NCBI GenBank assembly: GCA_905178155.1
Contig: CAJINV010000003.1
Coordinates: forward strand, 8,597,097-8,661,096
Origin: Amoebophrya sp. A120
Lineage: Eukaryota; Protista; Dinoflagellata
Reading direction: 5' to 3'
DNA length: 64,000 nucleotides
Notes under the pieces: generated by a model
Told to the model about the DNA's origin: nothing
Seen by the model: the letters and a program-made list of their open reading frames with translations, nothing else
Database searches by the model: none
Part shown: positions 1 through 64,000 of the stretch, one piece after another
Numbering within the stretch: the first letter of the stretch is position 1
How the letters are laid out: each line of letters begins with the position of its first letter
Made by a program: the position numbers and the translations under genes

Positions 1-457
1 CTTGATCCTTTCGGAGCTCCAGGGCTCCGCTGGGTCCCACTTGAAGTGGGAGCAGATGGGTTGACAATACGTCTCGAACGCCTTCTGCTGCTGCTTCTTC
101 GTCGCCGCGGAGAGTTTCTGGCCCTCGAACTCCTGGGCCAGTTCCTCAACTGCTGCCGGGTTCGCACTTAGTCCGGCGAGAACGTCGCCGATCTTCCCCG
201 GCAAACCGGCGGATCTTCCCCGGCAAACCGGCGCACATTTTCTGGTGACTATCTCCGGCTACTGCCTTCTTCTCCTCCCGGACGAACCTCCGCTTCTTGG
301 CGGGCTCATGCGGGTGACCCTTATCGCTGCCCAGCGGCGGGTCGCTAGATTCCTGAGGGCCGGCGCCCTGGCATTCCTGAGGTTCGCGCACGTCGACATC
401 GCAGCCGAAGAGGACGTCGGCCCCGGCTCCGATCATCGCAAGGTAATCCGCGTCCAT
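1..457 (-). CDS. Hypothetical protein, 5' part, frameshifted, runs off the window edge
   Basis: ATG at 457 (MDADYLAMIGAG...). The ORF stops at 146, but another frame continues EELAQEFEGQKLSAATKKQQQKAFETYCQPICSHFKW to position 1. Confidence 0.4.
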
Positions 458-509
458 TTTTCTTTCCGTAGTTCTGGCTTTGCACAGCTTGAAAAAAAAA
501 TTCTTGGGC

Positions 510-1384
510 CCTTGCACTATGTTGAACTGCAACACCTGTACGGCTGTCCCTTGCCTATGGCTATGATCATCAACGAGCGCGGGATCTGGTCTACCTAATG
601 ATATCCATTATCACGCCAAACCAAGCCAGCCCGTTGATAAAGATCGTCATTAGGTCGAACACATCCTGAGAAACACACAGACACGACAATCCTACTGTGG
701 GAGTTCCCTTCTTGCTTGTATCTCTTTATTTCTGTGCTCGGCGACCTGTCCTAGACTTTTGGCCGCGAGCGTTGTGCCCGTGAGCTTCTTGTGTTCATTT
801 CAAAGTATCAAGCGTTATCATGTTGGACCAAAGATGTACACCGGCAAACCGGCGCACATTTTGCGGAGCCGAAGGTGAAGCGCCGGCGAACCTCCTACCG
901 GGGTGTAGATGCCGCAGACCCAGACCTCACTGGGGATGGGCTGCGTACACACTCCCCTCACAGGCAGAAGGCTCACGCCCGGTCGGCTTCCCTCTCCTCC
1001 GGCGGCTGCCGGCAAACCGGCGCACATTCTCAATTTGCACGGAGCGAAGCCCCGCGCGCCTGGCAGAGTTTGCGTTCACCTCTTGTGCTCCTCGAAACTC
1101 CGGGCCAACGCAGTTTGCGCCCACCTAAAGGAGGACGCTCGGAACAGGTCGCCGAACACCTTCCCTGGCAGAGCAGGGTCACCCTTTCGGGTGAACGGGT
1201 TCACACTTCCTTTTCTTGGCCGCGTGTCTCGCACGCTGCTTGTCCGCCAAATGCTGCCGTCGTCCTGTGCTCTCCAGCATCTCCCGAGNCCTTGCACTAT
1301 GTTGAACTGCAACACCTGTACGGCTGTCCCTTGCCTATGGCTATGATCATCAACGAGCGCGGGATCTGGTCTACCTAATGATAT
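510..1384 (+). repeat. 95-bp exact direct repeat (510-604 and 1290-1384), second copy directly after an N
   Basis: ccttgcactatgttgaactg...ctacctaatgatat occurs twice; N at 1289. Confidence 0.9.
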
Positions 1385-2201
1385 TGATTTTGTCGGCGCC
1401 GAAGTGGTCGCGACGAGTGGGGATGTCGTCCCACCTCGCAGAATACGTCGAGTCTTGGTCGAGGTATCTACTTACTTCCATTCCAGTTCCTGAAAGCGGT
1501 ATGTCATCCGTGAAGTACGAATCGAAATCCGGCGAGAGCCGTAGCCCGGCGTACGCTGCGTTCACAATCGGAGGAGAAATCGCTATTTGGCGAAAGTCAA
1601 ACAGTTCCCCAGGAAAACGAGAAATCGGGGCAGCTTTTGCCAAGAAGTACCCGGCTGCAATTTTGTTTCGCCTACTTTTCGCCTCTTTTGCAGCCAAGGG
1701 GCGATGCAAAGAGGCCGGGTTTCTTTTCTCAGTTGCCTGGTGGAGGTCGAGGTCGGTCTCGATGCCCCGTCTTTGACTTTGGGCGTCCTCGACCATCTGC
1801 TCGTTTATTTCCGCTTCTATTGCTCTTCTGCTTGGCTTTGGCCAGCGCAAATTTGGAGAGCCAATTTGAATTTGTGCGGTCGGCCAGCGCAAATTTGGAG
1901 AGCCAATCTGTTCCGGCGTGTACACGCGGCCTTCCTCTTCGGCCTCACGGTCACGAAAGTTACCGATTCGCTCCCCCGCGCCAAGCAGCTTGTTCAGCTC
2001 CGCCAACACTTCAATCTCGTCGTTTGCGTGTGTCGGGAACCGGTTGGCGCGGCGGTTCTCGTCAACTTCCTTCAGCGGTATCTGGTGAAGAGGTTCTCGG
2101 ACATGCGCATCCCACATCATGTGTTCCTGGTCCATCGTGTTTCTGCTTTTGGGCGAATCGGCTCCCCCGATATTTGGCGACAGCTTTTTCGCAAAATGCA
2201 A
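1371..2201 (-). CDS. Hypothetical protein exon(s)
   Basis: 276-codon ORF with protein-like composition and an internal duplication QIGSPNLRWP x2. No family recognised. Confidence 0.45.
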   Translation of the reverse strand: MHFAKKLSPNIGGADSPKSRNTMDQEHMMWDAHVREPLHQIPLKEVDENRRANRFPTHANDEIEVLAELNKLLGAGERIGNFRDREAEEEGRVYTPEQIGSPNLRWPTAQIQIGSPNLRWPKPSRRAIEAEINEQMVEDAQSQRRGIETDLDLHQATEKRNPASLHRPLAAKEAKSRRNKIAAGYFLAKAAPISRFPGELFDFRQIAISPPIVNAAYAGLRLSPDFDSYFTDDIPLSGTGMEVSRYLDQDSTYSARWDDIPTRRDHFGADKINIIR

Positions 2202-3850
2202 ACCAATTTGACGCTGTGCCGCCCACCGTATCTGATCTCTGTGCGCGTCCTACTCCGATGAACTCGCCCCCCACCCCCAAAACACTATTGTTATTTGGGT
2301 GATCCAAAAAGCACACGTCGGGGGTTCAAATAGTTCCTTTTTTGGTGACCAAGTAACGCGTTTTTTTGTTTACGTGCCTCACGCTCTCCTGGACCTGAGG
2401 GCATTGGCTTCTAAAATAGCGCAGCGCTTGACCTCAAAACCCTTGGTATTTCGGCGACAAAGTGCTGTCGGTATCTGCTTGGTCGCAGAGGATTTCGGCA
2501 GCGAGAACAGGACCGGGGTCGTCTTGGTAAGGTTCTTGGAGTAGTACTAGGCACCCGGCTGGGGAGGAAGCGCGCGCCGGCCGGTGGTTCACAAAGAGGT
2601 AGACGGGCATGAAGTTTCCGTGCGCGTAACTTTATACACCAAGGCACGCCTCAGCTTTTTGGTGGAGTAGTTGGAACAAAACAGCTGGCGCCAGCGCCAC
2701 ACTTAATTATTGGAATGAATTTTGCTGATCTACTCCAGCGCAGGAGAAGACATCTCGCGCGAAACTTCATACACCTTGGTATACTGCAGTCAGCGACGCA
2801 ACTTTTTTCGTCTTTTGTAGCCATCATGCTGCACAAGCAGATATAATGTCGGCGCTTCGCGTTCGGCAACCCGGATTACACTCGCCGGCGGCCCGGCGCA
2901 GATTTTTGGCGCGTTCCACATCGAACACACCATGCGGATTAGCGATCAAAAGGCGCTCGCCGAAGTCATCGGCTTTGCATATTAATTACGGATAGGCTTT
3001 TCTTGCCGGTAAAATAACGGCTTTTTTGGCGGCTGCAAATCCATGTACTATCCGATTTGCGGCCCATGCACATGCAAAACAAAAACAGCCGGGGCATATA
3101 GTTTGCTGCATGAATGCAGCTAAAGATGACCAAAACTCCTGCTACTTTATGCCGTGGCATAGAACGCCACGCGCCGCATTATGATGCACTTTCCGCGGAG
3201 GAGGTGTAATAGATAACGCGCCAAAGATCTTCGCGAGCTTTCTAAATTTGAAGAAGCCTCCGCTCACGGCTGACAGCATGGCAAACGTGGCGCGGGCCCG
3301 ATGGTTCGGGGCGATGTATTTGGCGACGTGGTTGGATCGTGTTCTCTCATAAAGATTTACCACCCCTACTTATCTCCTATTGCTTTGCCAGGCACAGCAT
3401 GCGTTTCTGCGGCGCCCCACGTCCTCTCGCTGTCGGGCATCTCCGCGACCAAATGCCGCGACTTTGTCGAAATGTTGAAGCAGCCTCTGCAGCCAAGCAG
3501 TGCGCTACTTGTACTTGGTGAGCAGATAGCGAAGCAATTGTGTATTTTCTGATCAAAATAAGGCGCGTCACTTGCTTACCAAAAGGCGCGCGTTTTCTTT
3601 TTGGTTGTTTAGTTATCCAATCCAAGAACGAAGCGAGCCCATTTGGCGTATGTCGGCGGTCCTCCCGGCAAGTCCACAGGACGCAGGCCCCGGCCCACCA
3701 AGGCGGAGCCGCAGCCGAGGAGAACCCAGCACAGAGAGCGGATGAACCTCGGAACAGGAGGGCCAGCCGACGAGCGCCAAAGAGGCGACAGCGCGGAAGT
3801 AAGATGTTAAATCGCAATTATAGAAGGCGTTGCGGAAGCCGCAAGGCAAC

Positions 3851-4036
3851 GTCACAAGCGTGACGCGAATAGCAACAAAATGCTGCAGTAGCCAAAGCTG
3901 GCTAGTGTCACAAGCGTGACGTCACAAGCGTGACGTCACAAGCGTGACAAAAACTAGCAACAAAGATGTTGCAGGAGCCAAAGGAGCTGGCGGGCCAAAG
4001 CTGCCGGTGTCACAAGCGTGGCGTCACAAGCGTGAC
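3851..4036. repeat. Cluster of ~6 GTCACAAGCGTGAC mini-hairpin repeats
   Basis: 14-bp motif (GTCAC-AAGC-GTGAC) occurs singly, as a triplet at ~3907-3948, and as a pair at ~4008-4036. Confidence 0.85.
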
Positions 4037-4301
4037 ATGAGTAGGCAAAACTGCCAAGCGAGCAAAGCTGCTCAATAGCTGCGAAAAAAGCAGGAAAATC
4101 AAAAAGCTTTGACCTTCCATCGCGCGCCCGCTGCCCGATTCATGCATGTATTGGATCCAGCTAACTAAATAGCTCCCGCGCCAAGGCTCGAGCGACGCTC
4201 ACAGGCTCGTTTACTCTTTCCTTGCTGCGTATGCATTTTAAAAAGGGCATGTGCTTGGGTGGGACATAACACGGGCGTTTTGGGGGGGGTGGGGGGCGAG
4301 T

Positions 4302-4460
4302 TCATTGGCGTACGTCCGAGTTGATGTCGTAGTGCTTCGTCTTTGCCACTTTGGTGCGGCTGTCGCCGTCATTGTAGTTGCCAGATAGTTTGTTCTGCGT
4401 TTCGACATTGTCGGGCTCTATTGCCTTGACGCGGGGGTACAGACGGTTTTCGTCGTAGGC
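4302..4460 (-). CDS. Host gene A, terminal exon (AYDENRLYPRVK...DVRQ*)
   Basis: Acceptor cccccatAG at 4462-4461; 53 open codons ending TGA. The preceding intron 4461-4562 is GT-AG in phase 0. Confidence 0.65.
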   Translation of the reverse strand, partial: AYDENRLYPRVKAIEPDNVETQNKLSGNYNDGDSRTKVAKTKHYDINSDVRQ

Positions 4461-4562
4461 CTATGGGGGGAAAGCTGGGAAATGTTTCGCACCTATATCG
4501 TGCTAGCTCGCACGGCAGACCGTGCTAGGTATTACGAGATAGGCATGAAGCGCTTGCACTAC

Positions 4563-4720
4563 TTTATTTTTCGTTGATACGTAACTGCGGTCCGCTGGAA
4601 ATGGTACGTGGCTGTCGCCACTATCGCCGAGCGGTGTGATGCCGTGTGCCTCTCTGCTCGCGAAATTACGGACGACGTGGCTGCAATACTGCTTGAGTTC
4701 GGCGTTGGGACATGTGCGGA
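4563..4720 (-). CDS. Host gene A exon (RTCPNAELKQYCSHVVRNF...STKNK)
   Basis: Open frame that joins in frame to both neighbouring exons once the introns are removed. Confidence 0.65.
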
Positions 4721-5191
4721 TGTCAGTTTTGCGCACGTACGTGCGTGCGAAGCGACTTTGTGAGATTGGCGCTTGCGCGCGCGCCGAGATTTTTGCGAGG
4801 AGAGCGCATGCATGCTTCCTGTTTTGGAAAGTGCGCGCTCGCGCGAAGAGTCTGTCCGGAGCGCACGCCACGCGTGCAACACTTAGTCTGCGATCGGGCG
4901 CACGATCCTGCGATCTTGCACGTTTGCGATCGCAAGCGCGCACGGGAGCTCTGTTCGGACCGCGCGCGCGCGCAAGGCTTGGTCTGCGGTCGCACGCTCG
5001 ATCCTGCGATCTCGCGACCTTGATTGCGACTGCAAGATCGCAAGCGCGCGCGCAAGGCTTGGCTTGCGATCGCCGCGTGCGCGCGGGCCTACGACTTTGC
5101 GATCGCGCAAACGTCTGCGCGTGCGCGTTCGCGCGCAAGCGCAAATCGCGCAAAGTTGCACGCACGCACTAGCACGCACGCAAAACTCACA
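4721..5191. mobile_element. 471-bp TIR element / introner-like non-canonical intron
   Basis: Imperfect ~60-bp TIRs (tgtcagttttgcg... / ...cgcaaaactcaca); 3-bp direct repeat GGA at 4718-4720 and 5192-5194; internal gcgatc repeats; GTGAGT donor on the minus strand; removal restores the frame. Confidence 0.8.
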
Positions 5192-5578
5192 GGACATCCA
5201 AATTTTTTTGGGGCATACAAAAATTTTCCGGTGTCAAAATTTCATAATCGGGCAGTTCCAGTTCCTGTGGCCCTTTGCGCTCCTTGAAGACATATGTGTA
5301 GCCATCTATCATACGGTACCCGGTTTGTTGCCTTTTATCATCCTCCTGGTCCTGACCACCACCACCCATCCTGCGTCGATCTGTAACTACCTGCGACAGA
5401 GAACCACTTTGCTCGACCCAACGGTCGCCGCTCTGAGTTTCCACTGCATCTGGAAGCTGGCTCTGCCAAGCGGTATAGAAGCCTGTGCCACTCAACAAAG
5501 TTCCGCCGAGAATCAATCGGTGGCTGTCGTCGACTTTTTGTTCTTGCGCATCCGGGTGGAGCCAGCCCTTGCCCTCAT
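5192..5578 (-). CDS. Host gene A exon (EGKGWLHPDAQEQ...PQKNLDV)
   Basis: Part of ORF 5187-5609; in frame with exon 29105-29289 after removal of the 23.5-kb element. Confidence 0.7.
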
Positions 5579-5579
5579 C

Positions 5580-5844
5580 TATGAATGGACAAGTTGATGT
5601 TCGCGACATATTGGCGAGAGGAATAAATCCGGGTTAGGTGCTGAATATATTCAGCGAAGGTGATGAATAAATTACGGCCGCCACCGCAATCTGTTCATCA
5701 CCCAACGCGTTTACTCAGCACCTAACCCGGATTTATTTGCTCGAAGATCAACCGATGATCAACACGAACCGAAAAAAACTGTGATCTCGAATCACGGCGC
5801 AAGCATTAAAATAGTTGCTGTTTATAGTAGAACCACAACTATTT
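5580..5844 (+). repeat. Left TIR of the giant element, with an internal long hairpin
   Basis: Reverse complement of 28839-29103; internal stem aataaatccgggttaggtgctga / tcagcacctaacccggatttatt at 5622-5737. Confidence 0.95.
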
Positions 5845-6899
5845 TTTTTTTCAACCGATTCTTTGTGCAACTAGGCGGTGTCGGGGCGTCTTCGCGTCAA
5901 GCAATAGCAAACCGAACAAGACATAACGACCCTGCGAGATCCATCTATCATCACGACCGACCTAGAAGTCGTCGCGAAGAAATTAAATTATTCTGCTTGG
6001 ACATGAAGACATCTCTCTCACTGTGATGCGGCGCATGACTTTTCTGAATTGCATCGACGCAATAACTGCTAGAGCTGCCGACAACTGGACTCAGGTGATG
6101 GCAGGCACAACATCAAAGATCGAGTATTATGTTTGTGTTGTATTTTTTGTAGCTGGACATCAACACCGAGTACCGAGATAAGTGCGCATGTGATCGTAGG
6201 AAAGGGAGATAAGCGAAACCGATCGACACCGATGGCAGGGCAGCAACGCGGATGGGAGGCCTGGATGGCGAAGGTCGTCACCACATTGCAACAGATGTAG
6301 ACACACCTAGAGACTTTTTCAAAACGGCACCAAGCTTGCGACTATGACTACAGTGACAGGCTAAAGCTAAAGCCGAGACCTTCGCGACTTGTCGGCGCAC
6401 GCGGACCACGCGAGCTATAAAAGGGCAGCTGATTGAAGTCTTACTGATACCAACAGGCTGTGAGAGCTTCCATCATTGCGCATTCATTGTTCGCATGCGT
6501 AGAGATTCGCTGGCGACGACATCGATGTCAGTTCCCATGTAGTGTTCATCTGTCTGGCTTCGTGCTTGTTTTATTTTGTATGACCAGAGTCCACTTTCTA
6601 TTGTGCCACTACGTCTTCGTCTGCATCGAGACAACTGCTCGCACTGTTGTCATTGTCGGCGTGGTAGTAGTGTACGAGATTCGAATAGCTTCGCCCGCTC
6701 GGTGTGACATCGCAGACTTGCGCTAGAAGGCGCATTTTTCACAGAGTTCACCTGCCGCCAGGGCGCGCGGTCCGTCGTTTTCGGTAGCAACTGAGAAGAA
6801 CACTGCTTCTGCTGTCGTGCCGCAGTGCGTTTCCAGCTGCAAGGAAACCCAGCCGGAAGCACATTGAAAACGCATCCGCAGCGCGCCCCAGTTTGGGAG

Positions 6900-7381
6900 C
6901 AGCACCGGAAGGGTGCTTGGCTTTTCTCCCGAGCTGTTAGCTGTGTTTAGCATAGGTATTCTGGCTACCCAGAGGGAAGGTTTCCGGTAGGATATTGAAA
7001 GAGAATCTGCAGGCTAGGAGGAGGATATTGGAAGCGGATGGGAGTTTTTTTTTTCCCGAGTTGCTGCGTTTAGCACAGCAATTCTGGCTACCTGGGGAAA
7101 AGATTTCCTGGTAGGATACTGGGAGGGTATCTCCAGGATAGTTGGAGGATATTGGGAACGGATGGGAAAAGTTCGTCTGTTTGCCCGCGCTGCTGTGTTT
7201 AGCGCAGCAATTCTGGCGACCTAGGGAAAAGATCTCCCAATAGGGCGCTGGGAGGGTATCAGGGTAATGGAGGAATAGTGGCATAGTGGGAAGGTGCGGG
7301 TAATGGGATGGAGAATTTTGTTTGTTTTCCCCGAGTTGCTGTGTTTAGCACAGCAATTCTGGCTACCCAGGGGAAAGATTT
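6900..7381. repeat. Degenerate ~130-bp tandem repeat x4
   Basis: gctgtgtttagcacagcaattctggctacc...gggaaaagat recurs at ~6940, 7063, 7192 and 7338. Confidence 0.8.
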
Positions 7382-8811
7382 CTCTCAGGCAGCCGGCCCG
7401 TGGCAAGCTATTTCGTTAATTCCTGGCTGAAGTTTGGCTAATCCCCAAAGCGAAGGAGGGCAGGCGCAAGAGGGACCCGACTAGAAAGCGCGCCGGGGGT
7501 GCCGCCATACTTCCGGGGGCGCAAAGCCATCGCGGGCGCCGCCCTCCGGGCACCCCCCCCCGCGCCCCCCTGCAGGGGAGGCGGGCGCGCGCCGGGAAAG
7601 GCGCCAAAGGGTGCCCCGGCACCGAAGAAAGGCCTAGGAGCCTGCGAAGCCTGCGCGCGGGGGGCCTCCGCCAAATCACAAAGGAGGCCGGAACGCGACC
7701 CCGGCGGGCCTGTTGTTTGTGGGTTTCCAGAGCGACACCCCTTCAATCTTCGGGGCAAATTGGGAAAGGCACCGGTCGGGGGGAATCCATTCAAAGACGC
7801 AAAGGCCACGGGCGGGCGGGAGCTGCGGGCGGGCGGACTGCCGAGAAAAAGCAGGACACGTGGTGGCAAATGGCGCCAACTGAAAGCCCAATGCTCTGGC
7901 GGAGTGACTGCCCCCCGGGGGCAGGTTAATTCCTTGGGTTTTTGGGGTAATTTGTGGTCTAATTTATAGTATAATCTGTAGTCTAATTTTTGTTCTAATT
8001 CCAAAACCAACGAAACCTTCCCGATTTCGTTGTGGTCAGATTAACCCCGGAAATTACCGCCGGGATTACCCTCTTCATTAGCCGCCCGGGATCGGGGTGG
8101 TGCGTGAAAGACCAAAAAGCCCCGGCCTCACGCCTGCCTGATTTCCAGAGCCGGGCCCACTGCGCGCTGCCCCCCATAAATGCAAAGGCGCCGGGCCCCG
8201 GTGGATTTGAGCCATGGCCACGAGGGGCAGCCCCTGTGTGCCAAACCACACCACAGGACCCCCCTCCCTTGCAAAGATACCGGACAAAGAAAAACCGAAG
8301 GCCCGGGCAAGGGCCCGACCCGAGACATTCCCTGAGGTAAGGGAAAAGAGCGCCCGAGGGCAGGCCACCACCAAAAGCCAAGGCGCCGCGCGCGCGAAAA
8401 GGCCCAATGATAAGCGGCCCCCATCCCCAAGAGGACGGGGGAGAACACACAACCAGGGGAGACGGCCCGGAAGCTTACGACACCCGGGAAAACAAAAAGC
8501 GGGGGCGCCACACTATGCCGCGCCCCCCTCCCCGAATGCGGCGCGTGCCCAAAGGGTGCCGCACCCAACCAGCCGGCCCGCGATTCCCGGAATTAGTGAC
8601 ATTTTAAAAAAATTTTACTAGCGGAAAATGCCTCGGGCCGGCTGCCTGATTTCTCAGGAGGATAGGTGGCAATCCATGTACAGCTTGCAGGGATGCGATC
8701 GTCGCCTTCACTCTCCGGCTGCCTGATCGCGTTGCTCTCCTCGGACGCGCGACCGGGTGAGCTTTGTTTTTCCTTAGGGATTTCAGTAAGAAAGTGCCAC
8801 GCGATCGCGCG

Positions 8812-9600
8812 GATCCGAGTGGCCCCCTACTCATTCCGGCGCGGGCGACTCCCCCCCGCCCTTTCGATGTGATGACATTGCGCCCCAATCTGTGTGAATG
8901 ATTTTAAGATCTAAGATTATAACTTTAAGATCTTAAGCGCATGACTTTTGCGATGAAGATTCACACGCGGGGGGCCCTCGCCCCCCCCCCGCGCCCCCCC
9001 CGATCCGAGTGGCCCCCTACTCATTCCGGCGCGGGCGACCCCCCCCCGCCCTTTCGATATGATGACACTGCGCCCCAATCTGTGTGAATGATTTTAAGAC
9101 CGCAGATTGTACCTTTAAGATCGAAGCCGATGACTTTTGAGATGACGACTTACATGCGGGGGGCCCTCGCCCCCCCCCCGCGCCCCCCCCGCCCTTTCAA
9201 TATGATGACGCTGCGCCCCAATCTGTGTGATTTGTAGATTATGGCTTGAGATCGAAAGTATTTTTTGTGATCGAGATTATGGCCTGCGATCGATATTATG
9301 ATTAAGATTTTGATAGTGTCGGACGATTTAAGATTAAAACTTTTATTGAGATTCGAGACGATTTGAGATTGCGACTGAAGATTCAGATCGAGACGATTTG
9401 AGAATGCGCCTTAAGATTCAGACTAAGGCCGAGACTCGATCTAAGAATCAGACTCGATTTAAGACTGACGAAGTTGAATTTTTCACGAAGTTGAGTTATT
9501 CAGTTTAAATTTTTCACGAAGTTGAATTATTCAATTTGAACTCTTCACGAAGTTGAATTATTCAATTTGAACTTTCGAACAAATTGAATTATTCGCAAGT
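8812..9600. repeat. ~190-bp repeat x2-3, then AT-rich low-complexity sequence and a 31-bp tandem (acgaagttgaattattcaatttgaa)
   Basis: gatccgagtggccccctactcattccggcg at 8812 and 9002; gcgccccaatctgtgtga three times. Confidence 0.8.
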
Positions 9601-10077
9601 CTTGCGATGAAATTGTAGATATGGCTATCAATCAGCAGCGTGTGCGACAGTGTCGCCAACTTCTAAGCACCGCGAAAATATGATAGACGGGCTCGCTCAT
9701 ATTGTCGCTCTTGTTATTGTAATACTACGTCACCGCTACTGTCCATCAACTGTGCATTAAGTGTATAGCTCAAAACTGTCGGTCGCGCGAGCACAACCAA
9801 CAGTCTTCCAAATGTGCCGCGTCATCAACAGACCCCCGATAGACGGGGGCAAACAAAGATGGACGAAGTATTAGCTTTCGTTTTTTAGTGCGAAACAGTG
9901 ATGGTTGATCTCGTGGGGCAAAGGTAGTTGTAAGCAAAAGCAAACTGCGCCAAATATAGCTCGTCGGTGTGTAGCAGAAAGAAAGCGCAAGAGTCAATGT
10001 AACCCACGAGATCGAAACGAATACTATGTCACGCGCGCAGAGTCAGTAAGACTGAGGACCAGGCAGACTGATAATGC

Positions 10078-10272
10078 GTGGCGAAGGGAGGCGATGTCTT
10101 CACTGTGCCTGCAGCGACGACACAACAGGAGCGCGAAGCTGCGGGACTTTTTTATCGCGATGATTTACGAGTCAACTTCTTAACTCTTGAGCTATTTTTC
10201 GACTCTCGGGACAGCTACACACAACTACCAGTCGCAACTGTAGACGGCGGCCGCCCCCTTTTCAAGTTATAG
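10078..10272 (+). CDS. Possible terminal exon of a cargo gene
   Basis: Protein-like short ORF (GLFYRDDLRVNFLTLELFFDSRD) followed by an AT-rich tract. Confidence 0.3.
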   Translation: MAKGGDVFTVPAATTQQEREAAGLFYRDDLRVNFLTLELFFDSRDSYTQLPVATVDGGRPLFKL

Positions 10273-10311
10273 CGTTTCACTTTTCTTTCTTATTATTCTT
10301 ATTTCTCTTTG

Positions 10312-12260
10312 GAGTGGGGTAACAATGAAATCCTTATCCGCCCCCCCGGCGGATAAGCCGGGGGGGGGCCCCCCCCCGGCTTATCCGCCGGCGGGCTGTC
10401 CCGAAATAGGCCCCATGAACTGGCCCGGCCCCGGCGCCGTTTGGATGAGCCCGAGGGAGCCCCGGCCGACACACGGCACGCCGCTGGTGCTTAAGCTTAT
10501 GGCTTTTTTAAGTAATGCGCAGGAAATTGCCAAACGTCGCACCACCGGGATTGATAGAGCAAGAAAATGAAGGGACGCAGCGCGTCAATGTTTGCCATGC
10601 AAACAAAACGAGGCGGAAAGACGTGGCGTTGGGAATTCACACACAGAAACTAGATAGCTTCACACGCCGGGGCCTGTTTAGCGGGTTTGTCAATAGAAGC
10701 CCGGGCCTCGTCATGTTCCAGACAGAAGAGACACACACACAGACCGAGTCCGGCAGCGTGCCTCGCAAACAAGGGCGCCAGGCTTCACACACCTGCGAAC
10801 AGCCTTGGGGCTGTTCGCAGGTGCAAGCACCTCGCTGGCCTTGATTGCAAGCTACTCACAAGCCCCGACGGCTACCAATTCCTTCGCGCTGAAAACAGGC
10901 CACGCAAGACATCACCACTCAGCCCGCAGCCCCATGCAAGTCCCCGGAGCTGCTGCCCCGGCGACCTGGCGCCATGCGTGCCGCGCTGCGAGGCGGCCGG
11001 GGTGTCGCGGGTGAGCCAGCTCGGGGGTGGTAGCTGGTAGCGGGCTGCGGCTTGCCCAGGGCCACAGCCCGCCGCACTGGGCCCCGGGGCCTTTGCGGCG
11101 GGAAAACCCCACCGAGGCCCGAGATGGGAGGCGGGAAAACCTGTAATGGGAACCGAGAAAACCTCACTGGACACAGGGGCCTGCTTCGCATCACTGATTT
11201 CGGGCGGGCATTTGCGCCGCGCCGGAAACCTAGGGCACAAACATTGGCCGGCGGCGGTATGAAAAAAAAAGTCGGTGAACAAAAGTAGAGCGCGCGAGGC
11301 TGTCGCCCGCGCGGCTCAATTGTTTGCTTGGATGCCTATGGCCGTGGCGGAAGCTATTGAACCGCGCTGCGGCAAGCAAACACGCCACCAGCACGGCCCG
11401 GCCCGCGGCCCAGGAAATGGCTGCCCAGCCTAGAGCCCGCTCCTGTCTCGGTAGAATATAAGTCGAGCACACCACCGGGGGGAATTTTACCACGGACGGA
11501 GCCCCACATTTATAAGGGGCGAGCCCTCGGCGCGCAGCCTTGGGCGTTGTCGCGGCCTGTTTCGGTGCGTGGCAGGCTGGGCCCATTGAAAAAGCAGGGG
11601 GGCCCATGGCGGGCAGTGGGCTTGGGTTTCGGTTTGCACAGGCGCACGCCCCTAAAAGGCGGGCGCGCGCAAGATGAAACCCTCAGCCCGTTGCGTTTCA
11701 TTCTACTCGCTTCGGACCCTAGGCCGCTGCCTGCAGACATGCGTGCCCAAGAGCAGGGCGGCATGGCCTGGCAAGTAAGCACATGGCCCGAAGGATATAA
11801 GGGAGGAAGCCCGGTGGCCCTCACGCTGGGAGTTTACTGCTGTGGGGCAAGTTCATTCTGGCCCTGGCCTTGTGGGCCCGCTGCTATTTGCTGGGCCACT
11901 TCTTGCGTGGCGAATTCCCCAAGTTTTTGCACCTTTTGCGTGGCAAGTATGTATCTGCTGGCGGTTTTTTTTAAAGCAGTCCCGGCAGTGGGTGTGGGGC
12001 CTTCAAATGCTGCGCCTGCTACTTTCAAAGAAACACCACAAAGGCCGGCGGCGTCATGCCGTCGGCCTTTGTGGTGTTTCAAAATCTTCCAACAACATGC
12101 CGGATGCTGTCGGCATTTCCGCGTCCTTCAGGCGATGGCAGCGCCCGGCCACTTTGTCGCGGCTATACCGGTACGGCCCGCCGGCGGATAAGCCGGGGGG
12201 GGGCCCCCCCCCGGCTTATCCGCCGGGGGGGCGGATAAGGATTTCATTGTTACCCCACTC
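10312..12260. mobile_element. 1.95-kb non-autonomous TIR element nested in the giant element
   Basis: Perfect 85-bp TIRs at 10312-10396 and 12176-12260; TTG direct repeat at 10309-10311 and 12261-12263; each TIR holds a G9C9-centred palindrome. Confidence 0.9.
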
Positions 12261-12441
12261 TTGCTATTTTTTATCATCTTACATCTAGGGCGAAATGCAA
12301 TTCCGCAAGGCATACGACTACTCAATCTTAATCAAGCAGAAAAATTGTAGAAGGCAAGTCTCCCTTTTCTTATTTATCATGTATTTTTATAATTTTCGAC
12401 TTTTTTCATTTTCATTTTCTTAAATAGTCTTACAATTTTGA

Positions 12442-15420
12442 CTAGGCCTTGCTGCTCTTGCTGCGCTTCTCAGCGGAGTTGGACTTCTTCTGCTTCTTCT
12501 CCGGCGGAGACAGCTTCTGCTTCTCGTTCTCGGGTGTCTTCGGAGCCGGAAAGCAAACGGCGCTCTCCTTGGTGAAGTAGCGGCCCTGGGTGTCGTCGGA
12601 GCCGAGCTTCAGGAAGTCCCACGAGGCGTTACCCTTGGCCAGCTTGCGGCCCGGCGCGCATCAGTGCGGGCATCTAACTTCGCGTCGGCGGCGGTCGCGG
12701 AAGACGCGGAACTGGAACTGCCACCGCCATGGCCGTCGGTTCCGTCGTCCTGGTTGACGCCGGTACTGAAGGCTTTCAGCAAGTTGACGGACACGCCCTC
12801 ATCCTTGTTCTTCTCCAAAAACGCCACGAGCTTCGCATCCGGCGTCTTCAAAAGACGGTCTTTCTCTTCCGGGGTCTTCGCCTGGCCGAGCGTGTTGAGC
12901 AGAGCAAGAGCGTCACGCTCTTCGAGATCCTTCTTTTCCTTGGCAGTCGACTTCTTCTTCTCCGGCGGCTTAATGCCTTTCGCTTTAGCTTTTTCCGCGT
13001 TCTTATCACCAGACAGCGTCAGCTTGGGGGACAGCGCGGTCTTCTTCGGGCCGAAGGGCAGCTTGAGCTGGATGCTGAATCTTTCGGGGCCGGAACCGAA
13101 GGCCTGATTGAAATTCAAAATTTAAATTGCGTCCTCTGTCGACGTAGTCGCGGTCGTGGTGAGATCGAGTCTGTGTGCTGCTGTGATGTAAAACAAGAAT
13201 GCGAACTAACTATGGGTAAGACTATGAGTCCGACTGTCCACGTGCATGATGAAAAAATCGACTTGCAACGGAGGCGGTTGCTTTCTCTGCGTCATCAACT
13301 CCCGCCGATGTGCAAAAGAAGTACGAAGCTGATACGTAGCCGTCGCTTGTGTCGATGATGTCTTTCGCTTTTTATTTCGACTTGCTTTTGTAAATGCAGC
13401 GTGATTGTATGCTACGGCGCAAAGAAAAAAAAAACTTAAACACCTCGCGGCGCTTGCCCTTGCGACGATTGTCATATCTTAGCAATACCACATTGCACGG
13501 GACGAAGGTCAAGGGCTCTTTGTCGACGTCGAGGCTGCTGTTGCGCCAGGTCATGTGCAATTTCTGGCACGCGCCGTGGTTCGGGTGATTGTTGGGGCGC
13601 TGCACATTAATGGGGATCCGCAGCGGGTAGACTTTCTGGATCCGCGTCTCCTCCTCCGTCAGCTTCCATTCCTCATTGATCTTCGTCGGGTCGGTCAACT
13701 GGTAGCACGGCATGTCGACACGCAAGCTCTCCGCATTCACCTGAGTAGGTGGCGACTCAGAGTTGGTAGCTAAGCAAACGCATTGCAAATTTACATTTTT
13801 GAAATGGTAGACGTAGCTCGTGCTAGGGATGAGAAAAGTACACAAATGCAAATATAGACGTAGACGCAGTCATGTTTTGGCATAGGACCAAGACGACGCG
13901 ACTGCAGCTCATGACGTCGATGCGCATGAAGAAACATAATACAAGCAAAGCAATAATATATGTAGAGGCATGATATGCATTCGCTTGCATATTCTGCGGC
14001 TCGACATTCGCTCTCCAGTAAGTGTCGCCCCCGCCAAAAGCGGCGCGCTCCGTGAGGGCGGCAATCGTGTCAGTGTGGTCCTTGGACTGCTTCTCCAGCA
14101 ACTTGATCAACTCCTTCCGCAATTCCGTCACATGCGGGGGGTCTTCGTCGTTCCGCTTCTTCGTGGGGATGCTGTTCTTTCATGGCGGCCTGGGTGCGCT
14201 TGTTGTGCAACTTCGTGGTGTCCAGCTTCTCCTTCTTGTGTCTTTTTTCTTCGGCGCTCTTCAGCGTGCGGACCTCCTTCTGCAGCGGGTTACTACCACG
14301 CTCCATAGTGACGGCCTTCTTGTCATCTAAAGACTTCAGCGGTCCGCTGGGGTCGAAGTCGAGCGCCACGCGGACGCCCTTTTGCATCGCAATGCTCGCC
14401 GCCAACGTAGCGCCAGCTTTTATCGCGCTGATCTGGCCCTGGATCACGTTCAGGCGGAGCACCTGGCTGGCGGCGAGGGTGTTCTTGACGACGGAAAGCT
14501 TGTTCGTCAGGCGCTGCGCCTCCGCGTTGGCGGCGCGATTATGCGGCCCGCCATTCTCCCGGGAACTGCAACCCGGCCTCCTGCGGCGTGGTGGCGGTCA
14601 CGATGTCGCGCGTGGGGTCCTCGATCGTCTGCACAAAAAATGGAGTTGATGCTGATCATGAAGATGCTACTCGATAAGGATAACACGACGGCGCGCGCTC
14701 ATCTACAACTCCAGCTTCAAAATCAAAATACAAAAATTGTTCGCGCCATGCGGTATAAGATAGATTATCCACGATGTGCCGCATGACAATTGTAGCATGA
14801 ATGCATGATACCACGCAGCGTAATGCTTTTCTGCGCGGGAATAGCAATCGCGCAGAGGTGCGCCACATGTTGGCTTCAGAATACCGTCTGCAATGCGAAT
14901 CAATACAAAACCATATCAAAGTTGGAGAAGCAGAGGAACGCGCGCCACGAAGATCATCGCGTGAGCTTATGGCAGTGCTAGTGGTAGATGTAGAAGTAGA
15001 TGCCCAGCAACAATCACGCACGAAATCAGACGCAATTTGTAAAATCAAAGTCACTAACTCTAATACGTATAGCGTAACGCCGGCTTCCCCCTCCTCGAAT
15101 GTCCTCCCTCCTATGGAGTTTCGACTCATCTCCGCCGTAAGATGAGTAGTCTTTTTATTGTACGGCGAGTCCGCATTTTCGGTCTTCCGGATATTGTATC
15201 TTAAGCAAGTAGAGACACTCTTTACTTCGCGGACCTCGAGCGACACGCCCCTGAGCCGCATGCCCTGCACGACCAACCCCTCGTCGTTCAAAGCCTGCGC
15301 CTGCTCCGCGCCCTTGGAGTTCGTGACGATTTGACCGAGCACGCACATACCCGCGACGCGGAGGACCTCTGGCATGCCGCGGATGTTCTGCGGGCGCAGC
15401 TTTAACCTGATAAGACGTCT
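12442..15420 (-). pseudogene. Multi-exon cargo gene(s), Lys-rich C-terminus, frameshifted
   Basis: GC3-rich blocks at ~15080-15410, 14000-14630, 13490-13745 and 12442-13105 separated by AT-rich intron-like gaps; frameshifts near 12650 and 14140; ends ...EKRSKSSKA*. Confidence 0.5.
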
Positions 15421-16320
15421 GGTTCGTAAATAAGTAAACACATATGGCGAAACCGAAACACAAATGTATAGCCGTTTGTGTATGGGTCGAGGATAACATC
15501 ACTCGCCGTGGTATGGCGTGCAGCTTTTTTCTCGCCCAGTGTAGCACGCAGAGTAACACTATTCACGACGAAGCAGAATGCTTAACATCTACAGCACATC
15601 ACTACAGTGGTAAAATGCACAACGGTTTAAGTGAATCAAAACAGCAGCGGCTAAATATATACTTCACAAAAGCCGCGTAAGTCTTTTCGTCGGCACGGCC
15701 GCCGAAGCGACGAAAATACCCCAAGAAGACCGCGCTGCTCTCGGTGAACGAGTAACACAGGTAGAGGCCCGCGGAGATCTCGAGGTCGGTATGGCAGGAC
15801 TGGCAGGCGGCCTGATATTTGTGTTAGGTGTTCGACGATGCAGGTGAAAATGGTAACAAGGCGCAAGTGAAAACGATGACAGTTGTGACAAGCATGAACG
15901 TAAAAAGCTGGCAAGAAGCTTGGCATTGCTGTGGAAGTTGAAGCCCTAATATAGAAGAAAAAACATGACGCCTCGCTTCGTTTTCTTTCTCTCAGAAAAA
16001 AACACAATATACCTGGAAGAGCTCCAGTCTCGTTTTCTTCACGCCCGTTGTGTGGTTGGCCAAGTACTGCTGGCACTGTTTGTCGAGCTGTTTATAAATG
16101 TTGTCGCTGTGACTTTGTTTGAAGATTATCACCCACGACGTGCAGTTGTGCGCTCACTTCGATCAGTGCTAAATTTGAATTTGTGCTGAGTGTACACATT
16201 TCAGCTGTAAAGTATAAGATTATCACGGAACCCCTTAGGCAAATGTTGCAGCCTAGACTTTTTGATTTTCATTTCAAAAAGTAGCTGACTCCTTAGCCCT
16301 AAACTTTATCTCGGACCAAG

Positions 16321-17238
16321 ATGAAGTCAAAAGGCAAAACCGCAAAACCTAAATCAACGAAGAATGCCTCTTCGACTAGCGTGGGCACTTCCACTACGGC
16401 AGTAGCGATGAAAAAGCGCACGCGCAAAACTAAGTGCACAACTCCGACGATGGTAACGACTCCGCCGAAGAAAGCAGTGCAGAAGGCGGCACAGACAAAT
16501 AAGAACACACCAAAAAGCCAACCAGGTGCATCGCCGAAGAAGCAAGAAAAGAGTTTGGAGGTGGATGATGGGGAGGAGATGCGGTCCGGGAGTATGAACG
16601 TGCCTGATTGCAGGCGGTTCGCGGGCCAGTTGCTACATTCTTGTGGTCAGAAGAAGAAGCAGGGAAGAAGGTGCCAATTGTGCTGGCTTCTCCAGTGCCT
16701 CACCGGCAGGCGAGGCATGGACGTTCGAGCACTACAACGCAAAGACTTTATGCTCGACAAAATTCGATGTGGCAGTTCGAAGCTTGCCAAAAGGAAAGGC
16801 GGTCGCGGAACTTTGACGCAAGTCCCGACCAAGACGGTTCCCGCAATGCGGGATTTTTTGGCTGCTATGCAGAAAGAGTTTGACGAAGAGGGCCTAGAAG
16901 ACAGCGACCCTCTGTTCGACTTCTCCTCCGAAGCCATGGCCAAAAAAATCAGAGAAGCCCGCGCCGACTTCAAGTGTCGCGGGAAGTTGTCCTGCGAGCC
17001 AGAGAGAATAACTTCGCATACTCCGCGCAGAAGTTTTGCTACCGAACTCTACAGGCAAGGCACCGCTCTAAGTACAATTCGCAAGCTTACGGGGCATAGC
17101 AGCTGCGACACCCTCATGAGGTACATCAATGGAGACATGTCTTTTGCGGTCGAAGCCGTAACAAAATTGTCGCGGAGAGCCAGCCCCGGCGGGCGACTGC
17201 CTAAGTTCCCGCTATTTTTTGAACCGCCCAAGCCCTAG
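16321..17238 (+). CDS. Tyrosine recombinase (phage integrase/XerC-type catalytic domain)
   Basis: Catalytic motifs in order: LTGRRGMDV (R), KRKGG (K), SHTPRRSFAT (HxxR), LTGHSS (H), LMRY (Y). Intact and intronless, with a basic N-terminal tail. Confidence 0.92.
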   Translation: MKSKGKTAKPKSTKNASSTSVGTSTTAVAMKKRTRKTKCTTPTMVTTPPKKAVQKAAQTNKNTPKSQPGASPKKQEKSLEVDDGEEMRSGSMNVPDCRRFAGQLLHSCGQKKKQGRRCQLCWLLQCLTGRRGMDVRALQRKDFMLDKIRCGSSKLAKRKGGRGTLTQVPTKTVPAMRDFLAAMQKEFDEEGLEDSDPLFDFSSEAMAKKIREARADFKCRGKLSCEPERITSHTPRRSFATELYRQGTALSTIRKLTGHSSCDTLMRYINGDMSFAVEAVTKLSRRASPGGRLPKFPLFFEPPKP

Positions 17239-17504
17239 CCTGGGCGAGCAAGCCCGCCCCGGGCAATAGGCCGAGGCGGGCCGCCTTTGCTGGGGACACA
17301 GGCGGGGCGCGGGCGACTTGCAGAACGCAGACGCTTGAGCCCATCGCCGGCGACCCGCCTGAAAGGCGCAGTGACGAAGCAATTGCGCCGCCGGCCCTTT
17401 CAACCGTTCTTGACCACGTCCCGAAATTTTCTAAGTTTGCGCCTAAATTTCAGAGCAACGGCCGACATAGGCAAAATCGCACGCAAATTGCAAAGCTGGG
17501 CAAA

Positions 17505-17702
17505 TTAGACAAAAAATAGACAGCAGCCGAAGCTGCCAAGGCCGCTTTTTGGACAGAAATTAGACAGGAAAATAAAAAGAAAAATAAACAGGAAAATAGA
17601 CAGAAAAATAGACAGGAAAATAGACAGGAAAATAGACAAAAAGTTAGACAAAAACTTAGACAGGAAATTAGACACGAACTTAGACAAAAACTTAAACAGG
17701 AA
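17505..17702. repeat. 12-bp minisatellite (tagacaggaaaa)n
   Basis: About 13 degenerate copies. Confidence 0.9.
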
Positions 17703-18409
17703 ACACACGCCCCCGCAAGAGCGCCGACTGTAGGAAAAATAGCGGGAAAATAAAAAGCCTGGCGCCGGGGGCGGCTCTCAGTGAAAATTGAAGACGTAGT
17801 CTGTTCCAGTTGTGAATGGTGATTGTGCTTCTGTATCTACGAGCGCGCGCTGCTGTGGAAATAATGTTGGCAACTGAAATGCAAACACACAGAAGCACAA
17901 AAATTCAAAACTTTAATACACAACCACGCGCCAGTATATGAAATCACCATCATCATCAAAAAGAAAAACTGTGCGCGTTTGTAGATGCTTCTGACTTTGT
18001 CTACAAAAATAGCCCCAAGGGCTTCGCTCCCCTCGTTCTTAAGACGAGTATATAAACTCGCGAGCTGTCCGCTTTCGGAGAAGGCAGAGTCCAGGATCTT
18101 GAACCTGATAGCTGTTGTTTGATGAGGATGTGATGATGAGGGTGTAATAGTACATGATCACAAGCGAAAGCGTGAGTAGGTAGCGTGAGAGAGTGAGAGA
18201 ATGCAGCAAGTGGCTTGGGTGCAAAGAAAATAAGTCACATCGCAAACATTTTCTGCAAAAACATGGAGCGAGTGCGAGCGTGATAGCTGCGCTGTTTCCA
18301 TGCAGTCAGATCTTCTATGAAAAGCAACTTGCTGCAATCGCACACGTCGTGTCATACATGGTTTGGGATATCTATATCATACAGACAGGAAAATCCACAG
18401 ACAACATCT

Positions 18410-19063
18410 ATTCAATCAAGAATGTAGCTAGATAATTGCAGCACATCACGCCGAAGCTCAGGTAGTCGCTTCCGCCCTGGTCCCTGTACATGATCACGGC
18501 CGTCCTCTGGTGGTTACCCGAGTAGCACCTCAAAGCACCTTTATGACGCGCGAAGACCCACGCTGTAGATGTAGTTTTGTTTTTCGAGATTGAATGTAGA
18601 TTGAAGTACGCAGGTTGTATATGTTGACAGCTGAGAGAGCATGCGAAACAAGAAAAATAAGAACACGAGTTGAGTTTTTCTCTGTAGTCAATGAAACAAA
18701 AATCACACAGAGTGCACATTCTCGGGGTCTGTAGGTCCCTTGTCCCATGGACACCTTGATCCCCACGGCGTTCTCGTAACGCCTCAGCATGTTCCCAGAG
18801 GCCTCCGCTGTTTGCCGGAGCAGCTGGCCCGTGCAGGGGATGTCGTTCGGGAATTCGATCGCGGCAAATCGAGACTCTATCCAGGACAGGTTGACGGTGC
18901 GCGACTTGATCGACCCTTTCGCTACAAGGTCTAAAAGCGCTTGCGTATGGGCCGGCGTCGGAAGACCCGTTTGCGCGTAGGCGGGCAAGAGCTCGCCGAC
19001 CCGACGGGCGTTGATGTCACCAGCGGCCATCACCGCGTCACCACCAGCGACGACCTGCGTCAC
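18410..19063 (-). CDS. Hypothetical cargo gene, at least 2 exons
   Basis: GC-rich exon ~18718-19063 (AGDINARRVGELLPAY...YRPREC) and a second exon ~18430-18540 (GALRCYSGNHQRTAVIMY). Confidence 0.45.
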
Positions 19064-19284
19064 CGCGGCGCCTCAGCCTTGGAATGAACGTCAAGGGAGA
19101 AGGAAAGCGCCTTGATTTTTTGTGTACACAGTGGGGCGAAGCCTCCGGAAAATGTCAAAAGTTGCAAGATTGTTTTTTAGTATTCTTCGTGTTTTCGCTC
19201 ACTCAGCTACGGTTTTTTATTGAGAGCTGGTTGCTGAAATGAGTGAAAATGAGGGAAAATGCAGAAAAGTATGCTGATTCTATA

Positions 19285-19430
19285 CATCTGCCAGCTGAAG
19301 CTTTCAGCTCAGACCTTGTTTCTTTCATGAAAGTGCTTGACTATTCAGCTACTTTGATCAAAGTAGCTGAATAGTCTGACTTTTACAAGCTTTTTTGCGG
19401 CTCTCAGCTGAAAGCTTCAGCTAGCAGATG
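19285..19430. mobile_element. 146-bp MITE-like fold-back
   Basis: 25-bp TIRs (catctgccagctgaagctttcagct, 1 mismatch) and a perfect central 38-bp palindrome at 19339-19376. Confidence 0.7.
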
Positions 19431-19966
19431 ACAAAAGTGCTAGGCTTATTGATGGAAAGTGATCTTTTCGGGGGAAGATCAGCAGAAGAATTGAATATTT
19501 TTCCACAGGAATGCATTGTCTTCGAGCCACAGACACCGACACAACTGGGCACAAATCAAGCACATAGCATCGCTTCAACTACGACGAACACACCTGGAAG
19601 TCGACCGCGTTTTCCTTCTGGTCAGACCTTTTCAGAAGCTATGCGCACACTCTTACAACTAAGATCCTGCTACTTTTTCCACTATTGTGCCTTTCTTTCG
19701 CTACTTCCTATCATACAAGCACAGCTCTTGCATTCTACAAATACAGCTCTACTCTACGTGCATTCGTTAGTATTGTACAGAAATTATCAAACAAGAGAAG
19801 CACACTGAACTTCATCGCTTGTGGTCCAACATGCGCAAGCAGCGCTTAACTTTTACAAGCAAGACGATGCGAATGTCACCTATACCATACAGATTCTATG
19901 CTTACAGCTGTACGAGCAGACTTCTCTTCACGAACAAAACGACTATACAAATACTGTTGCTCTGTA

Positions 19967-21690
19967 CTACATATCGTTATCACTTTCGTTGTCGCGGTAG
20001 CCTGCAGCTTTCCAGTTTTCGGCTGCTGCGATGAACGGTCGAAGCTCTTCACGCGACGCATCTTCTTCTTGCGCAGTCGGCTTTCGGAGGGTTGCGTAGT
20101 CAATCTGCAGGAGGGTGCAGACTTCGGAGATCAGTTCGCGTCGGGTTTTGCCGATCGAGGCTCGATCAAGGGCTGCATCTTTTACGCGTTTGCAGCACCG
20201 CCCACCTTCCCCCTGCGGCTCCGCATCTTCGTCCACCGGTATGGCTCCTAGCCGTTTCTTCAGATCAGGACTCGTGACACGAGCAGGAATAAAAGTCCTC
20301 CACTCGCTGTCTTCTGGCCTGTGCTGCATGTGCAGGCTCTGCAGCTTCTCGCGAAACTGTTTCTCGATGCAGACAGCCTGTTTGTCCACCGACTTCCACT
20401 CGATCTGCCTTCGTTGCCGCTTTCCCGGTGTGTGATGCTTCCTCCACCTTCCGTCGTTTGATCTCGCCCCGGACTCCGACCTTTCCGTCCACGGTCAAGT
20501 CGTCTCGTTTCACCTGCTGCGTAACCCAGTCACCTGGCCGGACCGTTACCACTATGCTTCGCGAAATCGATGTCACTGCTGAATCAGTTTTCTATTTCTT
20601 TTTCTTTTTGCATAATCAGCCTTCTATTCATTTTTGTGACAACAATACGCAGACCCGTATTGCAATTGGGGTTGCGCGTGCGCATGTATTGGATGCTCAC
20701 CCTGTATACACACCTCGCGCAAAAGTAGAAAACCTTGTGGAAAATGCAGCAGATTGACGTCTTGGCTTTCACAACATAGCACACACTTCGCGCCCATCAA
20801 AAGCCACTGCGAACGCGTCCCCGCCCGTGCTTGCACTGTTAACCTGATGCCGCAGGTTCACGCCAGACGTATCTTGATCCTTCGTAGCCCAGCCGGGCAA
20901 GGTTTTTACGTTGTTCCACAAAATTTCGTAGCGCTCCTTGTTGTCCCGCGCTCCCTTCTTCTTTACTTCCACCAAGTGTCCGCGTTTCTGCAGAATCCGG
21001 AAGCGCAAGCGCGTCTGTTCTTCTTGTCCTTGTCGCTTATCCTCCGCTGACAAAATCCGCCGCACCAGACTACCGCACTTAATATGCGACCGCGCCAGCG
21101 AAGTAGCCTTGCCCGGCCTCCACGTCTGATCGTAGACAATTCCCTTCGGGAGTCGCTTTACTACTGGCGCTACGAATTGGGACCCGTCCTGCTCGATGTT
21201 GCCTCCGATTTTACCGCTTTCCACATCCTGGCACTTGTCTTCCCCCAGCAAGTCTTCCTGTTTGTAATACACGGCCAGCGCCGTCTCGAGCAGCGGGCGC
21301 ATTGCAAGCGGATCGACAAGATAGCGCGTCAGCTGCGTCGTTTGATCTTCTGTTGCCGTAGCTGTTTCCACCCGAGCACTCCTGACGCCAGCATCTCCAG
21401 CAGCAGGAAAGTCCTCCATCTCCTGCATGTCGAACTTGTCGCCACACCACTGGAACGCGACACGCGACTTCGGCAGCACTTTCGGCTCGTGCTTTTTCGT
21501 AGGTGATGCGACCTTCCGCAAAACGTTTTCGGTAGTAGTATCGTGCCCCTGCTTCTCGCAAACATTATGCGTTCGCCTCTTGTCGTACAACATCGATGGC
21601 CGGTGGTCCAAGTCCTCCCAGTCCTCCCACTGCAGCGACTCCTCGCGGGCGATTTGCTCCCTGAAGATGGTGGCTGTCGTTTTTAGTTTT
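19967..21690 (-). pseudogene. Charged hypothetical protein exons, possibly the C-terminal part of the transposase gene
   Basis: ORFs 20769-21611, 20265-20576 and 19967-20389 lie on the same strand downstream of the DDE-like ORFs; in-frame stop near 21690. Confidence 0.45.
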
Positions 21691-21756
21691 CATGATCGCG
21701 ACAACTCCGACTAGTGCTATCATAGCGACGGCTGCGCTTAGCTGCTGGCTCTTGTA

Positions 21757-23706
21757 TCAACTGCCCCTACTGCAAATCAAATAAACAACGAGTACTAGTA
21801 TGTACCGGAGGCCTGCCCGATACATCTTTATTGCAGGAGCCATTTTTTTTATCAGCTCCACTGCGCTGCGAAGTGATTCTGTCAACTGCGTCCCTGGATG
21901 GCAGGTGAGGAACAACGGCGCCAGATACTGCTGCAACTCCACCGACATGGGCTCCCCCCTTGCCATTTTCTCCACGTCCTCCTCGAACTCCCCAAGCAGC
22001 ATAGACAAAAAGTCTCCAAGCTGATCTTCTTCGAACAGCATCAACGCCTCCGCGGCAAGCCGACCACTATCTTCGCGGAGTAGGTAGCTAAACAGGAGGG
22101 GCGTGGTCCAGAATTGTGTCTGCCGCCGTGGTAGTCGGATCCGCACGCTGCAGAGCAAAAGAAACCCCACGCAGTCCTCCGGCCGCGTAGTCGCGTGTTG
22201 CGCGAACTCCTCCGCGAACTCATCTTCATCCATCGAAAAAACCCGATGCATGGCTTGCGGTCTCGCCAAGGTCCATATCCGAAAGCAATGCTCTTTGATC
22301 TAGCTTGGTCTCGCTGTGCGACCGGTCGGCGCAGGAGAAGGAGGAAGCAACCGCATCGACGAGAGCCCAAAAATCTTCCCTCTCCACCGCCTCCCTCGCC
22401 GCAGCTGCTGTTTTTCTGTTTTCCTCTTTTGCTTTCTTTGGTTCCAGTTTCTTCATCAAATCCAAAGCCTTATCCTTTGCCGCCCGCAAATCCTCGCAAC
22501 GCGACCGCATGGCTTGCCACCGGTGGCTAGCGTATTCGCGGATTCGAATTTTATCCGGTCCTTCGTCCGGACCCCACATGCATCGTGGCGGCGTTAGCTA
22601 CCTTCTTCAGCGCGATGGCGAAGCTCTCGTCGTTGTGCCAGTTTGCAAATTGTTACCAACTCCGATTCCATCAGCGATAGTTGGCGACGGTTACGCAACA
22701 CATTCCGGGCGTAGAAATCGACGTAGTAAGAAGATGCTTTCTCTCCGCGGCGGATCTCTTCCCTTCGTTCTCGTCGCAGGGCGGAACAGATATCACGGAG
22801 TCTTCGAACACCTTTAAGACAATCCGACCCGCCGTCGGTGGCGCAGCAGAAGCACACTATGGGATCTGATGCCCACCTTCCCCGAGTCGCGCCAGGCACC
22901 GGAATCAGGTTGCCAGCTGTGTCGTAAATATCACTGACGAAACTTCTAAACCCGCCGGCTCCCCTCTTGCCCTTCGGCGCCATCGTTTTTACGAAGATCT
23001 GATCGCCGACGACGCGGACGCAGATGATGTCGGTTGCAACCATCTGGCCTTTTCTGAAATTCGTCTTATCCGGCGCGATTCTCACTGCCAAAAACGGCCG
23101 CCCGCGCTGCTCTATTTTCCCGTCAGCTGCTTGGTGTTTTTGTTCAAGTTTTCCTATCTTTCCATCCGCTTTGATCAGGATCGTGGACAGTGATTCACTT
23201 TCCCGGAAGATGTACTCCATCAACTTCCCCTCCGTTGTTGCATCCAAATCCAGCAGCGTTCTTATGTCAAGCTGGCTGCTCAGATCTAAAAGAACTCCGC
23301 ACTTGTCTTCCGACCGTTCACAAAATTTCCGAAAACAGTCCCGCTCTTTGTTGCAGCTCGCGATCATCGCATCTATCTGCTTCAATGCGTCGCGGAAGTT
23401 GTTTGCTGTTCCGCGGGTCGGTATTGCTCGTCGCAGATTTGTTTTACTGGGAGGAGTGGAAGCTTGGGCATCCAGATTCGACAGGTCAATTTGTTCTTGA
23501 ATATCTTCCCTCGTCACAACGCGCCCGCTCGTATCTTTCCCCGGAGAAAAGACGCGATCGCCTGCCTTTGTTGGCATTGGTTTTCGAGTCAGAAGCGCGC
23601 GTCGCCCGACGGACTTGCGATTCGAATGCCGCGAACACGCTCCCCAATACTTCCACAGCAAGTCGAACTGTGTGAAGTATGAGTTGATGAGTTTGCCATG
23701 CGCCAA
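21757..23706 (-). pseudogene. Divergent hAT-like DDE transposase, frameshifted
   Basis: Motifs in hAT order: LAVRIAPDKT (D1 ~23069), CCATDGGSD (D2 ~22835), SHRWQAM (RW ~22520), GTQLTESLRSAVELIK (ERxFSxxxxIK-like, E ~21878). Split over 3 frames; CxxH not recognisable. Confidence 0.55.
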
Positions 23707-25089
23707 AAATAAAACACAAAAACGAAATCACTCGGAACAAATATCACAAAGCTGGATACGCAGACGAAGTAGAGCTAGAAGTTTAAGAGAGTCACATCAT
23801 AAAGCGCGAGCGCGACAGTCATGATTTTGGTGGTGAAAGCTACGCCAGCGAAATCTGTCAACAAGACCCGACTTTCAACAAAACGAAAATTTTTTTTTGT
23901 ATCAGGCGAACGGGGCAGCCCGGCCCGAAAAAGTTTCTAGCATTCGCCACCGCTACGACGCGCGCTAGCTTTTTCCGGCCTCGCTGACTTATGAAAAAGT
24001 GCGCGCGCGCTAGCTGGTGGCGCGGGGCAGCTAGATTGCTTGTGGCCGTGCGTGTGGCTTCACCATTGCCGCCCCGGGTCAGAGACATACCCAACCGGCG
24101 TTCGCAAGCCATCAGCTGCGATTGGCGGATGCCCTCATGAACGACCACCAGAACCCAGGGGCGCCGGCGTTTTAGCCGTCTGGCCTCCCGTTTTGCAGCG
24201 CTGCTTCGCCTCGCCGAAGGCTCGCGCCCTGTGCTTCGCTGGGGGCTTCCATACGAACCCGCCAGGCGCGGAAGGCTCGGAAGAGGCCACCCTGCCACCT
24301 GCGGTTGGGCCCTCCCAAAAAACGAAACGGCACGCGCCAGCGCCGCCCATATCGGGCGAGGCTTTGGCGGCGCATGCGGCGGGCCCGGTCATGTAGCGGC
24401 CCGCGGGCCAACCCGCAGCAAAGATTCGCTGCGCGGGAGCCCGACAGATAGTTGCCATCCGGCCGGCGGGCGAAGGGCCGGGCGGCCGGCCGGCCGGGCC
24501 GTCCCTTGACCCCGGCCCTTGACCCCGGAGCTCGACGTGATTTTCCCGGGGTTTTGAAGCCCAAAAATGACCCAAAAATGGCCGCTAAATCGACCGAGAT
24601 AGCCCCTTGACGTTTTTGATCAACAAGACAGGGAAAATGGCCGCGCGTCGACCCCGGTTGTTGACGTGAGTGCTCGGAAAGGCCCGGCCATGTCGCCGAG
24701 GCCTCTCGGAGAAGGCATCCCGAGCCGGATCGCGGTTGCCTGGCTTCTTGGGTTGCGTGGGTGTGGGGTGGCATCGGGCACGCAGCTGGCTGCCCGGCGC
24801 GGCTGTGCCGCCCCTCGATGCGAAAGCGGAAGCGTAGTGGGCGCAGGTGGGCGGCCCGCATTCGCCGACCGCGCCAGGTTTCGGAAGGGGGCACGGGGGC
24901 AGGGGGAAGGGTTTTTGCCTTGGGAGGATTCCCAACGTGGCCCGCGTCGCAACCGCAACGAGCTGCAAAAAAAGCGCAAGCGGGGCAAAGGAAGCCAAAG
25001 CACAGCAGTGCGCCCAAAGGTAGCTGCGATGAGCATGCCCCAGCCCAAGGCCCCGAAGGTGGGAGATGGGACCTGCGCCGCTATGAGGC

Positions 25090-26640
25090 TTCATGACTTG
25101 CACGGCCGGCGTGGTACACGAAGCGCACAAAGTGCTTGAGGTGGAAGCGGTTCGACGCTTGTCGCGCGCAACTAGAGGCGTAGTATGCCCCTTGGGTGTC
25201 ATCAACAGTGCCAGGCCCTGCGAGCCCCAGCAACAAGAGGCGACCGCGCCAACTCCCTTCGCCTTATTATCGGGAGAGGCGCGAGACCCAGAATTTTTTT
25301 TTCGTTTTGTTGAAAAGAAGGCCTTGTTGACAGATTTCGCTACCGTAATAGCTCACGCAGATGCTGCCCAGGTGTGAACCGTAGCGCATATACCTTCCTA
25401 GCACTCGTCCCAGGAGTGGTAGCAGCCACAAACTGCAAGCGCTGCGTTCTCTTTTGATCAGATTCAAGCTCTCCCATCATGTTGATGCTGACTAATTCCG
25501 CAATCCGTTTTTTTAGTTGTTGCCGCTCCGGGTCCTGCTCAGCCTGCAGCTGATTTTGATTTTTGTTTGCGAACTTCAACGAGAAAGCACTGCGGTTGTA
25601 TCGCGCGACAATCATAATCAATATGAAAACGAGTATCAGAATCAAGCCCAAGCTCAAGAAGAGTCAGAGCATAGAGCTTCATTTTCAAAAACAAAGCCTA
25701 TAGCTTTGCGCTTGCTTTTGCTTTTGCATTACAATTAGAATTAAACTGCATGGAAACGAAAACGATTATGAACATGCATGAGAACGCGAGCGAGAGCTGA
25801 GACGCTTTTTCTATACGAGAAGCAAAAGTAGGAGCACCTCTTTCCGGTGCTGTTCCATCTCCTCCGCGGCAACGGCAGGCAGCTTAATGCTCAGCCGCTT
25901 TACAATTTCTGCTTTGGCGAAGTGGCGGAGTTGCATCAGGTCCGGGCAGGCTTTTGCGATCTTGGCCGAGCCAGTCCATCCGTGCGCTCTGCTTGCAACC
26001 ACCTGGCAAAAGCTTTCTGCAGGGGCCGCTTGTTGATGGCCGACTTGTAAGTGAGCAAAGTCTTTCCGTTGTTCACTGCAAATGTTTGGCTCTCCGAATG
26101 CAGATTGTCCGAGATGATCGCGGCGATGTCGTCAAAGGATTGCAGTTGATCGAGCCGTCTGCGGATGGGCGATGCAGGCGGCTGAAAATCGGGATCAATT
26201 GCATGCGTTGCCGGTTGCCGGCGGCGGAGCTACCTGCTCGGCAGCGTGGAAGTTGTTTGCGACGGCTGAGCTCATCTTCGACGATGTAAATGATGCTGCT
26301 ATCTATTCCGCAATCGCCTGAAATAGCGTTGCCATGTATCACGTACACGCAAGGAAAAACTTTTATTATAGAACTACGCTCCTGATGTTCCTGCTCATAG
26401 TTTTCGTGTTCGTTGCACAGCGTGCAACGCACAGGCACTGGCGCACTCAGGTGGCGCATCGTCTGTATCTCTCTGTACGACTACGACCCTGCCCGATTCA
26501 TGTTCGTCCTCTGCAGTTCTTGTTCTTGCTGTACAGATGTGCTTTTCTCTCCCCCGCCGATCATGTGGCGCTTTGTAAAGTCTCACAAAGCCGACGAGCA
26601 CGACCCTTGACCGACGTTCTGACTTTGAGCCTGAGACGAT
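25090..26640 (-). pseudogene. Decayed multi-exon coding fragments
   Basis: GC-rich blocks with protein-like stretches interrupted by stops, alternating with AT-rich gaps. Confidence 0.3.
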
Positions 26641-27129
26641 CACACGACGCGACGCGTTCCTGTGTGTGTGTGTCGCGCTTTCACTTTCTGGCATAAAAAA
26701 ACAATACGCATTCTAGGTGCAGCTGTAGCAGTAGCTGCAGCTGTGCGACGTTTGTTTTTGTAGCTGCATCTTCATCGTGTCTACCAACAACCGATAAGAC
26801 GAGCAACCACTTTGAGATGCAAACACAACGAAGATACCCAAGAAGTTCAAGACCAAAGGCGAGCTCTTTCCACTAAAAACAACAATAATCAAAATCGGCG
26901 CAAGTAGAGCGTATGCGTAAATTTTGTCTAAATAAAAAAAGTCAACTTCGGTTTTGTTTTTTCAAATACGCATACAAAGAAATATCAAAAAACAAACAAG
27001 AACAACAGTCGAAGACTAGACTTCAGCTAAGGCGATGCTCATGCTTTCGCATTCAAGGTCTGAGCTTTGTTTTAGGTTTAGACAGCATACAGCTACTACT
27101 GCTTGTAAGTGGACAGCACCAAAGGCGAG

Positions 27130-28205
27130 ATCACTTCTTCTTCGAATCGGGGCGCGCCTTCGTCTGCGACGCCGTCCATTTGATCAACTCCAACAGCGGG
27201 TCTCTTTCGTACTTCGAAGTCTTCCAGTAGTAACCGTTCTTAAACCCGCTCTGTTCCTGTGTGCGTGGCCGCCGCAGTCGGCCCCTGCTTGTCCCAGTAC
27301 TTCACGCGGCCTTCGTACGCGATGACGCGCTGCTGGTGGCGCTTGAACTCGTCATCTATCGGAGCCTGATTTTATTGAAAAAATATATTTTCAATGCGAA
27401 AGCGAAAGGGTTAGAGGAAAGCACGAAGATGAAGGCAAACATAAAGCACGATCATAATGATGAAGAAGAGAATGAGCCTAAAGCTACACCTACATGTAGA
27501 AAAAAAAGCTAAACTTTGCGCGTCGTGCTCGTATTATCAAAACCAAAAAAGCTAAAACTAAAACCCAATAGCTAACGCCTTCGCCTCAAACATGACGTGG
27601 CTGAGTGGCGGGCTGTTGAGCATCCACATCTCGGCCATGATGCGGGAGCGGCGGAGCTCCCATAATTCGAACAAGCGCTGCGCGTGCCCGGGCTCGCGTT
27701 TTCCATCATCCCGATACTTTTCAAATTTCGTCTGCTGGTTCTTCAAGTCCGCGATGAAGCACTCCACGTTGTCCCAGTTGTCGACGTGCTTTTTTTTGAA
27801 CAGCCGCTCAAATTTGGCGTGGGCGTCGTACGGATGCCGATTGAAATCTTTCCAGTCCCAGTCGTTGCTCAGAAACTGCTGCATGATCAGCGTGTGCCCC
27901 GCGTGATCAGTGTAATACGGATCACAGTACAGCAACTCGTCGTAGGTCGGAAGGACAACTTCCGACAGATTGGGGCGTTTGAAAACTTGAGGAGAAGTGA
28001 AAAACTGCATGGCGAAGGACTTGAAGGAAGTATCGAGGTGCTGAAACGACGTCGCCAAGTTCTCGCCAATCAGTCCCGCCGGTTGATGTTTCTCGTCTGC
28101 TTTCGGCGATTCCTTGTAAGAGTAAAAAGCTGGCATGTATTTACGACGCATCATATCCAGTCCATCACTGGAAAACTCCTTTTGCTCCTTGGACATTGTG
28201 GCCAC
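27130..28205 (-). CDS. Hypothetical cargo gene (exon 1 ~27585-28205, exon 2 ~27130-27366 frameshifted)
   Basis: 215-codon ORF with strong codon bias (YDELLYCDPYYTDHAGH...); acceptor tcAG near 27367; probable GC donor. Confidence 0.6.
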
Positions 28206-28838
28206 ACACTGTCAGCAACGGCCTAGATCTAAATCCCAAAACCGTAATTGACCGAAAACAACAAGCGCGCGACACTTGCTACTATTTTGAGACTCGTCAT
28301 CGGAGTCGCAAGCTTTTTTTCGGTGCGAGAGTAAACAAATACTTCGGATCCGAGGAAAGACGCAAACGCTCAAAAGACAAAAATAGACTCACTGTTTGGA
28401 TCCTCCTTGCTCTCCCTTTGCATTTTTTTACTTTTATCCTTTTGCTTTTGTGCAGTTCCCAACAGACTCGCGCTACTCATTCCCTCTGCTCCTTTCGTTT
28501 AGATGATGGCAGACCCGTAGGCTTAGTCGCGCATCTTCTCACGTCGCAGATTCATGCTCGTTCTGATTCTCAATAGTACTAGACGCATACTAAATCTATC
28601 CTTAGCGTTGGATCTCGTTTCCCCTTGCGCTTGAGCATTCTATTTACAGCACAGATGTAAATAAAGCCAAAAGATTTCAGCTGTTCTTCTTGGTTGATCA
28701 CAATCATCATGACGATGCAGCACCTGTGGGCGTCCCGTTCCACCGCTTCCGCATTCGCGTTCGATGGAGCTCGTCAGCGGACCACGTGGGTTCGGCGTTA
28801 CCAGAAGACACACATCACGGCGGAGCCAAGCAGCATTT

Positions 28839-29103
28839 AAATAGTTGTGGTTCTACTATAAACAGCAACTATTTTAATGCTTACACCGTGACTCGAGATC
28901 ACAGTTTTTTTCGGTTCGTGTTGATCATCGGTTGATCTTCGAGCAAATAAATCCGGGTTAGGTGCTGAGTAAACGCGTTGGTTGATGAACAGATTGCGGT
29001 GGCGGCCGTAATTTATTCATCACCTTCGCTGAATATATTCAGCACCTAACCCGGATTTATTCAGCTCGCCAATATGTCGCGAACATCAATTTGTCCATTC
29101 ATA
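28839..29103 (-). repeat. Right TIR of the giant element
   Basis: Reverse complement of 5580-5844. Confidence 0.95.
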
Positions 29104-29104
29104 C

Positions 29105-29289
29105 CCTCATTGTTTTTCTCGCATAAATCCACAGACCTTTTGCCATCGGCTTCACTCGCGGAAGGAATCTTTAGAACTTGGACACCCATTGGAAAGAATG
29201 CGAATGGTTTTCGAATCAATTTTGGCGCAAGCCCAACAACCACCGCTGGGCGGCCAATCGCCTGCCCTGTGCGTTCCCGGTCCCATGCC
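29105..29289 (-). CDS. Host gene A exon upstream of the giant element (AWDRERTGQ...LCEKNNE)
   Basis: Acceptor ttttttttgcAG at 29291-29290; open frame; followed by GTATGA at 29104. Confidence 0.7.
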
Positions 29290-30129
29290 CTGCAAAAAAA
29301 AATTGACGCGAGTGCGGCTACGTTCTTTCTCTTTCCCGTCCCTCCACACCGAGAGCGACCGTCGGACTTCGACAAAGCAGGCGCCGGCGTGGAACCTGCC
29401 GCGGGATCAACCACAAGCGGCAGGAGCTTTGTGCGCCATGTGCAAAGCTTTTACTTTCAAAGCCGCGAGGCACAATCAGAGCCACTTTCTCGACATGTCA
29501 CGCGCGCGCGCTTTCAAGTGCAGTTATGCGTATAAATTTGACCCCCAGGTGGAGCCTCTCAACGAGTCACGCCTCAAAATAGCATCAACACGTACATGCC
29601 AAATCGGAATAGTACCCGCGTCGATTTGGTGAAAAATTTATGGGCGAACTCACAGAAGGGGCGCTGGAGCTGGTGAGCTGCGCTGAGAGTTTGCAAACTA
29701 TAGCGCACGATCTTACAAGCCCCTGCCCGAACGAAAGTTGCAAAAAGACAAGCAGCTCGAGTCCCAAAGTTCACGCTTTTTGTAAATCTTCTAAGCGAGG
29801 AGGTGAAGCCAAATCTGCAATCAGAACGACTCCGGAGTCCATGCGCTGCAAGAGATGGCACAACTGGACTCGTCTTTCGCAAGGGCAAGGCGCTCGGCAA
29901 AGGAGGACAACTCGAACTCAGGAGGGACGGGGCGGAGCAGTTGGAGTTGCCTTCCACGTCGCGCGCCGTGTTGTTGGCGCGGGAGGATGCTACATCTCGC
30001 GCGCATTCAGTAAGGCAACCATGGGGCCAGAAACTCGGGCACACCAATGCGCCGGGTGAGTGAGGATTTTGCCGGCTTCGCCCCTCCTCGCCGGCACGCC
30101 AAGAAGCTGCGGCATTTTGCCCCATAAAT

Positions 30130-30655
30130 TCACCGGAAAACCACCGCGATGATTTCTAAGTGTCGTCCAAACTGTACGGCGAGGCGACAAATTTCGCGGA
30201 TTTTTTCTCTACACTTACGAGCATCTTTCGACCATTGTCGCAGCTCGGAAGCGATCCCATACTTCGACAGCTGCCGGGAAAGTTTCTCAATTTGTCGGCC
30301 TGGTGTAGTCCGTTGCGGCATTTCGCACCGCGTCAGGATGCTTTTTTTTTTTGGGGTGCCATCCCCATTCTGTCTTTCAATGACGTCAAAAACAACTGCG
30401 ACGTTCTCTCGCCAATTTCCGGCCGGGCGCGGCAGCCAATGTGCCCAGTCTCGCGGAAGTGAGCGCCCTCGACTTGCAGCAACATCTTCCCTGCTACTTT
30501 CTCCGCCCTGGATCTTTCCCACGATGATATTGGTCCGCGGCGGCCTCTCCACCAGCTTAGCAGAAAAATAGTCGGCGTGCAGTGGTTGAAGTCCAACAGG
30601 TGTAGCTTTTTCCTGAGCACCAATTCCATAGCTCCCGCCCGTGTCCCAGGAGGAC
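30130..30655 (-). CDS. Probable host exon
   Basis: 176-codon ORF preceded by cttttgcAG. Confidence 0.4.
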
Positions 30656-32523
30656 TGCAAAAGCGGCGCGGCGACTTTTGTTTCTTCTTCTTCCTCTGCG
30701 ACTTCTTCTGTTTCCTCTGCGACTTCTGTTTCCGCTTCACCACGATCACGATGATATAGAGCAGGAGCACTCGGACTCGTTACAAATAGGGGCCGCGGAT
30801 CTTCTGCGGACTTGTAGCCAAAAAAAGCCGGGCGCCGGCCAAAAAAAGCGCGAGGGCCAAGAGATAACCAAGCCGCCCCGGCCGCTTGGGTTGTTCAGAG
30901 TAAATCAAGGCGCGCAGCTTCCAAGCACAAACAAACTCAAAGTGCGGCGCTTCTGCGGCATTTCTGACGCCATGGCAATGGGCGTTTTCTTGCTGTGTGC
31001 TGTGGCTGTCGTCTCATTGTCTAATTACTTACAACATACTGGCGCTGCTGCCAAGCCGGAGGGTCCCGCCAGAGCGAGGTGTAGTAGCCACCCGATTGGG
31101 CCCCAGCCCCCGGGGTCACAGTCACGCGGGGAGGGGCGCGCCCATGGATTTGTCTATAAAAAACCCGCGCCCGCTGAAAGTTGCCCCTTTTGAGGAATAT
31201 TCATGGGCGCTGCGGAGTTGTGGCCAATGGTCCTCGAGCTTGTAACGCAGCCCACGTCGGATTCGGAAAAAGAAAAGAGTATAGATGCGATTTGCGAAGG
31301 TGTGGCCGGTTCGCGGGAGTGGCCGCGGGTTTCTGAGTCGGGGACCCGCGGGTATTGTGCGGATATGCTTTTCTGGAACCAAAAAGAAATCCGCGGCCGA
31401 TGCTAAGCTAGTATGGCTCAACTTTTCCGCTCCGCGACGTAAGTATCCGTCTTCACAGAGGTTGTCTCGATATCCGCGCGCTCCGACTCAGAAATCCGCA
31501 GGCGCGGCTATGTCCGCGAATCAGCCATACAACCATCAAAAGTGCTGGCACTTTCTTGCTCCTTTTGCAAGACCTAGAGCGGGTCAGAAACTGGCGACTC
31601 AATCGCAGTGCTATGACCTCTAGATTTGGCAACAGCGCCTAGGTTTGGCATCCGCCCGCGCCGAGTCCCGCGCCGGACTCAACAACTTGAACTTTTAAAG
31701 CTAGAAAACAAATAAATAAACATGGCAGCCGCAGGCTTCGCGAACCGACCTCCGGTGCGTGCCCAGGTTTCTTGAGGTCCTTGAGTTTGCTGCCATCCTC
31801 TGCACGGCAAATGGGGCAGCTACAGGCCTGGCTGTACCGGGTCCTTTAATTACGGGGACAAATAAGAGAGCTCCAATAAAGAGACGAGACAGCGAAATAA
31901 GTTCTGCTGCCATGATGATGTCTTGCGATGTTGCCTTTTTCAAAGCAAGCGCAAGGGCAAGAAGCATTTATGCTGCCTCTGGCATGCGCTTGCGCAGAGT
32001 TCGGATCTGGGGCCGTATCCGCACAATATCCTTATGATCCCGATTTTTTAACGACACCACTCCAAGGCATACTGCAGCCGCATTTCTGGGTGCCCGGTAA
32101 CGTAGCTGAGGAGCGTTTCCATTGACCTTGTTGTTCTCTGGGCATCCCAAAAAGAGCTCCCCTCTCCTAGTCGGCATCGCAGGTGGCTTCCGCCCCGCAC
32201 TTGCGCCCTCGATTTCTCCATATATTAGTGGGCTTGCGTAATGCGGAGGCGCCGCTGGGTGCATAATATCTGGTTCATGTTTTTATTTTTATTATTTTTT
32301 TTTTATTCTTTATTTTGCTTCAGCTCCAGCGCCTCCTGCTCCTGCATCTGCTGGGACTGTGCCTGTGAATGCTCCTCCCAATAAAGTCGGTTTTGTTTAC
32401 GTTCTGTTTGCAGGGACGGACGAACATGACGACGAACTACGCAACAGGAGGAGGAGGGGAGTGGGGTTTTGCGCACATCAACACTTCGGCCCGTAACGTC
32501 CACGGATTTCTGACCACACCGCT

Positions 32524-33369
32524 CGGGATCCAACGCCCCGGCCCGGGGCGTTGGATCCCGATCCTCCGCGACCGGCTGGCGAATCTTGATCCCCATCCGA
32601 CGCCCCGGCCCGGGGCGCTGGATCCTCCCTTCCCAACCTGCTGGCCAACCTCGACTCCGGCCCATCCAACGCCCCGGGCGGGGGACAACCCCAGTCGCCA
32701 TCCAATGCCCCGGCCCGGGGCGCTGGTTGGATCCTCCCCGACCGGCTAGCCAACCTCGACCCCCTCCCGAGCGACGCGCCGGCCCGAGGCTTTGGACGGA
32801 CCCGTCGATGGCAGGCTGGCAACCCCTGTCGCTCGCCATCCAATGCCCCGGCCCGAGACGCTGGACCCGATCGCCAACCTCGTGCCCCATCCGACGCCCC
32901 GGCCCGGGGCGCTCGGTCCTCCCCGGCCTGCTGGCCAACCGCAACCCTCATCCCACGCCCGCCCGGGACGCTGGATCCATCGACGGCAGGCGGACAGTCC
33001 TAGTGGCCTGCCATCCAATGCCCCGACCCGGAGCGCCGGATCCCCCACAACCTGCTGAAGATAATCTTGATCCCCATCCAACGCCCCGGCCCGGGGCGCA
33101 GGATCCTCCCGGGGTTGCTGGCCAGCCTCGACCCACCCTCGCCGCCCCACGCAACGCCCCGGCCCGGGGCGGGGGATCCGTCGATGGCAGGTGGACAGCC
33201 CTAGTCGCACGCCATCCAGTGCCCCGGCCCGGGGTGCTGGATCCTTGGCGACCTGCTGGCCAATCTTGATTCCCATCCAACGCCCCGGCCCGGGGCGCTG
33301 GATCCTCCCTGACCTGCTTGCTGGCCAGCCTTCACCCCCATCCAACGTCCCGGCCCGGGGCGCGAGATC
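32524..33369. repeat. Array of ~14 palindromic ~32-bp units with related ~30-bp linkers
   Basis: Consensus catccaacgccccggcccggggcgctggatcc; the first copy is a perfect 18-1-18 palindrome at 32524-32560. Confidence 0.9.
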
Positions 33370-33541
33370 CGTCGTCGTACGACCTCACCGGAGGTCGTAC
33401 GACCTCGCCGGAGGTTGTACGCCCTCGCCGGAGGTTGTACGACCTCGCCGGACGAGGTTGCACGAGCTCACCGGACGTTGTACGACCTCGCCGGAGGTTG
33501 TCCGACCTCGTCGGAGGTTGTGCAACCTGGCCGAAGGTTGT
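33370..33541. repeat. 20-bp tandem repeat (gtacgacctcgccggaggtt) x8
   Basis: Direct inspection. Confidence 0.9.
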
Positions 33542-34363
33542 CCATCAAACCCACGGCCAGGAGTACCGCAGACCAGAGGGAAGGAAAACCCCCGGGCCTC
33601 CCGGACGGGAAAACTCCATGCTCCGGGCGCCCCGCCTTCACCGAAGGCTGGCTCACCTTACGACGGGCCATGTTCCGGGCCCCCCGGGCGTGGGTGTGAC
33701 GAGGGTCCAGGACGCAAAAACGCCGCGGCCCCCCGGCGCAAAAGTTGTACACATGCGCAGCCCCGGGCAGCGGCAGAGTTGCGCGCTTTGAAACCGAATC
33801 CAAAGCGCCTCGGCGGTCCCGGGCACGCACAGAAAAATTCTGAAGAACCAGCGTCGCGCAGGAGGTGTGCGTAAGCTCCCTCCGGCCAGACAATCGGGAA
33901 GCGATCGCGAAAGCTCCACGCCAGCCAGGAAATAAAGAACTCCGACTCCCCCGAAAGGGAAGGAAGCTGCGGACCTTCCGCAGGGGAGAGGCCCGCCATC
34001 GCTTCCGAAGGCGAGAGGAGAGGTCCGGGGCTGCCGAAGGTAAAAAATAAAAAGCTTCGGAGCCTCCCCAGAAAATCAATCGGGTGCTCGCTTCTTTAGG
34101 CGAGCGAGTAACTGTTTAAACGTACTTCTATCAACTCCCCAGAAAATCAAAAATAGAGATTTTTCATTCGGATAGAGCATTGCTCGTCGCGTTGGCCGCG
34201 GGCGCCGCAGACGAGGTCGCTGGTTTTGGTGTTGGGGTGTAATTCCTTTCTTTGCTGGTGGTTTGTTCTCGACTGTAATTCAATGCCTCCGTCGTTCTTC
34301 ATCTTCACAGCAACATGCTTTGCAAAAAGAAAAAAACATATCACCGCTACTACTCAAGCACCA

Positions 34364-34595
34364 TCAGAGCAAAGTACTAGCTACTGCCTCAAGCAGTGCA
34401 GGCAAAACAATAGTACCACGATCCAACTCCTTTTGCAAAGCATCCACGATTGCGTCTTTGATGTGGTCCTCACTTCCTGTTTCAGGGTTCAACGCTGCAT
34501 TGAGGATAGCAGTCCTGGCATTTCTGCACATCTCCATGGTGATTTCACCCTCCGTCAGAGTCACGGGAACCACTTCGATCGCCACACTGGCGTAC
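34364..34595 (-). CDS. Probable host exon (YASVAIEVVPVTL...ASTLL)
   Basis: Protein-like ORF directly after the TIR intron 34602-35743. Confidence 0.5.
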
Positions 34596-34601
34596 TATCC
34601 T

Positions 34602-35743
34602 GTGCAAAAGTATCGCACTCGTATAGATCCGCTACTGGCATGCCAATAACTTCTCACAAACCTCCCACCAACTTATCATCAACTTCTGCCCAACCTTTTC
34701 ACCAGCTTCCCAGCTGTTGAGAAGTTGGCGTGGATCCTTTGCCGCGGTTGTTGGGAAGCTTGATGCGGAGTTGCAATCCACACCAAGCTCCCCACAAGCT
34801 TCTGGCTAGGACGTCTCCAAAGGAATATCCCGGGCCTCGATTCGTGGCCGCGTGCGCAGTCACGAATCAACTCCCGCGATCATCCTGCTTCGGCTGCTAA
34901 GCGTGTGGAAGGCACCCTGGGCATCTCTTGCAGCTGGAGATCTGCGAGGTCCTGCACAAAAGACGCACGCCGATGCCGAACACCCCGGCGCATTTCGCGG
35001 CAAGCTTCGAACTTTTGGAGGTGTCATGTGATTTCTTGCGTGACGCCTTCAAAAGCTTGAAGCTTGTCGCGAAATGCGCTGGGATGTTCGTCGAGAAGTG
35101 CGTCCAGAAGTTGTTGAGAAGTGAATTGTTAAACTACGCAATAAACAATGTAGGACGTGCGCAAAGTTTCGCTTTTTTGTGAAAACCAACAAAACGCAAA
35201 CAGTAACTCATTAAAATTGAATAAGTAGCTACTGCATTAATTATGAGCTGACGCGTGAAAGTGGCCCGAGTTCAAAGCTTTCACGCCGAAGAGGCGCGCA
35301 GCTCCACATCGTCGAGGGCCGCTATCCTCCGCTTCCGTCTTTGATGGCTGCACGCAGGACAGATGCGCGCGCGCAGACATCACGGTCGCGCTGTCTGCCG
35401 CCTCGTGTATACGGCTTTATTGCGCGCGGTGCCGTCGTGCTAAATGATGAAACTGCTCTGCAGAGAAATAGAGAGAACAAGACTACGGGCTTCTTTCCAT
35501 TTATCTGCAACGTTGTTCCTTCCCGCTCCAAGCAGCGAGCACGATATAAATCGCAGCGGTGGAGTGACGCGACGCGTCGAGACGAGTTGAGAACGACGCC
35601 AGCACGTCGCGCCACTTCTCACCGACTTCCGCACCAACTTCGCGACCAACTTCGCGACCGACTTTTCACCATCACCAGTTTCTCCATCAGTTTACGCATG
35701 GAAAAAATTTTAGCGGATTTATACGAGTGCGATACTTTTGCAC
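34602..35743. mobile_element. 1.14-kb TIR element / introner-like intron
   Basis: 33-bp TIRs gtgcaaaagtatcgcactcgtataRatccgcta (34602-34634 and 35711-35743, 1 mismatch); on the minus strand it begins GT and ends ttttgcacAG. Confidence 0.75.
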
Positions 35744-36649
35744 GTGATATTTCGGTGCCAGTATCGAATATATTTCTAGCCATCGTGCTAGCGGCTGTGG
35801 CCAAGTCCTCCGTGGCCCAATATGGTGGGGGCGAGAGGCATGTATGAGTTTTGCGATGTATTGGCGGAAATACATCGCAAAAAATACATCATACATGGAA
35901 GATTTGAGCAGAACGACCTCACTTTCGTACATTATATATACATCACACATTGTACATCATACGTCGCAAATTCTCCGCTGTAGGTACCTCGTACACCATA
36001 CATCACACATCACACGCCGCAAGTTCTCCGCTGTAGGTACCTCATACATCACACATCGCAAGTTCTCCGCTGTAGGTACCTCATACGTCATACGTCACAC
36101 ATGGCACATCATACATGGCACATCATACATGGCACGTCATACATGGCACGACATACATGGCACACCATACATGGCACATCATACATGGCACATCATACAT
36201 GGCACATCATACATGGGGCATGGTGTGGCGTGGTGTGGTTTGGTTGGCTGTGTGGTGCTGCTTGGTGCTGCTGCTTGCTTGCTGGTTTGCTTGCTGGTTG
36301 TCAAAGCGCCGTTTTGACAACCAAGCCAAGCCAAGCCAAGCCAAGCCAAGCAGAAGCCCAAGCCAAGCAGCAGCACCACCAACACCAACACCACACCAGA
36401 CCGATAACAACTAGCCAACAACTAACCCGCGAGAACACAAAGGCAACCGATGTAGGGAATCCAACGCGCAATGCACGAGTGCGCGGGATGTACGATGTGC
36501 GTATACATTAATGTACAGCCGTACAATGTGCCATGTATGATGCATCAATGTACGATGTATGATACAGCTCTGATCATTGGAGAGGAAAAAAGAGGACTGC
36601 AACGGAACGCTTAGGGCCTTGAAAAATTGAAGCCATGCCCGGGCATGGA

Positions 36650-36693
<44 letters not shown>

Positions 36694-37156
36694 CACATAC
36701 ATACATACATACATGATTCGCCCTGTCTGGGGTACGTGACGCTCTGTATTTGATCGCGACACCTGGAAAGCGACCCACTCAAGCGATTTCTTCGGACGAG
36801 CAAGAGTGTACGACGACCCTCTGTGAACTCTACTGGTCTGACAAGACCTGTGGATCATCGCAAGAGGTGAACGTCGGACCCTGGAGGAGCCTATGCTTCC
36901 CCGCAGGGGGCGGGCGTTTGCTTTCGCTCCGGCAATCTCTATTCCTTGTTCCTGATGGCTGCATCAATGCGGTTCTCGCTTCGAGCGACTTGTAGATCGA
37001 TTATGCCACGGTCTTTAGATGTGTGGGCGCTCAGCCGCAAGCTGACTGCGCCGCACATCTCGCATCTCGCCCTCTAGCAGATGCCGACGCGTGCCTTCGA
37101 GGTACGGCCCATACAAAACTTACTTATTGCCTGGGGCTGGAGCCCCCGCCTGGGGG

Positions 37157-40100
37157 TCACAGCTCTTCGTCGGTGGTGGAGTCGTCTGGAGGCACATGCG
37201 CCACATATGCGAAGACTTTAGCAAGACGCTCCGGGCATGATAGCGTGTGGAGGTTACCAATCCCGTAGCATTCTAGGAAATGCGCCGGACTGTCATCGAC
37301 CCGGCGGCATTTTGGGCAACGGACCCGCTCGAGCCCTGTGGGTGCGATTCTCTTGAACCGGGTTGCCCCCAGAAAGGCCGCTGCTGTTGTTTGGACGTGC
37401 CGGGACTCACCCTGGTCCGCAAAAACGCGATATAGCGCCTTGGCGCCCGCCCGTCCGGAGACGAACGCCCCTGCGATTTCCCCGCTTGCCGAGACCTCGG
37501 CCGCGTTGAGGTCCTGCAGGAGGCCTGCCTCTTGCGCCGCGAGCCGTTCCTTGGCATGTGATTTCATATCTTCGACCGACAGGGGCGCCCCCCATTGCGC
37601 ACCCGGATCCGCTTGGCGCAGTGCGGCTTCGGCTGCCTGGTCAACCAATTCGTTGGCCCCAACTCCGGTATGGGAGTGAACGTGGGCCAATTCCACGCGG
37701 TGAAATTTGGCGCAGAGTTCCTGGAGGTGATCGAGGAGAGTGCACTCCGCCTGCGTTGCGAGGCCGCCACAGATGGCGAGGGTCGACAGGCGTGCCAACA
37801 AGGACTGACTGTCCACGACCAGCAGCAGATGTGCGGCCGCCGCCTCCTCTGGTTCTTGCTGTGCTGCAGCTCGCGCTTGTCCCAGGAGTTCTGTAAGACC
37901 GGCGCGCTCTGCTTGGTAGGCTGATTTGTTGTCGCGCCAGCACCCTGCTGCAAGGCGGGCGCCGGTTTTTGCGTGGAAGTAGGCGGCCATGGAGCCCCGT
38001 CCCGTGCTTTGCTGGTGGGCCCCGTCGGACGCGCCGAAAAAGGTGCGGCGTGCTCGCAGTCTGTCTCTGAGCTCTGCCGCCTCTTGCGTTGCAATTTTGA
38101 GACCGGGGAAGCGACCCCGTGGCACTGGGACTGCTTTCAGGTACTCTACTTCGTCGCGCCTCCACCCGCAGCTTTCGAGCACAAGCGCCGCTTCAATCGC
38201 CCAGGGAGGGCACCGCCCGTCTCCCGCAGCGAATTTTCTATCTTTTTGCGGCTCCTCCGCCATTTCCGGGGCGTAGGTGTGGTAGATGGTGCGTGCCGGC
38301 TCATTGCGAGGAGGGGGGGCCGACGGGGCCGCGCCTCCGGCCGGGGGGGCGGTTGCGCACCAATGATCCCAAGATAGGACAGCCGCCGCCAGGGTGCATG
38401 AGGGGCGGACGTTTGCGAACTCACCCGGGTCGAGGTGTTCAACCCGCCGGGGCGGCAGCGCCGGTGCCTCCACGTATTTCAGGCCGGGCAAGCTTGTGGC
38501 GATTTGCTCGCGCAACGGTGTGGCGGACGTGCGGAGCAACCGGTCGAGCAAGCTCGCAAGCCGCTGGCCGTAAAGGTTAAACACGGAGTCGATGTTGCTG
38601 TGGGTGTAAAGGGTTTCAAGTCTTTGTGACCGACTTGCCGCGAGCACCAGCCTCGCCACTGGATGCAGCACCTTTGTGCTGATCCTCTGAGGGCTCGCTT
38701 GGGTGGCCATGCTCCCCCACACCGAGACAGCATATCCGCAGATATGCTGCGCTAAAAGTGTTGCTGTTTGCGTGAGCGTGGCAACATCGGCGCCCCACCA
38801 GCGATTTGCAAGTTGGCGTAGCACGTTCGTCCGCAAGACGCATTTGCGCTCGACGTGCTCGATGTGGTGTCTCATCGTGCATTCGGCGTCAAACCACACC
38901 CCGAGAATGCGGATTTTGTTGTGGAGGGTGTACGGGAGGCGCACCGGTGCCGTCGGCTCCCCTTCGGCGGGAGCGTCTCGCTCCCTCCTGGTGCGGCCGT
39001 ACCGGTCCCGGCTCCTCTTCCAGACCCCGGCTCGTGGCAGCTGCATCCACATGCGCCCCATTTTTTCGGGGGCGAGGCGGAGGCCTCTGCGTGCGAGAGC
39101 CGCTGTCAGGACTCTTTCGAGCGCTAGGATCCTGCTTTGCACTTCCTCCGGCGTGTCGCCACTTACTACGATCGTGCCGCCATCTGCGAAGAAGCGCAAC
39201 CAGACTCCGCGCGGGAGCGCTTTCAGCGTTTCCGCAGCCGTGCCTGTCAGCAACGCACTCCATGCCCAGGGGGAAAGCGCCCCACCCTGGGGAATCCCTG
39301 CAAGGGGCCGCATTGGTGAGGCTAGCTCTTCCCCTACTTTGCTGCGGAATGACCTCTGTCGTAGCCAGGCCCATAGCCAACGCACGAGACCTGCATCTGT
39401 CCCCTGTTGCAGTAGCCTCTGGATGAGGATTGCGCGTGGGACAGAATCGAGCGCGCCGCTGATGTCCGTCTGGACTATGCAGACGCATTTCTTCTGTCGC
39501 GCCAACTCGTCCGGGTGTCCTGCTAGTTCAAGGAGAAGAATCTCGGTAGACTTTCCCTCCAGGTACGCGCGCTGTGCGTGGTCCTGGGTCGGGGGAAGCC
39601 GCTGCAGCACTACTTTTTCGAGCAGCTTTGCCACCGTGTTTATAAGACTTATCGGTCTGCACGCCGACAAGTCTGTCGGGTTTTTGCCAGGCTTATCCAA
39701 CCAGATCACGACTGTCTCGCCTAGGTGCAGGGGCAGCTCGCCGCTTTGCAGTACTGCCGTGAACAGCTTGGCGAGGAGCGGCCAGGTTTCTTCCTGCCAG
39801 TCCAGACCTCGAGCGGCAGGCGGTCTGCCCCTGGCGCTTTTCCGCGGCTCAGCCCTTTCCAGGCCGCGCGCACTTCCTCGACCGTTACGGGGCTGGGGCG
39901 GGCCGCGCGGTCCAACTGTGAACGGACATTGGCTGGGAGGGCGGCCTCGTGCGATGCTTGCCCTTGGTGTCTGTCTCGCAGATGCCCGCCAAGGGCCTGC
40001 GCCTTTTGTTTGTCTGTAAGACACCACTTGCCTCGCCCATCACGGAGGGCCGCTCTCGCCGTTCTCTTAAGCCACGGCATGCGCCCATCTGCTTTCGCCA

Positions 40101-41355
40101 AGTAACGCCAAAGCGGCGCCATGCTGGAATTCGGCTTGCACCCCCGGAGGAATTTCTTCCAGGCTGCGCTCCTGATGATCTTCTCGAGCCGGAGGGCCTC
40201 CGCGTCGTCTCGATTGCGGTAGGCCTCTCGTAGGGCGTCGATTTGTTCACGCCAGGCATGCCGTTTGCGAAATTGCTCCTGGGTTTCAGCTTTCATTCCC
40301 CGGTGGGTGCTCTTGTGCCACGGCGACGCCGCCCCCTGGACCCGCTCAACAACGACGCTGATCGCTTTGCTCAGGTCCGTGAGGTCCAGGTCGTCTTCGC
40401 ACGCAGCCACGGCTTCACGCAGTCGGGCCCGGAGTGCTTCGCACTGCGCTTGCTCTTCTGGGTCGGTGCTGTCATCTCGGGGCAGCGCGTGCCTCTCTTG
40501 TGGTGGCGGCTCTTCCAGCGCCTCATGACAATCGAGGCGGACTAGGACGGGGAGGTGGTCGCATGTGTGCGGACTTGAGGTATCCGCCCACACTGGTGGC
40601 AGCCTTCCTAGATCAAGCGAATTGTTTCCCCGCCCCTGCTCCCCTAGTTCGTCCCATTCGTCGTCAACTTCTAGTGCCGCTCGGGCAAGCACCGGAAAGA
40701 GGCACCCCGCGCCCGGTTTCCAGACGACTCGATCTGGGCACGTTGCTGGGGCGCAGGACGGATAGGCAAGCATTCCAGGCGGGGTGAGATCCAGACAGCC
40801 CGCGTCTGCTCCTGATCCCTGGTCTAGCCAGCGCGTGAACCAGGTGCGCCTCGTTTTCCCACCCGGGTTGAAGTCGCCTACTATTAGCACGTCTTCATCC
40901 TCCTTTGCAGGTTGGAGGATGGAGTGTAGCTGCGAGTCCGTTGGCGTTGTGCCCGGTTTGATATACAGAACGCAAATCAAAGCTGTGCGACTGTCATCCC
41001 CTCTTCCCGGAAGCACTATCCTGACCCAGGCCACTTCTATGCTCTTCGACCCGTTCCAGGCCGGGATGGACTTGCTTGCTGGGCAGACGACTACGCGCGG
41101 CCCGGCGTATATTGCAAGAGAGCCGGCCTGCTTCCCTTCTGTCGGGCGGACGAATTCCGCCACTCTCCTATAGTTCCGCTTCTCCCAGGAGCGGTCTTGC
41201 TTTTCAGGCACTTCTTTCCCTGCGAGGGTTTCTTGAAGTGCAACCAGATCGGCTCGCATGCGCAAGCAATTGTTGATGATAGGCACCGACTTACTTCTGA
41301 TCCCGTTGACATTCCATGACGCGACGCGGAGTGCGCTATCTGTCGCGCTAGGCAT
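37157..41355 (-). pseudogene. LINE ORF2: APE endonuclease - reverse transcriptase - RNase H - CCHC knuckle, with one frameshift
   Basis: APE: SWNVNG, LQET, GDFN, DHLPV. RT: KAPGAD, RPISL, DISGALD, GIPQGGALSP, FADG (for FADD), LGVWFD. RNase H: SDGA, AERAGL, DSQS, HVHSHTGVGANELVD. Knuckle: CPKC...H...C. Frameshift near 39790-39820. Confidence 0.92.
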
Positions 41356-41379
41356 GCCGGGATCTTGTACGATGACCAG

Positions 41380-43125
41380 CTACAGTCTTCTGAGTGTTTG
41401 CGGCGTGTGCAACGCCTTTGCGTTACCACTCGGAAGGATTGCGACGTGGAATTTGGTCCCCTCCACTCCCCGCTCCGTCGGTGTAAACTCGGAGCAGTTG
41501 CACAGGGCGGCCTCCAGAAGCATCGCTGAGTCTTTCGTGCTGCTGATATTGCATTCCCAGACGACAACCCCCACCCCCAAAGCGTTCGCTGCGCCTTGCC
41601 CCTCGGTTTGCCGTGTTACGGCTGCTTTCGGGTTCCCAAGCTTCTGCGTCTCGTTGTCGATTTTGCCCCTGAGTACATCTTTGCCCATCTGGCCCCCCTC
41701 TTTGCAATGTAGTTCAAACAGAGCATCTGTCACTGTCGGATGGGCGGTAGGGGAGATGCAGGCGAGGATCGTGCCGTTGCGAATGTCTCGCTTTTGCTGG
41801 GCATCGTACATGGCGAATTCGGCTGCGGCTTTGGTGGGGAAGATCGTTTTTCCTTTCTTGCTCTGCGGCAGAATCTCCCCGCGCAAGATGTCTTCCCCAG
41901 CCTCGGCAGTCTGTGGCGCCATGTCAAGCTTCCCCCTTTGCTTCTTGTACGCCTGGTCGCACCGACATCCGGATACATGAGCCACAAGAGCCGGGCGCGC
42001 ACCTGTCGCTTTTTCCACAGCCGTTAGCCACTCCATGAGGCTGAGGTTGTTGACCGGCACCGCATTTATTTTGCGCCGTAGCTCACGCCTAGCCTCCTCG
42101 TCAAGCTTCGGCTGTTTGGCGGCGATCATGTCCGGGATCGACTGACCTAAAAGCGCCTTGACTTGCGGCCCGCGGATGCGGAAGGTTTGCCAAATTTCGC
42201 TTGTGACGTCTTCCGGCTCACACCAGTCGCCGTGCCAGGTGAGGACCTCCAGAAGCTGTTCTTTCGTCGCCTTGGAGTTGCCCGCTCCAGTTGCTGCTGC
42301 TTCTTGCGACCCCTGCGAGCGCAGGGGCTCTTCGTCTGGAGGGGACCTGCTGGGCGCCGCCTGCGTATCATTGCGCGTGGGCCTGGGTCGGTTCGCATTG
42401 TTTTGCCGATCTGTCCGCTGTGGTGGCGCAGCAGTGGGCCCCGGCGCTGCGGCCGCTCGAGCTGTCGCCGCAGCTTCTCCTGTGCGCCGGCCCCCGCCCT
42501 GTTCGGCAATTCGCTGGCGGTAATTCGCCGGGCGAAGTTTCATGAGCACAGCGCCTATCGTGCCCCGGACGATGTTGCGGGCGTCGCGTGTCTTCAGCCC
42601 ATGATCTGCGTACAGTTTTTTCTGGACCTCCTTACTCGTGATTTGGTTGTCCCGGCGGTACATTCCCTCGATGAAGGAGTGGACTTGTTTCCGGGTGTAG
42701 TGTGTCACATGCGGCGTCTTCCGCTCGCGCGTTCCGTCGTCCTCGGAAACTTCTGCAGCTGTAACAGCTGCCGCATCTTCTTGCGTTTTCGCTTTCTTCA
42801 GCGGAGGAGCTACCGCTGTATCCTGCTCTGTCGGTGCTGGGGGCTTCTCCGCACTGGAGCTTGGTTTCTCCGTAGTCGGGGCGGTGGGCGTCGGATCCCT
42901 TTTGTCGGCGTCTTGCCGACTGCGTGATGCGAAGAAGCAGTCGGGGAGGGGGGGGAGGGGCATGCCTTGGGGGATCGGCATCGGTTGCAGTCCATTCATC
43001 GCGCCACCATTCCCGTTGAGGAAGACGAAGTTTCCTCCTGCAGGTGAATGCTGTTGGCCGAGTCCGAAATTGATCACTTGCGGCCAGAAGCTCCCGGCGC
43101 CGCTTCCGTTGTGTCCGGTGCTCAT
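41380..43125 (-). CDS. LINE ORF1 (uncharacterised)
   Basis: Long ORF ending 25 bp before the ORF2 ATG, inside the TSD-bounded element. Confidence 0.75.
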   Translation of the reverse strand: MSTGHNGSGAGSFWPQVINFGLGQQHSPAGGNFVFLNGNGGAMNGLQPMPIPQGMPLPPLPDCFFASRSRQDADKRDPTPTAPTTEKPSSSAEKPPAPTEQDTAVAPPLKKAKTQEDAAAVTAAEVSEDDGTRERKTPHVTHYTRKQVHSFIEGMYRRDNQITSKEVQKKLYADHGLKTRDARNIVRGTIGAVLMKLRPANYRQRIAEQGGGRRTGEAAATARAAAAPGPTAAPPQRTDRQNNANRPRPTRNDTQAAPSRSPPDEEPLRSQGSQEAAATGAGNSKATKEQLLEVLTWHGDWCEPEDVTSEIWQTFRIRGPQVKALLGQSIPDMIAAKQPKLDEEARRELRRKINAVPVNNLSLMEWLTAVEKATGARPALVAHVSGCRCDQAYKKQRGKLDMAPQTAEAGEDILRGEILPQSKKGKTIFPTKAAAEFAMYDAQQKRDIRNGTILACISPTAHPTVTDALFELHCKEGGQMGKDVLRGKIDNETQKLGNPKAAVTRQTEGQGAANALGVGVVVWECNISSTKDSAMLLEAALCNCSEFTPTERGVEGTKFHVAILPSGNAKALHTPQTLRRL

Positions 43126-44415
43126 GTTTTGTAGCAACGATGAGCACGGTTGCACCCGCATACAGCCGCGGTTGTGCGCGTGGTTGTGTGCGCAGTTGCA
43201 ACAGCAAGTGCAGCGGCACGGGCAGCAATGGCAGCAGACCACTTTCAAAAAGTAACTTATTCCGAGCAGGAATATTCTTCACGTTCGTATCTAGACAGGA
43301 CGGCACGCTTCAAATTTCTGGATCTTTACTTAAAGGGTGCGCTACTTCTACCAGAAGAGATTCTGCCTATGTTCCTCTTCGGAAAGGAGCTAAGTGCCCG
43401 ACTTTTCTGGTACTTTGAATGTGCTTTGAATTCTTCTAGAATACTGCAAGCGAGCTGCTCACTCTTTAGGTGTGTGTAGTCAGTTTGAGGGTGTTTCACA
43501 ACTTTCCTACTTCGCTACTGCATGCTTGGTAGCTCGCTAAGTGTGTGAGCGACGGACGTTTCCTGTCAAATGAGGAAGGGAATTTCGTCACGATCACGCA
43601 TACAGCCGAGGGACCGATCACGGGCGGCAGCATGCATGTGCCGACGGAGAACCGACGCTCCGCCTCACTGAAGCTTTTTGTTGCGCGACAGAGTGGGACG
43701 AGAGTTGCACTTCTGGCATGGACGGACGGAGTAGCGTCGTACCGGTTGACATCTCCTGCAGTAGGAGTCCATGTCTCTCTTGACTGAGCGACATTTACCT
43801 GCTCACATTGGAGACCGAGTTCGCGGGCCCTCGTGAGCGCGGCACAACCGACAATGTGAGACATTAACCCAAATACTTGGGTTAATTTTAAAATTTTAAT
43901 TCAGGCCGCACCTGCGCCGGAGCAAAACCGACCTAAGTTTGCAACTTCGCCAGCCCTTCATGCTGTTTTCCCGACCTCGAGCCGGGTTTGTGACCGAGGT
44001 GTGCACTTTTCACCGATTTTTGATCTCTATACAGTGGTTAGTTCGCAGTCGAACAATTGACTACCAGCTGGTAGCCCCCCTTCCCTGCAAGGGCGGGGAA
44101 GAAAGACACATCAATGTACGATGTGCGATGCATCAATGTACGATGTATCACGCATCGTACTTTGATCAATGTATGACACATCAATGTACAATGTATCAGA
44201 CATCGCACATCATACACTGGACCATGTACAATGTACGATGTGCCATGTATGAGATTGGGTTGCACATTGATGTACTGCACCTCATACATTGACGCACATC
44301 GTACACGGGAACCGTCGCGCTCTCCTCAAATCTTCCATGTATGATGTATTTTTTTTGCGATGTATTTCCGCCAATACATCGCAAAACTCATACATGCCTC
44401 TCGCCCCCACCATAC

Positions 44416-46080
44416 CCCCCGAGCCGCTCCTCCTGGTCCTGATCCTAGTGCAAGTGCACTCCTGAGTAGACCACTTGCTTCTGTCGAGGAGGCGTCTGCA
44501 GCTGCTCCATCCTCTGTCGAGGAGGCGCCTTTGTTCTTTGCAAAAGCCAGGTCTCCTTTGCAATCCGTCTTGAATGTTCCCCAGACCGTGGAATATAGGG
44601 CCGGGAAATTTGTTCCATAAATTTGGATTTTTTTGTCCTCAAGGTCAACTTCGGGCGCCGTTATGCGCTGTTCCGGCATGTTATCAGGATCGTAGTTGTT
44701 GTAATATCGGTCAGGTGTCTCGCTCCTCCGCTGCAATACTGCCGCCGCTTCCACACCAAAGCCGACAGCGCCAGCTAGCACGGCGCTTTGTTTCCCCGTG
44801 TCATCCCATCCGGAAAGGTACCGGGGCGCAAACTCCGTCGCCGTGCACAATCCTCCGTCCTCGGGCGGGGAGTTCGACGAGCAATACGCTGTCACAAGCT
44901 CATCCGCTTGGTGGTGCCGAACACCGCGGAAGCGCTGTTGCTTTGGCTTTTCTTTTTTATTAATACTACTCTCTTTGTCATAAACCGTAATGCTTTGACT
45001 ATCAATCTGAAGCGGATCAGGTCGGTCTATCGGGAACTGCATGAGCCGTAACAAATCAATGATCAGGGGAACAAGGGCAACCTGCTTCACGTTCTTCTGG
45101 TCTTGATGCGTTGTTGCTGCCTCACTTGGAAGCTTTTCTCCGTTGAAAATCAATCCCATGACAAGGCTGGACACGCGTGCCATTGAGACTGGCTGTCCAC
45201 CGAGACGTGCGCCATGTCGCCAAACACCGCCGGAGAGGAGAACAAAGGCCTGCAGGTCCTTCATACCTGCGGACGTCCATATGTCGGCTTCGCTCAGCGT
45301 TTTGCCTTCCAGCTTATTGAGCTCCTTGACGACGTAGTCTGCGAACACTTCTGCAAAAATTCCGTGAAGCCGTGCGACGTTCCTTCTGGAAAGTTGCTCC
45401 GCCGCCTTACCGCCCGTCAGCAACGCAACGACCTGACACAGGTCGAACAGTGCGGCTCTTACAGCGTGCACCTTGCCCACAGGCAGCAGCGAGTTCTTAA
45501 CTTCCGGCTGTCCATTTGCCAGAAAGCGCATTTTTAGAATTTCCACATTGTAAGCGGGCTTTTTCGTCGAGTCGTTCTCCTTGTTCTCCTTGCTGCAGTT
45601 CTCCAAGAACTCGTGCCACCAAGTTTCAGCCAACTGCTGCTCGTGTTCGTTCTCCCCTATGTACATTTCCTTGACTTGAAGAAAGTTGGTAGCAAGGGGG
45701 GCAGCATAATAAAAGAACTGGCAGCTGGCGCGTATCACGTGAGGAGTGTGAGATGTGATGTCCGCAAGCTGATGCTCCCTGAGAAAGGCAAAAAGCTTGC
45801 GGAATCGCTTCGCTTGCTCGCTGTCTTCGTCGGTGTACAGCTCCGTAGTTAAGGCCTTGTCGGAATCGCCTACATTTTTTTTTCCAAGGAGTTGCATCGC
45901 CAAAGCCTTGTTGACCGGAGCTTCGGTACCCGCGGTGCCGGTGTCCCCTGCTTTTTTCTCCTTTTCCTTTTGTAGAAAGTTCATAAGTATTTTTTCCGGT
46001 TCCACCTGGCTGGAAACATCCGGGTGCAACAAAACATCCTCAAGACCTATCCTGTGCGAACTCACCAGCGCCCCCAACAT
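44416..46080 (-). CDS. Large host exon, hypothetical protein
   Basis: ~555 open codons with protein-like composition, reading into the TIR at 44415. Confidence 0.7.
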
Positions 46081-46328
46081 AGATAATTCTCGATCGAAGG
46101 GAAAATTAGTCGCCGCTACTTGATCTTCATCATCATCTCTTGCACATTTATACTTTTTCTTTGGGTCACTGTATATGAGGCTTTGTCTGTACTCGATCTT
46201 GACAAAATTTTCGGAAACAAGTCACATGGAAAGTAGCACGAATCGGAACTACTGCGCTACCGCTGCCGGGCGAGGCGTCAACTGCTTTCCTTGACCTTGT
46301 GCAGTGACGAGCAACCCTGGCAAGCTTG

Positions 46329-47012
46329 TTATTGTTTTGTGTGCGCGGCCGCGGGCATTAGTTTGCACAGGATAGGATCCAGATTCACTCCGTGTTTCTC
46401 TAGTAACTTTTCGCCTGCCTCGGAGACAAGTTCTTTGACGTCCTTGTTTTCCGGCAATAGCAATTTGGAGTTAATTATGCCGTATTTCGTCTTCGCTTTA
46501 TACTTAGCTGCTGTGCTGTCCGTCGGCCCTTCTACTTCGATTGTATCAAGCAAACTCTCGTACGTTAGGGCGCGCGCTGCCTCTTCCAGTTGATCGCCTC
46601 CGGATTTGCCTTCTGATCCGGAGCTTTGGAACCCAAACACGCCTCGGGAGTCCGTCGTGCCGTCTCTGAACCGGAAGGGTTTTCCCTTTGTTACCAGGTT
46701 TTCTTCGCTTTTGGCTACGTCGTCCGAGTGCTGCATTACTCGCCACCCATAATCCCAGATCGCACTGAAAGACTTCTGCTCCGCGGCCCACCATGAGTGC
46801 CCCCCGAAATCATCCACGCCTGGCACTATTGGTTGTTTCGCCTGGTGGCCTTTTCCTGCAGGAATTTCCCTGGAGCCCGAATCCGTCTTACTTTTGGCCT
46901 CATTAACCTCGCGGTCTTTCTCGAGCTCGCTGGGTATGGAAACGAAGCGCGCGACGGCGCTTCGACGGCCCGACGTCAGGTTTTGGTGACCGATTGCTGG
47001 TGTGTGGCTCAA
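46329..47012 (-). CDS. Hypothetical protein segment
   Basis: 227-codon ORF; joining it to 46080 needs a frameshift or intron. Confidence 0.5.
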   Translation of the reverse strand: MSHTPAIGHQNLTSGRRSAVARFVSIPSELEKDREVNEAKSKTDSGSREIPAGKGHQAKQPIVPGVDDFGGHSWWAAEQKSFSAIWDYGWRVMQHSDDVAKSEENLVTKGKPFRFRDGTTDSRGVFGFQSSGSEGKSGGDQLEEAARALTYESLLDTIEVEGPTDSTAAKYKAKTKYGIINSKLLLPENKDVKELVSEAGEKLLEKHGVNLDPILCKLMPAAAHTKQ

Positions 47013-50000
47013 CGAGGAGGCAGCCCGTCAAGATCTATCAATGCTAAATGAATCATCGACCTTCACGCACCGGCCACCACTGCAACACTAGGGCACACCT
47101 AAGCGCGCCAATACCCCTGAAGACCGTCCGATTTTGAATTCCTGGCCCGACTCGTGCGCGTCTCGGCCAGCGCACGCCCCGCACTGTTTCGACAACGCGG
47201 CGCATGCCCATGCGCATCTAGGTCACGCACTTGCCGCGAGGGGGGCAACCTGCGCGATCAGGGTGCGACCCGACGGGCCTTGTCGCGCTTGTTCGCGCAC
47301 GGCAAAAAAATGCAGCAAGTGGCGGCCGCCTGGGCCAGCTGGTCCTTCCAGCAAGAACGTGCGAGGTCGTTTATCCTGCGCGTCGACTGTGCCTGCGCTG
47401 GGCAAGCAGCTGTCACGCGCAAGGGAGATTTGCGCGATGTGCTACGCGCGAGTAGACGTCTTGCTGCTGCTGTTGGTACGTGAGAAGCCCGGCAATTCTT
47501 GGTCGCGGGCGTGAGCTGCCAATAACCCTAGAAAAAAGGCTTGCGGGGTTTGCGTTTGTCACCGGCGCACGGAAGGAAGAAAAATGGTAGCGCGCGCCCT
47601 ACTTACCCTGTCACAAGCGGCCGCCTCAGCAACTTGGGCTTGGCTCCACCACGAAAGTGCGTGGGCAACTTGGCTCCGCCACGAAATTGCGAGCCTTGGC
47701 ATGATGTGCAGGCACCTTGAAGCCAAGAGCACATGCGAAGTCCCGCGGCGCGCTCCGTCGGATCCAGGTGGCCCCGGGGGTGCATGTTTGCGGGACTGGG
47801 ACTACGCCAGTGCGTACGCTTACGCCTTGGCGCGCGCGCGCGTGTCAAATTCCGCGACAGCTTACTTTTTGGCCAAATTGGCCCAGGCGCGGCCCCTCAG
47901 GATAAATCTGCAAACGACATCAAGCACAACATCGGTCGGCGCCAGCGTGTGGCAGCGTGCGCGAAGTGAACCACATCAGGCAGTCGGCCCATACACATTC
48001 AAGCGAACAGCTGGAAGTAGTCAACATCTCACGCGCAAACACAATGGCGCGGGCGCAGTGTGTGATGAATCCCGCGAGGGAGTGCCATCTGAGCCAATTA
48101 GCTCAGAGATCGAATTGTCAGGCACAGAGATTCCTTACTGCCAGTGGCAAGGCGTGGCAAAACCTACAGGCCAGTTGGCCAACCGGCGGGACAAGCCAGC
48201 TTACAGGCCGAGTGGCCAGTGGCAATGAGTGCGCCCCTTAGAAGACCCAGGCCAATTGACCAGCCGCGCAAGCTAGGAAAGAGGTCGGACAAGAGCGCTC
48301 GTCCCCCCACTAACTCCATCATCCGTAAAAGAAAAGCGTGGGAATGGGAAAGGCAGGCGCCCGCGTGCTACAGCAACATGACCGGGGGCAAGGCCCAGAG
48401 GAGGGGGCGGGGCGATTCGTTTTTTTGTCTAGGACATGGCGGCGAGTTTCTACTTTCAGTCTCTGCGCTCTGCCATTGGTTGCGGGCGCTTTGCGTTGCG
48501 TCGGTTGCCCCGAATTGTGCTCGCGCTGCAACCGGAGGGCCTGGGGCTCCTTTTGTTGCTTCGCGCGAGGCTGAGTGGGCCATCGTTCGAAACAACAGCA
48601 CGAAGCACGGTACTACACGGCAAGGGCGTCGAGCACGGGCATACGGGCACAAGCGCTTTCCTTTGCCCTGCGCGGCATGCCAGGCAAGGCCAGGGAAGTA
48701 GGCTGCTCTTGCTGTAAAGAATCGACGCGGCCCGGCGTGGTTGGTTCTGCGGTGGTTTCGCATAAACTCAAACTGACATCGCCTGCGATAAGAGCACGGG
48801 GCCTACAACTAGGGACAGACCGACTGAAACGGAGACCACGCGCCATCTTAAAAACCATGAAGACAGTTTGCGGAAGGGGGAGTGTACAAGAATGACAATG
48901 AGATGAGTCATAAGCTGTTGTAGCGAGCTTTTACCTTGTTGTTGCTCACCAACTGCAAGATAAAGCAAATGTCTTTTTCAGACAAGAAGGTGGAGCGCTG
49001 TGCAAAACATCAACAGAAAACTCTAAGCACCTCCGCCCGCCCGGGTAGCTTTAACTTCTGGAAGGGCAACGCCAACATCCAGACATCAGCATCAGCGTGG
49101 CTCTCTCATAGCACGCGATGAAAGTAGGGCAGGCGCCATCGACAAGCTGCGACCACTGACTAGCACTCGCGCATCTACCTCAAGCGCGTTGCTATACGTA
49201 CGCACCACGTCCAAAGTAACTCCTGCGCCGGGCCCGCTCTATTACTATTTGTTTTTTGGATATCGAACGCCACCCGTTCCGGGACACACCAGGCAGTTCG
49301 GAAATTGCTGCACCGTTTTTCGGATTTTCATTATGGAGGGCAACACGACCACGACGCAGCAGCTCTCGCCTTTCCATTTTTCTTTGACTTTGTGCCATGT
49401 ACGTCTCGAGAGCGGTTCGAGTTTCACTCATGCTCTTCTTCATCTTGTTTTTCAGAAGGCGCCACAACCTCTTCATTTAGGGGCGCGGTCAAAACATGCA
49501 AGCGCACGGAGTCGCCGGCTGGGAGACATCGACCGCGCAAAGAACAACTCAGGGCGACCGCTGGCGGAAAGAAGCTGATGTGGAGGATGGGCCACTTCTT
49601 ATGTCCAGACGCCTCGCGGCCGACCGGACCTCCACTGGCGGCGAGCGAACGCAAACAAAGAGTTGGAAACAAAGGCGTCCCGCCCGCCCCCCTGTACACT
49701 AGTTCCCACTCCTCGGCGCAACCGGCGAGGCGGGTTCTGAGCTAAAGGCATGGCGGGCACTGTGAGTGCCCGGGCTCAACACGCTTGCGCTAAAGTTCTT
49801 GCCGGGCGGGCCCCGGGAGCCCCCGTCGGTGCGCTACCTCCTGGGTGCTTCGGTATTGAAGACGTACGTCTGGACCACTGCGATCCAGCTGAAGGCTGCC
49901 CCTGCACCTGCTGGCCTTCGTTCTCAGCTCGGATCACTTTCAAAGACCAAAGATCTAAAAAACGGCCCCGCGCGACGCTACCGGTTGCTGCTTTGGGCTG

Positions 50001-50894
50001 GTACTTGTGCCGAAAGGCGTCCGGAGCTCGACGACACTAGATCGCAAACAAATTAGGAAAAGTATCAATGAAGGGCAACTACTTTTAGTCATAGTCACTA
50101 CTTGCAATTGTATCCGCTGGCGCACCCAAACCCAATAGATTACAACACGGACGTCGACATCACCATGACCGTGAGGAGCAGGGCCACAGCCACCCAATTT
50201 TAGCCGAGACGCGTTCATCTTCTGCCATCTGCGGGGGCCTCTTGCTGCTGGGGAGATTTGGCATCTCTCTCATGGAAATGGACGCCCAGCATGCCTGTCT
50301 TTAGCTCGTGCGCGATGATGCAGATGCTCTGCAATTATGCAGCCAGTAATTATAATTTCGGGGCCCGCCACCTGCGCCTGGCCCGTGGCGCTGGCGACCA
50401 ATAGATGCTGGCCTGCCCAACGGCAGGCTTCTACTCATGAAAAAGGTAGCGGCTGGCTGGCTATGCTTGCGCTTCTGCTTCCGACAGAGTAATTGCCTAG
50501 CATGCCGGCATTGCATAGGCTACCACTACCAGCGTCGCGGCAACGTCAAGGATGGCTACCGTACTAGGCCTTTTCTTGTCGCGCTGAGGACAGAACGCTT
50601 CCGCGCCGGGCGGGCCGCTCCGGGGAGAGGCTGCTAGACTTTCAGCAGCTACCACCTCGCCAGCAAACGGCGCTAGACTAGTTACCAACTGACGCCAGAT
50701 TACTTCTCGCGAACAGGCTGAGATCTCCCAGCCAAGGGCTATTGTCCTAGTAGACGCAGACGCGGCTACAACTTCCCGGAGTTGTTCCATCGCTACTCTT
50801 TTAATTTCTAGGGCTGTGCGCCTATGTGCAGATCTTGCTACTACCCCCACTCGAGCACATGAAGAAGAGTAGCTGCTGGGCGTGCTGGTGACTA

Positions 50895-53102
50895 CTAGGG
50901 TACTGCCTGTTCTTGCTCTTCGAGTATGGTCTTGCTCCACTCCGGACGAGGGTCTTTTCTTCCATCCTGGCTGGGGCGGGCAGGCACACACGGCGCATGA
51001 GGTTCAGGCGTCTGAGCATCCTTTTGCTCGTGCATTTCCAGGGTCCCGGAAAGATGGAAAAAAAGATCCTGATTCTCGTACTCGATCAGCAAGTCTTTTT
51101 GATTGGGGATCCGGCTATTAAATCTGTGGTCGTCTGTGCCTATTTTACGCAAAGCCGTGAGGTCTTCTTGGGGAACCAACCGAGCCAAGCTCACCCTTCC
51201 AGCAAGAGTGTCGTCATTCTTTGCACTCTCGCTTTTATCTTTACGCATATTCATCATGAATGGCTCTTGTGCGCTTTTCCTCTGTTTCCAATAATCATCC
51301 TTTGTCTTTTGTGTTGCATCATACTCGGCCATCCGCCACTTCAACTGCAGAAGCGCTTCTGCTTGATCTTGGGGACTGGCTTGCTCGAACGGCGCAAACG
51401 TTGATGTGAAAGGCCACATCAAATCAGCGACACAAAATTCTTGCAACTTTTTGCCCTCTCGCCCTCCGTCTCCACTGGCAAAAAAGCCCGAAGGGTTGAT
51501 AGCGACGCTCCGCCACGTATTCTTGGCATTGTTATGTCCTTGTGGGCTGCGCTCAAGGTCACCGCGGATAAGACCCCCAAAATTACGACTCTCTGCGACA
51601 GTCTGCTCGCGGCAGAACGTGTTGCCGTCGTAGCTGAGAAAGCGGAACGCCTGAATATCCGGGAGCGGATACTTTTCGTTCATTTCCAGGTATCTCGGGC
51701 TTGCCACAACAAACCTGTTGCAGATCATCGCCCTCCAGGCCTGCATGATATTAAACGTCGCCTGTCGATAGCCATACTGTGTAGCGTCAAGGCTTGACAA
51801 ACCACGTTGTGCCAGGAGACCGTTGCCGTTCAAATTCAGAGCCCAGGAAAAAGCAGCGTTCGACGCGGCCCAACCATTACCACCCCAAGCGCTGAAGATA
51901 CATCGATCGCCTCGCCATGGCCAAGCGTTCCGGTCATTCAACGCATTCGACATCTCGAAACTCTCCAAGTCCAGGTAACATTGTCTACTCATACTCAAAC
52001 CACCCATATTTCCGTCGCAGGGATTCTTGAGCGCAGTCTTCCAATCCGGGCAGGATGCGTCGGACCCCTTCGAAGACCAATCATCCGAGTTCAAGCTTCG
52101 CACTGCCTTGCCGATTTTTTTTAAAGCCCAGAGAGGATCGAGACCAGAGGCCAACGAAAGATGTGTCCGAAGAGTGAAGTCCGCGTTGAATGTCCACTCA
52201 TGAAACTGCACAATTCCGAGCTTTTTATCTCTCTTGTCCCCTTCCCCACGCGCATTTACGTCGTCTTGAATACGTAGCAGCCGCAGAAAATAAATAGCGA
52301 GGTTGTAGATCTTGTGATCAGATAGAACGTAGCTACTAAACCTCGTATCATCGCCGACCCTGAGCAGTTGGCTTCCTAGCGCCGAAATTTTTCCTTCGCG
52401 GCTGATACTGCCTTCAGTTCCAAACTGGATCTCGTTTAGCACAATCTGAACCAAAACCAGTCTGGCGATGTCAGTGGTGAACGAGTAAGCTCGCCGCGAT
52501 ACTGCAACCGCCGATCCGCAATAGAACGGCTTCGGAACAAACTTTTTAGCAAAGGCTACTGCACTTTTTTTATTAATATCTTTATCGAAGTTTCTTACCG
52601 CCGTCTCGTCCCCTCCTGCCCAGTCTACGAATTTCTTCCAAGTTTTAAATCGCTGCTGTCTGAAGTTACGGGCATATATCACTCCGTTCCCAGAGAGAGA
52701 GGCAAGGTCTGAGATGGCGAACAGCGACGCCCGGTCTGCGATGGCGATCCCTGGTGGAACGTACTTGTGTTCCCATATTTTCAGCGGCTTCAGGTCTTCG
52801 CAGTCCCCTTTATCTATCGGCGTCGGCCCGCAATCCTCTTTCTCTTCGTCGGGTTCGGAGCCATAGGGCGGGATTGTGTGCTCATTCCGACCGGCCTTTT
52901 TGTACTCGTCATGAAGGTCCTTCATCAGCTTTTTACTTTCATGTAGGTCTTCCTGCAGTGTTCCACTTTTGCCGGCTGCGCTCTGCGTCGGGCGCGCAAA
53001 TGCCTCTTCCTTTAGGGCGCCAACCATGCTCTTGCCAAGTTTTGGCAGTGAGTCGTGAAACATCCAGGGAGAAGCGATGCTCGGAGTTGTGGAAGCCTTC
53101 AC
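50895..53102 (-). CDS. Large exon, hypothetical protein
   Basis: 735-codon ORF; no recognised family. Confidence 0.75.
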   Translation of the reverse strand: MKASTTPSIASPWMFHDSLPKLGKSMVGALKEEAFARPTQSAAGKSGTLQEDLHESKKLMKDLHDEYKKAGRNEHTIPPYGSEPDEEKEDCGPTPIDKGDCEDLKPLKIWEHKYVPPGIAIADRASLFAISDLASLSGNGVIYARNFRQQRFKTWKKFVDWAGGDETAVRNFDKDINKKSAVAFAKKFVPKPFYCGSAVAVSRRAYSFTTDIARLVLVQIVLNEIQFGTEGSISREGKISALGSQLLRVGDDTRFSSYVLSDHKIYNLAIYFLRLLRIQDDVNARGEGDKRDKKLGIVQFHEWTFNADFTLRTHLSLASGLDPLWALKKIGKAVRSLNSDDWSSKGSDASCPDWKTALKNPCDGNMGGLSMSRQCYLDLESFEMSNALNDRNAWPWRGDRCIFSAWGGNGWAASNAAFSWALNLNGNGLLAQRGLSSLDATQYGYRQATFNIMQAWRAMICNRFVVASPRYLEMNEKYPLPDIQAFRFLSYDGNTFCREQTVAESRNFGGLIRGDLERSPQGHNNAKNTWRSVAINPSGFFASGDGGREGKKLQEFCVADLMWPFTSTFAPFEQASPQDQAEALLQLKWRMAEYDATQKTKDDYWKQRKSAQEPFMMNMRKDKSESAKNDDTLAGRVSLARLVPQEDLTALRKIGTDDHRFNSRIPNQKDLLIEYENQDLFFHLSGTLEMHEQKDAQTPEPHAPCVPARPSQDGRKDPRPEWSKTILEEQEQAVP

Positions 53103-54574
53103 ACCGTCGTCTTGTTGGTGCCCAGATGCGCGAGTCTGTCGCTCGGAATTGCTCTACTCGCGAAAAGCATCACGCAAGTAATTGCTTCCGGGTTTCGACG
53201 ACGTTCAGTTTTAATTTTACAAAAATGATCGTGCTGATGATGGCGATGGGCCAGGTCGCAGCCTTCCTTATCTCCAGCCAGAAGAATAAGAAATAATCGG
53301 CCAGCCTGATGTGGGCGGGGTTGGTCAAGGTTGGACTACAAAAGCCCAGGGCGTTCCAGACCGGCGTAGAAACAAAACGGCCAGCGTAAGTGCTGGGAAC
53401 GACTCCCGGACAGATATGGGCATCCATGCGCAGAGGCTGCAACTTTTCTGGCCTGCGCAGGAAGTTTTTGCTTTGGGTCGTTGCGACAGAGATAGCTGCT
53501 GGCCCTGTGATCAAGTGTTTGACGTTGAAACGAATTCGAGAGAGCCAGGACTTTCCGAGGTTTCCGGATTTTCGCGTCGTCGTGCTTTGTTTAAAAAATC
53601 ACTTTCGCGGTCGCTTCCGGTCTTGCTTTAGTTTTACAAAAATTTTGCAAATACTTTGCAAATAAAGGGCACAGAGCCTGACAGCTGCTAGCGCCGGCCT
53701 GTCTCAAAAACTGGCGCAAAATTGAAGCAAAATCGGAAAGATTTCGCGAAGTCGCCCGAGAGTAAAACTTATTCACTGCGAGTGCGTTCTTGTTATTGGT
53801 TCTGGAAGGATGCGAGCTTTGTTATGCAGCTTTCGCATGAGCCAGAAGCAGAGCCAGAAGGTCTGGAATGTGGGCTCTAGCGTCACAAGAAGTTTTGAGA
53901 AGGCTACTCAATGCTGAATCCGCATTAGAAATGCCGCCATCTGGTAACCAAAAGCGATGACGTTTGCTGGTCACGCAATACAAATTGAAATTTTTGCGTC
54001 GATCAGATTTAGCATGACAAACTCGGACTGGACTCTTCCAGACTCAGACATATTTCTATTAATGCATTTGATAAAACTGAAGCGGCTTATTTTGTTCGCC
54101 TTCCTGATCTTCTACAGCCCTCAGCACACACAGAAAACATCTCAAGATATCTGAGCCGCGGAAGTCGCGCAATGCCATCGCTACGGAGTTGCTGCGGCGC
54201 CTGTTCCACGATGGCGCGGCGCGACGTAGCGCCAATCAGTTTGCCGGCGTAATGCCAGGCCGTTAGGCAGCAGCGGAGAGATGGGGTGCCAGTGCCTGCT
54301 TCTTATGTTCGTAAACCCGCCCCGCCCCCGCATTGTCCCAGCAAATGGATGCCCGCCCGGAAAGGACGCACCAAAGCACCAGAATGAAGGAGACGCAAAA
54401 AACAAAGCGGGCAAATTGCGGGAAAAGCGGTGGGGTGGCCAACAGCCCGGCAAGATATTTTCCGCAAACCGCAAAAAAGCCTTCAGGTGAGGCCCTGCTG
54501 GTGCCTCCCTGTTCCTGTAACTTGCGGAAGTGAACACATACAAAACCCGGAATCGCAAAGATGCATAATGCTTT

Positions 54575-55996
54575 TCAAGAGTTGTAACGCTTGCCTTTCT
54601 CCAGTACTGCTGGTTGCCAAACGGTATCCCAAGCATCGGCAATCATATCCCGGTGATCAATTCCTTTCGCAGCAAGAATTCCCCCTCCTCCGGACGCCGT
54701 AACCCAAGTGCGGGAGTGGTCCAATGTCGTTAGATACGGATCAAACAGCAACACTCTCGCATCTCTGGGGGTGGTAGCACCAGCATCATTCCTCTGTTGG
54801 GGTTTGCTGTAGGCTGTCAATACTGCTGCACGAAAACCGAACCGCAAGACCCAGAGCATGTTTCTCATGTGCCAGAGAAAGGGCAGCAGCGAGCCGGGAT
54901 CCTCCGTAAATGCGGGTACTGTCTCCGATAATAGTGACAAACTACATAACAAGTGCAGCTCCACAAGCGGACTCGCTCGCTGCTCCTCGTCTACAGAAAG
55001 AAGGCGGAAGTTCCTGCTCCTTTCGTCGCTTCTTGAGACGGATGGAGATGTGGACCCGCTTTCGCCGCTTGAGGTGGTGCTTGCTGCTGGGAGTTGCGTC
55101 TTTTCTTCTTGTTCTTCCTCTGTCGGCGTCAGAATGGGGAACCTTCTCCCACTAGCGAAGAGGCCACCCGCGGAGAGGTGCAGCATGGCATCGAGAGCCG
55201 GCTGACTCATTTGGCGCACACCGTTCACGACGGAGTACCTCCACCGTGATAAAGCCTGCGCTCCGGTCTCGTCGTCGAGTTTACGTTGTTGTAGGGCGCC
55301 GGAGTCTCGACGATCGTAGACATGTGGATCATACTGCCCACCGGGGCACTCCGCGAAGGTCAAGGGGCCATCACGGTTCTTGTCGACGGCCTCCCATGAA
55401 TGGGGGGGGTCTTTGTTGCGGAGGTCAAACCGATTAATCTGGAACTCTTTGTCTTTTGTTGTTGTTGATCGCCGAAACGGATCAAGGTCTTTGTTTTCGT
55501 ATGCGTAGAACGGCAAATAAAACGACGCGCGACTGATGAGCGCGGCCCACTGCTGTGGAAGGGTTACAAAGACGCTCCAGCGGTTGATAGCGGGCTTCAA
55601 TTTCTCTGCAACGCAATCAGCGACCGAGAACGGTTTACTCGAAATTACATTGTGTAGAGCTGCGAAGCCCTTCTCCATCGCGTTTCGGAGGCAGTTCTGA
55701 TTAGCACCAAGCTCGAAGTTGTGATGAAACACTTGTGCACCGTTCAGAAAGAACTCGACGCGTTTGAGCTGCCGAAGTCGTTTGGTGCGAGGGCTCTCGT
55801 CTCGGTAACTCGACGTTGTCCCCCGGTCGGGATTCGCGTCTGCGTCGAAATTAGCCAGTGGGCTTTTGCAAAAGTTTGCGGCTACTGCTGCCGAACTACG
55901 ACCGGGTGCAGAGGCCTCGACGTCACTGTATACGCCCCGGCCCCCGAAGCGCTGTTGCTCTCTCTTCCGCAAACGGGCTCCATAAGAATACCGCAC
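54575..55996 (-). CDS. Hypothetical protein exon
   Basis: 473-codon ORF, protein-like. Confidence 0.6.
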   Translation of the reverse strand: MRYSYGARLRKREQQRFGGRGVYSDVEASAPGRSSAAVAANFCKSPLANFDADANPDRGTTSSYRDESPRTKRLRQLKRVEFFLNGAQVFHHNFELGANQNCLRNAMEKGFAALHNVISSKPFSVADCVAEKLKPAINRWSVFVTLPQQWAALISRASFYLPFYAYENKDLDPFRRSTTTKDKEFQINRFDLRNKDPPHSWEAVDKNRDGPLTFAECPGGQYDPHVYDRRDSGALQQRKLDDETGAQALSRWRYSVVNGVRQMSQPALDAMLHLSAGGLFASGRRFPILTPTEEEQEEKTQLPAASTTSSGESGSTSPSVSRSDERSRNFRLLSVDEEQRASPLVELHLLCSLSLLSETVPAFTEDPGSLLPFLWHMRNMLWVLRFGFRAAVLTAYSKPQQRNDAGATTPRDARVLLFDPYLTTLDHSRTWVTASGGGGILAAKGIDHRDMIADAWDTVWQPAVLEKGKRYNS

Positions 55997-58900
55997 GAAA
56001 GCACTTTACTACGGGGAAAAGTTCGCTCACGAGTTAGAAGTAACATGCTTTGCGAAAAAAATATATAGTCAACATTTCATCCATAGGCACTCCACCCCCA
56101 ATGTCGCTGCATTGGAATTCACAGAAGCAGGCGCCGGATGCGTTCAGCCCGCCGGTGGGCACGGCCGCTACAACAAATCGCTATCAAGAAAGACGGACAG
56201 AAGGTCCCCGTCGTCGCTTTAGATGATGCAGACGCCGGCAGTGTTATAATCTTCCCCGGGTGCCCGAGATCACACGGAGAGGGCATTGCGCTACCCAACC
56301 ACAGTAGACGCATTGACGCCGGGAGGAAGGTCTTAGCCCCCGCGGCTTTTGGCGACCACGATTGACGGGGGGCATTCGGGGGGCCGTCGCTTGTTGCCGG
56401 ATTTGAGGGGGGGGCGCCTGTCGTCTGTTCACGGTAGTGCTTGCCGCAAGCGAGCAGCTTGCGTCGAGTTATGTCTTGGGCTACTGCCCGACACCTTCGC
56501 GCGGCGGAAGCGGTTTGCTTATCCCCACGCGAAGAACTGAGGGCCGCGCCCAATATCCATCCGCGCTCGCCTCGTTCTTCGCGGAGCCCTTTTCTTTCGT
56601 TCTTCTACTTCTGTAGGCTGCGCCCAGGACTAGCACCATGCTGCCTACGACGAAATGGAAAGGAGACGCTACCGTCGCACGCTTGGGCAGTTGCTTTTCA
56701 AGCGCACCCTTGCAGCAACTGCAACTCGCCGGCGTGCCACTGCTTCGTCTCCTCGCCGAGGACGAGGAGGCTTCGCCCTAGCTATTTTGAATCCAACGCC
56801 CGCCCGTAGTATTAGAGCGCGTGCCCATTTATTAGTCACATCGAAAGCCAGTCGCGGTAACGCGGCCGCGTCGCGTTTGTTTATATATTGTCTGACAGCG
56901 TAGCGCATGCTATAGCGTTGCAAACCTGTGCGGCTCCACGCACTGGGTGGCTGCAAGACTTGCCATGCTGGTCACGATGCATGGCTATCGAGGGAGCTTT
57001 CGACGCGTCGGCCGCGTCCACGACCACACCCACCCCAAAAAGCTTGCCATCCAAAACAAGACCGGGCCTCATCCGCGGGCTCGGCCTTGCACTAAAACGC
57101 ACGGGCGAACGTCGCGAGAGATGGGCCGCCCTCCGGGGGCAGCCCTGCTGGTGTTAGTCCGGCGAGGTAGCCAATGGAGTGGGCGGGCGAATGAATTACG
57201 GGAGGGCCTTCACACAACTGCGCGCGTGCTGTTTCCCAAACGTGAGGAGTCGCTCGGCGCCGGAAACCGGCCACAGTTTTTACCATGTTTTTGGGGTGCC
57301 GGCACCCCGCGGCCTCTTCTTACCACGCTGGGTATAGTCCCGCTCGCCCTTCGGATGGGGGTGGGGTCCCGTCTCAGCGGCTAGAAAATAGGAAGGCACT
57401 TACTGAGGCCGGCGCGTCGGAGAGTGGGGGAATGCATGCAAGAGGCCGGAAAGACGACAAACCCCAGAAGCCGACGAGAAGCAACACCGGGACGAAGCAG
57501 GCCGCGCACACCGATGGCGCGGGGCATCGGTGAAGCTTCGGGATGGATTGAAGTTAAGCGCTTGGGCTTGGATTTCCTGTTGGGGCTTGGGTAGCTAACA
57601 GGCTTGGGCGTTTTCTTCTGGCTCTTACTTCGGTTTGTGCGATCGGCCGGGCTCGGGGGGTTGCGTCTGGGCTTTAGCTCTCGAAGTCCTCGATCTTGGT
57701 CCACAATTCACAAGACGAAACGGGTGGGAGGAATGAAGCCCCGGGCCACGGCCAGACAAGAGCCGGAAGCGCAATTACGACGGGCAAGGGCAAGCAGGTC
57801 AACCCCACAAGAGCTGCCCCGGCGCCATACATCCCTCAGCTTGAAGGACCGCGAGCAGGGGGCGCCATGCTCATGGTGGAGGGAGGTCGTGAGCAAGTTT
57901 ACAAGTGCCGCGGCGCGCTGCTCGGCGCGCCGCGGCGCAGGGCGTGCGTTTTGCAATTAGAAATAGTGGCGCGTGTGGCGAGGACGCAGGGCGCCCCTGC
58001 CCGGCTGGTCGGCGCTCCCGCCCCCGTCCGGTCTTTGGTAGTTGGCTACTGTCGCCTTGGTTTCTGAGTCTAGCGCTGCGCTTTTTGGAGTTTCTGAGTT
58101 GTCGCGCAATCGTCCTACACACAGGTGGCGAAGCTGGCGCTCGCGTTGTTAGTTAATAAGAACCAATCCACGCGGCGTGCGCCGCGTGGGAAAAAGTATA
58201 TACATCACTCAGGTTCGCTGCAATTGCTTTCAAATCAAAGCGCATGGCTCGCCACCCTCTGATAGAATTAATAGCCGGAAAACATCCCCGAAGGCCTTCG
58301 AGGCGTGGCAGCGCGGGAATTTCGCAAACGCGGCGCGCGTGCGCGCATGGGTCACAAGTGGCCTGCCTTCTGTTTGGAAAAATTTTTGAGAAACAAGGGG
58401 CCTGCCTCCCGTCGAGAAACGTACGGGGCGAAGAGTCCGCGACTTCTCACTTCGGGAAAATTTTCACTTTGTCCTCGAAAATCGGACTCGGAGCCAAAAA
58501 GTGCGCGCTTCCTTGGAAACATGAGAAGTCACTGACCTCCAACTTCTGGAAAGTTTTCATTCTGGAAGCCGCTGACTTCTCCTTGCTGGAGAGATTTCAT
58601 TCTGGAAAAGTGAAACACTTCCGAAAAGTTTGCTTTCCATTTGGAAAAGTGAGGAGTCGCTGCCTTCTCACTGCGTTTCTCGATGGCCTTCGAAAAACGG
58701 AGTGAGAAGTCAGTGACTAACTTCTCACTTTTGAAAAATTCTCACTCTGGAATCGGAGTCGCGTTCACTCTTCCCAGAGTGACAATTTTCGAAAAGTGCG
58801 AACTCAGTGACTTCTCGCTCCGTTTCGCGAAGGCCTTCGAGCTCCCGAGGCGCAGAATCGCGAGGGAAATGCGCGAAGCATCTAAACGCGAGCGATACCC

Positions 58901-59071
58901 AGTCGGGCTCTTTTCACACGGCGAAAAGCGTCCGACTGGCGCCGGCGCCTCTGCTAAAAAGGGTGCGCCTTCGCTTTGCGTCAGCCGGAACTTCATCACG
59001 AGCCGGGCGCAGTTTGAGTCAATGCTGAAGCCTTTTGCTTGTGTTTAAACTACAACGCAAAGTTAGCAAAA

Positions 59072-59509
59072 CCTTCAGAAGAAAGCTTCAGAAGGTTTTG
59101 AAAGCCTAATCTTCAGAAGCTCTTCAGGAAGATTTTTTGCCCTTCAGAAGGTCAAAAAAAGTTGCGCCATTTTTTTCGCGTTTTTTGATAGAAAGCGGCA
59201 ACTTTCGTTTTCCACCTTCAGAAGGTTTTGAAAAAACGACCTTCAGAAGGCCAAAACCTTCAAGAAGGTCAAGAATTATTTTTGGCAAACCTTCAGAAGG
59301 TTTTTTGGGCCAAAAATCTTCTGAAGGTTACAACGCACCTACTGAAGGTATGAGTCTTCTGAAGGTTTTCGAAAAAGGCGAAACTTGGGCAATTCAGGAC
59401 CTGACTCCGTTTCAGTTTTGCGCGTCAAAAAAAGTGCCGACGTTTGGATCTTCTTCTGAAGGTTTTCTGATTCTTCTGAAGATTCTTCAGAAGGTTTTTC
59501 TTCTGAAGG
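59072..59509. repeat. Fold-back element built from ccttcagaagg / ccttctgaagg motifs
   Basis: About 15 copies, mostly forward in the left half and reversed in the right half; ends ccttcagaagaaa / tttcttctgaagg. Confidence 0.7.
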
Positions 59510-59621
59510 ATGTTATGACTTTTTCCCTTATAGCCCTTCAATTTATTATTTATATAGACGCGGGAAAGGTGGAAAATGCCCGAAAGCACTGAAATCGTGA
59601 AGCACTTTATCACCCCCCGCG

Positions 59622-59880
59622 TACCCTTATCCGAAACCACTCCAGGGATACTTACCCTTATCCGAAACCACTCCAGGGATACCCTTATCCGAAACCACTC
59701 CAGGGATACCCTTACCCGAAGCCACCCCAGGGATACCCTTACCCGAAACCTCTCCAGGGATACCCTTACCCGAAACCACTCCAGGGATACCGTTACCCGA
59801 AGCCTCTCCAGGGATACCCCTACCCGAAACCACTCAAGAGCCCCCCGGTTTCCCGGTTTACCCGAAACCACTTCAGGGCT
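59622..59880. repeat. 27-bp tandem repeat (tacccttacccgaaaccactccaggga) x~8
   Basis: Direct inspection. Confidence 0.9.
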
Positions 59881-60399
59881 TCCCGGTTTCCCGGTTTCTG
59901 TATACTTATTCCCGGTTTCCCGGGAACCCGGAGTATCATATACATACTTAGACGAGCTGGAAGCTTTGGCTTTAATTTGCCGTGTGGCATTTCAGGTTTC
60001 CCGGCTATATATTCGCGATCGCGATTGATATAAAAATAAAAACGAGTCGCGTATGTTATATACTTTTGGCAAGATGAAGATTTGCTTCTTGTATAAAGCA
60101 TTCCTATAAAACAAAATGAGTCGACGTCAACCTGCTCCTCCTCGACACCAAAACGCTGGCTGTTGCGTCTGGCCGCACCCCGCAAAGCCCACCCCCCTTT
60201 CCCGATACAATCCTTGCTGAAGCAAATCTATCAACGCGTACTCCTAAGCTATTTTTCCCCTTCGTAAGTTTATGAATGCAGAATATCCGCGAGCGCGCTC
60301 TGGCCTTTTCAAACGTCACAGTCTCAAGTGCAGCAGATTATGTCCTCTGAAACTGAAAGTGAAAGAGAAACCTACGAAGTTTTAAACTTAAACCAACAT

Positions 60400-60573
60400 A
60401 AGCAACTGCTGCTTTTACTTTTAGAACAAGCAGTGAAACCACGCCCACCCGCGGCTTGCTAGTTCACAAGCAAGCCGCGGGTGGGCTGTGCACTGCTTCC
60501 AAGATCCCAGCCGGTTTGAAAACCAAACGAATGAAGAGTTGCTGGTTGGTGCAAGCAAAAGCAGCAGATGCTT
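60400..60573. mobile_element. 174-bp MITE-like fold-back
   Basis: 17-bp TIRs aagcaWctgctgctttt and a central stem gcccacccgcggcttgct / agcaagccgcgggtgggc. Confidence 0.65.
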
Positions 60574-60638
60574 CGGCTTGGAATTAATTATGTTATTCTT
60601 CTTGATCTTCTACTCCTTGATGTTGATCTCGGTCGTTT

Positions 60639-61460
60639 TCAAATTTCACAATATGCATGGAAGATGACAAAAAAAGCACCAGCTGAGAACTGTGCCATCT
60701 CAGCAAGCCATACGTGCCAGTCGCCGTAGTTGCCCGAGGCGGAGCTCGCGCTCCCGTCCGCGACCGACCCTGGTCGCCGCAACGGATCGCACAGCGCGTT
60801 CCTTGGCATTTTCAACAACGCGCTCTGCACGCAGGACAAAAGCCGGTACGATCCTGCTCCCTGTTGCCTCTGCTGCCCCTTCGCTTCGTTGGTAGTTCGC
60901 GGGCAAAATATAGCGGAAAGCTGCTTCGCCGGAATTTCGCCGGGCTCGTCAGAATCAATATCGGGTTCGAAAAGTCTGCTCGACAGATCGCCGAAGATGG
61001 ATTCGCCTAGGCACACCGGGCCGATACCCGAATCCGCGTGGGAGCCTCCTTGTAAGTAGTACCATTCAAGCCCACGCGCAATTCTCGTTAGCTCCGTAAA
61101 GGCTCCTATGTTCTCCGTCATAAAGACCACCGCAATCGCCTCCAATATCAAGTCGCCTGCACTCTCGGTGTAGACTCGTTGCTTTCCCGTTGCGTCACTC
61201 GCCGGCGAAGCACGGTACTGGGTCCAAAATGTCTCCATTTTTTTCTCATCCGCAAAGAGCGCATCGCACATGACAGGTCTCCCCGAAGCTGCCGCCGGGG
61301 CATTTGCGGGTCTCTTTTTTATGGATCCAAACACCGAGCTGAATGTCATTGCCATGTGCAGCACATCACCGAGCTCCGTCCATCGCAAAGCGCTGGGGTC
61401 ATCGCGCGGGGGGGGAGCCGCTCTAAGCTGAAGCGCGAAGGCGAAAACCACGTTTCGCAC
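60639..61460 (-). CDS. Hypothetical protein exon
   Basis: 273-codon ORF, protein-like. Confidence 0.55.
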   Translation of the reverse strand: MRNVVFAFALQLRAAPPPRDDPSALRWTELGDVLHMAMTFSSVFGSIKKRPANAPAAASGRPVMCDALFADEKKMETFWTQYRASPASDATGKQRVYTESAGDLILEAIAVVFMTENIGAFTELTRIARGLEWYYLQGGSHADSGIGPVCLGESIFGDLSSRLFEPDIDSDEPGEIPAKQLSAIFCPRTTNEAKGQQRQQGAGSYRLLSCVQSALLKMPRNALCDPLRRPGSVADGSASSASGNYGDWHVWLAEMAQFSAGAFFVIFHAYCEI

Positions 61461-62515
61461 GTGCGACTTTGCTAGTGCTAGATCCTTTGCGCTAGTAACG
61501 TACTGTGGGTTTTCAACAGTTTTGCACTCTTCTTCCAGACGCTTATCTATACTCCGAAAGGACTCGTCCTCTTTCCTGTCGGCCCTTTTCTGTTCTTCCG
61601 TCCTCGCAGAAAGTTCATCATCGTCGTTATGAACAAAGCCTCAGAATGGAAATTCTCAAAGTGGAAATAATTTGTGATGCATGAATATAACCCGCTCAGG
61701 AATTAAATTCAGCGATATTTTGAAAAAAAGCGAGCCGCTATTTCTCAAATCGTCGCCATTTAAAGTCGCTACTTCAAAGCCCAGCTCTTAAGCTAGCTGG
61801 TCCGAAGGTCTTCCAGTTCTCTTGTTGATGTGTCCCTAAACGGTAAGTCCGCCGGTGGTATGGCGAAGGTGCCGGCGCGGTTTCGATCTTTGGAAAGGCA
61901 ACACTTTATACAAGAGAAGAGCAAGCTTTTTCTGCAAGAAAACCTGGATGAGGAAGCACCCCCCCTCCAGGGGGGGCGTTAACATCTGAAATCAATCGAC
62001 CTCATACCGCCGTGGGAAGGGTCCAAGAATGGACCCAAAAACCCGGCCCGTTTCTGCCGGATCCGGAAAAGTAGTTTTTTCACAGGTCCGAAAGGAAAAA
62101 GAGACCCCGCACCGTCGTGGTTAGCTTTTCAAAATCTCCAAAAGTGCGCTTTTTTTGTTATATTTTAGGTTTTTTCACAGGTCCGAGAGCTCCGAGGACC
62201 AGCATAGCACGCGGATCAACTTTCCAATTTGATCAAAATTGGCGATGGTTGTTTTTTTCGGTTTCAAAGACGAAAAAGGAAAGCAGTTGCTTTTTTTTCA
62301 AACTCGTGCTGAATTTAATACCTGAGCGGGTTATAATGAAATGCGACACCAGAAAGACTGTAGTATTGCTATTGCAGAGAACGCAATGGAGGCCGACGAT
62401 TGTGCTTCTACGGGTCCAGAATTGGGCCGCTGATTAGCACGAGAGAAGGGCACCCCTTTGCCGAACTAGCATGACAGACACGCTTTGAGTGCCCGGGAAA
62501 TTTGTTATGCGCCGA

Positions 62516-63510
62516 CTAGAAATGGTGCTTCAACTGGAGTCGTTTATTTGCATTATGCAAATTATTCACTTTGAGGATTTTCAACCTGAGGCTTTCATAA
62601 TCGTCCGAGAAGACCGAATTCCGAGGCACCGCCAGCTTTTGCCAAAGGGCCTTGGGCCCCGAGACGAGCTTGGCTAGCTCGACTTGCAATGCTTCGAACT
62701 TTGTCGTCGTGCTAGCAGCACCGGTTTCTTCCCCGGAGGTGTGCGGTAGCAGGTCTTCTAAAAGCACGCTCGCGACTAGCGCCAGTGCGTGCCGGGGCTC
62801 CAAGGGGCAGCGCCAGGTACTCGCGCGGTTGTCCAGGGAGAGTCGGTTCGTAGTTTCCTCGCGCCGGGGTATGGAAGTGCACAACTCCCCCTCCCCCTCA
62901 TTTGTCGTGCAAAATACCCAATCCAACCTTTCGTTTGCCTCGTGGCACTCTTTGCATGACAACTTTTGGTAGTCCAAATAGCACTACACTCCAGTGCAAA
63001 TTTGTCATGCAAAACCGGCATTCTTACTCCTGATGCTCATGCTTCTTGTGCTGCCGTTTATACTATACAAATGAGGGGGAGGGGGGCTTGTGCACTGTCT
63101 GTCATACGGGGGCGGAGATCTCGACCGACTTGTCCGAGATCGGACAAGAGCACTGGTCTGGGAAAGAATGCAGGCTCCGTAATACAACAGGGGGAAGAAT
63201 CTTGCTGATTTGCGTTGCACATCTCGACACTCGTGCGCTTGAGGCAGTTCACCGCCTGGCAGCTGGCGGCGGTAGTCCCTCCAGCCTTGTGACTCGCAGG
63301 GCGATGCACACACCGAAAAATGGGGCTACCCATCTGACAAGCGAAGTCGGTCTTTGTCGGATCACCCAGCTTGTGATATAGTGACCCACGCAAGCACTCC
63401 GAAACAGGCATTGCCCGGCAATCACACTGGCCCGGCCGGTCTTGGTTGTCTATGGAAGCGCCAGGCTCGAAATTGACAAAGTTGAAATCAAATAATTTGT
63501 CATGATGCAC
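62516..63510 (-). CDS. Cys-rich hypothetical coding segments containing an inverted duplication
   Basis: ORFs 63058-63510 and 62516-62977. Confidence 0.35.
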
Positions 63511-63767
63511 GAAAAACAGAGCCGGGAGAGCGCAAAGTAGACAAAGCGCTTGTATTGGGGACTGGGCAAAAATAAATGAGGCCGATTGTAAGCCTGTTTG
63601 GGGTCCTCGTTGGCAAAGGAGCTACGATGACGAATGAGAAAAGAGCCAAACAGCGTGACAGACTGGATTTAGGTGCTCCCAGAACTTGCCGCGCGCCATT
63701 GATTGATAGTCATATCTACAAGATCTTTGCAAGACTTGCGAATAATTCAAAATGCTCAAGAGTTCAA

Positions 63768-63862
63768 GAGTTCAGTGCATCTTTTGAGTTCGGTTCACCC
63801 TTTGAGTTCAGTTCACCACTTGAGTTCAATTCACAACTTGAGTTCAGTTCACTATTTAAATT
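63768..63862. repeat. 18-bp tandem repeat (gagttcagttcaccactt) x5
   Basis: Direct inspection. Confidence 0.8.
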
Positions 63863-64000
63863 CAGATATCTTCAAGTCATAATCTCATATTCAAAAGCTT
63901 CGAATCTCAATTCTCAATCTCAAATCATAATCGAATCATCTCAAAAATCGCAACTTCTTATCTCATCTTGGAATCATCAACATCTTATCCTATCTTAAAA

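Follow-up and report, generated by a model that had tools for sequence, protein, structure and literature searches.

A 23.5-kb inverted-repeat element of Amoebophrya sp. A120, probably spliced out of its host gene as a non-canonical introner-type intron

How is a mobile element of 23.5 kb cut out of the gene that it interrupts? The question is raised by a 64,000-nt stretch of contig CAJINV010000003.1 of Amoebophrya sp. A120 (the window), in which a 23.5-kb inverted-repeat mobile element lies inside a minus-strand host open reading frame (ORF). A preliminary description of the locus proposed that differences between the terminal inverted repeats (TIRs) had been selected to tune one end as a canonical splice acceptor. 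We favour another answer, to which we give a probability of roughly 0.68: an old DNA transposon insertion is spliced out as a non-canonical introner-type intron, and the cuts are likely positioned with reference to the foot of the TIR hairpin (1 nt ahead of it and 4 nt past it, written -1/+4) and not by a branch point plus AG.

In the part of Farhat et al. (2021, PMC7789003) consulted, more than 60% of the introns of Amoebophrya A25 and A120 are non-canonical, with inverted and direct repeats and a hairpin model; the introner repeats of A120 start with TAT, the GT-TG class makes up 1.3%, and the longest introns reach 35 kb in A120 and 90 kb in A25. The introner elements described there have inverted repeats of 8-20 nt, direct repeats of 3-5 nt and no internal transposase gene. 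The same part reports most spliceosome proteins but no detected U1 snRNA for Amoebophrya, and no transposase found in A120; it describes the place of splicing as variable with respect to the hairpin.

We compared four of the nine listed sequence runs (X1, X3, X4 and X7) over positions 2000-7000 of the window. X1 is a DNA-like run covering this interval. X3 and X4 consist of contigs, both from one sample, which is different from that of X1. We call them transcript-like because their RNA status is a guess, and none of the nine runs is recorded as RNA; as contigs, they do not reveal strand, level or minor forms. Their view of the element's interior extends to position 7000. X7, a raw RNA run, had 0 reads over 2000-7000 and therefore has no bearing on splicing.

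The outer element occupies 5580-29103 and is the longest inverted repeat pair in the window, with TA at both ends. Its terminal inverted repeat begins with TAT and is hairpin-capable by predicted fold, the predicted energy of the TIR-TIR duplex being about -495 kcal/mol. The TIRs differ at 7 positions, in 6 events (5593, 5619, 5620, 5701, 5791, 5798 and 5800). An eighth difference, 5579 versus 29104, is the first base beyond the TIR arms. The depth of X1 was 39.5 across the TIR against 19-21 beside it, which fits two TIR copies only, although depth is no copy number and short shared ends would escape. Further inside, at 6674-6985, X1 depth was very high (~960 in one bin) and the X3/X4 contigs were diverged; this segment is the end of a high-copy repeat. 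An Rfam search of 1300-32000 returned no matches. The features are collected in the table.

Table. Features of the outer element, its cargo and its host gene (window positions; TIR, terminal inverted repeat).
Feature	Position	Strand	Remarks
Left TIR	5580-5844		265 nt; 97% identity to right TIR; acceptor side for the minus-strand host gene; starts with TA
Right TIR	28839-29103		265 nt; donor side
19-nt TIR sub-repeat holding CTAAC	5622-5640		Exact copies also start at 5719, 28946 and 29043
CT doublet	5619-5620	-	Right TIR has AG at 29063-29064
Downstream flank-repeat copy	5572-5579		8 nt, 7/8 against 29104-29111; first base is the G of the proposed terminal AG
Upstream flank-repeat copy	29104-29111		The GT donor takes its G from the last base
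Intron removed in X3 and X4	5576-29104	-	23,529 nt, GT..TG; only other register 5577-29105, GG..AT
Host exon upstream of element	29105-29195	-	5' end not mapped; loose ends of X3 and X4
Host exon downstream of element	5219-5575	-	Matched by X3 and X4, 0 differences
510-nt non-canonical intron	4709-5218	-	GT..TC, single register
123-nt non-canonical intron	4458-4580	-	GT..CC (or CG..GC)
2,067-nt introner	2247-4313	-	TA..TA inverted repeats at 2251/4312; six registers including GT..AC
Tyrosine recombinase ORF	16303-17238	+	PF00589, E 1.3e-11
Candidate DDE (hAT-like) transposase region	21760-23580	-	Three pieces, 22597-23580, 22229-22594 and 21760-22248; frames 0/1/0
Nested TA..TA inverted-repeat element	23841-25347		5-nt flank repeat 4/5
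Nested element with 137-nt inverted repeats	10312-12260		

X3 and X4 each contained one contig matching 2000-2245, 4313-4457, 4581-4708 and 5219-5576, with 0 differences over 877 exon bases. Both contigs left the window sequence at 5576 and continued with letters identical to 29106-29135 (30 of the 30 letters visible of loose ends 90 nt long in X3 and 241 nt long in X4). This places the joint at 5576|29106 or, equivalently, 5575|29105, and the skip of 23,529 nt equals the element plus 5. When the exons were joined, a frame of 616 codons was open. These results indicated that the outer element is absent from the transcript-like contigs as one intron and that a long ORF is restored. The exon contig by itself accounted for the depth of bin 5507-5673 (13.3 = 31.8 x 70/167 and 3.3 = 7.87 x 70/167), and X3 and X4 had depth 0 in bins 5674-6508; no second form was visible, though contigs drop rare variants. 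Neither allowed register gives AG at the 3' end, and one of the two gives GT at the 5' end. The AG at 5580-5579 precedes the joint by 3 nt and so falls inside the intron. The preliminary description had taken it as the acceptor; in X3 and X4 the acceptor maps elsewhere, an outcome that the description had itself named as contrary to its proposal.

The flanks of the element form a direct repeat, with 7 of 8 bases identical at a length of 8 nt and 3 of 5 at 5 nt. The chance of a 7/8 identity is about 4e-4 for that one length, and the insertion likely produced an 8-nt target duplication, in which the G at 5579 would be the single changed base. A 5-nt target duplication fits as an alternative but takes 2 changes, one per copy, against 1 change for 8 nt. 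With the element bounded at 5580 and 29103, both the G of the GT donor and that of the terminal AG belong to the flanks and not to the TIR. The terminal difference between the two ends, previously read as a TIR change that creates the acceptor, is thus located beyond both TIRs, within the direct repeat of the flanks. The joint also ignores the longest direct repeat: its ambiguity is 1 nt where a 7-nt repeat was available, which argues against slippage or precise DNA-level loss. What may be new is that the mismatched flanks leave only -1/+4 and -2/+3 relative to the stem as cut positions, with an in-frame scar.

On the acceptor side, a CTAAC does lie upstream at 5637-5633 of the minus strand (its A at 5634), and the next AG after it is the terminal one at 5580-5579, as had been described. 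Its letters stand, but it is not specific to the acceptor. The 19-nt motif that holds it occurs in exactly 4 copies, two per TIR in opposite orientations, and CTAAC was fully paired in the predicted local fold of the acceptor-side TIR (unpaired probability 0.0). Counted from the left end, the nearest minus-strand AGs lie 64 and 2 away, and the right TIR has an extra AG at 42. The claimed loss of this competing AG on the acceptor side was confirmed, with CT at 5620-5619 against AG at 29063-29064; it counts as one doublet event. X1 held the CT and AG versions at equal depth (21.2 of 42.2), and the difference is therefore no assembly error. In the right TIR, the AG extends a 22-nt tandem unit and is similar to the inner motif copy, so the CT of the acceptor side seems to be derived. 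The probability that 6 random events hit that AG on that side is 0.022 (a post hoc value for one element). Weak selection for loss of the AG is conceivable, the derived change being what is left in its favour. The next AG downstream was itself passed over, which is at odds with scanning from a branch point. Thus, of the proposal that TIR differences were selected for spliceosomal removal, the removal of the element as one intron held, whereas tuning of a canonical acceptor was not found in the data.

Three further introns of the host gene were missing from the same contigs. The 2,067-nt introner has a perfect 5-nt direct repeat and is removed without a scar, its skip again being the element plus 5. 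GT is the sole start dinucleotide common to all four introns, and the ends in that register are TG, TC, CC and AC, never AG. If offsets are measured from TA-type ends, the four introns have only -1/+4 in common, where those of the 123- and 510-nt introns depend on TIR ends assigned by eye. The predicted fold of the 123-nt intron has no terminal stem, and in the 510-nt intron the stem begins well inside the ends. For the two introns with a clear stem (2,067 and 23,529 nt), the allowed registers overlap at -1/+4 and -2/+3 only. A frame test of six candidate introns without RNA data put element plus 2 or 5 best in three, tied in one and not best in two.

Further TA..TA inverted-repeat elements of the window lie at 2251-4312, 23841-25347, 35821-44414 and 61686-62335; at 5 nt, the flank repeats of two are perfect and that of one is 4/5. 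Scanning for TA..TA inverted ends had no discriminating power, with 170 pairs versus 103-144 in 5 shuffles. The 8.6-kb element at 35821-44414 has TIRs of ~95 nt and contains a LINE-like retroelement with endonuclease (PF03372), reverse transcriptase (PF00078) and RNase H. A 631-aa minus-strand ORF precedes it, on the minus strand its start reads GT together with one flank base, and it is likely another large intron. A 14-nt array just inside its 35821 TIR is similar to sequence near 44200, as expected of subterminal repeats. Tandem arrays in 32490-33550, 35940-36230 and 59622-59897 have units of ~65, 20, 14 and 27 nt. Two TA..TA elements, at 61686-62335 and 46048-46374, lie between minus-strand ORFs, and removal of element plus 5 preserves the frame there; as the TIR is preceded by T or C, the predicted starts are TT and CT, not GT. 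The long minus-strand ORFs in 44329-61640 (631, 752, 476 and 333 aa) have the orientation of the host gene and had no Pfam matches. At the other end of the window, a single N at 1289 with a 100-nt duplication alongside (510-609 and 1290-1389) resembles a scaffold join. A stop ends the host ORF at 1374, yet the X3 contig runs ~6.8 kb beyond position 2000; the gene therefore probably extends further, and there may be an assembly error near 1289.

The course of events that we propose for the outer element begins with a cut-and-paste insertion, long ago, that would have made an 8-nt target duplication. In the pre-mRNA, the TIRs would pair into a 265-bp stem, which would join ends 23.5 kb apart and mask CTAAC and the internal AG. 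Cuts at -1/+4 would then take out the element with 5 flank bases, and 3 extra bases (one codon) would stay in frame. The donor would be made of the last G of the target and the TIR's own TATG; TATG is present in both TIRs, so TIR asymmetry would be unnecessary for the donor. Most TIR differences, probably including CT/AG, would reflect drift after insertion. The GT starts suggest the spliceosome as the catalyst.

A different use of the AG has to be weighed against this stem-based measurement. In the GT register, an AG stands 3 nt before the 3' end (-5/-4) in three of the four introns, which an AG-assisted mechanism would explain equally well: the spliceosome would recognise the AG formed by the last A of the TIR and the first G of the flank and join 3 nt downstream, like a TG-AG tandem, and selection would have favoured both the terminal G and loss of the internal AG. 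The 8-nt duplication, with 5579 as its one changed base, and the seemingly derived AG-to-CT change both fit such selection. U2AF35 and U2AF65 are listed for Amoebophrya in the part of PMC7789003 consulted, and human TG acceptors adjoin an AG according to the available part of PMC2374985. The same part has human TG sites never as the sole acceptor. We nevertheless regard this mechanism as unlikely, because the 510-nt intron, which has a single register, lacks an AG at that place, and the other introns end in AC, CC and TC, not TG. Repeats ending in TA, moreover, need only a G as the first flank base, so that three of four is unremarkable.

It is still less probable that the X3/X4 sample carries an element-free allele, in which case the joint would be the pre-insertion sequence with a 5-nt target and would show no splicing of the present copy. 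That the sample is not the one of X1, that a 5-nt duplication with one change per copy fits, and that the interior was followed no further than 7000 would all agree with this. However, TIRs differing at 7 of 265 positions make the insertion old, yet the exons are identical over 877 bases; the contigs also lack the three other introns, two of which have no perfect direct repeat; and the 5-nt model requires the extra change given above. A search of metagenomes with the host exon found no relative and thus no empty allele.

That a canonical GT-AG intron ends at 5579, with its branch point at 5634 and TIR differences selected to that end, is very improbable. GT at 29104, CTAAC at -58 and no AG between CTAAC and 5580-5579 are all present, the product would likewise be in frame, and a minor form may hide where contigs drop rare variants; but both of the two runs holding the joint have a non-AG joint, CTAAC is symmetric and predicted to be paired, and a YTRAY-type word was found in the last 100 nt of just one of the three other introns. 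Least probable of all is reverse-transcriptase template switching across the hairpin, since the joint, despite a very stable terminal stem flanked by direct repeats of which 7 nt were available, has only 1 nt of ambiguity, restores the frame and comes from runs showing no unspliced TIR sequence.

The stand-alone tyrosine recombinase has three close relatives (45-60%), of which one is named (Amoebophrya sp. AT5.2, 56%) and another is a cluster with a protist transcriptome member; a search in viral contigs found no relative. The named relative and the intron style fit an Amoebophrya-like host. The gene may belong to the outer element or be a Crypton-like passenger. The candidate transposase region was recognised by eye from spaced Asp, Asp, Arg-Trp and Glu motifs (D..D..RW..E), which we take to be hAT-like. 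In the Atlas, its 10 best named neighbours were all in the hAT clan, with scores of 0.78-0.83 (below 0.9) and a low recognition of 2092. The candidate had no homologue at near or greater lengths, none in JGI metagenomes, no Pfam match and no PDB sequence match. Single-sequence AlphaFold models were unusable (pLDDT 36.7 and 42.0), and fold searches gave only generic helical rows or rows with E > 1. For the C-terminal piece, where a hAT domain would be expected, neither Pfam nor the Atlas gave a match, and no CxxH was seen by eye after the second Asp of the translation. The hAT-like character of this interrupted candidate is a lead only, with which the 8-nt repeat and the subterminal repeats are consistent.

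Polintons and Polinton-like viruses are marked by a protein-primed polymerase, a packaging ATPase and capsid genes. Among 12 interior ORFs searched against PHROGs and Pfam, the recombinase alone matched; no capsid, polymerase or packaging ATPase was found, though divergent capsids can escape. Our initial reading of a Polinton-like element with a 6-bp duplication and a GT-AG splice leaving two codons was rejected in view of X3 and X4. The two nested inverted-repeat elements make up ~3.5 kb of the outer element. No convincing nested TIR pair enclosing the transposase candidate or the recombinase was found among the 25 longest of 137 pairs, so both may belong to the outer element.

The TIRs of hAT elements are usually far shorter than 265 nt. 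Marks of hAT elements given in the available part of PMC4763223 are an 8-nt target duplication and subterminal repeats. The outer element resembles them in its 8-nt flank repeat (7/8), its 19-nt motif twice per end, the D..D..RW..E seen by eye and the hAT-clan Atlas neighbours; it differs in having no profile, homologue or fold support and no CxxH, in a frame broken twice, and in carrying a tyrosine recombinase. A wider reading, tentative and in our view doubtful, would make it a decayed autonomous hAT-like master element, of a kind that published work on Amoebophrya introners lacks. Its mismatched 8-nt flanks would expose a stem-anchored ruler (-1/+4) for which neither AG nor branch point counts, and neither the direct repeat nor the length of the intron. 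Given a target duplication of 2, 5 or 8 nt, every TIR transposon with TA ends, including one of 23 kb bearing genes, would then become a frame-preserving intron in either orientation.

Canonical introners that co-opt the target-site duplication (TSD) were reportedly described by Huff et al. in 2016. In the part of Gozashti et al. (2022, PMC9860276) consulted, canonical introners of algae and core dinoflagellates co-opt the TSD, and whole-codon in-frame scars are possible. The outer element is like these in that the target duplication supplies some of its splice-site letters and its scar is in frame; in contrast to their GY-AG ends, it passes over an available AG by 3 nt. With the Amoebophrya introner elements, as far as the consulted part of PMC7789003 describes them, it shares non-GT-AG ends, TAT-starting inverted repeats and a predicted hairpin. 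For a direct repeat across the boundaries, identity is 3/5 at 5 nt and 7/8 at 8 nt. Unlike them, it is 23.5 kb long and has TIRs of 265 nt that contain sub-repeats; its duplication is likely one of 8 nt, and it carries a recombinase ORF together with a candidate transposase.

File 8 of Gozashti et al. (2025, PMC12130899), in the part available, notes "5-bp TSD, TA/TA termini" for one A120 introner family, and gives N-T starts for 892 of 1322 and 383 of 540 introns in two A120 families (sums computed here). Among 56 of the 58 A120 rows, one is Mutator, one Ginger and the others of unknown superfamily; hAT is the final class in none of these 56. The outer element is like these families in being a TIR DNA element with an N-T start and non-canonical ends. 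The families require several copies by the account consulted, whereas the TIR of the outer element seems to be present twice only. Our search of openly available literature found no gene-bearing Amoebophrya introner and no fixed stem offset, a weak negative; the size and the gene cargo of the present element may be new.

The consulted part of PMC7789003 leaves open how most Amoebophrya introns are spliced without GT-AG or a detected U1 snRNA, and what mobilises introners. Direct repeats usually blur the position of the cut; here, mismatched flanks narrowed it to two registers, and an available AG was skipped. With such flanks, existing genome and RNA data allow a positional rule to be tested directly. 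A gene-bearing element of 23.5 kb that is spliced like one of 300 nt would also hint at an autonomous partner.
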